This document shows positions 1-64,000 of a stretch of 64,000 nt of DNA, piece by piece. The number at the start of each line of letters is the position of its first letter. The first letter of the stretch is position 1. The notes beneath the pieces were generated by a model, which saw nothing but the letters and a program-made list of their open reading frames with translations, was not told the origin of the DNA and did not search any database. Where the stretch lies: the NCBI GenBank assembly GCA_963666515.2, contig OY762897.2, positions 1,504,001 through 1,568,000 of the forward strand, given 5' to 3'. The DNA is from Candidatus Binatia bacterium (GTDB lineage: Bacteria > Desulfobacterota > Binatia > UBA9968 > JAJDTQ01). A program made the position numbers and the translations under genes.

Positions 1-536
1 AACATTTACCTCCGAGCTACAACGATCATTGAACTCGCCAGCGGCGAAGACCATGGGTACCTACAACAGCGATGACGCTGCCCTGATGGTTTCGCATTTG
101 CCAAGCTCTCGTGTCACGAAGTCGAGGTGACTGCCGACAAGCCCGTCCACGCGTCCATTGCCCGTCCAGATATCGCCCCCACCTCCTCCGCAGGCAGTGA
201 GGGGACAACACCTATTGCAGTGAGCGCGACGAAAGTAGCGAAGTCCAAGTTGAATGCTTCACTTCTATCCTTTAACGCTTCCGGTTCTCGTGCGGTTTGG
301 AGCTTCTACCGAGGGGCGGCGTCAGCCCCGCTTTGACCGTCTCCGGTCCCTTATAGGTGGCTACTATGCCAAATTTGCAAGGCAATGCAAAGTTTATAAG
401 ACAGTGAAGAGAAGACGACCTGAAAGACTTCCGGGATGCTCTATGATGGAGGTCCCGGATGCCATCGCGGACGTTCTGAACCGCTGACTGTCGGCGTCCA
501 CCTACCCTTCCGCAGCCAAACGCGAAGATTGAACTG

Positions 537-2153
537 CTACCAACCTAGGGCGTAGCCGTCGCGGCGCGGGTCGGCGGCGGCCATGAGGGTGCCGTTCCGG
601 GGGTCACGGGCGATGAGCGCGGCGCCGCCGAAGGACCACGGCTCCACTACGGTCACCGGATGGCCCCTGGCCGCCAGCCCTTCCACCACGTCGTCCGGGA
701 ATCCCGCCTCCAACCGCAACATCTGGGGATAGCCGACGTTGGGCGGGGTGCCGGGCACGTGGCTCCAGCGAGGAGCTTCGAGCGCGCACTGCGGGTCCAT
801 CTTGAGGTCCAGCAGGTTGTGCAGGACCTGCACGTTGGTCTGGGGCTGGTCGTCGGCGCCCGGGGTGCCGCCCACCGCCAGGAACTCGCCGTTGTGGAAC
901 ACCATGTAGGAGTTGAGGGTGTGCGCGGGCCGCTTGCCCGGCTGTAGCGCGTTGGCGCTGCCGGGATCCAGCCTGGCGCTGCACAGGCGATTGTTCATGA
1001 CGAGACCGGTGTCCCCCGCCACGACGCGCGAGCCGAATACGGAAAAGACGCTCTCGATGAGCGAGACGGCGTTGCCGTCCCCGTCGGCCACGCACAGGTA
1101 GGTGGTGTCGGCGCCGGCGGCGGCGTAGGACGAAGACACCGGCCCCGCGGCATCGGCGATGTCCGCGCGGCGCGCGTCCGCGTACTCCCGGCTGACGAGG
1201 CGTTGGACTTCCGGGTCGCCGAAGCGGGGGTCGTCCAGGTGCCGGATGCGGTCCTCGAAGGCGATCTTCTTGGCCTCCACCATCACATGCGCCAGTTCGG
1301 TGCGGCTGAGCGACTTGCAGTCGTAGCCCTCCAGCAGGTTCATCATGGTCAGGACGACGAAGCCCTGGGACACCGGCGGCTGCTCCAGGATCCGGTAGCC
1401 CCGGTAGTCCGTGCTGAGGGGCTCCATCCACTCGGCGCATCCTCCCTCCAGGTCCCGCTCCTCGAAGAGTCCGCCCTGGGCGCGGATGCCGGCGCACAGG
1501 CGCGCGGCCACGTCGCCGCGGTAGAAGCCGTCCCGACCGTCGCGGACGATGGCTTCCAGCACCTGCGCCAGTTCCGGCTGGCGCAGCATCCTGCCCGGCG
1601 TCAGGTCCTCCAGCGGCTCGCGGAAGTACCGGTGGATGTCGGGCGACGAGGGCGCCCACTCCCGGATGGACTGCGCCAGAGACAGGTACAGCGGGAAACC
1701 GTCCCGAGCCAGGGTGATGGCGTCGGCGCAAAGGTCGGCCAGATCGGCCGTGCCGTAGCGGCGGTGGAGTTCAAGCCATCCGTCGACCGCTCCGGGAACC
1801 GCGATGCTTAAGGGCCCCGATGTGGGTATTGCATCCAGCCCGCGGCTCCTGAAGGCCTCGATGGTGGCGTTGCCGGGGGCGGGTCCGCTGGAGTTGAGCG
1901 CCCTCACCTTCCCCTCGTCCTTCATGTAGACCAGCGAGAACATGTCGCCGCCGAGGCCGCAGGCCTCGTGCTTGACCACGGCCAGGACGAACCCCGCGGC
2001 CACCGCCGCGTCCACGGCATTGCCGCCCTGCTGCATGATCTTGAGGCCGGCCAGGGACGCCAGCGGATGGCCGGCAGCGATGACTCCCCTGGCGCCCATG
2101 ACGAGCGTGCGTGCGGCCTTGCCGTAACGGATTTCGTGTAGAGGTTGAGACAT
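537..2153 (-). CDS. ggt: Gamma-glutamyltransferase family protein
   Basis: GGNAVDAAVA, GLGGD, N-terminal nucleophile motif DTTYLCVAD, PGKRPAHT, GTPGAD, C-terminal DPRRDG. Confidence 0.9.
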   Translation of the reverse strand: MSQPLHEIRYGKAARTLVMGARGVIAAGHPLASLAGLKIMQQGGNAVDAAVAAGFVLAVVKHEACGLGGDMFSLVYMKDEGKVRALNSSGPAPGNATIEAFRSRGLDAIPTSGPLSIAVPGAVDGWLELHRRYGTADLADLCADAITLARDGFPLYLSLAQSIREWAPSSPDIHRYFREPLEDLTPGRMLRQPELAQVLEAIVRDGRDGFYRGDVAARLCAGIRAQGGLFEERDLEGGCAEWMEPLSTDYRGYRILEQPPVSQGFVVLTMMNLLEGYDCKSLSRTELAHVMVEAKKIAFEDRIRHLDDPRFGDPEVQRLVSREYADARRADIADAAGPVSSSYAAAGADTTYLCVADGDGNAVSLIESVFSVFGSRVVAGDTGLVMNNRLCSARLDPGSANALQPGKRPAHTLNSYMVFHNGEFLAVGGTPGADDQPQTNVQVLHNLLDLKMDPQCALEAPRWSHVPGTPPNVGYPQMLRLEAGFPDDVVEGLAARGHPVTVVEPWSFGGAALIARDPRNGTLMAAADPRRDGYALGW

Positions 2154-2175
2154 GATGACGGGTCTCCCGGGATAT

Positions 2176-3201
2176 TTAGCGCTCCTCGATGTGCAGGATC
2201 CGGGCGGCGTTGCCTCCGAGTATCCGCTCCCTGGCCTCCGGCGCGAGCCCGAGGTCGTCGACGGCCTTGAGGCTGTTCTGGATGAAGCGGCAGCCGTCTT
2301 CCGGCCCGTAGGGGTAGTTGGTGCCGAAGACCATCTGCTCCGGGCCGAAGAAGTCCATGACGCACTTGAGCGTGTTGGCCGGGTGGTCCGCGGTGTCCAC
2401 GAAGAATCTCCGGAACGAGTCCAGCGGGTTTTCCTGGAGGCCGTAGCGCTCGCGCATCTCGTCGGTGCGGCCGGTGTAGATGTTGATGGCGCGCTGTCCG
2501 AAGAAGGCCAGCACGCCGCCCACGTCCGCCACCACGAAAGGCAGCGCCGGAAACCGTTCGATCACGCGGCCGTACACCAGCCGGGTCATGGCGACGGTGC
2601 TGTCGAAGGCCCAGCCGTAGATCAGGATCGGCATGATGTCGAGCCCCACGGCCTCGGTGGCCAGCGGCGCGGTGGGGTGGAGGTACACCGGCAACTCGTA
2701 CTCCGCCAGCTTCTCGTAGATGGGGAAGAAGACCTCGTCGTCCAGCGGGCGGCCGTTGAGGTTGGTGAAGCAGCCGAACCCGCGAAGGCCCAATTCCTTG
2801 ACCGCCCGCTCCAGTTCCTCCAGCGACGCCTCGATGGAGGCCGTGGGCAGGGTCGCCAGCCCGACGAAGCGGTCCGGGTGCCGGTTGCACATCTCGGCCA
2901 GCTCGTCGTTGGCCACCCGGGCCATGGCCACGGCGTCGTCGGGGTCGTAGCGGTCGGCGCCCGGCGCCGGGATGCTCACCACCTGCACGTCCACGCCCTG
3001 CCGGTCCATGTGCTCCAGCCGCTGTTCGACGTCACGGCCCTTGAAGATCGCGGTGTTGATGCGGCAACCGAGGGCCTTGTCGTAGAGGTAGGCCATGCCG
3101 CTGTAGGGATCCGGCTCCTCCAGGATCACGGCGCCGTCCCGCCGGCCCATGGTCTCCATGTAACGCTCGGGGAAGATATGGCTCTGAAAGTCGATGATCA
3201 T
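2176..3201 (-). CDS. Amidohydrolase_2 family protein (ACMSD/decarboxylase-like)
   Basis: IIDFQSH start, ANDELA, PVYLHP, VFGTNYPY, ILGGNAARIL. Confidence 0.85.
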   Translation of the reverse strand: MIIDFQSHIFPERYMETMGRRDGAVILEEPDPYSGMAYLYDKALGCRINTAIFKGRDVEQRLEHMDRQGVDVQVVSIPAPGADRYDPDDAVAMARVANDELAEMCNRHPDRFVGLATLPTASIEASLEELERAVKELGLRGFGCFTNLNGRPLDDEVFFPIYEKLAEYELPVYLHPTAPLATEAVGLDIMPILIYGWAFDSTVAMTRLVYGRVIERFPALPFVVADVGGVLAFFGQRAINIYTGRTDEMRERYGLQENPLDSFRRFFVDTADHPANTLKCVMDFFGPEQMVFGTNYPYGPEDGCRFIQNSLKAVDDLGLAPEARERILGGNAARILHIEER

Positions 3202-3237
3202 GGCTTCTGTCCCGGAATGCTGAAGCGGCGGTCGCGG

Positions 3238-3453
3238 TCAGAGCCCGCGCACGACGCGCGGAAACCCCTGCGGCGGCTCCGGCTCGGCCTTCACGGTCCG
3301 GGAGCCCACCGAGCTGCCGCAACGCTGGCAACTGTAGTCGTAGAGGTCGCCGTCGGGGAGGACCAGCAGCAGCCGCTCGCGCACCGGCATGGCTTGGCCG
3401 CACTTGTTGCAGTAGAGCAACGACGCCGACAACTGTTCGAAGCTCTTCTCCAT
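3238..3453 (-). CDS. Small zinc-ribbon protein
   Basis: 71 aa with CNKC...CQRC; co-oriented between the fusA paralog and the amidohydrolase. Confidence 0.7.
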   Translation of the reverse strand: MEKSFEQLSASLLYCNKCGQAMPVRERLLLVLPDGDLYDYSCQRCGSSVGSRTVKAEPEPPQGFPRVVRGL

Positions 3454-3496
3454 GGTATCCAGCGGGCTGCCCGCATCGGGCGCCCTAACCCCGCGG

Positions 3497-5578
3497 CTAG
3501 TCTCCGGCGGCCTCGGCCTTGGCCTCGGCCTGCACCTTCTCCATCAGGTGCGGCGGCAGCTCCTCGTAGTGGGAGAACTCGGACTGGAACTCCCCCCTGC
3601 CGCTGGTCATGGAGCGCAGGTCCGAGGCGTACCGGAGCACCTCCGACATGGGCACCTGGGCCTTGATGATCTGGCTGTGGCCCTTGGCGTCCACCCCCAG
3701 GACCTTGCCTCTCCGGCTGTTGAGGTCGCCGATGACGTCCCCCATGCAATCGTCGGGCACCGACACCTCCATGGACATGACCGGTTCCAGGATCACCGGC
3801 TTGGCGCTCTCCATGGCGTTCTTGAAGCCCATGGAGGCGGCGATCTTGAAGGCCATGTCCGAGGAGTCCACCGAGTGGAACGATCCGTCGTAGAGGGTCG
3901 CGCGCACGTCCATGATGGGGTAGCCGGCCAGGTAGCCGCCGGACATGGTCTCGACGATGCCCTTCTCCACCGCGGGGATGTAGTTGCGCGGGATGGCGCC
4001 GCCGACGATCTTGTCCACGAACTCGAAGCCCTTGCCCCGCGGCAGGGGCTCCAGCTTGAGCCAGGTGTCGCCGAACTGGCCCCGGCCGCCGGACTGTTTC
4101 TTGTACTTGCCCTGGGCGCTGGCCGCGGCCTTGATGGTCTCCCGGTAGGGGACCTTGGGTGCCTTCAACTCCACCTCCGCGCCGTACTTCCGCTTGAGCT
4201 TGTCCACCACCACCTCGATGTGGAGCTGGCCGGTGCCCGAAAGGATGAACTCCCGGGTCTGCTCGTCGCGGTGCATGCGGATGGACGGGTCCTCCTCCAT
4301 CATCCGCTGGAGCCCCTGGGGGACCTTGTCCTCGTCGGCCCGGGTCTTGGGGGAGAGCGCGAAGGAGATGGACGGGCTGAACTCCACCGGTTTGGGGTAC
4401 TCGATGGGGGCCGACTCCTCGCACAGCGTGTCGCCGGAAGCCACGTCCTTGAGCTTGGCCGCGGCGACGATCTCGCCCACGCCCGCGGCGGTCACCTCTT
4501 CCTGCTTGGCGCCCTCCGGCCGGAACAGGTGGGTGATCCGCTCCTTGGCGTCCTTGCCGGGGTTGTAGACCGTGCTGTCGGCGCGCACCGTGCCCGACAA
4601 CACCCTCATGATGGACAGCCGGCCGGCGAACGGATCGACGATGGTCTTGAACACGAACGCGGAAAGCGGAGCGTCCGCGGCCTTGGCGCGGGATTCGGCC
4701 TCCCCCGATACCGGGTTCTTCCCCTCAGCCGCCGGCTCGTCCAGCGGCGAGGGCAGCCACTCCACCACGGCGTCCAGCAGCGCGGCGACGCCCGCCCCGC
4801 GGACGGCCGACCCGTAGAGGACGGGAAACAGCGTCCCCGCGCGCACGCCCTCGCGGAGGCCTTCCGACACCTCCTCGGAGGTGAGTTCCTGGCCCTCCAG
4901 GTACTTCTCCAGCAACTCGTCCTGGGTCTCGGCCACGTTCTCCATGAGGTTGATTCTCATCTCCTCGGCCCGTTCCTGGAACTCCGCGGGCACCTCTTCC
5001 TCGGTCTCCTTGCCGTTGCCGTCCACGCACACGGCCTTCATGCGGACCAGGTCGATGACGCCGCGGAAACTCTCGCCGTGGCCCATGGGAAGCTGAACGT
5101 GGATGCCCTTGACCCCCAGCCCTTCCGCGATGGCGTCCACCGCCGCCACCGGATCGTCTTCTTCCCGGTCCATCCGGTTGACGAAAAGAACGCGCGGCAT
5201 CCCGTGCTCCGCGGCGTAGCCCCAGAGCCGCTCCGTCTCCACCCGCAGACCGGCGCCGGCGTGGAGCACGAAGACCGCCCCGCCAAAACCGGCCAGCGAA
5301 TGGACCGTCTCCGGCAGGAAGGTTGCGAAACCCGGCGTGTCCACCACCACGCACGTGTTCTTCTTCCATTCGAGAGAGTGAAAGGCCGTAGAAATGGAAA
5401 CTTGCCGGTTGATCTCCTCGGGCTCGTGGTCGAACGCCGACGTCCCGTCTTCCACCCGGCCCAGCCGGTTGGTGCGGCCCGCGGCGAACAACATCGCTTC
5501 GCCCAACGACGTCTTTCCCGCCCCCCGATGCCCCAGCAATCCGACGTTCCGCAACTGGGCAGCCTCAATCGCAGCCAT
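3497..5578 (-). CDS. fusA: Elongation factor G-like protein (EF-G2 type paralog)
   Basis: GHRGAGKT, DTPG, KKQSGGRGQFG, GSFHSVDSS, LRSMTSGRG; lacks canonical RGITI and DTPGH. Confidence 0.9.
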   Translation of the reverse strand: MAAIEAAQLRNVGLLGHRGAGKTSLGEAMLFAAGRTNRLGRVEDGTSAFDHEPEEINRQVSISTAFHSLEWKKNTCVVVDTPGFATFLPETVHSLAGFGGAVFVLHAGAGLRVETERLWGYAAEHGMPRVLFVNRMDREEDDPVAAVDAIAEGLGVKGIHVQLPMGHGESFRGVIDLVRMKAVCVDGNGKETEEEVPAEFQERAEEMRINLMENVAETQDELLEKYLEGQELTSEEVSEGLREGVRAGTLFPVLYGSAVRGAGVAALLDAVVEWLPSPLDEPAAEGKNPVSGEAESRAKAADAPLSAFVFKTIVDPFAGRLSIMRVLSGTVRADSTVYNPGKDAKERITHLFRPEGAKQEEVTAAGVGEIVAAAKLKDVASGDTLCEESAPIEYPKPVEFSPSISFALSPKTRADEDKVPQGLQRMMEEDPSIRMHRDEQTREFILSGTGQLHIEVVVDKLKRKYGAEVELKAPKVPYRETIKAAASAQGKYKKQSGGRGQFGDTWLKLEPLPRGKGFEFVDKIVGGAIPRNYIPAVEKGIVETMSGGYLAGYPIMDVRATLYDGSFHSVDSSDMAFKIAASMGFKNAMESAKPVILEPVMSMEVSVPDDCMGDVIGDLNSRRGKVLGVDAKGHSQIIKAQVPMSEVLRYASDLRSMTSGRGEFQSEFSHYEELPPHLMEKVQAEAKAEAAGD

Positions 5579-5627
5579 GTATTCGACCTCCCCTTGAACA
5601 GACTTCCGAACGGCTCCATCCCGTGCG

Positions 5628-6422
5628 TCATGGAGACCTTCGCTTGCGCGCCGGCGGAGCCGCGTTCTTCTCGTAAATAAGCCGTAACCCTTCCAACGTC
5701 AAGAATTCGTCCACGTCCTCAATGACCGCGGATTCGTGGGCGATGAGCGAGGCCACGCCCCCGGTGGCCACCACCCTCGCCTTGATGCGGTTCTCCCGCT
5801 CGATGCGGTGGACGATGCCGTCCACGAGGCCGACGTAGCCGTGGTAGATGCCCGACTGGATCGAGTGGACGGTGGACTTGCCGATGACGCCCGAAGGACA
5901 CACGACCTCCACCCGCGGAAGCTTCGAAGCGCGCTGGAACAGCGCCTCCACGGCGATCATCAGGCCCGGCGCGATCAGCCCTCCCAGGTACTCGCCCTTC
6001 TCGGACACGCAGTCGAAAGTGGTGGCGGTGCCGAAGTCGATGACCACGCAGGCGGCGTGGAACCGGTCGTAGGCGGCGACGCCGTTGGCGATCCGGTCCG
6101 CGCCCACGTCTTGCGGGCTGTCGTAGAGGATCGGCATGCCGGTCTTGAGTCCCGGCCCCACCAGCAACGGCTTGACGCCGAAGAACTTCCGCCCCAACTC
6201 GTCGATCATGCCCACCATGGGCGGAACGACACAGGAAACGATGATGGCGTCGATGGCGTCGCTGCCGATGTCCTGGGCCGCGGCGAGGTGGCCGATGAGC
6301 GCGCCGTATTCATCCACGGTGCGCTCCGGCTGGGTCACCAGGCGCCAGTGGGTCACCAGCTCCCGGCCCTGGTAGACGCCCAGCACCATGTTGCTGTTTC
6401 CGATGTCGATGGCCAGCAGCAT
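5628..6422 (-). CDS. coaX: Type III pantothenate kinase
   Basis: LAIDIGNS, VGADR, IDFGTATT, VATGG. Confidence 0.95.
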   Translation of the reverse strand: MLLAIDIGNSNMVLGVYQGRELVTHWRLVTQPERTVDEYGALIGHLAAAQDIGSDAIDAIIVSCVVPPMVGMIDELGRKFFGVKPLLVGPGLKTGMPILYDSPQDVGADRIANGVAAYDRFHAACVVIDFGTATTFDCVSEKGEYLGGLIAPGLMIAVEALFQRASKLPRVEVVCPSGVIGKSTVHSIQSGIYHGYVGLVDGIVHRIERENRIKARVVATGGVASLIAHESAVIEDVDEFLTLEGLRLIYEKNAAPPARKRRSP

Positions 6423-7271
6423 CTAGCGTCCTGTCCCGCTCACTACACCATGAATCTGCGGATCCACTTCGCCGTCTTCCAGCAGGAAGACGTCTCCGCT
6501 CACCACCCGCTCGGTGCGGCCATCACCGCACTCCAGCACCAGGAAGCCGTCGCCGTCCATCTCTCGGACACGCCCCACCAGTTCCCCTTCCGCAGTCTGG
6601 GCACGGACCCACCGCCCCTCCATTTGCGCGTAAGCGTTCCAGCTCCGGGCGATGGCGTCGAACCCACGCTCCTCCAACTCGATATAGCGGTTCTCCAGGT
6701 TCTGCACCAGAGAACGGGTGACCCGGATCCGATCCACCGGCGTCCCGGCTTCCTCCATCACCGAAGTGGCGCGGTCGCGGATGTCGGGCGGCATGAGCGC
6801 GCGCGGGAAATTGAGGTTGACGCCGATTCCGACGATCACGAACAGGGTCCGGCCGGGCTCGGAGGCCAGCTCGCTGAGGATGCCGGCCGCCTTTCGGCCG
6901 CGCAGCAGCACGTCGTTGGGCCACTTGATCCGGGGCGTGCAGGGAACGCGGTCCTTGAGCGTGTCCGCCACCGCCACCGCGGCCATCAGCGTGATCTTCG
7001 CCGAGTCCGCCGGATTCAGCCGCGGACGCAGGAGGAACGAAATGTACAGGTTGAGGTTGGCGGGGGAAACCCACTGCCGTCCCATCCTTCCCTGCCCCCG
7101 GGTCTGGGCTTCGGCGATGACGATGGCCCCTTCCGGCTCACCCGCTTCCGCCAGCGCGTGGGCCGTCCGGTTGGTGGAATCGAGCTCCGGGTACACCTCG
7201 ATGCGGCGGCCCAGCCGCCTGGTTCCGAGGCCGTGAAGGATTTCACCGGCGGTCAGCCCTTCGCCGGTCAC
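6423..7271 (-). CDS. birA: Biotin--[acetyl-CoA-carboxylase] ligase
   Basis: DSTN, QTRGQGRMGRQW, IKWPND, GIGVN. Confidence 0.95.
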   Translation of the reverse strand: MTGEGLTAGEILHGLGTRRLGRRIEVYPELDSTNRTAHALAEAGEPEGAIVIAEAQTRGQGRMGRQWVSPANLNLYISFLLRPRLNPADSAKITLMAAVAVADTLKDRVPCTPRIKWPNDVLLRGRKAAGILSELASEPGRTLFVIVGIGVNLNFPRALMPPDIRDRATSVMEEAGTPVDRIRVTRSLVQNLENRYIELEERGFDAIARSWNAYAQMEGRWVRAQTAEGELVGRVREMDGDGFLVLECGDGRTERVVSGDVFLLEDGEVDPQIHGVVSGTGR

Positions 7272-10021
7272 TGGGCCTGCAGCTCCCGGATCCGCTCCAG
7301 GCTCCGGTTCAGCGCGTCGATCTTCTCTTCCATCTCCTGCGCCTTCTCCCGTTCCCGCTCCACCACCTCGGGCCGCGCCTTGGCCGTGAAGTTCTCGTTG
7401 GCGAGCTTCTTCCGCACCCGCCCCATCTCGGTCTCCAGCTTGTCCAGGGCACGGTGGAGCCGGCCGCTCTCCTCCTCCAGGTCCACGGCGCCGTCCAACG
7501 GCACGTACACCTCGGTGGTATCAACGATGGCCGTGGCCACCTTCTGCGGGCGGCCCCCCCCGGAGAGGTACTCCAGGGGCTCCGTGCGCGCCAGCGCGCA
7601 CACCAGGCCCTCGTAGGCGCGGACCAGGGACAGCCGCTCCTCGGTATCGAACAGCACCACCCTCACTTTCCTGGAGGGTGGAACGTTCATCTCGGTGCGC
7701 AGGTTCCGCACCGCCCGGATGATCCCGCTCAGGAACTCAACCTTTTCCTCCGCATCCCGGTCGGCGGGGAAATCATCGGACGCCGGGTAATGCTGGACCA
7801 TGATGTCGTCCCGCCGGGGCGATGCCGCGTCCCGCGCCGTCACCGCCCCCCACAACTCCTCGGTGACGAACGGCATCAACGGATGCAGCAGCAGGAGGAT
7901 GTTCCGAAGGACCGTGTGCAGCGTCCTCTGGGCGGCGCGGGAGCCGGCGCCGCCATTCAGCCGCAGCTTGCTCATCTCGATGTACCAGTCGCAGAACTCG
8001 TGCCAGGTGAACTGGTAGAGATGGTGGGCGAAGTCGTTGAAACGGTACGCGGCAATGGCTTCCCGCGCCCGTTCGATGGTGGCCTTCAGGCGGGACAGTA
8101 TCCAGCGATCGGCCAGGTCCGGGTCCTCCCCCGCCGGCTCTTCGCCTGGCCGGCGGCGCTCCCGCAACACCTCGTCGTCGAGGTTCATCAGGACGAAGCG
8201 GGCGGCGTTCCAGAGCTTGTTGACGAAGTGCTGGTAGCCGGCGATGCGGTCTTCCGCCAGCTTCACGTCCCGCCCCATGGCCGTCATCGCCACCAGCGTG
8301 AACCGGAACGGGTCGGCGCCGTAGCGGTTCACCATGATCAGCGGGTCGATGACGTTGCCCTTGGACTTGGACATCTTCTGTCCTTCCTGGTCCCGCACCA
8401 GGGCGTGGATGTAGACGTCCCGGAACGGCACCCGGTCCATGAACCGGAGCCCCATCATCATCATGCGCGCGACCCAGAAGAACAGGATGTCGAACCCCGT
8501 CACCAGCGCGGAGGTGGGATAGAAGGTGTCGAGGTCGGCGGTCTTGTCGGGCCAGCCGAGGGTCGAGAACGGCCACAGGGCCGAGGAGAACCAGGTGTCC
8601 AGGACGTCGGGGTCCTGCACGAAGCGGCGGCCGCCGCAGGTCTCGCACCGCTCCGGCGCGGTCCTCCCCACCACCGGGACGCAGCCGGAAGCGACCCGGC
8701 CGCCGTCCGGGTCCAGCGACTCGTTGCAACCGGCGCAATACCAGGCCGGGATCTGGTGCCCCCACCAGATCTGCCGCGAGACGCACCAGTCCTTGATGTT
8801 CTCCATCCAGGCGAAGTACGAGTTCTTCCACGTTTCCGGGATGATGCGGGTGCGGCCGTCGCGAACCGCTTCCATGGCCGGGTCCGCCAGCGGCTGGACC
8901 TTCACGAACCACTGGGGGGTGAGATAGGGCTCGATGACCGTCTGGCAGCGGTAGCACTTGCCCACCGCGTGGCGGTAGGGCTGGACCTCGGCCAGCAGGC
9001 CCCCTTCCGTCAGCTCCTCGACGACGCGCTCCCGCGCGGCCAGACGGTCCTGGCCGCGGTAGCGCCCGGCCCAGGCCGGCACCTTCCCGTCGGCGGCGGC
9101 GAAGGCCTCGGCCCGCACCGCGGCGTCGTCGTCAAGGATATTGATGACTTCAAGGCCGTTCCTCAAGCCGATCTCGAAGTCGTTGAAGTCGTGGCCGGGG
9201 GTGATCTTGACCGCGCCGGTGCCGAACTCCGGGTCCACGAAGGCGTCGCCCAGCACCGGGATCTCGCGGCCTGCGATGGGCAGCCGCGCGCGCCGGCCGA
9301 TGCTGCCGGCGTGGCGCCGGTCGTCGGGATGGACCGCCACGCCGGTGTCGCCCAGCATGGTCTCGGGGCGGGTGGTGGCCACCACCAGCTCGCCCCCTTC
9401 CACCAGCGGATAGCGGACGTGCCACAAGTGGCCGTCCACCTCCTCGTGCACCACCTCGATGTCGGCCAGCGCGGTCTTGCAGCGCGGACACCAGTTGATG
9501 AGCCGCTCCGCACGGTAGAGCAGGCCCTCCTCCCAGAGGCGGACGAACGCCTCCCGCACGGCCCGGGAGAGCCCCTCGTCCATGGTGAAGCGCTCGCGGC
9601 TCCAGTCGCAGGAGACCCCCAGGGCGCGCAACTGCCGCAGAATGGTGCCGCCGGTCTCTTCGCGCCAGCTCCACACCTTCTCGATGAAGGCCTGCCGCCC
9701 CAGGTCGGCCCGGTCCAGGCCCTCGGCAGCGAGCTGGCGCTCCACCACGTTCTGGGTGGCGATGCCCGCGTGGTCGGTGCCCGGCACCCACAGGACGTCG
9801 TGGCCGTCCATGCGCCTGAAGCGGCACAGGACGTCCTGGAGCGTGTTGTTCAGGGCGTGACCCATGTGGAGCGACCCGGTGACGTTGGGCGGCGGGATGA
9901 CCATGGAGAACGGCGGCTCGCCGGAACCCGCAGGCGCGAAGTGGGCCGCTTCCTCCCAACGCGCGTACCACGGCCCCTCCACGTCCTGATGACTGTACGA
10001 CTTTGCGATTTCTCGAGGCAT
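7268..10021 (-). CDS. valS: Valine--tRNA ligase
   Basis: PPPNVTGSLHMGH, DVLDTWFSS, KMSKS, C-terminal coiled coil. Confidence 0.98.
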   Translation of the reverse strand: MPREIAKSYSHQDVEGPWYARWEEAAHFAPAGSGEPPFSMVIPPPNVTGSLHMGHALNNTLQDVLCRFRRMDGHDVLWVPGTDHAGIATQNVVERQLAAEGLDRADLGRQAFIEKVWSWREETGGTILRQLRALGVSCDWSRERFTMDEGLSRAVREAFVRLWEEGLLYRAERLINWCPRCKTALADIEVVHEEVDGHLWHVRYPLVEGGELVVATTRPETMLGDTGVAVHPDDRRHAGSIGRRARLPIAGREIPVLGDAFVDPEFGTGAVKITPGHDFNDFEIGLRNGLEVINILDDDAAVRAEAFAAADGKVPAWAGRYRGQDRLAARERVVEELTEGGLLAEVQPYRHAVGKCYRCQTVIEPYLTPQWFVKVQPLADPAMEAVRDGRTRIIPETWKNSYFAWMENIKDWCVSRQIWWGHQIPAWYCAGCNESLDPDGGRVASGCVPVVGRTAPERCETCGGRRFVQDPDVLDTWFSSALWPFSTLGWPDKTADLDTFYPTSALVTGFDILFFWVARMMMMGLRFMDRVPFRDVYIHALVRDQEGQKMSKSKGNVIDPLIMVNRYGADPFRFTLVAMTAMGRDVKLAEDRIAGYQHFVNKLWNAARFVLMNLDDEVLRERRRPGEEPAGEDPDLADRWILSRLKATIERAREAIAAYRFNDFAHHLYQFTWHEFCDWYIEMSKLRLNGGAGSRAAQRTLHTVLRNILLLLHPLMPFVTEELWGAVTARDAASPRRDDIMVQHYPASDDFPADRDAEEKVEFLSGIIRAVRNLRTEMNVPPSRKVRVVLFDTEERLSLVRAYEGLVCALARTEPLEYLSGGGRPQKVATAIVDTTEVYVPLDGAVDLEEESGRLHRALDKLETEMGRVRKKLANENFTAKARPEVVEREREKAQEMEEKIDALNRSLERIRELQAQ

Positions 10022-10028
10022 GGAACTC

Positions 10029-10415
10029 CTATGAATCCGAATCCGGTTCCTCGACGACTTCGGTCAGCTCGATGACCTCCGTCCCCAGCAGGGACTGCAA
10101 CGCGGCCTCCAGGGCGGGGCCGTCCAGCGGCTTGGCCACGGCCGCGGTGAGCCGGGCGGGCCGGAGCGGCGGCGCCGCTCCACGGTGAAGCCAGACGCTG
10201 GGAATCTTGAGCCGCTGAAGCTCCCGGAGCAGCTCGCCCTCGCCGCCGCCCCCTTCCTCGAGGCTCTCGCGGTCCACGATGACGAGATCGTGGCCCTGGA
10301 GGTCCGCGGGCGCGGACCATCGCTCCCGCACCGCGGTCCGATGCTCCGGAAACAGGTATTGCCGCAACGCCTCGCGCAGGATGGGATGGCTCTCGATGAT
10401 CAGGATGCTGGCCAT
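10029..10415 (-). CDS. Degenerate single-domain receiver (REC)-like protein
   Basis: ILIIE...DLVIVD...KPLD pattern; RBS-spaced directly upstream of valS. Confidence 0.55.
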   Translation of the reverse strand: MASILIIESHPILREALRQYLFPEHRTAVRERWSAPADLQGHDLVIVDRESLEEGGGGEGELLRELQRLKIPSVWLHRGAAPPLRPARLTAAVAKPLDGPALEAALQSLLGTEVIELTEVVEEPDSDS

Positions 10416-10461
10416 TGCAATGAAGCCACCATAGTAGCAGACAATATTCCGCGCGACGAGC

Positions 10462-10492
10462 TTGACAATGCCGCGACGCTGCTACATATAAA
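10462..10492 (+). promoter_or_regulatory. Probable sigma70 promoter of tRNA-Leu
   Basis: TTGACA at 10462 followed by AT-rich TACATATAAA; -10 box register uncertain. Confidence 0.45.
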
Positions 10493-10507
10493 GCCTTTCC
10501 CCGTCGT

Positions 10508-10595
10508 GCGAAAGTGGCGGAATTTGGTAGACGCGCAGGATTCAGGATCCTGTGGGAGCAATCCCGTGGGGGTTCAATTCCCCCCTTTCGCACCA
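10508..10595 (+). tRNA. tRNA-Leu (anticodon CAG)
   Basis: Acceptor GCGAAAG/CTTTCGC, anticodon arm CAGGA-TTCAGGA-TCCTG, long variable arm, T arm GGGGG-TTCAATT-CCCCC, encoded CCA. Confidence 0.96.
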
Positions 10596-10731
10596 CCAGA
10601 CACCGGAAACACCAGCCTGAACGGAGTCGCTTCTGCCCCAGCAACAGCACGAGACGGATCCTCGGGACTTTCTGACCGACGTCGCCGAAGAGTCCCGGTC
10701 TTCCTGCGACCCGGCGGACCCCTACGGCCTG

Positions 10732-11667
10732 GTGGCCGATCAACTGACGTGGGTGGAGCGAAAGCTCGCGGAATGCACCCGTTCCAGGGAGTCCGAGATC
10801 ACCGAGATCGCCTCGCACCTGATCCGCGGCGGCGGCAAGCGCATCCGGCCGGTGATCACGCTGTTGACCTTCAACGCCTTCCACGGCGAACGGGAAGAGG
10901 ACGCGGTGGACATCGCCACGGCCATGGAGCTGATCCACGCGGCCACCCTGCTCCACGACGACATCATCGACGGCGCGGAGTTCAGGCGCGGGAAGGAATC
11001 CGCCTACAAGCGCTACGGGCTCACGCGCACCCTGGTCACCGGAGACTTCCTCTTCATCAAGGCCTTCGAGTTCGCAGGCAAGTTCGACGACACGGTGGTG
11101 CAGTGGACCGCGGACGCCTGCACCAGCCTCACCGAGGGCGAGATCCTGCAGGGCTCCTTCAACCGCAGCCGCACCGTGACCGCCCGGGACTACATCGAGA
11201 TCGTCGAGCGCAAGACCGCCTCGCTCTTCCAGACCGGCGCCAGGCTCGGCGCCTACATCGCGGGCGCGCCTTCGGAGCAGGTGGAAGTGGCGGCGAGCTT
11301 CGGCCTCAACCTGGGCATCGCCTTCCAGATGATGGACGACGTGCTCGACGTGGTGGGGAGACGCGACCTGCTCGGCAAGTCCACGGGCATGGACCTTCGC
11401 GACGGCAACCCTTCCCTCCCCATCGTCCTGTCCCTGCTGGACGGACACCAGACGGTGTCGCGAGTCTTCCAGTCGCAAACCCCCACCGAGAACGACATCC
11501 AGCGGGCGCTCGACGCCATGGGCAACGGCACGGTCATCGAGCGCGCCAGGAGCTTCTCCAACAAGTACGCGCTCAAGGCGTCCCGGGAAATTGACGGGCT
11601 GCCCGCGTCCGTGGAACGGGACGGCCTCAAGGCCCTGGCGCGCCTGCTCACGGACCGCGACAGTTGA
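10732..11667 (+). CDS. Polyprenyl diphosphate synthase (IspB/HepT-like)
   Basis: GGKRIRP, LLHDDIID, KTASLF, AFQMMDDVLD; frame is open back to a possible CTG start at 10633. Confidence 0.93.
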   Translation: MADQLTWVERKLAECTRSRESEITEIASHLIRGGGKRIRPVITLLTFNAFHGEREEDAVDIATAMELIHAATLLHDDIIDGAEFRRGKESAYKRYGLTRTLVTGDFLFIKAFEFAGKFDDTVVQWTADACTSLTEGEILQGSFNRSRTVTARDYIEIVERKTASLFQTGARLGAYIAGAPSEQVEVAASFGLNLGIAFQMMDDVLDVVGRRDLLGKSTGMDLRDGNPSLPIVLSLLDGHQTVSRVFQSQTPTENDIQRALDAMGNGTVIERARSFSNKYALKASREIDGLPASVERDGLKALARLLTDRDS

Positions 11668-11699
11668 CGCCCGCCCCGCGGGCGCTCCGTGACCGGCCC

Positions 11700-12413
11700 A
11701 TGTCCGCCCCTCACGACACCCTGGTCAGGGACATCTTCGACCGGATCGCGTGGCGTTACGACCTGCTCAACCGCATCATCAGCTTCCGGCTGGACGCCCT
11801 GTGGCGGCGCAAGGCCATCGCCGCCCTGGGCGTCGCCGGCCGGCCCGCCCGCGTCCTGGACATGGGCACCGGCACCGGCGCGCTGGCGCTGGATGCGTGC
11901 GCGGTGCTCGCTCCCGGCGCGCGGGTTGTGGGCGTGGACTTCTCGCTGCCCATGCTCCAGCGCGCCAGGGAGCGGACCTCCGGGGCCGGACACGAGGCCC
12001 GGGCCGCCTACGTCCTGGCCCACGCGCTGGCCGCGCCCGTACGGAGCGCCTCCTTCGACGCGGTCATGAGCGCCTTCGTGCTGCGCAACGTCCGGGACCT
12101 GGAACCGTTCTTCCGCGAGTCCTACAGGGTGCTGAAGCCGGGCGGAAGGATGGTCTCGCTGGACATGTTTCCGCCGCCCCGGGGCCTTTTCTCGCGGCTC
12201 TACTGGATCTACTTCGGCAGGCTCATGCCCTGGATCGGCAGCGCCGTGAGCGGCGACCCCGCGGCGTACCGCTACCTGTCCGACTCGGTGCGGTCGTTCG
12301 TGCCGCCCGAGAAGGTGGCGGCCGCCATCGCCTCCGCCGGCTTCGTGGAAACGCGCACCGTGCGGTACCTGTGCGGCGCCATCTGTCTCCAGGTCGCCAC
12401 CAAGCCCCGCTGA
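11700..12413 (+). CDS. ubiE: Ubiquinone/menaquinone biosynthesis C-methyltransferase
   Basis: FDRIAWRYDLLNRIIS, VLDMGTGTG, LRNV, AYRYLSDS. Confidence 0.88.
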   Translation: MSAPHDTLVRDIFDRIAWRYDLLNRIISFRLDALWRRKAIAALGVAGRPARVLDMGTGTGALALDACAVLAPGARVVGVDFSLPMLQRARERTSGAGHEARAAYVLAHALAAPVRSASFDAVMSAFVLRNVRDLEPFFRESYRVLKPGGRMVSLDMFPPPRGLFSRLYWIYFGRLMPWIGSAVSGDPAAYRYLSDSVRSFVPPEKVAAAIASAGFVETRTVRYLCGAICLQVATKPR

Positions 12414-12448
12414 CCGGCGCCGGGAGCCGCCGAGGGAGCCTTGACCCC

Positions 12449-13270
12449 ATGAACCCTTACGCCACCGCCTTCGTGATGTTCCTCTACCAGTTGTCGGTGG
12501 GCGGGCTCGTGGGCCTGTCGGTCACGCCCTTCAACGACCTGGAACGGGGTTTCTACAAGTCCACCGCCGGCGTCCTGGTGGCCGCGGCAGTGCTGGCGGT
12601 GTGGGGGCACATGGACCTCCTGCCCGACCGGCAGGGGCTGGGAAAGATCATCGAGCTATGTTTATTGATGAGTTTCGCACTTTTTCTCGTACTTTACTTC
12701 ATCTCTCTCTGGGGTGAACGGGGCTTTCTGCGGGCGCGTTTCTTCTCCACCGCCATACTGACCGGGCTGGGCGGCCTGATGGTGGCCTCGTTCGGCTTCA
12801 CGCCGTCGGAGCTGGGAGTGGTGGAGGCGGTCTTCCTCCCGGTGAGCTTCGTCGTTTCGTCGCTGCTCCTCGGGGCGGTGACCGTGGGCATGCTGATCGG
12901 TCACTGGTACCTGATCGAAACCGGCCAGAGCCTCGACCCGTTCTTCCGGGTGTTCCGGTTCTTCGTGGCCATGCTTGTGATACAGACCGGCCTGCAGTTG
13001 GTCGCCGTCGTCCTGCTCTACCTGTTCGGCACCGCGGGGACGGTGGCGGCGCTGGAACGCCTCTTCGAAAACCACTCCACGTTGCTGGCGTCCCGGTTCC
13101 TCGTGGCGCAACTGGGGCCGCTGGTGCTGTCGTACATGATCTGGAAGACGCTGGCCGACTTCAGGAACACCATGGCGGCGACGGGGCTATTCTACATCGC
13201 CCTGCTCGGCGTCTTCGTGGGAGCGCTGCTGTCCAGCCAAGTCCTCGCCCTGACCTTGCTGCCCGTGTGA
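12449..13270 (+). CDS. Multi-pass membrane protein with MLIGHWYL motif
   Basis: ATG at 12449 after GGGAG; many hydrophobic segments; the upstream part of the 506-aa track ORF is a shadow of ubiE. Confidence 0.75.
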   Translation: MNPYATAFVMFLYQLSVGGLVGLSVTPFNDLERGFYKSTAGVLVAAAVLAVWGHMDLLPDRQGLGKIIELCLLMSFALFLVLYFISLWGERGFLRARFFSTAILTGLGGLMVASFGFTPSELGVVEAVFLPVSFVVSSLLLGAVTVGMLIGHWYLIETGQSLDPFFRVFRFFVAMLVIQTGLQLVAVVLLYLFGTAGTVAALERLFENHSTLLASRFLVAQLGPLVLSYMIWKTLADFRNTMAATGLFYIALLGVFVGALLSSQVLALTLLPV

Positions 13271-13606
13271 GCGGGAGTCGTCCCGGGCGTCCCGGCCGTC
13301 TTGCCGGTCCTTTCGCGGATAGGTCTTTATCTTCGTGACCCGGAGGCCGTGGCCGCCCCAACCCAGGTCGTACCCCACCACCATGCCCTCCCTGAGACTC
13401 TTGGGCGAACGCAGGGCGCCGGACACCTGGACCATCTGGTAGGAGAACCGCACGTCCCTGCCGCTGGCGGTGCGCACCACCCCGGTGCCCTTCCGGGGCG
13501 AAAGGCGCCGGATGATGCCGTGGTAATAGAGGTCCGACCGCTCTTCGGCGTCGGGACTCCCGGCGTTCCCCTCCGGCACCTCAGCGTTGGCGTCGTCTTC
13601 AACCAT
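13187..13606 (-). CDS. Cold-shock/OB-fold-like hypothetical protein
   Basis: GGAGGGG RBS before ATG; YHGIIRRLSPRKGTGVVRTASGRDVRF...LREGMVVGYDL resembles a CSD strand pattern. Confidence 0.6.
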   Translation of the reverse strand: MVEDDANAEVPEGNAGSPDAEERSDLYYHGIIRRLSPRKGTGVVRTASGRDVRFSYQMVQVSGALRSPKSLREGMVVGYDLGWGGHGLRVTKIKTYPRKDRQDGRDARDDSRSHGQQGQGEDLAGQQRSHEDAEQGDVE

Positions 13607-13695
13607 GTCCCCTCCCCACTCCCGAGCCCACAATCCTATAGCCCGGACAGCGAAACTTCAATAAGGAACGGACGCCGTACCCCCCGGCCTGCGGT

Positions 13696-13821
13696 CGACG
13701 GAAATGTCGAACGGCGTAACCCGTTGATTTTCCAAGGAATATGACCCAGTCAACCCGCCGGCGGCGACGATATTGTCGATTTACGGAATCCCAAGTGCCC
13801 GGAATATCGACAAACTGGTCG
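13696..13821. promoter_or_regulatory. Three CGAC-N6-GTCG palindromic boxes
   Basis: CGAC-GGAAAT-GTCG 13696-13709; CGAC-GATATT-GTCG 13765-13778; CGAC-AAACTG-GTCG 13808-13821. Confidence 0.55.
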
Positions 13822-13838
13822 TTGGCATGAAAAGTGCG
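13822..13838 (+). promoter_or_regulatory. Putative sigma54 (-24/-12) promoter
   Basis: TTGGCATGAAAAGTGCG = GG-N10-GC with TGGCA at -24. Confidence 0.6.
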
Positions 13839-13859
13839 TATCAATAAGGAGAAGCGAGC

Positions 13860-13937
13860 ATGGCCGCGGAACCGGCCGCATCAGCGCCGAGATGGACCGC
13901 GAAGCGCTCAAAATTATTGACAATAGTCCCCATTTGA
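13860..13937 (+). CDS. Putative 25-aa small ORF (MAAEPAASAPRWTAKRSKLLTIVPI)
   Basis: AAGGAG RBS before ATG, just downstream of the sigma54 motif. Confidence 0.3.
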   Translation: MAAEPAASAPRWTAKRSKLLTIVPI

Positions 13938-13956
13938 GTAATAAAGAGAGGGTATC

Positions 13957-15021
13957 ATGTTGTCTACGGAAGCGAAACCGGCCGAAAAGACCTTCACCGC
14001 TACCGGACTCTCCCAGCCCAGGGCCCGGGAACTCGTCGGCATTGCCGAGGAGTTCTCCCTAGGCGAGCCCTTCGCCGCCGCCGGGCTCCAGCGGGAGTCG
14101 GCGGATTCGTTCTTCATCCTGGAGACCAAGCGGGGGAAGTTCATCGTGTCCATCGACGACCTCAGGAACGAGAACGAGGTCAAGCACGACATCGAGCTGC
14201 TGTTGTTCCTCAGGCGCCACGGCTTTCAATGCCTTCAGCCCTTGAAGAGCCGGGGCGGGCAACACTACCTCCACGCGGACGGCAGGTTCATCTCCGCCAG
14301 CCGCAACATCGACGGGACCGAAGTGCCCGTGAGCAACCTTACCCTCGGGCAGCTCGGGGCCGCGGGGCACGTGCTCGCCGACCTCCACCTCATCGGCAGG
14401 GGCTACAAGAAGGGGGCCGATAACCGCTTCTCCTTTCCGCGGGTGGCGTTGATGTACCAGGAGGTAAGGAAGAACCTGCCGGCGCACCTCAAGACCATCG
14501 TCCGCGTCCTGGACGACGAGGTCACCTACCTGGAAGGCTACCTGGACAACAACCTCCCCAAGGGCATCATCCACGGGAACCTTTCCTGGGAAAGCATGAA
14601 GTTCAAGGGTTCGCGCCTGGTCGGGATCATGAACTTCGACAGGGCCTGCCGCGGGAAGTTCATCTGCGACCTCGCCACCACGGTCAACGCCGTCTGCTAC
14701 CACGACGGACGCTACCGCCTGGACCGGTTCGAGGAGCTGATCCTTGGCTACGAGGGCCTTCGGCCCCTGTCGCTCCCCGAATGGGACTCCTTCCCCAACG
14801 AGCTTCGGTTCTCGGCGCTGAGGACGGCCATCACCAGCCTGCACGACTTCTACCTGCGCGAGAGCGGCGAACGGCAGCGTATCCAGAAGACCTTCATCGA
14901 CTACTTCGAGCGCCTGCTCATCCTGAGGCGGGAGAAGGACGGCGGAATGGAAGACCTGCTCCTGTCCATGGCAACCGGGTACGACTACCGGAAGTACCAG
15001 AAATCGAAGCCCTCCAGGTAA
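13957..15021 (+). CDS. Homoserine kinase type II/APH-fold protein with degenerate active site
   Basis: LADLH, LPKGIIHG, DLA, GYEGLRPLS, LRFSALR as in ThrB-II; HGNLSWES and MNFD replace HxDxxxxN and DF. Confidence 0.8.
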   Translation: MLSTEAKPAEKTFTATGLSQPRARELVGIAEEFSLGEPFAAAGLQRESADSFFILETKRGKFIVSIDDLRNENEVKHDIELLLFLRRHGFQCLQPLKSRGGQHYLHADGRFISASRNIDGTEVPVSNLTLGQLGAAGHVLADLHLIGRGYKKGADNRFSFPRVALMYQEVRKNLPAHLKTIVRVLDDEVTYLEGYLDNNLPKGIIHGNLSWESMKFKGSRLVGIMNFDRACRGKFICDLATTVNAVCYHDGRYRLDRFEELILGYEGLRPLSLPEWDSFPNELRFSALRTAITSLHDFYLRESGERQRIQKTFIDYFERLLILRREKDGGMEDLLLSMATGYDYRKYQKSKPSR

Positions 15022-15050
15022 GCCTCCCCGGAATCAGGGGTCAAGCATAG

Positions 15051-15773
15051 ATGAAGTGCTACGTGATCGGCGATGTCCACGGGTGCCTCTCCGAGCTGGC
15101 GTCGCTGGTCGAATCGCTGCCGCTGGAGCGCGGCGACACCGTGGTCTTCCTCGGCGACTACATCGACCGGGGGCCCGACTCCAAGGGCGTCATCGACTAC
15201 CTCGTGGGCTTGCGCAGGCGGGGCGACCAGAAAACCGTGTTCCTGAGAGGCAACCACGAAGACATGATGCTGTCGTACATGGGCCTTTCGGGACACCACG
15301 GCGACTCGTTCCTGATGAACGGAGGTCTTGAAACGCTGGCGAGCTACGGCGTCGCCGCTCCGGCAAGGTCACCCGGGGCTGCGGACGGGGAACGGCTGCT
15401 GGCGGCCCTGCCCCCCGAGCACGCCGAGTTCTTCATGAAGCTCGATCCCTGGTATTTCGTCGACGGTTTCCTCTGCGTGCACGCAGGCATCAACCCGCAA
15501 CGCTCATGGGAGGACCAGGCGGACGAGGAACTCATCTGGATCCGGCACGAGTTCATCACGAATGCGCACGCCCTGCCCCAGACCGTCCTGTTCGGCCACA
15601 CCCCGATGAGAGAGGTGTTCTTCGATCTCCCCTACAAGATCGGCCTCGACACCGGCCTGGTGTACGGCAACGCCCTGAGCTGTCTCGAATTGACCGGCCG
15701 CACGCTGTACCAGATACGCAACGGAGGGCACGAGGTCTCGGTGACGGACGTGGCCCACCGCTGGGAACGGTAG
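15051..15773 (+). CDS. Ser/Thr protein phosphatase-family metallophosphoesterase
   Basis: GDVHG, GDYIDRGPDS, GNHE, VHAG, GHTP, DTG. Confidence 0.92.
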   Translation: MKCYVIGDVHGCLSELASLVESLPLERGDTVVFLGDYIDRGPDSKGVIDYLVGLRRRGDQKTVFLRGNHEDMMLSYMGLSGHHGDSFLMNGGLETLASYGVAAPARSPGAADGERLLAALPPEHAEFFMKLDPWYFVDGFLCVHAGINPQRSWEDQADEELIWIRHEFITNAHALPQTVLFGHTPMREVFFDLPYKIGLDTGLVYGNALSCLELTGRTLYQIRNGGHEVSVTDVAHRWER

Positions 15774-15777
15774 GCTG

Positions 15778-16878
15778 CTACGGGTGCACCGACTCCAGGA
15801 ACCACTCCGTGGGGATCTCCCTGCCCAGGCCCTTGGCTTTGGCGTCCTCGACGACCATGCTTCCGACCGCGGCGAACTGCACGCCGAGGCCGATGTTGTT
15901 CACGAAGCAGGTGGACTCGTCCGGTCCGGTCCGTCCGGCCACCGTGCCGGCCACCACGTCCTTCAGCTCCGGAGCGTCGATCCACGGCGGCACCGTCGGA
16001 CGCGCCACCGCCTGCTTGTCCGCGGCGGTGAGGAAGTCGATGGGGTCGTGGGCCTCCACCCGCTCGTCGCCCATGCCGGCGATGTAGTTCTCGGGCGCGA
16101 TCTTGCGCGTGTGGATGACCACCCGGTCGGCCCGGGCGATGGTGTCGTCGCCCAGTTCGGAGGTCTTCACGCAGGTGAAGTGCACGCCGGGCGTGACCCA
16201 TTCCGGCGGGATCACCCGGGTGATGGCGTTGGTGGCCGCCACCAGCACCTGGCACTGCTCCGCCACCTGGGCAGCCTCCGCGCAGGGCTCCACCGGAAGC
16301 CCCACCCTCTCCGCCATCTCTTCGGCAAACGACTCCCGGTTCGCCTGGGTGGGGCTGAACACCAGCACCTTCTCGAACGTGCGCACCTTGCAGAACGCCT
16401 CCACGTGGGCGCGGGCCTGCCAGCCGGAGCCGAAGATGCCGAGATGGGTCACGTCCTGCCGGGCCTGGTACCGGGCCGCCAGCGCGCTGGAGGCGGCCAC
16501 GCGGAAAGCCTGGATCACCCCGTCCGGGAAGATCGCCAGCGGCTCTCCGGTTTCCGCGGAGAACAGCAGCACCAGGCCCACCCACTTCCCCCCGGGCGCC
16601 TTGGGGAGCTTGTCCTTGACGATGCGCCCGCCACGGTCCTCCCAGCGGATGACATCGGAGTTCAGGCGCAACGCCACCACCTTGGGATCGAACAGCCCGG
16701 CCTCCATGGACTTGAAGGCGTAAACCCCCGAAGTCTCCGGAAACGGCAGGTAGAGATCGGTGCGCGGCCGGTTCACCGCCTCCCCGTTGGCAAGCTGGCG
16801 GTAGGCCTTGTTCAGCACCTCGATGCACGAATCCATCGACAGCAGGCCCTCGATCTCGTCATTGTTCAGAATCAGCAT
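15778..16878 (-). CDS. Ornithine cyclodeaminase/mu-crystallin family protein
   Basis: LILNNDEI, TGEPLAI, FRVAASSALA, GIFGSGWQA. Confidence 0.88.
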   Translation of the reverse strand: MLILNNDEIEGLLSMDSCIEVLNKAYRQLANGEAVNRPRTDLYLPFPETSGVYAFKSMEAGLFDPKVVALRLNSDVIRWEDRGGRIVKDKLPKAPGGKWVGLVLLFSAETGEPLAIFPDGVIQAFRVAASSALAARYQARQDVTHLGIFGSGWQARAHVEAFCKVRTFEKVLVFSPTQANRESFAEEMAERVGLPVEPCAEAAQVAEQCQVLVAATNAITRVIPPEWVTPGVHFTCVKTSELGDDTIARADRVVIHTRKIAPENYIAGMGDERVEAHDPIDFLTAADKQAVARPTVPPWIDAPELKDVVAGTVAGRTGPDESTCFVNNIGLGVQFAAVGSMVVEDAKAKGLGREIPTEWFLESVHP

Positions 16879-16905
16879 CCCACGGTCCTTTCCCGATGTC
16901 CTGCG

Positions 16906-18009
16906 CTAGTCCCTGATGTCCTGGAGCAGCCACTCCGTGGGAATCTCCTTCCCCAGGCCGCGTTCCCGGCACAATTCGTAGACCTTTCCGGCAACCGAAT
17001 AGAACTGGGCGCCCTGGACGTTGCCCCGCTCCGAGTAGGTGATCTGCGCGGCCGACGTCCTCCCCTTCCCCTTGCCCGACAGGAGATCCGCGAGCATCAC
17101 GTTCTTGTCGCCGCCCTGCACCCCGTGGGCGCGGCGGCGCTTGCGCTTCATCTTGAAGCCGGCGTCGTCGTCCGGCCGGGCCGCGTAGGTAATGTACTCG
17201 TCGGGCAGGCCGAAGTCCTCCAGCCCCCAGGGCGCCGGCGCCGTGCCCAAGCGCAACGACACGTCGACGCGCTCGAAGGTCGCGGCGTCCGGGCGGCCTC
17301 CGATGGAGACGATGTGCGTCCCCTCCTCCACCTTCACCCCCTCGATGATGTCCACGGCGGAGTCGGTGCAGCCGGCGATGACGTCGGCCCCCTTGTAAAC
17401 GGCGTCCGGGTCGCTCAACGGCACCGCTTCCACGTCGAACCGCTCGGTCATCTCTCGGGCATACTGCTCGCGGTTCGCCCGGGTGGGACTGTAGACCTGC
17501 ACCCGCCGGATGTTCCGAACCTGCATGAACGCTTCCAGGTGGGAGCGGGCCATGCCGCCCGAGCCGATCATGCCCACCACCTCGGCGTCCTCCCTGGCCA
17601 TGTACTTGACGCCGATGCCGGAATCGGCGCCCACCCGCACGTGCTGGAGGTGGCCGTCGTTCAGGATCGCCAGCGGCTCGCCGTTGTGAATGCTGGTGAG
17701 CAGGATCAGGCCGCAGAAGAGCCCCGGCCGCACGCAGTACTTCTCCTGCGTGACGGCGCCGTTGTACTCCTGCTCGTAGACGATGTCCGACTTGATGCGG
17801 ATCGCGAAATAGCCGGACGTGGAGCCCCCCTCCATGGTGCCCCACTGGTACATCTTCTCCGGATCCGGCGTCGGCACCTGCAGATCGATACGCGGCCGGC
17901 ACACCGCCTCCTGCTCCACCAGCTCGGTGTACGCCTTCTCCAGTGCCGCCATGGTGACCTCCATGGTCAGCACCTGCTTCACGTCGTCGTTGTTCAGGAT
18001 CAAGGTCAT
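16906..18009 (-). CDS. Ornithine cyclodeaminase/mu-crystallin family protein
   Basis: LILNNDDV, NGEPLAI, VRVGADSGIG, GMIGSGGMA. Confidence 0.88.
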   Translation of the reverse strand: MTLILNNDDVKQVLTMEVTMAALEKAYTELVEQEAVCRPRIDLQVPTPDPEKMYQWGTMEGGSTSGYFAIRIKSDIVYEQEYNGAVTQEKYCVRPGLFCGLILLTSIHNGEPLAILNDGHLQHVRVGADSGIGVKYMAREDAEVVGMIGSGGMARSHLEAFMQVRNIRRVQVYSPTRANREQYAREMTERFDVEAVPLSDPDAVYKGADVIAGCTDSAVDIIEGVKVEEGTHIVSIGGRPDAATFERVDVSLRLGTAPAPWGLEDFGLPDEYITYAARPDDDAGFKMKRKRRRAHGVQGGDKNVMLADLLSGKGKGRTSAAQITYSERGNVQGAQFYSVAGKVYELCRERGLGKEIPTEWLLQDIRD

Positions 18010-18033
18010 GGCAACGTCCCTTCCGTAGCGGCC

Positions 18034-19122
18034 CTAGAGCGGCTCCCGCGCTTCGGCGCCGTCGATGGGCAGCTCGATGCCCAGTCCCCTCTCGCGGGCC
18101 AACTGGTACAGCCTTCCGCCGATGGCCACGTCGGAGATCCCCACCCCGCCGGTGTTCTTGAACAGGGTGATCTGATCCGCGTCCGTGCGTCCCGGCCGCG
18201 TGCCGTTCAGGATCTCGCCCACCTCGACGATCTTGTCCCAGGAGATGACGCCGTTCTCCAGCCGTTCCATGAAGTCTCCGGGCTGGTCCACCCTGAGCGT
18301 CTCGCGGGAGTTGACGCCGATGACGTCCGCCCGCCGCATGCTCTCGTCGTCCAGCTCCTGGCGCATCTTGGGGACGAAGCCGCCGCGCTTGAGGCCGATG
18401 TTGCTCACCACGATGGAGGTCAGGTGAACGCCGGGCTCCAGCCACTCGCCGTCCAGCACCGGGACGTTGGAGCTGGTGGCGGCGACCACGATGTCGACGC
18501 CCTGCACCGCCTCCCTGGCGCTGTCCACCGGGCGGATGTCCAGCCCGGTGAGGTCGCCCATCTCGTCGGCGAACTCCTTGCGGTGCGCCGGGTTCGGACT
18601 GAATACCTTCACGCCGGTGAGGTCGCGGATCTCCTTGAGCGCAAGCAGATGGTACTTGGCTTGGTTCTGGGATCCCAGCATGCCGATGGTGCTCGCATCC
18701 GCCCTGGCCATGACGTCCGTTCCCACTGCGCTGTTGGCCGCGGTGCGGAGCGCGGACACGCCGCTCAGCGACAGTTCCCTCGGTCTCGGCTCGCCGACGA
18801 TGATGCAGCGCAGCTCGCCGGTCTCGGAGTCGAACAAGACCTGGGTCGGACGCCCGCGCACCGGAAACGCCTCGATGGAATGCTCCCCGCGCACCGGATT
18901 CTTTGTCCATTCGCAGTGGGTCATGAGGCCGGTGACCCCGACCTCCGGGAGGCCTCCCTGGTGCACGCTGACGCGCACGTTGGAGGGCATGTGGGTGCGG
19001 TGCCGCACCATGCTGATATCGGGGTTGCGGTCCCACTGCGCGAACCCCTCACGCACCAGCCCGATGGCATCCTTCATGGTGATCAACCCGTCTATGTCTT
19101 CCGGACGCAGTACCAAGATCAT
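18034..19122 (-). CDS. Ornithine cyclodeaminase/mu-crystallin family protein
   Basis: LFDSETGEL, LRTAANSAVG, ITLFKNTGGVGISDVA. Confidence 0.88.
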   Translation of the reverse strand: MILVLRPEDIDGLITMKDAIGLVREGFAQWDRNPDISMVRHRTHMPSNVRVSVHQGGLPEVGVTGLMTHCEWTKNPVRGEHSIEAFPVRGRPTQVLFDSETGELRCIIVGEPRPRELSLSGVSALRTAANSAVGTDVMARADASTIGMLGSQNQAKYHLLALKEIRDLTGVKVFSPNPAHRKEFADEMGDLTGLDIRPVDSAREAVQGVDIVVAATSSNVPVLDGEWLEPGVHLTSIVVSNIGLKRGGFVPKMRQELDDESMRRADVIGVNSRETLRVDQPGDFMERLENGVISWDKIVEVGEILNGTRPGRTDADQITLFKNTGGVGISDVAIGGRLYQLARERGLGIELPIDGAEAREPL

Positions 19123-19544
19123 ATCGACAACCCCTTCCGTTCGGACAATCCTTCCAGGCCGCGGTCCCGGAGCTCCCGGATCAGCGGCAGGTCTCCCTCG
19201 AGAAAATCCAACCCTTCCAACTCATGGGCGGCCACCCACGCGATGCGCCGGAACACCCGGTTGCGCGGCTCGCCGCGGTACGCCTGCACCGCGAAGAAGG
19301 CCAGCTCCACCCGGGTCCCGCCGGCGTAGACGTGGACGTGCCGGAACACTTCCCGGGCGCTCTCCACCTCGACGTCCAGCTCCTCCCTCAGCTCCCTCGC
19401 GAGGGCCGCGCGCGCGTCCTCGCCGGCTTCGATCTTGCCGCCCGGGAACTCCCACTTGTGCGGGAACGCGGCGTCGCCCCGGCGCTGGCAGACCAGGAAC
19501 CGGCCGCCTCTGCACAGAATTCCTGCCGCCACCCGGAGCGTCAT
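19119..19544 (-). CDS. mutT: NUDIX hydrolase, MutT-like
   Basis: WEFPGGKIEAGEDARAALARELREEL Nudix box; start MTLRVAAG. Confidence 0.85.
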   Translation of the reverse strand: MTLRVAAGILCRGGRFLVCQRRGDAAFPHKWEFPGGKIEAGEDARAALARELREELDVEVESAREVFRHVHVYAGGTRVELAFFAVQAYRGEPRNRVFRRIAWVAAHELEGLDFLEGDLPLIRELRDRGLEGLSERKGLSI

Positions 19545-19546
19545 GC

Positions 19547-20923
19547 TCAACCGGCGGGAGCCTGGCGCGGCGTCCCCGGCGCGTCTTCCTTCGGGCGGCT
19601 CAGCTTGCCGGTGACGTTGTCCCGAATCCACTTGGGGTCCCACCACTCCAGGGGCAGCACCGCCACGCCCTGGATGTAGACGCCGTAATGGAGATGGTCG
19701 CCGATGGCCAAGCCGGTCTCGCCGGTGCGGCCGATCCTCGCCCCCTTCTTCACCACGGCGCCCGGCGCCACCGCCACCGAGCTGAGGTGGGAGTACAGGC
19801 TGCACAGCCCGAGGCCGTGGTCGATGATCACGGTATTGCCGTAGATTCCCAGCGCGCCCGCGAACCTCACGACGCCGCTGTTGGCCGCCCCCACCGGATA
19901 GCGCCGGGTCACCGCCAGGTCGTAGCCCAGGTGCCGCGCCTCGTCGATCTTCCGGTCCCGGTAGTAGTACGAGCGGTGATCGGCGAAGTTGGCCTGTACC
20001 GAGGAATTGGGGAGCTGGGTGAAGCGCCCCCTCCACAGCTTTCTCGGCGCGGAATCCTGGCAGATCTTCCGTATGGTATCCTCGTTCACCTGCCGCAGGT
20101 CGTGATTCACCCGTAGAAACTGGTCCCGCGGAGTGCCGCCCGCACCGCCGGCCTCGGATGCCAGCGGCACGATCTTGCGCTGGATGAACTCCTCCGACAC
20201 CTGCACCTTCACCCGCCGGTACCGGAGCGGCCTCACGTTGTACACGAGCGCGAACTCCCGCGCGTTGCCGGCGTGGTCCTCGGCGAAGATCCGGGCGCGC
20301 TCACCGACCGGAACGTCGTAAGGGTGGGAGAAGAACGCCACCGACACGTTGCGGTCCGGCACATGCCCCTGGTAGCCGGGAAAGAAGTAGCTGCCGATCC
20401 GGATCCCGCTGCGTTCCGTATCCGTGGACGTCTTGTACGCCACCACGCCGGAGCCGCCCTGGGTCACGTAACGGTCCCCGGACACGACGTCTACCGTGGG
20501 CGGCCTGAAATCCACCGTCACGGCCTTCTCGAAGGTGGTCCGGTTGCCCCTGAAGAAACTCCAGTAGGAGCGGTCGACCGCGGTGACCGTCAGGACGCCG
20601 GGGCCGTCCTTCAGCTTGTGCCGCACGGGGTCGAGCTGCACCGGGACCTCGAAAAACCCGGGAAAGTCCTCGAACTCCCTGAAATAGACCGGGCTGGATT
20701 CCCCGCCCGCCTTCAGATCGATGGAGACGTACGCAAGCCCCTTGCCCCGGTCACGGACGTTGACGACGAAAGGACGGCGGCCCAGCACGGGCCTTTCCAG
20801 CCCCACCTGGATCCGCGGCGGGTACCACTCGAACTGGCGGAAGACGAACAGGCCCGCGGCCACCAGCGCCACCGCCAGGATGACGGCGCCTCCCATGCCG
20901 GTCAATCTTTTCGGCAGCATCAT
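19547..20923 (-). CDS. M23 family metallopeptidase
   Basis: N-terminal TM; HLGYD, YGNTVIIDHG, HLH. Confidence 0.9.
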   Translation of the reverse strand: MMLPKRLTGMGGAVILAVALVAAGLFVFRQFEWYPPRIQVGLERPVLGRRPFVVNVRDRGKGLAYVSIDLKAGGESSPVYFREFEDFPGFFEVPVQLDPVRHKLKDGPGVLTVTAVDRSYWSFFRGNRTTFEKAVTVDFRPPTVDVVSGDRYVTQGGSGVVAYKTSTDTERSGIRIGSYFFPGYQGHVPDRNVSVAFFSHPYDVPVGERARIFAEDHAGNAREFALVYNVRPLRYRRVKVQVSEEFIQRKIVPLASEAGGAGGTPRDQFLRVNHDLRQVNEDTIRKICQDSAPRKLWRGRFTQLPNSSVQANFADHRSYYYRDRKIDEARHLGYDLAVTRRYPVGAANSGVVRFAGALGIYGNTVIIDHGLGLCSLYSHLSSVAVAPGAVVKKGARIGRTGETGLAIGDHLHYGVYIQGVAVLPLEWWDPKWIRDNVTGKLSRPKEDAPGTPRQAPAG

Positions 20924-20983
20924 TGCGCTCCGGGGTCCCGCGGCGGATCGACGGTGCGTTGCGCGGCGCGGGCGGATCCGCCC

Positions 20984-22393
20984 CTACGGGGCCAGCTCCC
21001 ACGTGGTGCCGGACGGACCGTCCTTCAGCATGATCCCCTTTTCCTTCAAGGCGTCACGGATGTCGTCGGCCTGCTGCCAGTCCCTGGCCGTCCGCGCCCG
21101 GTTGCGTTCCTCGATGAGTTGCGTGATCTCGTCCTCGGAGAGCGCCCGGCGCACGAGCCCTGCCCTCCGCCTCTCCTCCAGGAACCGTTCGGGAGCCTCC
21201 TGCATGAGCCCCAGCACATCGGACATGGCCCGCAACGCGTTCCGCCGGGCGTCGAGACCGCTGCCTTGTCCGCGGTCGAGCAGCCGGTTGACGGCGCGAA
21301 GCTCCTCGAACACCACCGCCAAGGCCCTAGACGTGTTGAAGTCGTCGTCCATTTCCGCGCGGAAGTCTTCCATGGGGCCGGGGTCCACGTTTTCCGAAGG
21401 GCCGAGGTCGCGGTCCGCCCGGCTCACGGTTTCGTAGATGCGCGCCGCGGTCCGCTGGGCCTCCGCCAGGGCATCTTCGGAGAACTCGATGGGATTCCGG
21501 TAGTGGGTGGTCAGCATGTAGAGACGCAGGGCCGCGGCATCGTAACGCTCCAGCACGTCCTTGATGCTGAGGATGTTTCCGGTGGACTTTGACATCTTCT
21601 CCCGGGCGAGCTGGACGAAACCATTATGGATCCAGTAGCGCGCGAAAGGCGCTCCCGCGGCGCACTCGGACTGGGCGATCTCGTTCTCGTTGTGGGGGAA
21701 GACCAGGTCCTGTCCGCCTCCGTGGATGTCGAACGGCTGGCCGAGGTACTTGGTGCTCATGGCCGAGCACTCGATGTGCCAGCCGGGCCGGCCCCTGCCC
21801 CAGGGACTCTCCCAGAACGGCTCCCCCTCCTTGCTCGCCTTCCACAGCGCGAAGTCCATGGGGTGCCGCTTGCGGTCGTCCACGTCGACGCGTGCGCCGG
21901 CAGTCATCTCGTCGAGGCTCCGGCTCGACAGTTTGCCGTATCCCTGAAAACTCTCCACTGCGAAATAGACGTCGCCTGCGACTTCATAGGCGTGGCCGCG
22001 TTCCACCAACGTGGAGATGATGGCGATCATCTCCGGTATGTGCTCGGTGGCGCGGGGCTCCAGCGAAGGCTCCAGCAGCCCCAGGGCGGCGGCGGCGCGG
22101 TGGAACTCGTCGATGTAGCGCTGCGACACCTCCTCGGGCGAGACCCCCTCCTCGCGCGCCCGGTTGATGATCTTGTCGTCCACGTCGGTGAAGTTCCTGA
22201 CGAAGCGGCAGTCGAAGCCGAGAAAGCGCAGGTAACGGTAGATGACGTCGAAGGTCAGCAAGGCCCGGGCATGGCCGATGTGGCAGTGGTCGTAGACGGT
22301 CACGCCGCACACGTACATGGCGACGGCATCCTGTTTCAGGGGGGTGAACGGCTCTTTCCTGCCGCTCATGGTGTTGGTGATGAAAAGAGCCAT
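20984..22393 (-). CDS. cysS: Cysteine--tRNA ligase
   Basis: [30 protein letters not shown]. Confidence 0.98.
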
Positions 22394-22504
22394 GCGGGTT
22401 CATCTTACGTGACGCCGTGGCATTTGCAAAACGCGGCGCCGGCGCCGCGCCGCGGCCGGAGCCAGGGTTGCGAAAGCGGGAAAAAACGCATACACGATGA
22501 CCCC

Positions 22505-24160
22505 ATGACCAACCCAAGACCCTACGAGGATCTCCGCGAATTCCTCGCCGTGCTGGAGGACGCCGGCAAGCTCGTCCGCATCACCCGGGAAGTCAACAAG
22601 GACACCGAGTTGCAGCCGCTGGTACGCCTGCAATTCCGCGGACTTCCGGACGAGCAGCGCAAGGCGTTCCTGTTCGAGAACGTGACCGACTCCAAGGGCC
22701 GCCGCTACGAGGGATCGGTGCTGGTGGGAGGCCTCTCCGGCTCCACCACCATCTACAGCCTGGGGCTCCAGTGCCGCCCGGAGGAGGTGCCGGACCGCTG
22801 GGTCGAGGCCATGGAGAACCCGATCCCGCCGGTAATGGTGCCCCACGGACCCGTCATGGAGGTGGTCCACAAGGGCGACGACCTCGCCGCCAGCGGCGGC
22901 TTCGCCCGGTTTCCCATTCCCATCTCGACCCCCGGCTTCGACAACGGACCCTACATCACCGCGGGACACTGGATCACCAAGGACCCGGAGACCGGCGCGC
23001 GCAACGTCGGCAACTACCGGGGCCTGGTGAAGTCTCCGCTCCGGTGCGGCGCCAACTCGGGCACTCCCCAGGACCTGTCGCGCCACTGGGAGAAGTGCCG
23101 CGAGCGGGGCATCCCGCTGGAGGTGGCCATCGCCGTGGGCACGGTGCCCGCGGCCTCGTACACGGCCACCCAGAAGGTGCCCCCGGACATGGACGAGCTG
23201 GCCCTGGCCGGCGGCCTCGCCCGCACTCCCGTCCAGCTCGTCAAGTGCCAGACCGTGGACCTGGAGGTGCCGGCCACCTCCGAGGTGGTGTTCGAGGGCA
23301 TCATCCCCACCAACTACCTGGAGGAGGAAGGCCCCTTCGGCGAGTCCATGGGCTACGTCGATCCCCGGACCATCGGCCCGGTGATGGAGCTGACCTGCGT
23401 GACGCACCGGAAGGACCCCATCTGGGTCTCCATCATCAGCCAGGTGACGCCCAGCGAAAGCTCGAAGATCAAGGCCATGGGCATGAGCACGCTGGTGCAC
23501 CGCTACCTCACCCGCAAGGGCTTCGAGTCGGTGAAGGAAGTCTACATGATGGAGGAGCTGGTCAACATGCGGCCCTACGTCGCCGTCCGCATGGACAAGA
23601 AGGACGACGGCGAGCCCCGGCGGGTCATGGACGCCGTGCTGCAATACGGTGACCGGGTGGGCAAGTTCATCGTGGCCGTGGACGAGGACATCAACGTCAA
23701 CGATCCCGTGGCCGTGACCTGGGCCATCACGCACCGCTGCCAGCCCCACAAGGACGTGACCATCGTTCCCGACCGGCCCTTCGGCGCCACCCCCATCGGC
23801 ATGGTGGTGAGCCACCCCTCGAGCCGCTACGACGGCACCGATTCGGCGCTCCTGATCGACGCCACCCGCAAGGCCGACCTGCCGCCGCTGTCCTTGCCCA
23901 AGAAGCCCTACATGGAACGGGCGGTGGAGCTGTGGAAAGAACTCGAGTTACCTGAGCTGCAGCTCAAGGAGCCGTGGCACGGCTACCTCATGGGCCTGTG
24001 GCCCGACGAGCTGGACGAGGAAGCGCGCATGGCGGCCGAGGGCGACTACGAGAAGGTGGGCGAGAAGCTCGAGGGCACGCGCGTCAGCGTCGGCGAGGGG
24101 CAGACCCTAAAGTCCATCCGCCTGGAATGGGGCAAGACCCACGCCGGGCGGTCGGTGTGA
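22505..24160 (+). CDS. UbiD family (prFMN-dependent) decarboxylase
   Basis: DLREFL..LE..GKL, NVGNYR, EGPFGE, VDEDINV, IDATRK. Confidence 0.92.
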   Translation: MTNPRPYEDLREFLAVLEDAGKLVRITREVNKDTELQPLVRLQFRGLPDEQRKAFLFENVTDSKGRRYEGSVLVGGLSGSTTIYSLGLQCRPEEVPDRWVEAMENPIPPVMVPHGPVMEVVHKGDDLAASGGFARFPIPISTPGFDNGPYITAGHWITKDPETGARNVGNYRGLVKSPLRCGANSGTPQDLSRHWEKCRERGIPLEVAIAVGTVPAASYTATQKVPPDMDELALAGGLARTPVQLVKCQTVDLEVPATSEVVFEGIIPTNYLEEEGPFGESMGYVDPRTIGPVMELTCVTHRKDPIWVSIISQVTPSESSKIKAMGMSTLVHRYLTRKGFESVKEVYMMEELVNMRPYVAVRMDKKDDGEPRRVMDAVLQYGDRVGKFIVAVDEDINVNDPVAVTWAITHRCQPHKDVTIVPDRPFGATPIGMVVSHPSSRYDGTDSALLIDATRKADLPPLSLPKKPYMERAVELWKELELPELQLKEPWHGYLMGLWPDELDEEARMAAEGDYEKVGEKLEGTRVSVGEGQTLKSIRLEWGKTHAGRSV

Positions 24161-24176
24161 CGGATCGAGGGCAACG

Positions 24177-24731
24177 ATGAAAAGAGAACTGGTACTGAAC
24201 GTCAACGGCGAGGAGCACGACATCGAGATCGAGCCCAACCGCCTGCTGCTGGAGGCCCTGCGCGAGGACGTGGGGCTGACCGGCACCAAGGAGGGCTGCA
24301 GCATCGGCGTGTGCGGCGCCTGCAGCGTGATCGTCGACGGCCGGCTGGTGAGCGCCTGCCTGACGCTGGCCGCGGCCTGCGAGGGAAAGAAGATCGAGAC
24401 CATCGAAGGGCTGGCCCAGGACGGCGAGCTGCACCCGCTCCAGCGCGCCTTCGTGCAGTACGGCGGTTTCCAGTGCGGCATCTGCACCCCGGGCCAGATC
24501 ATGGCCGCCAAGGCGCTGCTGGACCACAACCCGAACCCCACCGCCGACCAAGTCAAGGAATGGATGTCGGCCAACCTGTGCCGCTGCACGGGCTACTACA
24601 AGATACTGGAGTCGGTCATGGCGGTGGTGGAAGGCAAGGTGGACGAGGGCGGCCAGGGCGAAGCCGTGCGCGAAGCCCGCATCCAGAGCCTCTACAAATC
24701 GGACACCTACAAGAGCGACGCCTCCGACTAG
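24177..24731 (+). CDS. Xanthine dehydrogenase family 2Fe-2S subunit (CoxS-like)
   Basis: GCSIGVCGAC, QCGICTPG, LCRCTGY. Confidence 0.95.
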   Translation: MKRELVLNVNGEEHDIEIEPNRLLLEALREDVGLTGTKEGCSIGVCGACSVIVDGRLVSACLTLAAACEGKKIETIEGLAQDGELHPLQRAFVQYGGFQCGICTPGQIMAAKALLDHNPNPTADQVKEWMSANLCRCTGYYKILESVMAVVEGKVDEGGQGEAVREARIQSLYKSDTYKSDASD

Positions 24732-24773
24732 GGGTCGCGCGCCGGTGAAACGGCCGCCGTCTTTGGGGGAAAC

Positions 24774-27062
24774 ATGAGCAAGGCAGAAAACTACGCGGTG
24801 CTGGGCCGGAACTTCGACCGCTTCGAGGGCCACGACAAGGTGACGGGAAGCGCGGCCTATGTGGCCGACGTCTTCCTGCCGGGGATGCTGACGGGGCGGA
24901 TCCTGAGGAGTCCCCTGCCCCACGCCCGCATCCGCAACATCGACACCAGCCGGGCGGAGAAGCTGCGCGGGGTCAAGGCCGTGGTGACCGCAGAAGACAC
25001 CATCAAGAAGGGCTGGGGCGTCTTCTTCCCCGACCAGTACCCGCTGTCGGTGGGCAAGGCCCGGTACGTCGGCGAGGAGGTGGCCGCGGTTGCGGCCATC
25101 GACCGCGACACCGCGGAGGAGGCGCTGGAGCTGATCGACGTGGACTGGGAGGAGTTGCCGGCGGTGTTCGACGCCGCGGAGGCCATGGAGCCCGACGCGC
25201 CTCTGATCCACGAGGAGAAGGAGAACAACATCGCCCTCACCATCGACGTGGTGCGGGGCGACATCGACGCCGCCTTCAAGGACTCGGACCTGGTGGTGGA
25301 GGACACCTTCGAGAGCGTCCCTCAGTGGCACTCGGCCATCGAGACCATCGGCAGCGTCGCCGACTACTCGGCCAACGGCAAGTACACGGTCTACATGAAC
25401 ACCCAGACGCTGTTCATGGCGCGCATGCGCCTGGCCACCGCCCTGGGCGTGCGCGAGGCCGACGTGCGCGTCATCCAGACCGCGGTGGGCGGCGGCTTCG
25501 GCGGCAAGTCCTGCGACGACAACAACGCCATGGTGGCGGCGATCCTGGCGCGCAAGGCGCGCCGCCCGGTGAAGATCATCAACACCCGGGAGGAGGAGTT
25601 CCTGGCCGGAAGCCGTCCGCGGGTGAACATGAAGGTGTGGGTGCGCATGGGCTTCAAGAGCGACGGCCGCATCCGCGCCAAGCACATGCGCATCATCGCC
25701 GACAACGGCGCCTACAGCGGCAAGGCGCCGGCCATCACCGGCGTGGCCGCGCTGCGCCACGACACTTGCTACAAGTACTCGGACGTGCGCTCCGAGGCCT
25801 ACCTGGTCTACACCAACAAGATCCCCACCGGCGCCTTCCGGGGCTTCGGCAACCCCTCCGCGGAGTTCTCCGTGGAGCAGATGATGGACATCGCTGCGGA
25901 CGAGCTGGGCATGGACCCCTTCGAGATGGCGCGCCTCAATGCCGCGGAGGAGGGCTACGTCTCGCCCCACGGCAACCGGGTCATAAGCTGCGAGCTGCGC
26001 CAGTGCATCGACCGCACCGAGCGCATGATCGGGTGGAAGGAGAAGCGCGCCGAGCGCAAGCCCAACCGTGGCCTGGGTATGGGCTGCACCGTGCACGTGA
26101 GCGGCAAGCGCCACTTCGGCGACTACGACGGCAGCTCGGCCACCATCAAGATGAACGAGGACGGGAAAGCCTTCATCCTGAGCGGCGAGGGCGAGACCGG
26201 CCAGGGGCACTGGACCGCCATGTGCCAGATCGCCGCGGAGGAGCTGGGCGTCCCCTTCTCCGACGTGGCCATCTCCGAGGCCGACACCGACCTCACCACC
26301 TTCTGCCTCGGCAACTACGCCAGCCGCCTCACCTACGTCGCCGGCAACGCGGTGAAGAACGCCGCCACTGCGGTCAAGGAGATCCTGCACGAAACCGCCG
26401 CGGAGATGCTGGAGTGCGACCCCGGGGACCTGGTGTCGCGGGACGGCTTCATCTTCGTCAAGGGCGCGGAGCAGCGCTCCATCAGCGTGGCCGACGTGGT
26501 GCGCGGGCGGCAGTTCCGGCGCGGCGGCGCGCCGGTGGTGGCGTCGGGCAGCTTCGACGCCGACTCGGTGAGCCAGGACGCCCTCCGCTACGGCAACGAG
26601 TCCGGCGCCTACAACTTCGGCGCCCAGGCCGCGGAGGTGGAGGTGGACCCGGACACGGGCCACGTCAAGGTGATCCAGTACGCGGTGGCGTCGGACTGTG
26701 GCACGGTGATCTATCCCATCGGTGCCGAAGGGCAGGTGGAGGGCTCCATCGCCCAGGGGCTGGGCTACGCGCTCATCGAGGGCATCCGCATGGAGGAAGG
26801 CCGTCCGGTCAACCCCAACTTCAGCGACTACCGGCTGGCGTCCATGCGCGACATGCCCGACCTGGTGCACGAGTTCGCCGACTCCTACGAGCCCACGGGC
26901 CCCTTCGGCGCCAAGGGCCTGGGCGAGCTGGGCATGGACCCGGTGGCAGCCATCATCAGCAACGCCATCTACGACGCCGTGGGCGTGCGCATCCGGACCC
27001 TACCCATCACCGCGGAAAAGGTGCTGCGCGCCCTGCAGGAAAAGAAGAAGAACGGGGGCTGA
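24774..27062 (+). CDS. Xanthine dehydrogenase family molybdopterin-binding subunit
   Basis: KVTG, GGGFGGK, GAFRGFG, ETGQG, GQVEG, AKGLGE. Confidence 0.95.
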   Translation: MSKAENYAVLGRNFDRFEGHDKVTGSAAYVADVFLPGMLTGRILRSPLPHARIRNIDTSRAEKLRGVKAVVTAEDTIKKGWGVFFPDQYPLSVGKARYVGEEVAAVAAIDRDTAEEALELIDVDWEELPAVFDAAEAMEPDAPLIHEEKENNIALTIDVVRGDIDAAFKDSDLVVEDTFESVPQWHSAIETIGSVADYSANGKYTVYMNTQTLFMARMRLATALGVREADVRVIQTAVGGGFGGKSCDDNNAMVAAILARKARRPVKIINTREEEFLAGSRPRVNMKVWVRMGFKSDGRIRAKHMRIIADNGAYSGKAPAITGVAALRHDTCYKYSDVRSEAYLVYTNKIPTGAFRGFGNPSAEFSVEQMMDIAADELGMDPFEMARLNAAEEGYVSPHGNRVISCELRQCIDRTERMIGWKEKRAERKPNRGLGMGCTVHVSGKRHFGDYDGSSATIKMNEDGKAFILSGEGETGQGHWTAMCQIAAEELGVPFSDVAISEADTDLTTFCLGNYASRLTYVAGNAVKNAATAVKEILHETAAEMLECDPGDLVSRDGFIFVKGAEQRSISVADVVRGRQFRRGGAPVVASGSFDADSVSQDALRYGNESGAYNFGAQAAEVEVDPDTGHVKVIQYAVASDCGTVIYPIGAEGQVEGSIAQGLGYALIEGIRMEEGRPVNPNFSDYRLASMRDMPDLVHEFADSYEPTGPFGAKGLGELGMDPVAAIISNAIYDAVGVRIRTLPITAEKVLRALQEKKKNGG

Positions 27063-27066
27063 AAAC

Positions 27067-27930
27067 ATGCGAGCCAAGTTCGACTACCTCGCGCCCACGA
27101 GCCTCGACGAGGCCTGCGCGCTGCTTCAGGAGCACGAGGGCGACGCCAAGCTCCTGGCGGGAGGCACCGCCCTGGTGATGTGGCTGCGCATGGGGCTTCT
27201 GAGCCCCGGCTACGTCATCGACCTGGAGAACGTGCCGGGACTCGACGGCATCAGCTACGACCCGGCCGACGGCCTGCGCATCGGCGCAGGCGTGAAGCAC
27301 CGGGACCTGGAGATGTGCCCGGAGGTGCAGGAGCACTATCCCCTGCTCCGGGAAACCTTCTACAAGGTGGCGCAGCCTCGCATCCGCCTCATGGCCACCG
27401 TGGGCGGCAACCTCAGCCACGGCGATCCGATGACCGATCCCGGCGCGAGCTTCATGGCCCTGGACGCCGAAGTGACGCTGTGCAGCAGCCGCGGCGAGCG
27501 CACCCTGTCGGTGGAAGACTTCTTCGTCGACTACTACGAGACCGCGCTGGAGCCCGACGAGCTCCTCACCTCGGTCCACGTGCCGCCGCCCGCGGAAGCG
27601 GTGTGGTCTCACATCAAGTTCACCCCGCGCAGCGAGGAAGACTTCGCCACCGTGGGCGTCGCGGTAACCATGACCGGCGAGGGCAGCCGGTGCGACGACG
27701 TGCGCATCGCCCTCAACTCCGTCGGCCCCACCATCTTCCGCGCCCACGCCGCGGAAGACGTGCTGCGCGGCCGGGACCTGAGCCCCGCGCGGATCGAGGA
27801 GGCGGGCGCAGCCGCCGCGGACGCGTCCGACCCCATCGAAGACGTGCGCGGCTCGCCCGACTACAAACGCGAACTGACCGCGGTGTTCGTGCGCCGGGCC
27901 CTGGAGCAGGCGGCGGCCCGGCTGGGGTGA
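27067..27930 (+). CDS. Xanthine dehydrogenase family FAD-binding subunit (CoxM-like)
   Basis: LAGGTAL, IRLMATVGGN, DVRGSPDYK; ATG 4 nt after the Mo-subunit stop. Confidence 0.93.
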   Translation: MRAKFDYLAPTSLDEACALLQEHEGDAKLLAGGTALVMWLRMGLLSPGYVIDLENVPGLDGISYDPADGLRIGAGVKHRDLEMCPEVQEHYPLLRETFYKVAQPRIRLMATVGGNLSHGDPMTDPGASFMALDAEVTLCSSRGERTLSVEDFFVDYYETALEPDELLTSVHVPPPAEAVWSHIKFTPRSEEDFATVGVAVTMTGEGSRCDDVRIALNSVGPTIFRAHAAEDVLRGRDLSPARIEEAGAAAADASDPIEDVRGSPDYKRELTAVFVRRALEQAAARLG

Positions 27931-27981
27931 CCCCGGGCATCCAGGAATGATCCCCCAAACCTGCTGCCGATACCGCCTTTC

Positions 27982-28293
27982 TCACATCGCGGGCTGCGGC
28001 CGGTAGCGTTGGACATGGATCCGGTCCTGATGCTTGCGTACCTGCACGAGATCGTAGGTAGCTTGGCGTCGCAGCCAGAACTCGGCATTCGACCAGCCTG
28101 CCTTTTCCAGCCGGAGCGCCATCTCCGGAGAGATCGCCGCGTGGCCGTTGAGAACCCGGGATAGGGTGTGACGGGCGACGCCCAGCACCCGCGCTGCTTC
28201 GGTCACGCTCAAACCGAGCGGTTCAAGACAGTTCTCGCGGATGCTGCGTCCGGGATGCGGAGGATCGATCATCGTCATACTCATGCCTCCCAT
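27982..28293 (-). CDS. higA: HigA family antitoxin
   Basis: [34 protein letters not shown]. Confidence 0.92.
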
Positions 28294-28571
28294 TAGTGGT
28301 AGTCGGTCAGGTCGACGTCGTAAGCGTCACCGTCCTCGATGCGAAATGTCACTCGCCAGTTGCCAGAGATCGAGATGCTCCAGTACCCCTTGAGATCGCC
28401 TTTCAGCGGGTGAAGCCGGTAGCCGGGCAGATCGAGGTCCGAAGGCTTGCGGGCATCGTCGAGATCGGCCAGCGCCAGCGCGACACGGTCCGAGAGATCG
28501 GACCCCACCCTGCTCACATCCCCGCGCTCATACATCCTCCTGAGCCCTCGATGACGAAAGCTTCGGATCAT
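28293..28571 (-). CDS. higB: HigB/RelE family toxin
   Basis: [37 protein letters not shown]. Confidence 0.93.
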
Positions 28572-28579
28572 GATTTCTC

Positions 28580-28598
28580 TGTACCGCATACCGGTACA
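28580..28598. promoter_or_regulatory. Palindromic operator upstream of higBA
   Basis: TGTACCG-CATAC-CGGTACA. Confidence 0.5.
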
Positions 28599-28717
28599 CA
28601 TATCAATCGGAAGGAGCGGTCTTGACCGTCCGAGTCAACACCTGTATCAACACCAAGAATCGACATGGAGCGTAGGGCTGCGCAGATGTGACGGATCGGA
28701 TACGAGGGAACTCACAC

Positions 28718-30295
28718 GTGGACGAAAACTGGGACGTCATCCTCATCGGCGCGGGGCAGAACAACTTCGCGCTGGGCACCTACCTGGGCATGGCGGGCCT
28801 CGAGACCGTCATCTGCGAGAGCCGGCTGGAGAACGGCGGGCGGCTCTTCTCCGAGGAGATCACCCTGCCCGGCTACTGGCACAACAGCCTCGCCTACTTC
28901 CAAGACAACCGTGAGGTCTCGCCGGTGTGGCGGGAACTTGACTGGGAGAACGGACACCACGCCGAGTTCGTGACGCCGCCGGTGATCAGCTCGCTGCTGC
29001 TGCCCGGCGGCGCCTCGGTCTCCCATCACCAGGACCTGGACGGCACGCTGGCTTCGCTGGCGCATCACTCCGCTGCGGACCGGGCCGCCTGGAAGGACGC
29101 GCACGAGCGGTTTCGCGGCATCGTCCGGGACATCGTGATCCCATCGTACTATGCTCCGCCCGAGGCTCCGGGCGCGCTGGAGGAGCGCATCGCCGCGGAC
29201 CCCGCGGGTTCCGACTTCCTGCGCCTCGCGCACATGAGCGCCGCAGAAGCCACGGAGCATCTCTTCGAAAGCGATGCCGTGCGCACCCTGGTACTGTCGC
29301 AGATGGCCATCCCGCGCGGCTGGGCGCCGGACTACGAGGGCGGCGGACGCGAAGTGCTGGCCCTCATCGCCGGCGACGAGCGGCCGCAGCTCGCGCGCGG
29401 CGGCTCCCACTCCATTGCCCAGGTGCTGCAACGCGCCTACGTGATGCACGGCGGCCAGATCCGCGCGCTGCACCACGTGGACAGGATCCTGGTGGAAGAC
29501 GGACGCGCGGTGGGCGTGCGGCTGCGCGACGGACGGGAGTGGAAGGCGCGGCGGGCGGTGGTGTCCAACGTGGACCCCCACGGCACCTTCATCGACATGG
29601 TGGGCGAAGAGCACCTGGACGGCGGCTTCGCGCAGGCCGTGCGCGCCATCGAGCCCGACGAGTTCTCCTACTTCCAGGTGCATCTGGCGCTCAAGGCGCC
29701 CTTGCGCTTCGCCGTGCACGAGGCCGCGGACGGCGCCGTGGGCCAGGCCATGAACGTCAACTACGGGCCCCGCTCCGTCAAGGACCTCCAGGCCATGTGG
29801 CGCGAGATCCGCGCCGGCGAGTTCCCGGAGCATCCCTGCCTGCACGTCACCTGCCCCACGTGGTTCGACGCGCTGCAGGCGCCCCCGGCCAAGCACACGG
29901 CGTCGGTGTTCATGCCGGTCCCCTACCAACTCAAGGGCCACCAGCCGGAGGATTGGGTCCGTCTCAAGGACGTCTTCATGGAGCAAGTGCTGTCGGCCCT
30001 GCGCGAAGTCGCCACCAACCTCACCGACGACAACATCGTGATGAAGGTGCCGATGGACCCGTGCTACCTGGCCGGGCGCTGGCAGAACATGCGCCGGGGC
30101 TCGGTGTGGGTGGCCCGGAAGACGCCGGACCAGATGGGCGACAACCGTCCGATCCCGCAACTGGCGCAATACCGCACGCCCATCCAGGGCCTCTACCAAG
30201 TGGGCGTGGCCACACACCCGGCGGACGCGGTCATCGCCGGCTCCGGGCGCGCGGCCTGGAGCGTCCTGCGGGAGGACCTGGGGCTGGGGACCTGA
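28718..30295 (+). CDS. Phytoene desaturase-like FAD-dependent oxidoreductase
   Basis: DVILIGAGQN, GGSHSIAQ, YRTPIQGLY, HPA; GTG start after GAGG. Confidence 0.85.
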   Translation: MDENWDVILIGAGQNNFALGTYLGMAGLETVICESRLENGGRLFSEEITLPGYWHNSLAYFQDNREVSPVWRELDWENGHHAEFVTPPVISSLLLPGGASVSHHQDLDGTLASLAHHSAADRAAWKDAHERFRGIVRDIVIPSYYAPPEAPGALEERIAADPAGSDFLRLAHMSAAEATEHLFESDAVRTLVLSQMAIPRGWAPDYEGGGREVLALIAGDERPQLARGGSHSIAQVLQRAYVMHGGQIRALHHVDRILVEDGRAVGVRLRDGREWKARRAVVSNVDPHGTFIDMVGEEHLDGGFAQAVRAIEPDEFSYFQVHLALKAPLRFAVHEAADGAVGQAMNVNYGPRSVKDLQAMWREIRAGEFPEHPCLHVTCPTWFDALQAPPAKHTASVFMPVPYQLKGHQPEDWVRLKDVFMEQVLSALREVATNLTDDNIVMKVPMDPCYLAGRWQNMRRGSVWVARKTPDQMGDNRPIPQLAQYRTPIQGLYQVGVATHPADAVIAGSGRAAWSVLREDLGLGT

Positions 30296-30324
30296 AGGAA
30301 CGGCAGCACGAAGGCGGGTGAACC

Positions 30325-31980
30325 ATGGCGAAGGTAATGCACTACGACGGCGTGGTGATCGGCGCGGGCCACAACGGCATGATCTGCGCCGGCTACCTGG
30401 GCAAGTCCGGGCAGAAGATACTCGTCGTCGAGAAGAACATGGAGGTGGGCGGCGGGCTCGACTCCCACGAGGACCGCAACTACCCCGGGTTCTGGCACAA
30501 CATCCACTCGGTGTTCCACCGCGGGCTGATGATGCTGCCTTGGTTCCAGGACCTGGAGATGGAGCGCATGGGCATCCACTACTACAAGCCCGACCCGGGC
30601 GTGGTGCAGCACTTCCTCGACCGCACCTACCTGGGCTGGTTCGCGGACGTGGAGCGCACCATCGCCACCATCGAGCAGTTCTCCCCGAAGGACGCGGCGA
30701 GCTTCAGGGACATCTGGGGCCGCTGGCAGCCGGTGGTGAAGAACGTCGTGTTCCCGGAGACCTACTGCCCGCCCATCCCCATCGACGAGAAACGGTCGCT
30801 CCTGGAAGGATTGCCGGAGGGACGGGAGTACCTGCGCTATTTCGATACCACGCCCGAGCAGTTCATCCTGGAGCACTTCGAGCACACCCGGGTGCGGGCG
30901 TTCATCGGCTTCCTGGCGGTGATGCGCGGCTATGAGCTGGACGCGCCCAACACCGGCTACCTGGTGCCGGCCATGATCGCCTGGGGGGTCAACCCGCAAC
31001 TCTGCCGCGGCACCTCCCACGCCTTGGGGGACAACCTTGCCCACATGCTGTCGCACAACGGCGTGGACTACATCGAGGCCGTAGGCGTCGAGCGCATCCT
31101 GGTGGAGGGCGGACGCGCCACCGGAGTGGTGCTGGAGGACGGCACCGTGGTGCACGCCAAGAGCTTCGTGGCCTCCAACGTGAACCCGGTTGAGACCTTC
31201 ATCAAGCTCGTGGGAGCGGAGAACCTGGACTCGGAGTTCAGCGCCAAGGCCGCGGCGTTCAAGTTCTCCAAGACCACCCCGATCTTCGCCACCAACCTGG
31301 CCCTCAACGAGCGGCCACGCTACATCACCGAGGACGCGCACCCGGAGGTGGCCGAGAGCTTCATGCACATCGTCGGGCTGGAGACCTACGAGGACCTGCG
31401 CAACCTGTTCGACGACTGCCGCACCGGCCAGCTTCCGCGCAAGCCCTTCATGAACGGCGCCACCCCCTCGTACCACGATCCGACCCAGGCGCCGCCGGGC
31501 AAGGCCACCGCGTTCATGTGGCAGCTCTCGCCCTACAACCTGTGGGGCAATCCGCTCAACTGGGACAAGGTGAGGGGCGAATGGTTCGAGCGCCAGCTCG
31601 GCGTGTGGCGCCAGTACGCGCCCAACCTCACCGAGGACAACATCCTTTCGCGCGACTCCACCACGCCGCTCGACATTGAGCGCCACGACCGCAACATGTA
31701 CGAGGGCGACTGGATGGTAGGCGAGTACACCGGCGACCAAGCGCTGGAGAACCGCCCCTTCCCCGGCTGGGGCCACTACCGGACGCCCGTCACCGGGCTC
31801 TACCTGTGCGGCAGTTCCTGCCATCCCGGCGGAAACATCACCGGCGCACCGGGATACAACGCCGCCCAGACCATCGCCCGGGACCTGGGCCTGAAGCTGT
31901 GGTGGGAACCCCTTGACCTGCGCCGGCAGCTCCGAGAGATGAACGACCGCGTAGCGGCCAGCGCAACTGCGGCCGGGTAG
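30325..31980 (+). CDS. Phytoene desaturase-like FAD-dependent oxidoreductase
   Basis: VVIGAGHNG, DPTQAPPGK, YRTPVTGLYLCGSSCHPGG, GYNAA. Confidence 0.9.
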   Translation: MAKVMHYDGVVIGAGHNGMICAGYLGKSGQKILVVEKNMEVGGGLDSHEDRNYPGFWHNIHSVFHRGLMMLPWFQDLEMERMGIHYYKPDPGVVQHFLDRTYLGWFADVERTIATIEQFSPKDAASFRDIWGRWQPVVKNVVFPETYCPPIPIDEKRSLLEGLPEGREYLRYFDTTPEQFILEHFEHTRVRAFIGFLAVMRGYELDAPNTGYLVPAMIAWGVNPQLCRGTSHALGDNLAHMLSHNGVDYIEAVGVERILVEGGRATGVVLEDGTVVHAKSFVASNVNPVETFIKLVGAENLDSEFSAKAAAFKFSKTTPIFATNLALNERPRYITEDAHPEVAESFMHIVGLETYEDLRNLFDDCRTGQLPRKPFMNGATPSYHDPTQAPPGKATAFMWQLSPYNLWGNPLNWDKVRGEWFERQLGVWRQYAPNLTEDNILSRDSTTPLDIERHDRNMYEGDWMVGEYTGDQALENRPFPGWGHYRTPVTGLYLCGSSCHPGGNITGAPGYNAAQTIARDLGLKLWWEPLDLRRQLREMNDRVAASATAAG

Positions 31981-31991
31981 AGTAGGAAAAC

Positions 31992-32163
31992 GGCGTCCTT
32001 CGACTTCGCTCGGCTGACCTCGCTACGCTCAGGACGAACGGAGGAAACATTTCTCCAACCGTTCGTCCTGAGCCCTTCGACAGGCTCAGGATAACGGAGG
32101 AACATTCCTCCAACCGTTCGTCCTGAGCGTAGCGAGGTCAGCCGAGCGAAGTCGAAGGACGCC
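31992..32163. repeat. 172-bp composite palindromic (REP/MITE-like) element
   Basis: Perfect 50-bp inverted repeat 31992-32041 / 32114-32163 with internal partial copies and CCTTCGACAGGCTCAGG core. Confidence 0.85.
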
Positions 32164-32180
32164 ATCATTGACGAGGTCAC

Positions 32181-32927
32181 ATGGGAAGGCTTGACGGAAA
32201 GGTCGCCATCGTAACCGGTGGCGCGCGCAACATCGGGGCGGTGTATGCGACGACGTTGGCGGCGGAAGGCGCGCGCGTGGTCGTCGCGGACGTGCTCGAC
32301 GGCTCGGCGTCCGCGCAGGCCATCCGCGACGCCGGCGGCGAAGCCGTGAGCGTGGCGGTGGACGTCTCGCGTGAGGACGACACCCTGCGCATGGCCAAGA
32401 CGGCCATGGACGCCTTCGGGCGCATCGACGTGCTGGTGAACAACGCCGCCATCTACGTCAGCATCCAGCGGCGGCCGTTCCACGAGATCTCCGCGGAGGA
32501 GTGGGACCGGGTCACCGCGGTGAACATCAAGGGGGTGTTCCTGTGCGCCAAGGCCGTGTTCCCGCACATGCGCGACCAGGGCGGCGGCCGCATCATCAAC
32601 ATCTCCTCCAACACGGTGATGGCCGGCACGCCCAACTTCCTGCACTACGTCGCGTCCAAATCCGCGCTCATCGGCATGACCCGCTCCATGTCACGGGAGC
32701 TGGGCGCCTACGGCATCAGCGTCAACGCCATCGCCCCAGGGCTGGTGGAGCACGAGGGCCAGACCGTGCCCCCGGAGCTGTCCGCCAGCCGCGTGAGCGC
32801 CCGCTCCATCCAGCGCCGGCAGACCCCCGAAGACCTCACCGGCGCCATGCTCTACCTCGCCGCCTCCGACAGCGACTTCGTTACCGGTCAGACCCTGGTG
32901 GTGGACGGCGGCGACATCCTGTACTGA
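32181..32927 (+). CDS. Short-chain dehydrogenase/reductase
   Basis: TGGARNIG, NNAA, YVASK, VDGG. Confidence 0.93.
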   Translation: MGRLDGKVAIVTGGARNIGAVYATTLAAEGARVVVADVLDGSASAQAIRDAGGEAVSVAVDVSREDDTLRMAKTAMDAFGRIDVLVNNAAIYVSIQRRPFHEISAEEWDRVTAVNIKGVFLCAKAVFPHMRDQGGGRIINISSNTVMAGTPNFLHYVASKSALIGMTRSMSRELGAYGISVNAIAPGLVEHEGQTVPPELSASRVSARSIQRRQTPEDLTGAMLYLAASDSDFVTGQTLVVDGGDILY

Positions 32928-33021
32928 TGCAACCCGCGTGCGGGCAAGGCCGCATGCCCTCGCTCCCGTAACAGCCGGCACCGCCGGCAGATGCCATCGC
33001 TGACGAACCCCACGCACGCCC

Positions 33022-34467
33022 ATGCCCAAGAGCCTGCGCACCTTTCTCGACGACCTGCGGCGCCAGCGCCCCGGGGAACTCGTGCACGTCACCCGGCCGG
33101 TGAACCCGGCGCGTCACGACGTTTCCGCCCTCATCGCCCAGTTGGCCGAGCGCAAGCAGTTCCCGGTGCTGCTGTTCGAGCGTCCGAAAAACCTTCACGG
33201 GAACACATCCGAAGTCAGGCTCGCCATGAACTGCGAAGTCTCCATGGGCAAGTTCCAGACCGCCCTGGGCGTGTCGCCGGAGACCACCCGGGCGGACCTG
33301 GCCCTGGAGTGCCTGCGCCGGGAGGCCAACCCCATCGCGCCGGTGGTGGTGGAACCTTCGGAGGCCCCGGTCAAGGAAGTGGTCCAACGCGGCGCGGAAG
33401 TCGACTTGTTCGAGCTGCCGGTGATGCGCCATCACGCCCTGGACGGCGGCCCCTACATCGACATGCCGAGCCTCGGGATCGACCGCCGCTCGGGCGTGTA
33501 CAACGTCTCCTACCACCGCATGGAGGTGAAGGACCGCAACCACACCGGCTTCTACCTGTCGCTGCAGCACCTGTGGCGCATCTTCCGGGACTACGAGGAC
33601 AACGGACAAGAGTGCCCGGTGGCTGCGGTGACCGGCCACCACCCGGCGTTCAACATCGGCGCCTGTTACCGCGGCCCGTTCGACGCCGACGAATTGGACA
33701 TCATCGGCGGTTACCTGCAGGAACCGCTCAGGCTGACCCCGTCCGAGACCTTCGGCGAGCGCCTGATGGTGCCGGCGGACGCAGAGGTCGTCATCGAAGG
33801 CGCGCTGATCCCGGGCAAACGCGTGGTCGAGGGACCGTTCGGCGAGGTGCACGGCTACGTCGGGCCCCAGGGCTACCGGCAGGCGGCCTTCCTGGAGGTG
33901 CGCGCCGTCACCCGCCGGCGCGACGCCATCCACCAGTCGGTGATCACCCCGGACGGCGACAAGCCTTGGATGGACCTGGCGCGCGAGGGCGCCTACCTGC
34001 GGCGCTGCCGCGAGGCCGTTCCGGGAGTGACCGCGGTGTGCAAGAACGGCCGCCACGCGCTGATGAACGTGTTCATCGCCATGAAAAAGATGTCGGAGGG
34101 AGACCCGGGCCGAGCCGCGGCCGCGGCGCTGAGCTTCGACCAGTGCAAGCACGTGTTCATCTTCGACGACGACATCGACGTCTACAACCCCACCGATATC
34201 CTCTGGGCCCTGGCCACCCGGGTGCAGCCGCACCGGCAGATATCGCTCATCCCCGACCTCATGCGCGGCCCCCTGATCGACCCCTCCATGGACGAGGGCA
34301 TCCGCACCTCCGCCATGATCATCGACGCCACCCGGCCGCTGGACCGCCCCTTCTCCCCCGTCTCCAAGTGCCCCGACGAAGCACTCGCACGCATCCGCAT
34401 AGAGGACTACCTCCCGCGCGACCTGCTGGACGCCATCCCCGTAGACCGCACCACCTACTGGGCCTGA
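33022..34467 (+). CDS. UbiD family decarboxylase (second paralog)
   Basis: SLRTFL, NVSYHR, EGPFGE, DDDIDVYNP, LWALATR, IIDATRP. Confidence 0.92.
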   Translation: MPKSLRTFLDDLRRQRPGELVHVTRPVNPARHDVSALIAQLAERKQFPVLLFERPKNLHGNTSEVRLAMNCEVSMGKFQTALGVSPETTRADLALECLRREANPIAPVVVEPSEAPVKEVVQRGAEVDLFELPVMRHHALDGGPYIDMPSLGIDRRSGVYNVSYHRMEVKDRNHTGFYLSLQHLWRIFRDYEDNGQECPVAAVTGHHPAFNIGACYRGPFDADELDIIGGYLQEPLRLTPSETFGERLMVPADAEVVIEGALIPGKRVVEGPFGEVHGYVGPQGYRQAAFLEVRAVTRRRDAIHQSVITPDGDKPWMDLAREGAYLRRCREAVPGVTAVCKNGRHALMNVFIAMKKMSEGDPGRAAAAALSFDQCKHVFIFDDDIDVYNPTDILWALATRVQPHRQISLIPDLMRGPLIDPSMDEGIRTSAMIIDATRPLDRPFSPVSKCPDEALARIRIEDYLPRDLLDAIPVDRTTYWA

Positions 34468-34513
34468 TGCTTTTAAGGAGGCTCTGATCGAAACTCTGAT
34501 TAATTCCCGCGTA

Positions 34514-34587
34514 CAGGATGGCGGGTCAGGCCCCCGGGGGATGTTGGGTCCGCCCTTCATCCCCCGGGGGCCTGACCCGCCATCCTG
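34514..34587. repeat. Perfect 30-bp inverted repeat (REP-like hairpin)
   Basis: CAGGATGGCGGGTCAGGCCCCCGGGGGATG, 14-nt loop, exact reverse complement at 34558-34587. Confidence 0.8.
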
Positions 34588-34667
34588 CCATCTCCCCCGG
34601 ACCGCTTTGCATCCGCGTCCTGAATCCGTTACACCCCACCCCAACGCCGATTTGTGAAAGGAACGCC

Positions 34668-35591
34668 ATGCGCATAGGACTCCCCGACTTCGTCTCCAAC
34701 TCCTACTTCCCCGCCATCGCCGCGGTGGAACTCGGCTTCTTCAAGGACGAGGGGCTGGACATGGAGCTGGAGCTGATCTTCCCGGTGCCTTCGACCTTCG
34801 AGGCCTTGCGGGACCACAAGCTCGACTTCGTGGCCGCCTCCTCTCACGCCACCCTCACCAAGTTCCCGGACTGGAAGGGCGCCAAGCTGCTGGCCGCGCT
34901 GGCCCGGCACATGTACTGGTTCCTGGTGCTGCGCGCGGACCTGGGGGTCGAGCGCGGCGACATCGAAGCCGTCAAGGGCCTGCGGATCGGCGCGGCGCCG
35001 GGGGTGGACCTGGGGCTCAAGCGCATGCTCAAGGCCGCGGGCCTCGACCCCGAGACGGACAACATACAGATCGGACCCGTGCCCGGCGCCACCGCGGCCG
35101 GCGTCTCCTTCGGCGTGACCGCGGCCAAGGCCCTCTCCGAGGGCGCCATCGACGGCTTCTGGGCCAACGGCATGGGCGCGGAGGTGGCGGTGCGGCACGG
35201 CGCCGGCACCGTCGTGCTGGACATCCGGCGCGGCGAGGGCCCCGCGGAGGCGCGCGGCTACACCTTCCCCGCCCTCATCACCTCGGACCGGGTCATCTCC
35301 GAGAATCCCGACGCGGCCGCGGCCGCGGTGCGGGCGCTGGTCAAGACCCAGAAGGCGCTGGTGGAGGACCCCCAGCGGGCGGCGGACGTGGGCAAGGCCC
35401 TGTATCCGGCCGAAGAGGCCGACCTCATCGCCACCCTCATCGAGCGGGACACCCCCTACTACGACCCCAGAATCCCGGAGCCGGTGGTGACGAGCATGAA
35501 CCGGTTCGCCCAGGACATCGGCCTGCTGGCCGCGCCCGTGGCCTACCAGGATGTGGTCGCCACGCAGTTCAGCCACTTGTGGGAGGGCTGA
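34668..35591 (+). CDS. NMT1/SsuA-like substrate-binding protein
   Basis: AVELGFFKDEGLD, VKGLRIG, VRALVK; ATG after AAGGA; no obvious signal peptide. Confidence 0.8.
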   Translation: MRIGLPDFVSNSYFPAIAAVELGFFKDEGLDMELELIFPVPSTFEALRDHKLDFVAASSHATLTKFPDWKGAKLLAALARHMYWFLVLRADLGVERGDIEAVKGLRIGAAPGVDLGLKRMLKAAGLDPETDNIQIGPVPGATAAGVSFGVTAAKALSEGAIDGFWANGMGAEVAVRHGAGTVVLDIRRGEGPAEARGYTFPALITSDRVISENPDAAAAAVRALVKTQKALVEDPQRAADVGKALYPAEEADLIATLIERDTPYYDPRIPEPVVTSMNRFAQDIGLLAAPVAYQDVVATQFSHLWEG

Positions 35592-35647
35592 GCCACCGGC
35601 GGCAACACGGGCGGGTCCGAAACCCGACCAACGAGAAAGGAAGCCCC

Positions 35648-36435
35648 ATGGACCTGTCACGCTTTTCCCTGGAAGGACGCACCACCATCATCACCGGCGG
35701 CAGCGGCGGCATCGGCCGCGCCTGCGCGCTGGCGTTCGCGCAAGCGGGTTCCAACGTGATGATCGCCTCGCTGCCGGCGGACTCCATCCCGCCGGTGGTG
35801 GCGGAAGTCGAAGCCCTGGGCGTCGGCGCCGCGGGTGTGGCCGCGGACGTGTCCGACGAAGATCAGGTCAGGAAGATGGTGGCCGCCACCCTGGACCGGT
35901 TCGGCCGCATCGACGCCCTCATCAACGTGGCCGGAGGCTCCTACAGCCGCAACCCGGAAATGCCGGCGTTCCAGCGCGGAACCCTGCTGGAGCTGTCGCC
36001 CGAGGACTTCATGGGGGTCTACGACGTCAACGCCAAGACGGCCTTCCTGTGCGCCAAGGCGTGGTGCCGCACATGAAGGAGCGGGGCAAGGGCGCCATCG
36101 TCAACATCGGCTCCATCTCCGGCCGCTCCACCAAGCACGAGCGGCCCAACATGGCCGCCTACGGCACGGCCAAGGCCGCGGTCATGAACCTCACCTTCCA
36201 CATGGCCAACCAGTGGGGGCCGGACGTGCGGGTGAACGCGGTGGCGCCGGGAATCATCGACACGCCGCGGCCGGGGGGCACGAGCCTGGCGCGCCTGGAA
36301 TCCGAAGGACTGGAGAACATCGCGCTGGGACGGCACGGCAAGCCCGACGAGGTGGCCGGCGTCGTGCTGTTCCTGGCCTCCGACGCGGCGTCGTTCGTCA
36401 ACGGCTCGGTGGTGGACGTCAACGGCGGCGAATAG
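35648..36435 (+). pseudogene. SDR oxidoreductase split by a 1-nt frameshift near 36060
   Basis: TGGSGGIG...FLCAKA in one frame, VVPHMK...YGTAK...VDVNGG in another. Confidence 0.8.
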
Positions 36436-38575
36436 CCGGGCGCCGCGTGGCATCCGGCAGGGTCGAGTTGGCGGGCGCCGGGGCGCGGGTCAGCGCGATG
36501 AAATCGGCGAGGACGTTGGCGGCCTCGTCCAGTATCGGGTCGTCCCTGGACAACGGGTCGGCGGCGATTCTCTCCTGCCTGTCGGCCTCCAACTCGGCGA
36601 AACTGGCAAAAGGCTTCTTGCCCTTGGCCACCCGCCGGACGTTCTCGCTTTCGAGCTGCCGGAGTTCGTCGCGCTCTTTCCTGGCCCTCCGCGTATCTTC
36701 GCTCAGCGACACGGTGGTCTCCCGCCGTTCCCTTTCCAGACGCGCGATGCGCGCCCGCAGGTGGGTGAAGTCCGGGTCCGCCTCCACCCGCCGGCGATGC
36801 CCGGCGGCCAAGGTCTCCAGGTAAGGCGCGGTATCGCCCGCGGGTGAATACCGGGCCTTGTCGATGGAGTCCCACGCCAGCGCGTTGTCCAGAGAGCTTT
36901 CGCCCACTTCCGTCTTGTCGATGGCGCCCGGAAACTCGATGTCGGGGACCACGCCGCGATGCTGGGTGCTCTCCCCGGAAACCCGGTAGAACTTGGCTTG
37001 GGTGAGCTTCAGGTGTCCCCGGCTAATCGGGATCAGGGTCTGCACCGTCCCCTTGCCGAAGGTCTGTCCGCCCAGCACGAGCCCTCTGCCGTAGTCCTGA
37101 ACGGCGCCGGCGAAGATCTCGGAGGCCGAGGCGCTCAGGCGGTTGACCAGCACCGCCAGCGGGCCGTCGTAGACGACGCCCGAGGCCCTGTCCGAGTGGA
37201 CCCGGATGACTCCCCGGCCGTCGCGGACCTGCACCACCGGTCCCCGGTCGATGAACAGGCCCACCAGCGCGATGGCTTCCTGCAGCGCCCCGCCGCCGTT
37301 GTCCCGCAGGTCGATGACCACTCCTGCGACGCCCGTCTCCTTCAACTCCGCGATCAACCGTTTCACGTCTCCGGACGTGCTCTTGAAATTGGGGTCGCCG
37401 GCGCGAAGCGCGGCGAAGTCTATGTAGAAAGTCGGCAACCGGATGACGCCGATCTTCTCCGTGCGCGAGCCGAGCTGGACCGGTATGGTCCGGCTGCTGG
37501 CCTGCTGCTCCGCGAGGTCCACCTTGTTGCGGACGATCCTGATGACCCTTCGTTCCCCCGTCGCGCTGACCCCGGGAATGATCTCGAGGCGCACGGTGGT
37601 CTCCTTGGGCCCGCGGATCAGGGACACCACCTCGTCGAGGCGCATGCCCAGGATGTCCACCATCTCGCCGTCCTCGCCCTGCCCGACGCCGACGATGCGA
37701 TCTCCCGCCTTGAGATCACCGGCCTTGTCGGCAGGTCCGCCCGCCACCAGCCGCACCACCTTGACGCTCTCGCCGTCGGCCTGCAGCACGGCGCCGATGC
37801 CCTCCAGGGACAAGCTCAAGTGTATGTTGAAGTTTTCGCTCTGATGCGGCGGATAATAGGCGGTATGGGGGTCGATGGCCCGAAGGAAAGCGTTGGTGTA
37901 GACGCGGAACACGTCGCTGTCGTTGGTTTGGGCCAGCCGCGTCAACTGGTTGCCGTACCGCTGCCGCAACGCCTTGCGGACGTCTTCCCGTCCGGTCTCG
38001 GCCAGCAGGCGATTCAATACGTCGCCCTTGAGTTGCCGGCGCCAACGCGCCCTGAGTTCGTCCGCGGAGCCCGCCCAGGCAGCGTTCTGCCGCGCTAGGC
38101 TCTCTTCCTTCTCGAAGTCGAGGCTATCGAAATCCTCGTCGAGGATACGGATCAGGAACCGGAGGCGTTCGGCCAGCCGCTGTCGATAGCGATTGAATAT
38201 CTTGAAGGCGGGACCCAGCTCCCCTGCCTTGAGCAGGTCGTCGAACCGGCTCCTGAGGGGTTCGAACTCCTCGACGTCCGCTGCCAGGAAATAGCTCCGG
38301 GAAGGATCCACCGCCCTCAGGTAGGAATCGAAAATCCTGCCGGAAACCCGGTCGTCCAGCGTGATGGGTTTGTAGTGTCCCTTGGTGAGCCTGTCCAGGA
38401 GCTCCACGCCGATGGCCGACTGTGCGCGGTCCGGAGAAAGGTCCGCGAGCGCCGGATCGGCCCCGCCTTGAGCCCACGCAAAGCTCGCCGGCAGCCAGAG
38501 AGCCACTGCCGCGACCGCGAAGCAACGTCTCAAGCGTGAACCCGCGCCGTCCGTTCCTGTTCTCTTTTCGCCCAA
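36419..38575 (-). CDS. prc: Carboxy-terminal processing protease (Prc/Tsp)
   Basis: DPHTAY, LEGIGA PDZ, IDLRDNGGG, SASASEIFAG, FGKGTVQ. Confidence 0.95.
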   Translation of the reverse strand: MGEKRTGTDGAGSRLRRCFAVAAVALWLPASFAWAQGGADPALADLSPDRAQSAIGVELLDRLTKGHYKPITLDDRVSGRIFDSYLRAVDPSRSYFLAADVEEFEPLRSRFDDLLKAGELGPAFKIFNRYRQRLAERLRFLIRILDEDFDSLDFEKEESLARQNAAWAGSADELRARWRRQLKGDVLNRLLAETGREDVRKALRQRYGNQLTRLAQTNDSDVFRVYTNAFLRAIDPHTAYYPPHQSENFNIHLSLSLEGIGAVLQADGESVKVVRLVAGGPADKAGDLKAGDRIVGVGQGEDGEMVDILGMRLDEVVSLIRGPKETTVRLEIIPGVSATGERRVIRIVRNKVDLAEQQASSRTIPVQLGSRTEKIGVIRLPTFYIDFAALRAGDPNFKSTSGDVKRLIAELKETGVAGVVIDLRDNGGGALQEAIALVGLFIDRGPVVQVRDGRGVIRVHSDRASGVVYDGPLAVLVNRLSASASEIFAGAVQDYGRGLVLGGQTFGKGTVQTLIPISRGHLKLTQAKFYRVSGESTQHRGVVPDIEFPGAIDKTEVGESSLDNALAWDSIDKARYSPAGDTAPYLETLAAGHRRRVEADPDFTHLRARIARLERERRETTVSLSEDTRRARKERDELRQLESENVRRVAKGKKPFASFAELEADRQERIAADPLSRDDPILDEAANVLADFIALTRAPAPANSTLPDATRRPAIRRR

Positions 38576-38784
38576 CTCGAAAAGACCCCGGCCTTTCCCT
38601 CGTTTGCGCCGTATTCCGGCTCACGCTACGGCTTGACATACTCGCCTACTAGAAGTTTAGCACAAATTGCAAGGTCACGGCGTGCCCGACAACGTGTTGC
38701 GTCCGGCGGCCACAGGCGTTAGCCTGAAAGGAGTCTCCCGGTCGCTCCAGGCGTCCGGCAGACGGCTTCGAAGGAGGATGCATC

Positions 38785-39939
38785 GTGAACCTGCCGCGCA
38801 ACCCCACGCGCCCGGTGCGCATCGGCACCACCGTCATCGGAGGCAACCATCCGATTGCGGTGCAGAGCATGTGCGCCACTCATACCCAGGACGTCGCGGC
38901 CACCGTTGCGCAGGTCAACGACTTGGCCCGGGCCGGGGCGGACGTGGTCCGCATCGCGGTGGACAGCAGGAAGGACGCCGCGGCGCTGGCGGAGATACGC
39001 GACGCCACCGAAGCGAACCTGTCGGTGGACCTCCAGGAGAACTACCGGCTCGCCGCCGCGGTGGCGCCCCACGTGGACAAGATCCGCTACAACCCCGGAC
39101 ACCTCTACCACCACGAGAAGCAGAAGCCCTGGCAGGACAAGGTCAAGTTCCTGGTGGAGGTGGCCGAGGCCAACGACTGCGCCATGCGCGTGGGGGTCAA
39201 CTGCGGCTCGGTGGACCCGGCGCAGCAGGAGAAGTTTCCCGAGGACGACTCCATCTCGCCGATGCTGGCGAGCGCCTGGGAGCACTGCGAGCTGCTGGAC
39301 GGCCTGGGCTACACGCGCTACTGCGTCTCGCTCAAGGACTCGGACCCGGCCAAGGTCATCGAGGTCAACAAGCGTTTCGCGGCCCAGCGCCCGGACGTGC
39401 CGCTCCATCTCGGCGTCACCGAGGCCGGGCTGCCGCCGGACGGCATCATCAAGACCCGCATCGCCTTCGAGCAACTCATCAGCCGGGGCATCGGCGACAC
39501 CATCCGGGTGTCCCTGACGGTCCCCAATCCGCGCAAGCCCGAGGAGATCACCGCCGGACGCGAGATCCTCGAAGACATCGCCGAGGGCCGGGTGCGCAGC
39601 GTCGTGGACTACGGCCGCGACACCCTCAACATCATCAGTTGTCCGAGCTGCTCGCGGGTGGAGAACGAGAACTTCGTGGAGCTGGCACAGCAGGTCAAGG
39701 AGATGACCGCCTACGCCGCGGAACACGCCATCACCATCGCGGTCATGGGCTGCCGCGTCAACGGACCCGGCGAGACCGACGACGCCGACCTGGGGTTGTG
39801 GTGCGGTCCCCGGTTCGTCAACCTCAAGCGCGGCAGCGAGCCGCTGGGAGCCTTCCCCTACGACGAGATCCTACCGCGTCTCAAGAAAGAGCTGGACGGC
39901 ATGATCGCCGGCCGGACTGACGCCGACGCCGCCGGCTGA
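38785..39939 (+). CDS. ispG: 4-hydroxy-3-methylbut-2-en-1-yl diphosphate synthase
   Basis: [48 protein letters not shown]. Confidence 0.96.
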
Positions 39940-39971
39940 CGCTCTTCGGAGCGCGCGCTCCTCTTGTAGCC

Positions 39972-41054
39972 ATGGACTTCTGGCAACGGATCGACAAGCC
40001 CATCATCGGCCTCTCGCCCATGGACGGGGTCACGGACGCCTCGTTCCGCTTGGTGGCGGCGCGTCACGGACGGCCGGACCTGTGCATGACGGAGTTCACC
40101 AGCGTCGAGGGCATCTGCTGCGGCGCCGACAGTTTCGTGCGGGACTTCCACTACGGCGAGTACGAGCGTCCGATCCTGGCGCAGATCTACGGCCGGACTC
40201 CCCGCGCCTTCTACCAGGTGGCGCACATCGTCTGCGAGCTAGGCTTCGACGGTCTCGACATCAACATGGGGTGCCCGGCCAAGAACGTCGCCAACAAGGG
40301 TTGCGGCGCCGGGCTGATCCTCAACCCGGAGCTGGCGGTGACCATCGTCCGGGAGGCGCGCCGGGGCATCGCGGACTGGGCCGCGGGGCAGCGGCTGGAG
40401 GAAACGGGCTTGGCGCCGGAGGTGCTGGACAGGGTCCGCGCCATGAACCGCGGGCGGCCGCAGCCGGCGGCCCGGCAGGCCATCCCGCTCTCGGTCAAGA
40501 CGCGCGTGGGATACGACCGGGTGGCGGTGGACGAGTGGATCCCCGTGCTGCTGGCCGAACGGCCCGCGGCCATTTCCGTGCACGGCCGGACGCTGAAGCA
40601 GATGTACAAGGGGCTCGCCGACTGGGACGCCATCCACCGCGCGGTGGAGTTGGCCCGCGGCCTGCCGACGCTGATCCTGGGCAACGGGGACCTCAAGTCC
40701 ATGGCGGACGCGGTGGAGCGCATCCGGCAGACCGGCGTGGACGGCGTGCTGCTCGGGCGAGGCGCCATGGGCAATCCGTGGATCTTCCGGGACAAGCAGT
40801 GGGCCAAAGACAGCCTGGCCGGAATCACGCATCCGGGCGGACCGGACCTCGACGTGAGCCAGGAAGAGCGCACGCGGGTCTTGCTGGAGCACAGCCGCCA
40901 CTTCGAGACCCTCTGGGGCGAGCGCCGCTTCCACGCCATGCGCAAGCACCTGGCCTGGTACTGCAAGGGGTTCCGCGGCGCAGCGCAATGGCGCGCGCAA
41001 ATGGTCCGGGCCCGGAACGCCGAGGAAGTGGCGCGCATCGTCGGGGCCGCCTGA
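39972..41054 (+). CDS. dus: tRNA-dihydrouridine synthase family protein
   Basis: PMDGVTD, DINMGCP, SVKTR, HGRT, GNGD, GRGAMGNPW. Confidence 0.93.
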   Translation: MDFWQRIDKPIIGLSPMDGVTDASFRLVAARHGRPDLCMTEFTSVEGICCGADSFVRDFHYGEYERPILAQIYGRTPRAFYQVAHIVCELGFDGLDINMGCPAKNVANKGCGAGLILNPELAVTIVREARRGIADWAAGQRLEETGLAPEVLDRVRAMNRGRPQPAARQAIPLSVKTRVGYDRVAVDEWIPVLLAERPAAISVHGRTLKQMYKGLADWDAIHRAVELARGLPTLILGNGDLKSMADAVERIRQTGVDGVLLGRGAMGNPWIFRDKQWAKDSLAGITHPGGPDLDVSQEERTRVLLEHSRHFETLWGERRFHAMRKHLAWYCKGFRGAAQWRAQMVRARNAEEVARIVGAA

Positions 41055-41058
41055 AGAC

Positions 41059-41700
41059 ATGCGCGTCATCCTCGCGTCGACCTCGCCGCGCCGGCGCGAC
41101 ATCGTGGCCCTCCTGGGCGTCCCCTTCGAGGTCCGCCCCCCCGATTTCCTCGAAACCACCCGCGACGACCTGACCGCCGGCGAGGAAGCGCTGGAGCTTG
41201 CGCTGGGCAAGGCCCGCTCCATCGCGTCCGTGGAGCCGGAGGCCCTGGTGGTGGGAGGCGACACCCTGATCGCCCTGGACGGCGAGAAGATCGGCAAGCC
41301 CGAGGATGCGGCAGACGCCGCATCCATCCTCCGCCGGCTCTCCGGCCGGACCCACCGCATCCTGACCGGCGTGGCCCTGATCCACCGCGCCACGGGCCGG
41401 GAGCAGACCCACCTGGAACGCGTCGAGGTGCGCATGCGCCATTCCACCGACGCCGAGATCGCCGGCTACGTGGCGCAGGGCGAATCCATGGACAAGGCCG
41501 GCGCCTACTCCATCCAGGGTAAAGGTCACCGGCTGATCGAGAGCATCCGCGGCGACTACCTCGCCGCGGTGGGCCTGCCGTTGCGGCCCATCGCGGACTA
41601 TCTCAGAAACGCCGGCACTGACATCCCAGCGGATGTCGAGAAACTGTACCGCGAAAGGTCGCTGTGGACGTGGAGCCAAGTCACGTCCGCCAGCTCGTAG
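41059..41700 (+). CDS. maf: Maf family nucleotide pyrophosphatase
   Basis: ILASTSPRR, GKP, LSGRTH, DKAGAYSIQG, VGLP. Confidence 0.95.
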   Translation: MRVILASTSPRRRDIVALLGVPFEVRPPDFLETTRDDLTAGEEALELALGKARSIASVEPEALVVGGDTLIALDGEKIGKPEDAADAASILRRLSGRTHRILTGVALIHRATGREQTHLERVEVRMRHSTDAEIAGYVAQGESMDKAGAYSIQGKGHRLIESIRGDYLAAVGLPLRPIADYLRNAGTDIPADVEKLYRERSLWTWSQVTSASS

Positions 41701-41748
41701 GACGGCAGGCCCCTGGGGCGACCCGCGGTCGCCCTGCAAATCGACACA

Positions 41749-42612
41749 CTAGCTCAACCGCAGCAGCACCATCCCTGCCATGATGGTGAGGCTTCCGGGC
41801 AGGATCTCGCGCACCCGGGCGCGCTCGTTGAACACCAGCCAGCCTGCGGCCAGCGCGAACAGGATCTCGGTCTGCTTGACCGCCTCCACGTAGGAGGTGA
41901 GGGTCAGCTCGTAGGCCAGGCTGTGGCAGATGCTCGTCAGCGCTGCGCACAGCCCCATGGCGGTGAACGCGGCGCCGTGGCGCGGGATGGCGCGGAAATG
42001 GGTGGCGGAGCGGCTCACCGCCAGGGGCAGGACCATGAGGGAGGCGGCCAGGTAGCCGGCGAGGTTCGCGACGTAGACGTCGGAGCGAAGGATCAGCATC
42101 TTGATCAGCACGACCGACGGCGCATAGAAGAAGGCCGCCGCCAGGGTGAAGCGAAGGCCCGGGTCCACGAACAGCTCGCGGAGCGGCGCCCACACCGAGA
42201 TGCGGCTCTTCTGCACGTTGAGGAGGTAGACGCCGGCCGCGCTCAGCAGCACGCCCGCGAGCCCTGCCGCCGAGGGGGTCTCGTGCAGGGTCACGTAGGC
42301 GAACAGCACCAGGAACAACAGGCTCAGCTTCCACAGCGACGTGACGATGGCGATGCCCGACAGCTTGAGGGCCTTGGAGAGGCTGAGCGTGGCGATGGAC
42401 TGGGTGACGCCGAAGCCCAGGACGCAGGGCCAGAAACCGTCCCGCAACTCGGGCATCCCGTGCCAGGCCGACGCCAGGGCCACGAACGGCAGGAGGAAGG
42501 TGAAACGGCCCCAGACGTTGATGATGTCGTCCAGCTCGTGCCCCAGGTGCTTCATGGAGATGTTCCGCAGCACCTGGAACAGGGCCGACATGAGGGCCAG
42601 CACGAACCACAT
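41749..42612 (-). CDS. EamA/DMT family transporter
   Basis: About ten hydrophobic segments in two repeats, LHETPS and FNER loops. Confidence 0.8.
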   Translation of the reverse strand: MWFVLALMSALFQVLRNISMKHLGHELDDIINVWGRFTFLLPFVALASAWHGMPELRDGFWPCVLGFGVTQSIATLSLSKALKLSGIAIVTSLWKLSLLFLVLFAYVTLHETPSAAGLAGVLLSAAGVYLLNVQKSRISVWAPLRELFVDPGLRFTLAAAFFYAPSVVLIKMLILRSDVYVANLAGYLAASLMVLPLAVSRSATHFRAIPRHGAAFTAMGLCAALTSICHSLAYELTLTSYVEAVKQTEILFALAAGWLVFNERARVREILPGSLTIMAGMVLLRLS

Positions 42613-42738
42613 GGGCAGGAAAGGCTAACGGCAATGCGGAGAGAAAGCGAATGCGGCGGGGAACGCCCCGGCAAGGTTGACACCGCGAAGCGTCAAGGGC
42701 TATCACCTACTCCATTACACGCGAAAGGGAGACCCCCG

Positions 42739-43443
42739 ATGGTTGACAAATTCGAAGATCATTGCTGGCAGGACCTCGTCACCGAGGAGATCATGGACAT
42801 CTACAAGCCCTACCGCAGGGACATCTACGTCGGCGAGCGCCCGGCGCTGCTGGCCATCGACCTCTACAACCTCGCTTACCGGGGCGGCCCCAAGCCGGTG
42901 CATGAGGTGGTCAAGGAACACAAGAGCGCCTGCGGCGTGTACGCCTACGACGCCATCGAGCCCACCAAGGAGCTGTTCGCCCTGGCCCGCGCCCAGGGTC
43001 TGCCGATCTTCTACACCACCACCGAGACGCGGAAAGAAGTGCAGCCGGCCGCGGTGCACGCCACCAACCGCCAGATTACCGGGATAGACGCGGACGACTA
43101 CGAGATCTACAAGGACTTTGCGCCCCAGCCCGACGACATCATCATCTACAAGGAACGTGCCAGCGGCTTCTACGGCACGCCGCTCATCGCCCACCTCACG
43201 AGGCTCGGCATCAGCTCGCTGATCGTGTGCGGCGAGAGCACCAGCGGCTGCGTGCGGGCCAGCGTGGTGGACGCCTACTCCAACGGCTACCACGTCACCA
43301 TCGTCGAGGAATGCGTCTTCGACCGCAGCATCATCTCCCACAAGGTCAACCTGTTCGACCTGCACCACAAGTACGCCGACCTCATGAAGCTGGCGGAGGT
43401 GAAGCAGCACTTCGAGGCGCAGCCGCTCAAGAAAGCGGTCTGA
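42739..43443 (+). CDS. Isochorismatase/cysteine hydrolase family (maleamate amidase-like)
   Basis: PALLAID, KERASGFYGT, GESTSGCVRASVVDA. Confidence 0.88.
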   Translation: MVDKFEDHCWQDLVTEEIMDIYKPYRRDIYVGERPALLAIDLYNLAYRGGPKPVHEVVKEHKSACGVYAYDAIEPTKELFALARAQGLPIFYTTTETRKEVQPAAVHATNRQITGIDADDYEIYKDFAPQPDDIIIYKERASGFYGTPLIAHLTRLGISSLIVCGESTSGCVRASVVDAYSNGYHVTIVEECVFDRSIISHKVNLFDLHHKYADLMKLAEVKQHFEAQPLKKAV

Positions 43444-43444
43444 C

Positions 43445-45154
43445 TCAGTGCATCGCCACCGGGTCGCCCCAGGTGAGCAGACGCCGGGCCGCGAAGGCGA
43501 TGACCAGGGATACCGCGATCAGCATGATCGACAGGGCGTAGGCCTCACCCACCTGCCCTTCCTGCCAGGCGAACCAGATCATGGTGCTCACCACCCGGTT
43601 CCCCGGCGTCGCCAGGAGCACCGCTGAAGACAGCTCCCGCAGGCTGTGGAGCGCCACCCACAGCCACAGGCTCACCAGCGCCGGAAGCACGATGGGCACC
43701 ACCACCTTGCGCAGGGTGACGGCCAGAGAGGCGCCGCAGGTGTAGGAGGCCTCCTCCAGCTCCTTGTGCACCTGGACCTGGGCGGAGATCACCGCCCGGG
43801 AGCCGTAGGAGATGTAGCGGGTGACGTGGGCGATGACGATGACCCAGATGGTTCCGTAGACGCCCACGGGGATCGAGAGATACATCAGGATCAGCGCGAA
43901 CCCGATGATCACCGAGGGGATGGCGATGGGCGCGAAGGTCAGGAGGTTCAGTATCTTTCCGGTCCTGCCGCCGAACCGCACGATGATCCAGCCCGACACC
44001 ACCGCCAGCAGCGTGGTGGCGGTAGAGGCCGCCATCACCAGCAGCGCCGTGTTCTTGAAGGCTCCCACCGCGCCGTAGCCCGTTACGGCGTTGTAGTAGT
44101 GCTTCACCGTCAGTTGCGGCACGAGTTCCCACGAGGGCGGCTGGTAGAAGGTCAGCAGGCTGCCCCACGCCAGCACCAGCAACGGGAACACGATGGCCAA
44201 GCACATGTAGAGGAAAAAGAAGCCGGAGCCGGCCCACCTGGCCCGGCCCAGGTCGATGACCGCGGGCCGGTAGCCGCGGCCGGTGACGGTGGTGTACTTC
44301 TCCCCCGCTCCCAGGACCTTCAGGTAGAGGTAGACGAGCACGCCGCTCAGCACCAGCACGCTCATGGCCAGCGCGCTGGCGGTGCCGTATTCCGGCAGCT
44401 CCCCCATGGGCGGGTGGATGGCCCAGAAGATCTTGGTGCTGAACACCAGGATGCCGGCCTGCATGCCGATGACGCCCGGTATCTCGAAAGCCTCGATGGA
44501 GATGATGAAGAACCAGATGAGGGCGGCGAAGAAAGCCGGATAGGTGAGCGGAAAGGTCACCCGCAGGAGCGTCACGAAGCGGCTGGCGCCGGCGATCATG
44601 CTGGCCTCCTCGAAGGCCGGATCCATGTTGCGCAGCACCGGCACCAGCATGAGGAACACCGTGGGCACCATGGAGAGGCCCATGACGAATGACATGCCGT
44701 AGAGCGTGAAGACGTTGAGCGGCCCCTCCCCCTCCAGCCCCAGCAACGCCCGCAGGATCAGGTTGATGACGCCGATGCGCGGGTCCAGCAGCCGCTCCCA
44801 TCCCAACGCTGCGATCATGGGCGGCAGCGCCATGGGGATGAGGATCAGGGCGTACATGAGGTGCCGGCCGGGGGCGTTGGTGCGTTCCACCAGCCAGGCC
44901 AGCGGAACGGCGAAGGCGAACCCCGTCAGGATGGCCCCCGCGCCGAACAGCAGCGTGTTGAGGATCAGCTCGTAGGTGCCGGGGTCGACGTAGATCTCGA
45001 TGTAGTGATAGAGAGAGAGGGCGCTGGTCCCGGCCAGCGGCTCGCGCTGGAACGAGAAGAAGACCACCAGGAACAGCGGCACCACCACGAGCCACGCCAC
45101 CGCCCCCAGGGTAAGCCAGCTAAAGACGTCCCGTTCGCTCACCCGCATGTGCAA
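43445..45154 (-). CDS. ABC transporter permease (FbpB-type, duplicated TMD)
   Basis: AWLVERTN, DPAFEEASMIAGA, ELEEASYTCGA. Confidence 0.9.
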   Translation of the reverse strand: MHMRVSERDVFSWLTLGAVAWLVVVPLFLVVFFSFQREPLAGTSALSLYHYIEIYVDPGTYELILNTLLFGAGAILTGFAFAVPLAWLVERTNAPGRHLMYALILIPMALPPMIAALGWERLLDPRIGVINLILRALLGLEGEGPLNVFTLYGMSFVMGLSMVPTVFLMLVPVLRNMDPAFEEASMIAGASRFVTLLRVTFPLTYPAFFAALIWFFIISIEAFEIPGVIGMQAGILVFSTKIFWAIHPPMGELPEYGTASALAMSVLVLSGVLVYLYLKVLGAGEKYTTVTGRGYRPAVIDLGRARWAGSGFFFLYMCLAIVFPLLVLAWGSLLTFYQPPSWELVPQLTVKHYYNAVTGYGAVGAFKNTALLVMAASTATTLLAVVSGWIIVRFGGRTGKILNLLTFAPIAIPSVIIGFALILMYLSIPVGVYGTIWVIVIAHVTRYISYGSRAVISAQVQVHKELEEASYTCGASLAVTLRKVVVPIVLPALVSLWLWVALHSLRELSSAVLLATPGNRVVSTMIWFAWQEGQVGEAYALSIMLIAVSLVIAFAARRLLTWGDPVAMH

Positions 45155-45200
45155 GCCATGATGGCCGGGGCTCGGTCGTTCCCCCCGGCGTCTCCATCGT

Positions 45201-46328
45201 CTACTGGAGGTCGTAGAGCCTCGCGCTGTTGTCCCAGAAGATCTTGCGCCTGGAGGCGTCGGCGAGCCCGCCGATGCCGAGGAAGCTGTCCACCGCTTCC
45301 GGCCACCGCGAGTCGGAGTGCGGGTAGTCCGTCGAGATCACGATGTTGTCTTCCCCGATCCGGCTCACCACGTCCGCCACCAGGTCTTCCTCCACGTCGG
45401 TGGCAATGAAGCACTGGCGCAGGAAGTATTCGCTGGGGTTCAGAGAAAGCGGCGTGTCGCAGAGGTCCTTTCGAAGCTCCCAGCGCTCGTCGAGACGGTA
45501 CAGCACCCACGGCAGCCAACTGCAGTTGCCCTCGAGAAAGGCCACCCTCAAACGGGGAAACCGCTCCAGCACTCCGCCGCCGCAGAAGCTTCCCACCGCC
45601 AGCATCAGCTCGACGGGATTGCGATAGGCGTTCACCAGGATGCCTTCGTTGGGAAGACCCTTGAACCGTTGCGCCACCTGGTCCATCCGGGGGTTGGCCG
45701 CGGGGTGAAAGCAGACGGGCGTGTTCAGGCGCTCCGCCTCGCGCCACAGCGGGTCGAAACAGGTCTCATGGATGTGCCGGCCGTTGGCGGGCTCGGGCAC
45801 CAGGCACAGTCCGACGGCGCCCAACTCGGTGACCGCCCGGCGGGTCTCGTCCACGGCCATGTCCACGTCGTGCAGTGTGATCAGGGCCGAGGGCTTGAGC
45901 CGTTCGGTATTCTCCTTGCAGAAGTCCGCCACCCAGTCGTTCCAGGCGCGGCAGAGCGCGTTGGCGTATTCCGGTTCCAGACGGTCGTCGGTGTGCAGCG
46001 GGAAAGTGCGAAAGAGCACCGCCACGTCCAGGCCCTCAAGGTCCATGGCCTCCACCTGGGAGACCGCATCGTAGTTCCTCGCCAGGGGCCTGGTGTAGCG
46101 ATGCGCCACCTTGTCCTCGCCCGGGGTCACGTTGGGTCGGGTCGTAAGCCCCGACTCCCGCACCAGGGCGCCGTCGCCGAAGCTGAACTTGACCTGGCCG
46201 TGACGCGTCCTGGGCTTCCCTCTGGGGATACGGTCGCCCCACTTGGAATCCATGTACTTGAGATAGAGATCATGCGGCTCGAACACGTGCATGTCGCTGT
46301 CGAGGATCTTGAAGCCGTTTCGGGCCAT
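45201..46328 (-). CDS. Amidohydrolase_2 family protein
   Basis: DSDMH, RAWNDW, FHP, LEGNCSW, STDYPH, DNSARLY. Confidence 0.9.
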   Translation of the reverse strand: MARNGFKILDSDMHVFEPHDLYLKYMDSKWGDRIPRGKPRTRHGQVKFSFGDGALVRESGLTTRPNVTPGEDKVAHRYTRPLARNYDAVSQVEAMDLEGLDVAVLFRTFPLHTDDRLEPEYANALCRAWNDWVADFCKENTERLKPSALITLHDVDMAVDETRRAVTELGAVGLCLVPEPANGRHIHETCFDPLWREAERLNTPVCFHPAANPRMDQVAQRFKGLPNEGILVNAYRNPVELMLAVGSFCGGGVLERFPRLRVAFLEGNCSWLPWVLYRLDERWELRKDLCDTPLSLNPSEYFLRQCFIATDVEEDLVADVVSRIGEDNIVISTDYPHSDSRWPEAVDSFLGIGGLADASRRKIFWDNSARLYDLQ

Positions 46329-46388
46329 GGTCAGGGCTCCTTTGGGCCGGCGCGGCGCCCGGCCCGGCGGCCGGACGCCGTCCGCTGT

Positions 46389-47411
46389 CTAGTGTCCGGT
46401 AAGTATCTTCCGGGCCTGCTTGCGCCACTTCTTGAGTTCCCTGGCTTCCTCCATGGTGGGAGCGTTCCAGACGAACTTGACGCCGGCCGCGCGCGCCATC
46501 TTGGCGGCGTCGGTCTGCGCGCTGGGACCGAGCTGGCTCCGGAAGGAGGCCTTTTCCATCAGCGCCGAGGCCTCGGGGGTGCCGAGGTAGCCGGTCAGGA
46601 GCTTGGCCGCGTTGGGATTGCGCACCTTCTTCACCGCGATGGAGTAGAAGCGGGTCACCGACATGGGCGTGATCCAGAGGAAGTCCACCGGCGCCCCGTC
46701 CTTGACCTTGGCCCTGAAGACACGGTCGAACTGGATCAGCGCCAGCGGCGCCTGCCCCGCCACCAGCGCCTCCAGGGTCTGTGGTCCGCCCCGGGGCTGA
46801 ATGATGGGGTCCTGGGCCCTGAACTTGCGGGTGTACTCCATCGTCTTCTCCAACCCCCACTCCGGCACCAGGTCTCCGAAGGGATACCCCCGCCCCACGA
46901 CGATGATCTTACGGCCCTTCCACTTGGGGTCCAGCAGCCCTTCCCAGGTGGTGGGCACTTGGTCCCTGGAGACCAGCTTGGTGTTGAACCCCAGCACCCG
47001 GGTCAGGTCGAACCACGGCACTAGGCGCTCCCCGAAGGATATCTCGTTCTTGGCGATGCCGAACTCGTGGTACGGGAACGGCGCCAGCAGGTCGGCCTTG
47101 AGCAGCCGCTCCGCCGACGTGGTGGTAGCCTGGGCCACCTCGTAGGTGGCCATGCCCACCCGGGTCTCGAGTTGTATCTTGGCGGAGGCGTCGGACCCCG
47201 TGGAAGGGATATGGTTCACCTGGATGCCCGGGAACCGCTTCATGAAGCCGCCGATCTGGGCCTTCAGCGCCACCGGCGGCGAACCCGCGGCCAGCACCAC
47301 CTGACCCTCCTTCTTGGCCTTCTCGTACAGGGCCTTGACGTTGTCCTGTGCGTGAACCCCCGTGACCGCAGCAAGCGAGACGCCGACAATGAGCGTTATG
47401 ATCCGTTTCAT
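46389..47411 (-). CDS. ABC transporter substrate-binding protein (Fe3+/polyamine type)
   Basis: Signal peptide MKRIITLIVGV..VHA, AKKEG, LLDPKWKG, NPNAAKL. Confidence 0.85.
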   Translation of the reverse strand: MKRIITLIVGVSLAAVTGVHAQDNVKALYEKAKKEGQVVLAAGSPPVALKAQIGGFMKRFPGIQVNHIPSTGSDASAKIQLETRVGMATYEVAQATTTSAERLLKADLLAPFPYHEFGIAKNEISFGERLVPWFDLTRVLGFNTKLVSRDQVPTTWEGLLDPKWKGRKIIVVGRGYPFGDLVPEWGLEKTMEYTRKFRAQDPIIQPRGGPQTLEALVAGQAPLALIQFDRVFRAKVKDGAPVDFLWITPMSVTRFYSIAVKKVRNPNAAKLLTGYLGTPEASALMEKASFRSQLGPSAQTDAAKMARAAGVKFVWNAPTMEEARELKKWRKQARKILTGH

Positions 47412-47524
47412 CCTGGCCCTCCTTTTCTCGCTGACGTGCTTGAGTCGTTGCCGAAAGCTGGCCCGCGCATAACACAGCGCGCGAAACCCGGTCAAGAGCG
47501 ATCCCGAGCCAATGTCCTGTCTGT

Positions 47525-48706
47525 TTATACCGTCCCTGCTTCCGCCAGTTGCCCGATGCGCTCCTCGCTCAACCCCAGTTCCTTGAGGATCTCGGCGGTG
47601 TGCTCGCCGAGCTCGGGGGGTAGCGCCGACCATTGCCACGGCGTATCGCTCAGGTTGACGCCGCCTCTCACCGTCTGGATCGGCCCATGCTTGGGATGCT
47701 CCCATTCCATGATCCGATCGAGGTGCTTGACCTGCGGGTCCTCGAACACTTCGTCGAGGCGGTTGATGGGGGCGTGGGCCACGTCGTGCTTGCCCAACGC
47801 ATCCAGCCAGTGCTGCCGGGGCTTGGCGCCGACGATCTCCTGAAGCAGAGCCTTGAGCTCGTCATAGTTGACCAGACGGTCCTCGCGATCGGCGAAACGG
47901 GAATCGTCCGCGAGTTCCGGGTGTCCCAGGGCCTCCACCATGCTTACGTAGAACTTGTTGAGGTGGGACAGGTGGATGACGAACGGCAACCCGTCCCCCG
48001 CCAGGAGCGCGTAGACCCCGGCGGAACGCCCGCGGCTCTCCACGTCGGGAACGTCGCCGGTAGCGAAGTACTGGGTGATGCTGCGACCGATGAACGCCAT
48101 GGATGCCTCCATGAGTGACGTCTCCACCTTCTGGCCCTTGCCCGACTTCTCCCGGGCCATCAAGGCGATGAGAACACCGTAGCAGGCGAACATGCCGCCC
48201 AGGTGGTCCGAGAAGGCCAAGCCCGGCGGCTGCGGCGCCCTGGGGTCGATGATCTGGCTCAACAGGCCGCTGAGGCACTGTCCGAGGGTGTCGAAGCCCG
48301 GCCTCTCGCGGTACGGCCCGGTCTGTCCGAACGCCGATATGCCGCAATAGACCAGACGCGGATTGAGGTCCTTGAGTCGCTCGTAACCGAGATCCAGGCG
48401 GTCCATCACCCCCGGCCGGTAGTTCTCGATCACGACGTCGGCCTCCTCCGCCATCCGGAGAAAAATTTTCTTCCCTTCCGGATCGCGCAGGTTCAGGGTC
48501 ATGCTCCGCTTGTTGCGGTTGTAGCTGCGGAACAGCGGACTGTACATGCGCGGCTCCTGGGCCCACTTGCGAAACGGGTCGCCGCCGGCGGTGTTCTCGA
48601 TCTTCACCACCGAAGCTCCCATGTCCGCCAGCAGCATGGCCGCGAACGGACCGGCGATGTAGCTGCTGAGGTCGAGAATCCTGATGCCGTCGAGGGCCTG
48701 TGCCAT
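47525..48706 (-). CDS. Family III CoA transferase (CaiB/BaiF)
   Basis: LDGIRILDL, AGPF, NRNKRS, ENYRPG, PELGEHT. Confidence 0.93.
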   Translation of the reverse strand: MAQALDGIRILDLSSYIAGPFAAMLLADMGASVVKIENTAGGDPFRKWAQEPRMYSPLFRSYNRNKRSMTLNLRDPEGKKIFLRMAEEADVVIENYRPGVMDRLDLGYERLKDLNPRLVYCGISAFGQTGPYRERPGFDTLGQCLSGLLSQIIDPRAPQPPGLAFSDHLGGMFACYGVLIALMAREKSGKGQKVETSLMEASMAFIGRSITQYFATGDVPDVESRGRSAGVYALLAGDGLPFVIHLSHLNKFYVSMVEALGHPELADDSRFADREDRLVNYDELKALLQEIVGAKPRQHWLDALGKHDVAHAPINRLDEVFEDPQVKHLDRIMEWEHPKHGPIQTVRGGVNLSDTPWQWSALPPELGEHTAEILKELGLSEERIGQLAEAGTV

Positions 48707-48874
48707 TCCTGTAAACCTCCTTCGTTTCTGGCGGTGCCTTCTTTATAGGAGCCCCGCGGCAACGGAGTCAAAGGCTGTCGCCGTCCCCGACCGGAACCCG
48801 TCCGCTCCTTGACTCCCTCAACGCCCAAAGGTATTCGGGTTGAGCACGCCAACGCTTCCGGAAGGGAGACCCCG

Positions 48875-50011
48875 ATGAAGAACGGACTCAAGATCATCGA
48901 CTCCGACATGCACATCATGGAGCCGCCGGACCTCTGGGAGAACTACGTGGACGCGCCCTTCAAGCAGCATGCGCCGCGGGTGGTCAACGTCCCCAGCCGG
49001 GGCGATTTCAACCTGCTGCTGCTGGACGGCAAGGAGCCCCGGGCCAAGAGCCCGTCGCTGGCCAACGACGCGCGCATGATCGGCAAGCGGCGCGCCTCCA
49101 CGCGCGAGGACGTCATCGGCTTCGCCCGGGACCAAGGCTTCAACGCCAAGTCCCAGCTTGAGGCCATGGACATCGAGGGGCTGGACGTGGCGGTGCTGTT
49201 CCCCACCGCCTGTCTTCACATCATGACCGTGCCGGACATGGATCCGCTGCTGGCGGAAGCCATCTGCCGGGCCTACAACAACTGGCTCTACGACTTCTGC
49301 CAGGAAGACCCGGCGCGGCTGAAGGGCGCGGCCATGCTGCCGCCCCACGACGTTTCGCTGGCGATGCGGGAAGCCCGGCGCGCGGCCGACGAGCTGGGCT
49401 TCGTCACCGCCTTCCTGCGGGCCACGCCGCTCCCCGGCGACACCTGGTTCGGGCTCTATTGGGAGCCCCTGTGGAACGAGTTGCAGGAGTTGGGAATGCC
49501 GGTGGGATTCCACGAGTGCACCAACTCAGGCTACTACCCCCACATCGAGCGGTTCGGCCAGAACAACCGCCTCATGCGCCACATCTGCAGCCACGTCACC
49601 GGCCAGATGGTGACCATGGTGGACATCATCGTGGGCGGCGTGCTCGAACGTTTCCCGGAGTTGAAGGTGGCGTTCCTGGAATGCAACTGCGGCTGGGCGC
49701 CGGCGTGGCTGAGCCGCATGGACACCCACTGGGAGCAGTTGGGCGCCGCTGACGCTCCCATGCTCACCATGAAGCCCAGCGAGTACTTCAAGCGCCAGTG
49801 CGTGGTGGGCTGCGAGGGCGAGGAGCGCGAGGTGGGGTCGGTGATCCAGTTGATGGGCGACGACAACATCGTCTTCTCCACCGACTACCCCCACAGCGAT
49901 TCCGAGTTCCCCCACGCGGTAGACGCGTTCATGCAGCAGGAGCTGCCGGTGGAGCATTCCCGCAAGATCCTGTGGGACAACTGCATCAAGTTCTACGGGA
50001 TCGACGCGTAG
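48875..50011 (+). CDS. Amidohydrolase_2 family protein
   Basis: DSDMH, RAYNNW, FHE, LECNCGW, STDYPH. Confidence 0.9.
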   Translation: MKNGLKIIDSDMHIMEPPDLWENYVDAPFKQHAPRVVNVPSRGDFNLLLLDGKEPRAKSPSLANDARMIGKRRASTREDVIGFARDQGFNAKSQLEAMDIEGLDVAVLFPTACLHIMTVPDMDPLLAEAICRAYNNWLYDFCQEDPARLKGAAMLPPHDVSLAMREARRAADELGFVTAFLRATPLPGDTWFGLYWEPLWNELQELGMPVGFHECTNSGYYPHIERFGQNNRLMRHICSHVTGQMVTMVDIIVGGVLERFPELKVAFLECNCGWAPAWLSRMDTHWEQLGAADAPMLTMKPSEYFKRQCVVGCEGEEREVGSVIQLMGDDNIVFSTDYPHSDSEFPHAVDAFMQQELPVEHSRKILWDNCIKFYGIDA

Positions 50012-50054
50012 GTTGTCGCAACTCAGGGCTCGAACCACAGGCGAGAGGTCCCGC

Positions 50055-51218
50055 GTGTCTGATTCCATGCTGCGATTCGGGGTTTTCCTGGCGCCCTTCC
50101 ATGCGCTGAACGAGAACCCCACCCTTCTCTTCGAGCGCGACCTGGAGCTGACCATGCTGCTGGACCGCCTCGGCTACGACGAGGCATGGATCGGCGAGCA
50201 CCACTCGGGCGGGTTCGAGACCATCGCCGCGCCGGAAGTCTTCATCGCCGCCGCGGCCCGGGAGACACGGCGCATCCGCCTCGGCACCGGGGTGAAGTCC
50301 CTCCCCTACGTGCATCCTTTCATGGTGGCCGACGCCATGGTCCAGCTCGACCACATGACCCGCGGGCGCGCCATGTTCGGCGTGGGGCCTGGCGCCCTGC
50401 CCTCGGACGCCACGCAGATGGGCATCGACCCGCGGCGCACCCGGCGCATGATGAACGAGTCGCTGGACGTGATCATCCCGCTGCTGGAGGGCGAGCGCGT
50501 AAGCGCCAGGACCGACTGGTTCACCCTGGACCGGGCCAAGCTGCAGCACGCCTCCTTTACCCGGCCGCGAATGGAAATGGCCGTGACCACCATCCGCTCG
50601 CCCGCGGGCGCATCGCTGGCCGGCCGCTACGGGCTCGGGCTGCTTTCCCTCGGCGGACACTCCGACGAGGCGCTGGCCGCCTACGCCCACAACTGGGGAA
50701 TCTACGAGGAAGCCGCGGCCGCCCACGGCCGCGTCGCCGACCGGGCACTGTTCCGCATCGCCGTGCAGATGCATATCGCCGACACGCGTGAGCAGGCCAT
50801 GAAGGACGTCCGCTTCGGAATCGACGCCTGGGGCGGCTACGCACGCGACGTACTGCCCAATCAGACGGTTCCCAAGGGAGTCACCGACACCCGCACGTTC
50901 ATCGTCGAGTCCGGCCGCGCCATCATCGGCACGCCCGCCGACGCCATCCGCGAGATCGAGCGCATGCAGGCCGGCACCGGCGGCTTCGGCGTGGTGCTGT
51001 TCATGTGCCACGACTGGGTCGACTGGGCCGCCACCAACCGCAGCTACGAGCTGTTCGCCCGGCACGTCATCCCGCACTTCCAGGGCCAGTTCGCTTCCAG
51101 ACAGACCAGCTACGACGAGGCCGCGGAGTGGCAACCGGAATTCCGCGCTGCGGCGATGGAAGGCGTCGCCGCAGCCAAGGCGGAGTACGAGGACAAGCGA
51201 AAAAAGCAGGCAGGCTGA
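50055..51218 (+). CDS. LLM-class flavin-dependent oxidoreductase
   Basis: FGVFLAPFH, WIGEHH, IRLGTGV, LDHMTRGR, GVGPGALPSD. Confidence 0.9.
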   Translation: MSDSMLRFGVFLAPFHALNENPTLLFERDLELTMLLDRLGYDEAWIGEHHSGGFETIAAPEVFIAAAARETRRIRLGTGVKSLPYVHPFMVADAMVQLDHMTRGRAMFGVGPGALPSDATQMGIDPRRTRRMMNESLDVIIPLLEGERVSARTDWFTLDRAKLQHASFTRPRMEMAVTTIRSPAGASLAGRYGLGLLSLGGHSDEALAAYAHNWGIYEEAAAAHGRVADRALFRIAVQMHIADTREQAMKDVRFGIDAWGGYARDVLPNQTVPKGVTDTRTFIVESGRAIIGTPADAIREIERMQAGTGGFGVVLFMCHDWVDWAATNRSYELFARHVIPHFQGQFASRQTSYDEAAEWQPEFRAAAMEGVAAAKAEYEDKRKKQAG

Positions 51219-51490
51219 GGGAGGACAGCGCCGCCGGCGAGCCCCCAGTACCCACGACATCTCCTTTTGCTACGACGACTTCCATGCCGCGGGCGCGGCC
51301 TCACGCCTGTTCGGCGTTATTCCCCTCCAGTCACTGATCTTTCCGAACGGTCCGCCTCGCAAGGGCCTCCTTGCAGGAGAGGACTGCAACCATGGCCCGT
51401 ATTTTGCACCCATGAAACGAGACGGCGTCGGGCGGTATCGCTGAAACTCCGGGCCGTTCAGCGATACTTGAACACATTCCGTTAAGGGAA

Positions 51491-51538
51491 TACGATGAGC
51501 ACTTGCAAGAGCTGAGAAAGGAAGGGTTGATCGAATGA
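51491..51538 (+). pseudogene. C-terminal remnant of a RelE/Gp49-like toxin
   Basis: YDEHLQELRKEGLIE* with ATGA overlap into the antitoxin; no recognisable toxin N-terminus upstream. Confidence 0.55.
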
Positions 51539-51888
51539 GCGGCCTCAACACCTTTAGCGAACTCACAAAGGACTTTTCTCCGGGGCGTCGGGCGCGGGTA
51601 GATGCCAAGACAGCGGAGCTTCGCTCAGCCATGCCGCTTCACGAGCTTCGACAGGCCCGGGCACTGACCCAGAAGGCGCTTGGCAAGGCATTGAACGTCA
51701 ACCAGCCGGCGGTCGCCAAGCTGGAACGGAGAGCCGACATGTACATCTCAAAACTCCGCGCCTACATCGAAGCGATGGGGGGAGAACTGAGCATTGTCGT
51801 CCGGTTTCCGGAGGGAGATGTCGCAATCACCAATTTCGCGGATGGAGAACCATGGTGTTCGGTCAACCCAAGACCCACAGAAGGTTGA
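51535..51888 (+). CDS. XRE/HTH antitoxin
   Basis: LHELRQARALTQ..LNVNQPAVAKLERRADMYISKLRAYIEAMGG. Confidence 0.88.
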   Translation: MSGLNTFSELTKDFSPGRRARVDAKTAELRSAMPLHELRQARALTQKALGKALNVNQPAVAKLERRADMYISKLRAYIEAMGGELSIVVRFPEGDVAITNFADGEPWCSVNPRPTEG

Positions 51889-51913
51889 CAGGCAGTACAA
51901 TTGTAGCTACAGT
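51885..51913 (+). promoter_or_regulatory. sigma70 promoter of brnTA with overlapping palindromes
   Basis: TTGACA-N17-TACAGT; palindromes TACAATTGTA and TGTAGCTACA. Confidence 0.65.
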
Positions 51914-51938
51914 CCCGTAACGATATGAGAGTAGTTTA

Positions 51939-52229
51939 GTGTATTGGGCGTGGGACGAGGAGAAGAATCGAGTCAACAAGCAGAAGCACGGAATCGGCTT
52001 CGAGACAGCGAAGCTCGTGTTTGACGATCCGTTGATGACGCATAGGCCCGACTCCAGTGCGGACGAAGAGCGCTGGCAGACCATCGGTCTTGTCGGCGAC
52101 GTAGTCGTGATCGTGGCGCACACTTGGCCCAAGGCAGAACACGAGACCGGCCTCGAAGTCGGTCGCATCATCAGTGCTCGAAAAGCTACTACCCACGAGA
52201 GGAGAGCCTATGAAGAAGGCGACTTCTAA
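51939..52229 (+). CDS. brnT: BrnT family toxin
   Basis: WDEEKNRVNKQKHGIGFE, EERWQTIG, RIISARKAT. Confidence 0.92.
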   Translation: MYWAWDEEKNRVNKQKHGIGFETAKLVFDDPLMTHRPDSSADEERWQTIGLVGDVVVIVAHTWPKAEHETGLEVGRIISARKATTHERRAYEEGDF

Positions 52230-52497
52230 AGGACTGACCAGGGAGCAGAAGGCCGAGATCAAGGCACTTGCGAACCTCCCCGACGAGAAGATCGACACAA
52301 GCGACATACCTGAGATTCTCGACTGGTCGGGGGCCAAGCGCGGTCTATTGTATCGACCCAAACAGCAGATCACCCTGAGGCTTGATGCCGACGTGCTTGC
52401 GTGGTTCAGGGCGACCGCCCCAGACGGACGCGGATACCAGACCGAGATCAACCGCGTGCTGCGTGAGCATGCCCGACGGTCTTTCACACGCGCATAG
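52210..52497 (+). CDS. brnA: BrnA family antitoxin
   Basis: IDTSDIPE, KQQITLRLDADVLAWF, GYQTEINRVLR. Confidence 0.92.
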   Translation: MKKATSKGLTREQKAEIKALANLPDEKIDTSDIPEILDWSGAKRGLLYRPKQQITLRLDADVLAWFRATAPDGRGYQTEINRVLREHARRSFTRA

Positions 52498-52724
52498 GAC
52501 ACTTCTCTTCAGGATACTACTGGGACTCACGACCTTGTCAGGACCGAATACGCGTCCCTAACGGTGTCACCACTCGGTCAAGACGTTCCGCCGTTACAGA
52601 GCTTCGTCATCGCTTTCACGATTAGAGGCCGTCCATGAAGAGGCCGAAGAGATGATCAAGGGCATGCACACGACGGGACTGCGTCAGTTTGAGATCAATT
52701 CTACGAGGCGCGGCCGACATGGCG

Positions 52725-53213
52725 TCAACCAGTTTCCTTATCGCGTAGCTCTTTCCGCGCCTCCCTCATGGCCGTGTTCAGCTCCGCCATCTGCGCGTCT
52801 GTACCACCGACGTCGGGATGGGCTGACTTCGCCAATCGACGCCATCCGGATTCGACTTCGTGCAAGGTGGGCTTTTCGCCCTCCTTGAAGCCCAGGACCT
52901 CGCGCCAAGTTGGCTTCTTGAATGGCCGGGCGGGGACTCTCGCTCGGTTTTCTCTACTGCTTCCCGTTTGTCCTTGACGCTGCGCATTTTGGGTTTCGTT
53001 GCTTTTTCGGTGACCTGCAGAGCCCGGGTGTTGCCACTGTTGCGTCCTTCGCCTCCCTGACAGCTCACACAGCAGCAGAAGCCAAGTGAGGCTAATGATG
53101 AGGCTTAGTACGGGGTGCGTTTCCGAGCCATAAAGTAGGACAAGGACGATTGGAGCAAGGACGACGGTGACCGCGATGATACCGTAGATGATGATCTTGA
53201 GAGAGTCCTTCAT
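52725..53213 (-). CDS. Membrane-anchored J-domain protein
   Basis: Two N-terminal hydrophobic helices; WREVLG...WRRLAKSAHPDVGG..MAELNTA. Confidence 0.75.
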   Translation of the reverse strand: MKDSLKIIIYGIIAVTVVLAPIVLVLLYGSETHPVLSLIISLTWLLLLCELSGRRRTQQWQHPGSAGHRKSNETQNAQRQGQTGSSRENRARVPARPFKKPTWREVLGFKEGEKPTLHEVESGWRRLAKSAHPDVGGTDAQMAELNTAMREARKELRDKETG

Positions 53214-53632
53214 CCCAGCAAAATTCTAGGGAGCTACCGAGATGCTGCGACCCCGCATTCCGACTCCCTGACAAGCTCCTCGGCCCAGTCGGGCCACAGA
53301 TCAATCTACCCGATGTACTCATCCAGAATCTGGCGGTCAATTTTTGCCAATTTGCGCGAGGGTCCGTTCATGGCCCCTCGGTGGGCACGGTACTCTTCGG
53401 CGATCCTATTGGAGTCCGACAAGGGTTCCTCTCCTTCCTGGATAGCCTCCTCGAAAACCAACTGAAGTAGTGTAGAAAGGCGGCACACGTCACCTTTTTA
53501 CCGGGGCTCTCCGGTAGTAACCAAAGGCCAGAGTCGTTCCGCCTTGGGCTTTGTTGTATCTGGACCCGGCAAAGCCGTCAAGCACGGCCTTGGGCGCCTC
53601 TCTCCCCTTAGAGCCACCGAAAATTACCATTA

Positions 53633-54295
53633 TCACAGTGCAGGGTTGGGAGGGAATCCAGGGAGTCGCAGGGGTACGAACCGAAAATAGATTTCCAGAA
53701 TGTTGTAATCGGACTCATCGTAGTACGGAATCGGCATGGGGGTTACTACCGGCGAAACTCTTTCTTCAGGCCTGAATGACTTAACGAGCACAAGATACAT
53801 TCGCATGTTCAGGAAGAAGTCCGTTGCTAGCTTGGCCTCTGCTACTTGGTCAGGCGTCAAGGCACCAGCCTTGTGGATAATATTGTTACGCGCATTCCGG
53901 GCTCTTTGCAGGAGAGGCAGGGCCTCCGCCGGCAAGATGTCCAGCGCGTACGCGAGGTTGATTCTTCCCTCCAAGGTTCTAGGCACCGCCTTCCGCAAAT
54001 TCGCTATGTTCAGCGATCGGCGCTGGTCGTCTTCGTGGCAAAGGGACAACTGAACAAGGACATCCTCTTGGAGATACTCAGAGAAAAGAGCCTCGGCCAA
54101 TGCGAGTGCTGCGCGCGGCGAACTCTCATCCATTTCCTTCTTGAGAGCGGCATCCTCCTCCTCGCGCGACATCTGTGGCGTCGGGTCCTCCGGCGTCGTC
54201 TTTACAGGGATTGTCCCGTCGCAGACCCCCTCTACCCACCTGATCATTTCCTGGGTCAAGAAGCGTTGGGTCTCGGGATCGCGGAGCTTTCTCAT
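53633..54295 (-). CDS. Hypothetical protein, MtlR/HEPN-like
   Basis: ESSPRAALAL, RINLAYALDIL, RNARNNIIH (RxxxxH). Confidence 0.55.
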   Translation of the reverse strand: MRKLRDPETQRFLTQEMIRWVEGVCDGTIPVKTTPEDPTPQMSREEEDAALKKEMDESSPRAALALAEALFSEYLQEDVLVQLSLCHEDDQRRSLNIANLRKAVPRTLEGRINLAYALDILPAEALPLLQRARNARNNIIHKAGALTPDQVAEAKLATDFFLNMRMYLVLVKSFRPEERVSPVVTPMPIPYYDESDYNILEIYFRFVPLRLPGFPPNPAL

Positions 54296-54594
54296 AGTCC
54301 CAATCCAACGCAGCGGAGACCTATACGTCGGGCGTTGAGGGTCTCCTCGAGGTAACGCTGGAACTCGTCTAGGAGTTCTTCCTCTGGTCGTTGGTCCTCT
54401 TCTTCATCGTATCGCTGCCACTGGGCCGTTTCGCGAGCCTCTTGCTCCAAGTCCCGGGCAAGCTTTTCGGCCCAAGGCGGTAACGTATCATCCGCCATGT
54501 CCTTTTCAATGAGTTCGAGAAAAGAGCAGGTGATTAAACGGCTCTCGTAGACGTCCAGACGGTAGCTGAACTCGGCTCTTGTGATCCAGGACAT
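54292..54594 (-). CDS. Acidic hypothetical protein, possibly 5'-truncated by the IS
   Basis: 4-nt overlap with the downstream gene; begins 17 nt from the IS end. Confidence 0.45.
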   Translation of the reverse strand: MSWITRAEFSYRLDVYESRLITCSFLELIEKDMADDTLPPWAEKLARDLEQEARETAQWQRYDEEEDQRPEEELLDEFQRYLEETLNARRIGLRCVGLGL

Positions 54595-54611
54595 AGGGTC
54601 CGGTAGCTGTT

Positions 54612-56096
<1,485 letters not shown>

Positions 56097-56239
56097 GGCT
56101 CGTGGTAGGCTAGTCAGTTGCCAGCGGCGTCTCTCGGTGACGACTAAAGTTCGATCCCTACGCCCTCACTGCTACGGGGGACGGCAAATGTCCGCGTGGG
56201 AGGCGATGAGTCTGGAAAGACAAATTGGCTCTCCCGCCC

Positions 56240-57346
56240 TTATAAACTGTACAGCCGTGCACAGTTGTCCCAAAGGATCTTGCGCTTCGTCTCCCGGGAG
56301 ACGCCTTCGACCTCCAGGAACTCCTCGACGGCGTGGGGGAAGTCCGAGTCACCGTGGGGGTAGTCGGTGGAGTAGACGATGTTGTCGTCGCCTATCAGCT
56401 CGGCGACCATGGGAAGCTCCTTCTCGGACTCGGTGGAGATCCAGCACTGGCGCTTGAAGAATTCGCTGGGCTTGAGCTCGGAGATATTGGGGTGGCGGGC
56501 TTTGGACACGGCGCCGTCCATGCGGTGGAGCATGAAGGAGACCCAGCCGCAATAGCATTCGAGGAACGCCACCTTGAGCTTGGGATGGCGCTCCAGCACG
56601 CCGCCGCCGATGATGTCGATCATGGCCATCATGTTGGACATGGGGTGCTCGCAGATGTGCCGCAGCAGCAGGTCGTCACCGAACACGTCGCCCATCTGGC
56701 GGACCTCGCCCGCGGAGGCCGCCGAGTGGAAGCCCATAGGGATGCCCAGCTCTTCCAGGTTGGACCACAGGACGTCGTAGTAGCGGGAATGCCAAGGCAA
56801 CGAGCGTAGCGGCTCTGGGCGCGCGAACACGGACACGAAGCCCAACTCCTCCACCGCCCTTCGGGCTTCCTTGGCGGCCTCGGTGACATCGTGGAGCGAG
56901 ATCATGGCCGAGCCCTTCATGCGCTCGGGATCGGTCTGGCAGAAGTCGTGGAGCCAGTTGTTGTAGGCCCGGGCTATGGCGGCACCGAGCTTCGGGTCCA
57001 TGTCGTCCCGCATCATGACGCCCAAGCCGATGGACGGGTACATGACTGCCAGGTCCAGCCCCTCCTTCTCCATGGCGTCGAGCTGTGACATCCCGTCGAA
57101 GCCCCGGGCGCGTGCGCCGGCGATCTCCTTGTCGATGCGCCTGGCGTCGAAGATGCCGCCGCGGTAGGCCGGCGGGTAGCCCTTGAGGATCTTGCCGTCG
57201 AGCATGACCATGGCCGAGCTTCGGGTGGTAGTGCTCAGTATCTTGGGTCCCCGGTCGCGCCACTCGGGCTCCAGGTACTTCTCCCACAGGTCCGCGGGCT
57301 CGCGCACGTGCATGTCCGAGTCCATGACTTTCAGTCCGTCCTTCAT
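56240..57346 (-). CDS. Amidohydrolase_2 family protein
   Basis: DSDMH, RAYNNW, FHS, LECYCGW, STDYPH. Confidence 0.9.
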   Translation of the reverse strand: MKDGLKVMDSDMHVREPADLWEKYLEPEWRDRGPKILSTTTRSSAMVMLDGKILKGYPPAYRGGIFDARRIDKEIAGARARGFDGMSQLDAMEKEGLDLAVMYPSIGLGVMMRDDMDPKLGAAIARAYNNWLHDFCQTDPERMKGSAMISLHDVTEAAKEARRAVEELGFVSVFARPEPLRSLPWHSRYYDVLWSNLEELGIPMGFHSAASAGEVRQMGDVFGDDLLLRHICEHPMSNMMAMIDIIGGGVLERHPKLKVAFLECYCGWVSFMLHRMDGAVSKARHPNISELKPSEFFKRQCWISTESEKELPMVAELIGDDNIVYSTDYPHGDSDFPHAVEEFLEVEGVSRETKRKILWDNCARLYSL

Positions 57347-57409
57347 GAGCGTTCCTCTCCCCTGCTTACGTGATTCGTCCTGATGCGGTGCGGCCCCGAC
57401 CGGAACCCG

Positions 57410-58861
57410 CTAACCCGCCGCCATCACCCGGGCGGCGGCGTCCTCACAGGCCGTGCCCGCGAAGAAGTCCGGGTTCACGCCGGCATAGAACCGCACCGCG
57501 TTGGTGAAGCTGAAATCGCGGAAGTCTTCGTCGGTGATGTGCCCTCGTTCCACCAGCTCGTGGGCCTCGGCCACCACCTCGGTCATGTCGGTGACGTCCC
57601 AATGGCCGATGTCCGAGCTCATCATGGCGCCGAGACGGGCGCCGAAGGGATTGAGCCTGTCGTTGAAGGCCCAGGCGATCATGCGGTCGTCGGCCTCGCA
57701 GCCGAAATAGAAGCGCGGCACGAAGCGGTCGCGGATGTCCTCGGCCTTGTCGATGCCGCACCGGGCCCAGTCATCCAGGTTTTCGGGGCGCCGCTGTTTG
57801 CGCGCAAGCGAGGCGCGTATCTCCTCCAGCTTGTCCCCGCCGTCGACGCCGGCGTATTCCGCCACCAGCTTCATCATGAGATCGAGGTCGGTGCTCTCCG
57901 GATCCAATGCCGCGATGGCGTCCCGGTTCCGCTTCTCCCAGTGCTCCAGGATGTCGCTGTAGAGGCTGCAAGCCCAGGCCACGCCGCATTCCAGGAAGGC
58001 GAAGTTCAACTTGGGAAAACGATGGGTAACCCCGCCGAAAAACAGGGCTTTGCACATGGCTTCGCCCGCGGAGGCAAAGTGGCCGATGTGGTTGTACATG
58101 TAGTTGGACACCGAGCGGCGGCTGCCCCAACCCTGGCCGCTGGCATGAGAGGTCGGGGCCACTCCCAGCTCCAGGCAGCGCTGCCAGAACGGATCGTAGT
58201 CGTGATCGCTGTCCAGCGCCAGGGTGTCGATGTAGCGGGCGAAGGGCGCCAGATCCGGCCGCTCTTCCTGCACTCGGGGGATCGGCCGGTCCACGTGGGA
58301 GATGACGATGGTCTTGAGGCCCAGCTCTCGCACGGCGTACTCGGTGTCCTCGATGGCCTCTTCCGGGGTGTGAGTGGGAATCACCGCGGCCGGGGTCATC
58401 CGGTCCGAGCACTCGCCGTAGAACTCGGCGTGGAACTTGTTGAGCGCCCGGCAGGAGACCCGGCGCAGTTCCTCGTCCTCGAACCGGGGCGGTCCGCTCA
58501 GACCCTCGGTGGGATAGAGCACGGCGAAGTCGATGCCCAGCCGGTCCATCCGCTCGTGCAGCAGCCGCGGCAGCGACGCCGTGGCCCGGTCCAGGGTGTT
58601 GCGGGCCGGTCGCGCCCACCAGGGCGGGCAGTGAGCCCGGACGCTCCGCCGTTCCGCCTCGGTCATGGAGGACCAGCGGCTGTTGGAGCGGGCGCGCATG
58701 GCCTCGCCGTAGCGCCGGGGCATGTCAGCGCCGCCCAGCTCCTTCAGGTAGTCGTGATAGAGCGGGGTCAGCTCGACCGTATGGCCGTCGGTGTCGATGA
58801 CCGGATGGTCGAGGCGTGCGCGAACCGCCTCGGATTCCGAAGTGCGTCGTGAGCCGGTCAC
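57410..58861 (-). CDS. Amidohydrolase family protein (long type)
   Basis: VIDTDGH, YDPFW, FAFLECGVAW, SSDIGHWD. Confidence 0.85.
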   Translation of the reverse strand: MTGSRRTSESEAVRARLDHPVIDTDGHTVELTPLYHDYLKELGGADMPRRYGEAMRARSNSRWSSMTEAERRSVRAHCPPWWARPARNTLDRATASLPRLLHERMDRLGIDFAVLYPTEGLSGPPRFEDEELRRVSCRALNKFHAEFYGECSDRMTPAAVIPTHTPEEAIEDTEYAVRELGLKTIVISHVDRPIPRVQEERPDLAPFARYIDTLALDSDHDYDPFWQRCLELGVAPTSHASGQGWGSRRSVSNYMYNHIGHFASAGEAMCKALFFGGVTHRFPKLNFAFLECGVAWACSLYSDILEHWEKRNRDAIAALDPESTDLDLMMKLVAEYAGVDGGDKLEEIRASLARKQRRPENLDDWARCGIDKAEDIRDRFVPRFYFGCEADDRMIAWAFNDRLNPFGARLGAMMSSDIGHWDVTDMTEVVAEAHELVERGHITDEDFRDFSFTNAVRFYAGVNPDFFAGTACEDAAARVMAAG

Positions 58862-58910
58862 TCTCTAACCCCTTCCGTGGATGGATCGGCCGGGCGGCGA
58901 GGAACCGGGA

Positions 58911-59861
58911 TTACCCTTCCGCCTCCAGCGCGTCCAGATCCTTGACGTAGTCGCGCAGGGCCGAGCCCAGCGTGAACTGTGGTTCCCAACCCAGGTGTTC
59001 CTTGGCGCGCGTGATGTCCAGCGGCTGCTTGGCTCCCTCGTGCGGCGTCCCGTCCGGCACCACCTCCACGTCCAGATCGGGGTAAATCGCCCTGGCCTCC
59101 TCCACCAGCTCGTCGAAGGTCGTGACCAGGCCCGTGCCGATGTTGAATACGTTGACCGGCGGCACCGGCACGGTGGCCGCCAAGTCCACGGCCCGTCCCA
59201 CGTCCTTGGCGTAGATGCGCTCCAGCGGCCTGGCTTGTCGCCGCGCGACCTTGGCGACGCCGCCGTGACGGCCACAGTCGAGAAGCGTATGGGTGATGGC
59301 GCCGCTCTCGGCCCCGCCCTGGAAATGCCCCAGACCGAACACGTGGGCCAGCCGCACCATCATCAGCTCGAAACCGAAGAGCCGCTGGTAGGCCTCCAGC
59401 ACCAGTTCCTGAACCGCCTTGGAGTTGCCGTAGGCCGTGCTGTCGCCCCGCTGGAGCGTCTCGGGCACCGGGTCCGATCCCTCGAACGCGCGGTTGTAGA
59501 CGCCGAGGGTGCTGATCTGCACCACCCGCTTGACGCCTGTCAGGCGCGCTGCCTCCGCGACGTTGATGGTGCCCTGGATGTTGACGTTGAAGGCCCAGTA
59601 GCCCTCCCGGGCCACCCGCCCGGCGATGATGGCCGCGGTGTGCAGCACCGTGTCGATGCCGTGGGCCTTGATGATCCCGGTGAGCGCCGGCAGGTCCAGC
59701 ACGTCTCCCTGAAGGGACACGTAGTCCGCGGAACCGAGCTTCTGCTTCAGGAAATCGTCCCGCGGCTGGAAGTCCACGAAGACGAGACGCTCCCCCCGCT
59801 CCGCGGCGAACTGCCCGAACGAGGCCCCGATGAGTCCGCTGCCCGTGATCAGAGTCGCCAT
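58911..59861 (-). CDS. NAD-dependent epimerase/dehydratase family protein
   Basis: ITGSGLIG, VNIQGT, ST, YGNSK. Confidence 0.88.
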   Translation of the reverse strand: MATLITGSGLIGASFGQFAAERGERLVFVDFQPRDDFLKQKLGSADYVSLQGDVLDLPALTGIIKAHGIDTVLHTAAIIAGRVAREGYWAFNVNIQGTINVAEAARLTGVKRVVQISTLGVYNRAFEGSDPVPETLQRGDSTAYGNSKAVQELVLEAYQRLFGFELMMVRLAHVFGLGHFQGGAESGAITHTLLDCGRHGGVAKVARRQARPLERIYAKDVGRAVDLAATVPVPPVNVFNIGTGLVTTFDELVEEARAIYPDLDVEVVPDGTPHEGAKQPLDITRAKEHLGWEPQFTLGSALRDYVKDLDALEAEG

Positions 59862-60028
59862 GCCGGGCAATCTAGCACGGACGGCGCAGGGTTGGGAGAG
59901 GGGCGCTTAATGTGCTCCTGGCTGCTTGCAAAAAGTCGTGGGACCCGGACACTGGTACAAAACGGGATCATACAGGTTCGTGGGCCAGCGGCCGTTTCTG
60001 AACGAGAAATCCCGGAGGTTAAACCACT

Positions 60029-60641
60029 ATGAACTGGGCATCCAGCGAGATTGTCGGAGTTCTGAGTTTTCTCTTGCCCGGGTTTGTAGCGGCCGCCATC
60101 TTTTACTCTCTTACTTCATATCCCAAGCCGAGCCCCCTTTGACCGCGTGGTTCAAGCTCTCATCTTTACCGTAATCGGAAAAGCCATTACCGACGGACTC
60201 CTCTTCTTTGCGAGCATCGTCGGCGATGACCCTTGGCGCAAGAAGTGGGAACTCCTGCTTTCTGTCATGGTTGCCGTTGTCCTTGGAATGCTGACCGCCT
60301 ATTGCGTCAATTGGGATACGCTGCATCGCCTTCTTCGTCGGCTTGGTGTAACCAGAGAAACCTCCTACGCATCCGAGTGGTACTCCGCCTTCTCGCGCCA
60401 TCCCGACTGCTATGTTACGTTACACCTAAAGGAAGGTCGTCGCCTTTTCGGGTGGCCTGAAGAATGGCCAAGTCGTCCCGACCAAGGCCACTTCCGAATC
60501 GCGGAAGCCGAATGGCTGGAGGACGAAAAGCGGACACCCGCGACGGGGGTAACAGCGATGTTGATACCCGTCGACCAAGTCGAAATGGTCGAATTCGTGA
60601 ATGCGATTGAGGAAGAACCCAAGGAGTTGAATCATGGCTAA
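60029..60641 (+). pseudogene. DUF6338-like membrane protein split by a +1 frameshift near 60135
   Basis: MNWASSEIVGVLSFLLPGF...PKPSP in frame 1 (stop 60140-60142), continuing as FDRVVQALIFT...LFGWPEEWPS...GHF in the +1 frame. Confidence 0.7.
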
Positions 60642-60762
60642 GGAACCAAACCCTCCGCCTTCAAGGCGCGTCGTTGACAAACGAGGTAGCGTCACACCCA
60701 AACCCCCTACCCTCAGAAAACCGCCGCCGCCACCCCCTCCTCCGCCCAAGAAAAGGGACTAG
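60634..60762 (+). CDS. 42-aa basic poly-proline peptide
   Basis: AAGGAG RBS; MAKEPNPPPSRRVVDKRGSVTPKPPTLRKPPPPPPPPPKKRD; 8-nt overlap with upstream gene. Confidence 0.65.
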   Translation: MAKEPNPPPSRRVVDKRGSVTPKPPTLRKPPPPPPPPPKKRD

Positions 60763-60791
60763 CCATTGAGTGTGGCGCCGATCCGAGTTCG

Positions 60792-61907
60792 CTAGCTCAC
60801 CCCGTACAGCCGGGCGCAATTGTCCCAGAGGATTTTCTTCATGGAGCTATCGCTCAGCCCCGGGGTCTCCATGAACTCTTCCACCGCGTGGGGATAGTGT
60901 GCGTCGAGGTGCGGGTAGTCTGTGGAGATGACGATGTTGCCGTCTCCCAGCCGCCCGATGACGTCGGTCACGAGATACTCGTCCACGTCCACGGAGATGA
61001 AGCACTGGTCGAGGAAGTACTCGCTTGGCTTCCGGGACAGAGGCACATCGGCGAGGGCGCCGTGAAGCTCTGCCCGCTCATCGAGCCGGTACAGGAGCCA
61101 CGGCAGCCACGCGCAGTTGCCTTCGAGGAACGCCACCTTGAGGGTCGGGAACTTCTCCAGCACGCCGCCGCCGCAGAAGGCGGACACCGCCAGTTGCAGC
61201 TCGATGGGGTTGCGCAAGGCCATGGCGATGACGCTGGAATTGGGGTGTCCGTAGAACTCCCGCGCCACCTGCTTCTGCTTGGGGTTGGCGGGCGGATGGA
61301 AGCACAGCGGCACCTTCAGCCGGTCGATCTCCGCCCACAGAGGGTCGTAGTAGCGGTCGTGGATGCGGCGGCCGTTCACGGGTTCGGGGCAGACCGACAG
61401 CCCCACCACGCCCAGCTCCGTCACCGCCCTGCGCGCCTCGTCCACGGCCATGTCCACGTCGTGCAGCGTCAGCAGGCCGGAAGCCTTCATGCGCTCCGGC
61501 CGCTCGCTGCAAAAATCTGCGATCCAGCTATTCCATGCCCGGCAAAGGTCGTTGGCGTATTCCGGCTCGAAGCTGTCGTCGCAGTGGAGCGGGGAGGTGC
61601 GGAACATGACGGCCACGTCCAGGCCCTCGTTGTCCATCGCCACCACCTGCGACGGCGCGTCGTAGCCGTGCTCCAGCGCGTAGCCGTAGCGGTCCGCTAC
61701 CTTGTCCTCACCGTGCTGCAGCACCTGGTTCCGCGGCCGCAGCACGGTGCCGTTGCCCAGGCTGAACTCGATACGGCCGTGCTTGCTGCGGTCCTTGCCC
61801 ACGGGGATACGGTCGCCCCATTTGGGGTTCATGTACTTCTCGTAGAGGTCCTGGGCGTCAAACACGTGCATGTCGCTGTCGAACACCTTGTATCCGTTTC
61901 TGGCCAT
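60792..61907 (-). CDS. Amidohydrolase_2 family protein
   Basis: DSDMH, RAWNSW, FHP, LEGNCAW, STDYPH; close paralog of 45201-46328. Confidence 0.9.
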   Translation of the reverse strand: MARNGYKVFDSDMHVFDAQDLYEKYMNPKWGDRIPVGKDRSKHGRIEFSLGNGTVLRPRNQVLQHGEDKVADRYGYALEHGYDAPSQVVAMDNEGLDVAVMFRTSPLHCDDSFEPEYANDLCRAWNSWIADFCSERPERMKASGLLTLHDVDMAVDEARRAVTELGVVGLSVCPEPVNGRRIHDRYYDPLWAEIDRLKVPLCFHPPANPKQKQVAREFYGHPNSSVIAMALRNPIELQLAVSAFCGGGVLEKFPTLKVAFLEGNCAWLPWLLYRLDERAELHGALADVPLSRKPSEYFLDQCFISVDVDEYLVTDVIGRLGDGNIVISTDYPHLDAHYPHAVEEFMETPGLSDSSMKKILWDNCARLYGVS

Positions 61908-61947
61908 GTTCCTGCTCCTTGCCGCCGTCCTGGCACACACTTGGCGG

Positions 61948-63192
61948 CTATGAAATCTCAATCAGCTCCGGCGGGAACTCGTTCAGGCATTCCGTTCCCG
62001 AATCCCTGATGGCATAGGTGTCGCCGATGAAGAGTCCCCGCGTCCTCGCCTTGTCCACGAGATGAATCTGAAGCACGAACACCGTACCGTTCCGAAAGAC
62101 CATCTCGTCACCATCGTAGAGCTTGTTCTCCGCCAAGCTGGTCAACTCCGGGCCGATCTGCGGCTCGTGACGCGGCTGAGCGCCCAGCATCCCTTGCAGG
62201 TAGCCGCCCCAGGCGTCGTAACCCGCCGGCTTGATGACGCTGTTGGCGGCGTTGACCGAGTCGGAACCGGTGCCGCCCACCTTCAGGGTCTCGGCCACCC
62301 GATGGTAGGCTTCCAGCGCCACGTCGAACATCCTCCGGAACTCGTCGGTCGGGGGTCCGATGAACATCGGCTTCCCGGTCTGCGCCTCGTAGCCGTTGTA
62401 GAGGATCCCCAACTCGTTGTTGACGATGTCGCCGCGGGTGATGACCCGTTCCGAGGGGCGGGGCCGCTGGTCGCCGACGTCCGGATCTGACATGGGCGTG
62501 GAGCTGAGCTGTATCATGCCCATCTCGCCACCGTTCCGTACCACTGCCTCGTACACGACGGCGAAAGCTTCCGACTCGGTCATGCCGGGCTTGAGCTTCT
62601 CCGCCAGTGCCCGTAACCCGATGTCCTGCACCAGGGCCGACTTGCGCAGGGCCTCGATCTCCTCATCACTCTTGAACAGCCTGAGGGCGAGAAACTCTCT
62701 GGTCACGAACACGAACTTGGCGTCGGGCAGCTCCGACACGAAGAAGTCCCAATGGTTCTTCGGGATGGAGGTCAAGGGATCGTACTCGACGATGCCGATC
62801 CTCCCCTTGTCGTACCCCATCTCCCGGACCTTGCCGACGATGGCGTCCAGCACGTTGGAGCGGCCGACGACCAACTCCTTCACCACGCTGCGGGCGATCA
62901 TGCCGGGCGCCAGCGAGTGTCCGGGCCGGGTGATGACGCTGGGATCGCCCTCCCTGGGAAAGAAGCAGTAGTAGGCCATTTCCGCCTTGCCCATCATGTT
63001 CGTCAGGTAACGGACATTGAACCACAACCGCCCGTATGCGGCCGAGCCGCCGATGACCAGAAGACAGTCGAGTTCCTGGTCGCGCAGGAGCTTCCGCACA
63101 TTCGCGTAACGCCGTTGGTACTCGGCGTCCGAAAACCGAGGATAGGGGTACTTGGCGTGCAAACGGTCCAGTTCGTCCGGCTCGATGAACAT
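61948..63192 (-). CDS. M24 (Xaa-Pro peptidase/creatinase) fold protein
   Basis: FSDAEYQRR, NVRYLT, KSDEEIEALR, LKPGMTESE, GDT. Confidence 0.8.
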   Translation of the reverse strand: MFIEPDELDRLHAKYPYPRFSDAEYQRRYANVRKLLRDQELDCLLVIGGSAAYGRLWFNVRYLTNMMGKAEMAYYCFFPREGDPSVITRPGHSLAPGMIARSVVKELVVGRSNVLDAIVGKVREMGYDKGRIGIVEYDPLTSIPKNHWDFFVSELPDAKFVFVTREFLALRLFKSDEEIEALRKSALVQDIGLRALAEKLKPGMTESEAFAVVYEAVVRNGGEMGMIQLSSTPMSDPDVGDQRPRPSERVITRGDIVNNELGILYNGYEAQTGKPMFIGPPTDEFRRMFDVALEAYHRVAETLKVGGTGSDSVNAANSVIKPAGYDAWGGYLQGMLGAQPRHEPQIGPELTSLAENKLYDGDEMVFRNGTVFVLQIHLVDKARTRGLFIGDTYAIRDSGTECLNEFPPELIEIS

Positions 63193-63314
63193 CGGTTCCC
63201 TGTGGTCGGAAAAAGAGGTCTGCGCCTTTGAATCAGCCTTCTTCTAGTTCACCACCCTCCGCCCTGTCAACGTGACCGCCGCCACCAACCCTTTCGCCAT
63301 TCTCGTCATCGGCG

Positions 63315-64000
63315 TCATGGCTGCCGGAGGGACTCTCCTCCGAGTCTCTCAAGTCGCTCAATCCATCTTTTGAAGTGAGGACACTGCGAGCGAATGCTCT
63401 CCAAGCCAATAAGCTCGGCCATCTGTGGGCCCACTGTTGGCTTCAAGGGATCGTACTCGGGGAATTGCTCGATGATTCTTTTTGATGGGGCCGTATGTTG
63501 CCCGTCGTCGATCTCTTCCGGAGACTGGACATCTCCAACGATCTTACGCAAAGCCACGATTCCGTAATTTGCTTTGTCAAAGAATAAGGCCAACCGGGAT
63601 ACGTCGGAGAACAGGTATGCCTCGAACTCGTGCAACTGGATGAACGGGATGAAGCGGTTATCCCCGGTCTCATCAAGCCACGACTTCTCAAGGGTTTCCA
63701 CCCGCTTGTAGGGGTCCATGCGGAGCCTTTCGGCTTCTTTGAGGCCGGGGAAATTCGCATGCAAGGCGTAAAGATCAATCATGGTGGTGAAGAACACGTC
63801 CCTCCCCGAATCCTCCTTGAGACGGCGGGTGATGTCGTTCTGCATCGCCGTGAAATTTCTTCCTCCTCCCCGATGAATCCTTCCTTTCTTTCGGGCATGC
63901 GCGATCAACACCGGCTTTTGCATGTAGACGCCGAAGTGCGCCAAATGGGGCTTCAAGACGGTATCCGCGAACGTCTGTTCTGTTTGACCTTCAACGAAGA
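63315..64000 (-). CDS. DUF4276-like (TOPRIM-related) protein, 5' end outside window
   Basis: FVEGQTEQTF..VLKPHL, TTMIDLY, HEFEAYLF, PEEIDDG..APSKRI, CPHF. Confidence 0.8.
   Translation of the reverse strand, partial: FVEGQTEQTFADTVLKPHLAHFGVYMQKPVLIAHARKKGRIHRGGGRNFTAMQNDITRRLKEDSGRDVFFTTMIDLYALHANFPGLKEAERLRMDPYKRVETLEKSWLDETGDNRFIPFIQLHEFEAYLFSDVSRLALFFDKANYGIVALRKIVGDVQSPEEIDDGQHTAPSKRIIEQFPEYDPLKPTVGPQMAELIGLESIRSQCPHFKRWIERLERLGGESLRQP

Follow-up and report, generated by a model that had tools for sequence, protein, structure and literature searches.

The window, by which we mean the whole analysed stretch of 64,000 nucleotides from a member of the class Binatia, contains a kinase-like gene followed on the same strand by a phosphatase gene, with a series of candidate regulatory elements upstream of the pair. 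These features, and the basis on which each was placed, are:

13695..13710, + strand: distal enhancer-like palindrome TCGACGGAAATGTCGA (TCGAC-N6-GTCGA), from the sequence and a genome scan
13764..13779, + strand: proximal enhancer-like palindrome GCGACGATATTGTCGA, from the sequence and a genome scan
13807..13822, + strand: third, imperfect palindrome TCGACAAACTGGTCGT abutting the promoter, matching only the relaxed pattern CGAC-N6-GTCG and the weakest of the three
13823..13838, + strand: sigma-54 type promoter TGGCATGAAAAGTGCG, with the -24 GG at 13824-13825 and the -12 GC at 13836-13837
13917..13944, + strand: conserved TTGACA (13917-13922) and TAATAA (13939-13944) just before the ribosome-binding site, from alignment columns
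13957..15021, + strand: pseudokinase ORF, a degenerate Binatia HSK2-like (APH/CAK fold) member, from the ORF list, profiles, alignment, tree and model
15022..15050, + strand: 29-nt spacer between pseudokinase and phosphatase, from which the antisense gene of relatives has been deleted
15051..15773, + strand: intact PPP-family (ApaH-like / lambda-phosphatase-like) metallophosphatase, from Pfam, motifs and structure matches

The kinase-like reading frame begins at an ATG and encodes a full-length protein of 354 aa. Because its GC3 is 0.90 and 196 of 201 class genomes have a single-copy homologue, it is by these measures not a chance ORF. Pfam places it in the APH fold (PF01636, 52.8 bits with a cut-off of 23.2), but it falls well short of the HSK2 equivalogs, scoring, in near end-to-end alignments, 119.5 bits against TIGR00938 (cut-off 255.9) and 120.9 bits against NF003558 (cut-off 271). 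The sole solved relative by sequence is the homoserine kinase of A. tumefaciens, 2PPQ (E 6.8e-25). The same structure ranks first in a Foldseek search (E 2.7e-19, TM 0.83 on target) with the AF2 model of the protein (pLDDT 82.3, pTM 0.81), and the best 40+ matches are all CAK/APH kinases. Public records name these genes 'homoserine kinase'.

The active site tells a different story from the name. The codons cac ggg aac at 14572-14580 place Asn at 14578-14580 and, continued by ctt tcc tgg gaa agc, spell HGNLSWES, the counterpart of HxDLFxDN in HSK2; further on, aac at 14632-14634 within ATG AAC TTC GAC yields MNFD opposite the HSK2 motif IDF. In the alignment to 2PPQ, GIIHGNLSWESM of the window protein stands opposite GVIHADLFQDNV, and GIMNFDRAC opposite GLIDFYFAC, so that other residues stand in place of the catalytic Asp, the Mg-binding Asn and the DFG-type Asp, and neither the catalytic HxDxxxxN nor the DFG-type Mg-binding Asp of HSK2 is present. 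The first-pass annotation, made from the DNA letters, had reported exactly these motifs and the loss of three catalytic residues in an uninterrupted 354-aa frame, and each of these readings is borne out at the codons given above. Further changes accompany them: F210S and D212E, and in the nucleotide loop NGSVNT has become RESADS, with G47E and an Asn to Asp exchange at two residues common to 2PPQ and the intact relatives. His206, an acidic residue two positions past the DFG site and most non-catalytic C-lobe residues are kept. Loss of the ATP-binding lysine was considered as an additional lesion, the intact Binatia proteins having Lys in FFxKIDE and the genus Ser; the solved HSK2 has Thr at this position, and the claim was dropped.

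The degenerate state is common to the window and 23 species-level relatives that make up one genus. HGN occurs in 23 of the 24 genus loci, the one remaining having Asp at the catalytic-base position; the catalytic-loop Asn is replaced in all 24 (by Ser in 23), while the DFG-type position is Asn in 17 and Asp in 7. All three residues are intact in the 57 other loci of the order. The frame is full length in 24/24 species-level genomes, and the clade is monophyletic in the tree (SH-aLRT 100), with stem branches of 0.48, 0.18 and 0.32 as against tips of 0.003-0.14. Only 15 sites are fixed differences between 19 degenerate and 32 intact sequences, nine of these sites belonging to the nucleotide or catalytic loop or adjoining the DFG position. 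Within the clade the median pairwise dN/dS is 0.073 (254 pairs with dS<1.5). On this comparative evidence, the active-site residues are shown to have been replaced in a burst of change on the genus stem branch, followed by strong purifying selection. The pseudokinase assignment, with phosphotransfer residues lost, the fold kept and purifying selection acting, therefore holds at the level of sequence, and the D-to-N substitutions that had prompted it are not private to this assembly.

The wider family has its own signature. A C-terminal tail of about 35 residues (residues ~319-349, with MATGYDYRKYQ) is invariant family-wide and is lacking in 2PPQ as well as in P0135, the next relative; residues T340-Y347 are unchanged in 55 aligned sequences and in every displayed sequence from genomes sampled outside the order. 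A search of the ESM Atlas with residues 300-354 returned only nameless short clusters at 0.91 and was uninformative. The catalytic residues are far less stable than the tail. Of 37 genomes sampled outside the order, 19 have at least one of the three changed, a figure that is not a frequency, as the sample was partly picked for hinted degeneration, and the replacements found in other lineages (T, A, G, R, H, S) are quite different. The tree needs eight changes of catalytic state, of which at least five are forced by well-supported branches, and the losses of catalytic residues in at least five lineages across the class are independent of one another.

With HSK2, also called ThrB-II (TIGR00938, NF003558, 2PPQ), the Binatia protein shares fold, length class and end-to-end alignment, and intact Binatia members keep HxDLFxDN together with IDF/DFE. 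The window protein differs in being without the catalytic Asp, the Asn and the DFG-type Asp, and the Binatia family as a whole differs in its tail and in scoring below the equivalog cut-offs: nine of ten non-genus members tested reach 188-238 bits (cut-offs 256/271), and a degenerate member from family f85 reaches 133-136. A parallel exists with the bacterial spore kinase (BSK/CotS) pseudokinases of the CAK superfamily, which have the CAK/APH fold. According to the accessible text of PMC2860764, HSK2 is their nearest characterised relative, their lineages have lost the catalytic Asp and other motifs independently several times while keeping fold residues, and their predominant function was inferred to be non-catalytic. 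The likeness to the Binatia family, as far as that text goes, lies in the HSK2-related CAK fold and in repeated catalytic loss with the fold retained. The BSKs are nevertheless a separate subfamily of Firmicutes spore-coat proteins, without the MATGYDYRKYQ tail or sigma-54 control, whereas the Binatia proteins are cytoplasmic-looking, single-copy and from a Gram-negative-type lineage. A literature search that covered few subscription journals returned no description of the Binatia HSK2-like family or, among the matches listed, of an HSK2 pseudokinase.

Some proteins first labelled pseudokinases later proved active, and the window protein might likewise still be an enzyme, either a kinase with a non-canonical mechanism or one with a different activity in the old pocket. 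Strong purifying selection and the retention of His206 and of the acidic residue past the DFG site would fit such a view. However, the residue at the DFG site is polymorphic within the clade (Asn 17/24, Asp 7/24) and, at the catalytic-base position, 23 members have Asn and one has Asp, so neither position looks functionally fixed. Two conserved residues of the nucleotide loop are gone as well, and the differing replacements elsewhere in the family argue against one new catalytic constellation. We consider continued catalysis very unlikely.

The region upstream of the gene has also changed in this genus. The promoter reads TGGCAT-N5-GTGC (13823-13837), as compared with the consensus TGGCAC-N5-TTGC, and on this basis is of the sigma-54 type. 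The pattern GGCA[CT]-N5-NTGC is invariant in the upstream regions of all 24 members of the degenerate clade and is present in only one of 56 intact relatives; the sigma-54 architecture to which the first-pass annotation had drawn attention is in this respect both real and conserved. The distal palindrome lies 128 nt upstream of the sigma-54 element, in columns conserved in the 24-sequence alignment, and the proximal one 59 nt upstream, with CGAC...GTCGA invariant. Alignment of these upstream regions shows that the pseudokinase gene gained a predicted sigma-54 promoter and two or three TCGAC-N6-GTCGA sites in this genus. The conserved TTGACA...TAATAA element is a candidate second promoter, sigma-70-like in type, or a candidate operator. 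A consensus scan for sigma-70 promoters and terminators did not call it; the scan's only calls were a promoter-like site that is internal and a terminator-like site on the minus strand. Positions 13500-16000 gave no Rfam match at E<=1, and 17 aligned leaders revealed no conserved RNA structure.

The genome encodes rpoN (419 bits vs 277) and six strong bEBP genes. Among its 50 strict sigma-54 motifs, three have a palindrome no more than 220 nt upstream, where the densities of the motifs predict about 0.26. One of these three sites heads a degP-HK-bEBP operon for a DegP/HtrA protease, a sensor kinase with a Cache domain and a sigma-54 activator of the NtrC type, the gene for this activator lying at 2321014-2322498 on contig C1, and the pairing of palindrome and sigma-54 motif precedes this operon in 20/20 genus genomes. 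None of the 13 best DegP homologues in the sister families belongs to a motif-bearing operon of this type, and the regulon is thus not traceable beyond the genus.

If the ancestral reaction was the phosphorylation of homoserine, other enzymes are available for it. ThrH is above cut-off in 70 of 121 genomes and HomK is found at E<=1e-30 in 60 of 121; the two are near-complementary by family, and at least one of them is present in 119 of the 121. A GHMP thrB above cut-off was found in none of 81 genomes. In the present genome the search for another thrB was successful in part, yielding a ThrH with an intact 198-aa ORF (240.1 bits, cut-off 223.4); GHMP ThrB and HomK were not found there, the GHMP match being IspE, and no replacement kinase lies among the 30 neighbours of its five thrC-family genes. 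The second APH-fold gene of this genome is AmgK-like and adjoins a MurU-like gene. ThrH makes phosphohomoserine and complements homoserine kinase, as the accessible part of PMC1079889 states, and the accessible part of bioRxiv 10.1101/2024.10.14.618325 describes rescue of an E. coli thrB mutant by HomK. Both supply the reaction presumably catalysed by the HSK2-like ancestor and both differ from it in fold, being a HAD phosphatase and a phosphoglycerate-mutase-like enzyme, respectively. Because 119 of 121 genomes carry one or the other, the HSK2-like family would, from gene content, not be needed as homoserine kinase. ThrH and HomK account for the dispensability of catalysis and not for the role of the pseudokinase.

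The earlier idea of a repurposed ThrB must accordingly be recast: the loss of the catalytic residues stands, but the whole Binatia family scores below the HSK2 cut-offs, coexists with HomK or ThrH and has degenerated in other lineages too. The selected function of the family is shown, by comparison across the class, to be independent of phosphotransfer, since catalysis has been lost at least five times independently while the tail and the C-lobe motifs never change, and since HomK or ThrH would cover homoserine phosphorylation in nearly every genome.

Redundancy could also mean that the pseudokinase is a decaying, functionless remnant made superfluous by ThrH, which occurs in 7/7 sampled genus genomes and in 0/9 of those from the sister families f77 and f78. 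Yet HomK is present in 9/9 of the latter; redundancy is therefore class-wide and does not account for loss of the motifs in some lineages and not in others. A dN/dS of 0.07, a full-length frame in 24/24 species-level genomes, the invariant tail and the conservation of the newly gained promoter and enhancer-like sites are likewise at odds with decay, and this explanation is close to refuted. The related proposal that ThrH released the kinase from selection was rejected, given HomK in 9/9 genomes of f77 and f78 and degenerate forms in the HomK-only families f85, f88 and f90.

A metabolite sensor is a further alternative, in which the pseudokinase would keep a pocket for homoserine or phosphohomoserine and tune threonine or methionine metabolism. 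Descent from an HSK2-like fold and the mostly retained non-catalytic residues of the C-lobe are in keeping with this, and pseudoenzymes that bind a pseudosubstrate were proposed for related CAK kinases in the accessible text of PMC2860764. Against it, F290 and R294 of the ALRFxxTR helix, which A. tumefaciens HSK2 and the intact Binatia proteins have in common, are Thr and Ser in the window protein. Threonine-pathway neighbours are found at 0/20 annotated class-level loci, nor does one lie beside the thrC paralogues of this genome, and the promoter type is shared with a protease and two-component operon rather than with amino-acid genes. We judge a sensing role of this kind quite unlikely.

The phosphatase was the other half of the original proposal. 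Its frame of 240 aa starts at ATG and matches Pfam Metallophos at 68.3 bits (cut-off 21.5), and the motifs GDVHG, GDYIDRG, GNHE, VHAG and GHTP, invariant in 35 orthologues, identify it as a PPP-family member; an intact phosphatase with all metal motifs does begin 29 nt downstream, as had been noted, with the spacer at 15022-15050. It shares all PPP metal and phosphate motifs with the bacterial-type PPP phosphatases (2QJC, 5VJV, 1G5B), aligning over its full length with lambda phosphatase 1G5B (residues 3-216) and having the T. brucei ApaH-like protein 2QJC as its best structure match (E 6e-15), but it scores below the curated equivalogs (ApaH, 70.6 bits vs 176; PrpA/B, about 50 vs 326).

The first-pass annotation had further suggested that the pseudokinase is a scaffold or sensor regulating this phosphatase in a dedicated signalling module. 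The two genes share a strand and are separated by 29 nt in which no + strand terminator was detected; of 81 loci of the order, 70 have a phosphatase homologue on the downstream side of the kinase-like gene. Parts of the kinase-like ORF are covered by contigs (95-99% identical) from two RNA libraries, and one contig spans 14890-15095, crossing the junction into the phosphatase, though the contigs have a depth of 3-5 and their libraries possibly contained DNA. Some stretches of the phosphatase ORF are without such contigs. The genes are probably co-transcribed in this genome and, being 29 nt apart, may have a recent functional link.

The wider synteny does not sustain a dedicated module. The linkage holds at intact kinases too, and hence predates degeneration. 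It is usually interrupted, most loci having between the two genes a conserved opposite-strand gene for a two-TM protein of about 125-135 aa; gaps of 395-445 nt holding this small gene occur in 19 of the 24 genus loci, and it is absent from the window, L007, L016, L020 and L025. A tblastn search of the rest of this genome gave no homologue of the small gene (best E 0.016). By this reconstruction at least four separate deletions within the genus (window, L007, L016, and L020 with L025) brought the two genes close together. Linkage is confined to families f1 and f77, in part of one order: although both genes are class-wide, the phosphatase being single-copy in 85 of 101 genomes, no phosphatase lies within 6 kb of the kinase-like gene in any of 18 loci from other families or of two f78 loci, and in complete genomes of unlinked families the two are hundreds of kb to Mb apart. 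The dN/dS of the phosphatase is also unchanged beside dead kinases (0.159, vs 0.148 beside live ones). Conserved, uninterrupted linkage wherever both genes occur is thus not what is seen. The phosphatase does not appear to be an evolutionarily coupled partner; the pairing looks like an accident of gene order, and the data show in part how it came about, putatively by a rearrangement in the ancestor of two families followed by local deletion. Regulation of the phosphatase by the pseudokinase is an unlikely explanation.

The reading we favour, and hold to be somewhat probable, is that the window protein is a catalytically dead HSK2-like member that serves as a catalysis-independent binding protein and has been wired into a sigma-54 regulon in this genus. 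As its catalytic residues are lost and it is yet strictly conserved, it probably acts by binding and not by catalysis. To judge from motif sharing, the NtrC-type activator of the degP operon, among the six strong bEBPs of the genome, probably drives both promoters. In that case the pseudokinase would be produced as a member of a small regulon, probably one for envelope or protein-quality stress, and a putative partner or ligand would probably be bound through the conserved C-lobe and tail. A broader version, which we put forward tentatively and consider less than evenly likely, is that the HSK2-like family is 'catalysis-optional'. Its essential class-wide role, which might be that of an adaptor or of a regulatory subunit in some conserved machine, would reside in the tail and the surface of the C-lobe; kinase activity would be an extra inherited from the ancestor and repeatedly discarded, and the dead form would act here as a sigma-54/DegP stress effector.

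Pseudokinases are well studied in eukaryotes and rarely documented in bacteria, where the spore-coat BSKs are the main example with a CAK fold. The Binatia family, near-universal and single-copy within its bacterial class, displays repeated natural 'kinase-dead' conversions under strong constraint, and an invariant tail marks where the retained function probably resides. The sister families, with their live and their dead orthologues, and the one lineage with a new promoter form a clean system for comparison, in which one can ask what work a small-molecule-kinase fold performs once it is no longer an enzyme. The annotation 'homoserine kinase' would mislead metabolic reconstruction of the Binatia, in which HomK or ThrH more probably carries out the reaction. 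If the catalysis-optional reading is true, this would be the first bacterial pseudoenzyme family derived from an amino-acid biosynthetic kinase.

The pseudokinase in this interval is real, conserved and selected. The first-pass annotation had described an uninterrupted reading frame carrying HGNLSWES and NF, followed at 29 nt by a phosphatase with intact motifs, and both descriptions hold. Features of the region:

13187-13633, minus strand: divergent ORF upstream, listed at 148 aa
13823-13837: sigma-54 element TGGCAT-N5-GTGC, 134 nt before the start codon of the kinase-like gene
13917-13944: TTGACA...TAATAA, immediately before the ribosome-binding site, conserved across the genus
13957-15021, plus strand: kinase-like ORF, 354 aa, from the ORF listing of the window
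15022-15050: counterpart of the antisense small gene that lies between kinase-like gene and phosphatase in most of the compared loci L003-L082; gene absent here
15051-15773, plus strand: PPP-type metallophosphatase ORF, 240 aa, 29 nt after the kinase-like ORF

Read codon by codon, the 354-aa ORF contains HGNLSWES (Asn codon 14578-14580) and MNFD (Asn codon 14632-14634). Alignment with the Agrobacterium tumefaciens homoserine kinase 2PPQ, its sole solved relative by sequence, places Asn at the catalytic Asp, Ser at the Asn of HxDxxxxN and Asn at the Asp of IDF. The ORF matches Pfam APH at 52.8 bits, and its AlphaFold model (pLDDT 82.3) retrieves 2PPQ as first PDB match. Models of the type II homoserine kinase (HSK2) match end to end, at scores far short of their cut-offs (119.5 versus 255.9; 120.9 versus 271).

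Searching genome collections for homologues gave 80 loci. The degenerate state is common to the window and 23 loci at 83-92% identity, while the other 57 (54-64% identity) keep all three residues. HGN is present in 23 of the 24 degenerate loci, the Asn of HxDxxxxN is replaced in every one and the DFG-site Asp has become Asn in 17. These loci form a single clade (SH-aLRT 100), and the changes are not private to this assembly; in the genome survey the clade is one genus (12/12 genomes, including that of the window). Its stem is long (0.48 + 0.18 + 0.32) and its tips short, and its successive sisters are four metagenome proteins with only part of the changes. A median pairwise Nei-Gojobori dN/dS of 0.073 bears out purifying selection within the clade; the same method gives 0.025 for the intact clade, where dS is saturated, and 0.159 for the neighbouring phosphatase. 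Comparing 19 degenerate with 32 intact sequences gives fixed differences at only 15 positions. Nine of these are in the nucleotide or catalytic loops or adjoin the DFG position, and two more (F290T and R294S) fall in a helix whose conservation extends to 2PPQ.

The sigma-54 architecture noted upstream also proved robust. The element is preceded by two TCGAC-N6-GTCGA-type palindromes, at distances of 128 and 59 nt, and the element and proximal palindrome are invariant in 24 aligned upstream regions; among 56 intact relatives a single one shows a sigma-54 match, at -212. The window's genome carries rpoN and six strong genes for sigma-54 activators (bEBPs). Three of its 50 strict sigma-54 motifs have a palindrome within 220 nt upstream, against a chance expectation, estimated from motif densities, of about 0.26, and a relaxed genome scan added nothing convincing. 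The paired sites head the kinase-like gene, an operon encoding a DegP/HtrA protease, a Cache-domain histidine kinase and an NtrC-type bEBP, and a 75-aa ORF, a possible third regulon member:

G000:C1:4496529, minus strand (locus L113 of the window's genome): third paired palindrome and sigma-54 site, upstream of the 75-aa ORF (MKSLTLLDVINAVGEH...)

Palindrome and element are kept upstream of the degP-type operon in 20/20 genomes of the genus; in 13/13 sister-family genomes the best DegP homologues lack the pair upstream. Judged by these motifs, the pseudokinase of this genus is predicted to be expressed from a sigma-54 promoter type shared with the protease and two-component operon, whose bEBP would drive both its own promoter and that of the pseudokinase. 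The TTGACA...TAATAA element, in which no conserved RNA structure was found, may act as an operator or as an additional promoter of sigma-70-like type. Homologues of the divergent ORF, which itself matches the retron Se72 effector model only weakly (21 bits versus 82), lie upstream in 24/24 loci of the genus and 33/57 intact loci; intact loci have an extra minus-strand gene (~170-184 aa) between it and the kinase-like gene.

The proposed signalling module with the phosphatase, a complete PPP-type enzyme, fared less well. In 70/81 loci, intact-kinase loci among them, the kinase-like gene is followed on its own strand by a phosphatase homologue; of the 11 loci without it, four sit on contigs that break off too early. 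In families other than f1 and f77 (f77 and f78 being the sister families), no phosphatase occurs in the 6 kb around the kinase-like gene, in 18/18 loci of other families and 2/2 of f78. The phosphatase is a class-wide single-copy gene (85/101 genomes), at a distance of hundreds of kb to Mb in complete genomes. In most loci the two genes are separated by a conserved opposite-strand gene, whose product of ~125-135 aa has two hydrophobic segments and the motif YQxLLxKTAxTGLEESYRSFQELDxQKNEEVLRRINEDREKYNAARVK, and belongs to no Pfam family. This gene accompanies the kinase-like gene across the whole order, including f78, where the phosphatase is not present; it is missing in the window, L007, L016, L020 and L025, which on the tree requires at least four separate deletions within the genus, and has no copy elsewhere in the window's genome. 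Since the linkage occurs in intact-kinase loci, is absent outside f1 and f77 and spans an intervening gene, it is lineage-specific, older than the catalytic loss and normally interrupted. The comparative evidence does not support a kinase-phosphatase signalling module. The window's own pair is probably co-transcribed: a window scan found no terminator between the genes, and one RNA-library contig (14890-15095) bridges them, which is weak support at a depth of about 3.5 and with DNA carry-over possible.

Directly downstream, 15778-19122 on the minus strand is a tandem array of three ornithine cyclodeaminase / mu-crystallin family genes; at other places in the genome, two of the thrC-family genes (L114, L117) have further members of this family beside them. 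A cluster at 21626-36076 suggests aromatic or heterocyclic acid metabolism: it encodes two UbiD-family decarboxylases, a 2Fe-2S subunit, a molybdopterin oxidoreductase large subunit, short-chain dehydrogenases and an NMT1-like binding protein. Sequence near-identical to 13700-15800 occurs in 16 public runs from six studies among the matches listed; several are labelled sponge metagenome, one of which gave contigs 90-99% identical, which may point to a sponge association of the organism or of close strains.

A search for another homoserine-phosphorylating enzyme, as first suggested, found no GHMP ThrB above cut-off in any of 81 class genomes (the GHMP match in the window's genome was rejected, being IspE) and one intact ThrH:

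G000:C1:2269298-2269897, outside the window: ThrH (TIGR02137), intact 198-aa ORF, 240.1 bits versus 223.4

ThrH exceeds its cut-off in 70/121 genomes and HomK (TIGR02535) is found at E<=1e-30 in 60 of the same 121; at least one is present in 119, in almost perfect complementarity by family. ThrH is described as generating phosphohomoserine and complementing homoserine kinase in vivo (PMC1079889), and HomK as rescuing an E. coli thrB mutant (bioRxiv 10.1101/2024.10.14.618325), so throughout the class the HSK2-like protein appears, from gene content, to be redundant for threonine synthesis. Degenerate forms co-occur with either enzyme, and ThrH as the explanation for catalytic loss in the genus was dropped after the HomK survey. 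Unpublished genome G233 is counted in the 201-genome kinase, 101-genome phosphatase and HomK surveys, and unpublished G329 in the 201-genome survey; neither genome is the sole basis of any claim. Five thrC-family genes of the window's genome exceed the TIGR00260 cut-off. One (L114, G000:C1 902000-914000) clusters with genes for a MoeB/ThiF-like E1, a MoaD/SAMP-like small protein and a CysM-like protein, in what looks like a protein-thiocarboxylate sulfur-transfer pathway. The only other APH-fold gene (L133, G000:C1:3308676-3309245) has intact HRDxxxxN and DFQ and is followed by a nucleotidyltransferase gene, the two probably forming an AmgK/MurU-like cell-wall recycling pair.

The kinase-like gene is single-copy in 196/201 class genomes, from records labelled Candidatus Binatia or bearing older "delta proteobacterium" names. 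Nine of ten members tested from outside the genus score 188-238 bits against the HSK2 equivalogs, full length and below cut-offs; the tenth, a degenerate f85 protein, scores 133-136. Outside the window's order (L092-L109), recurring neighbours are a QueE-like radical SAM gene (55-77 bits, below cut-offs), a GlpD-type glycerol-3-phosphate dehydrogenase, folE (GTP cyclohydrolase I) and often glycerate 2-kinase; this neighbourhood may be a clue to the function of the family, or plain synteny.

All members bear a C-terminal extension, RLxxLRRExxGGMxxxLxxMATGYDYRKYQ, that 2PPQ and the next relative, P0135, lack. From T340 to Y347 no residue of it varies among 55 sequences or in any class-level sequence examined. 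Among 50% identity clusters of 1.84 billion proteins, 32 representatives were retrieved at E<=1e-30, and five of the six full-length, tail-bearing ones are degenerate. One or more of the three catalytic residues are changed in 19 of 37 genomes outside the window's order (f2 3/3, f85 1/1, f88 1/1, f90 4/4, f86 3/3, f81 4/4, f84 3/5), a sample in which the first 18 represent one to two per family and the other 19 came partly from families already suspected; the 18 intact ones fall in f3, f4, f5, f79, f80, f82, f83, f84, f89 and f91. A tree of 59 sequences needs eight changes of catalytic state, at least five forced by well-supported branches, and loss of catalysis is therefore recurrent, with the tail unchanged throughout.

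Bacterial CAK-fold pseudokinases are already known among the spore-coat kinases (PMC2860764); our literature searches found no account of an HSK2-derived pseudokinase, its tail or sigma-54 control of such a gene. The kinase-like protein is a member of a Binatia-specific HSK2-like family in which catalysis has been repeatedly discarded around an invariant tail, a pattern from which its function would most probably be non-catalytic binding. Public "homoserine kinase" labels on this APH-fold gene are probably misleading for the class Binatia.
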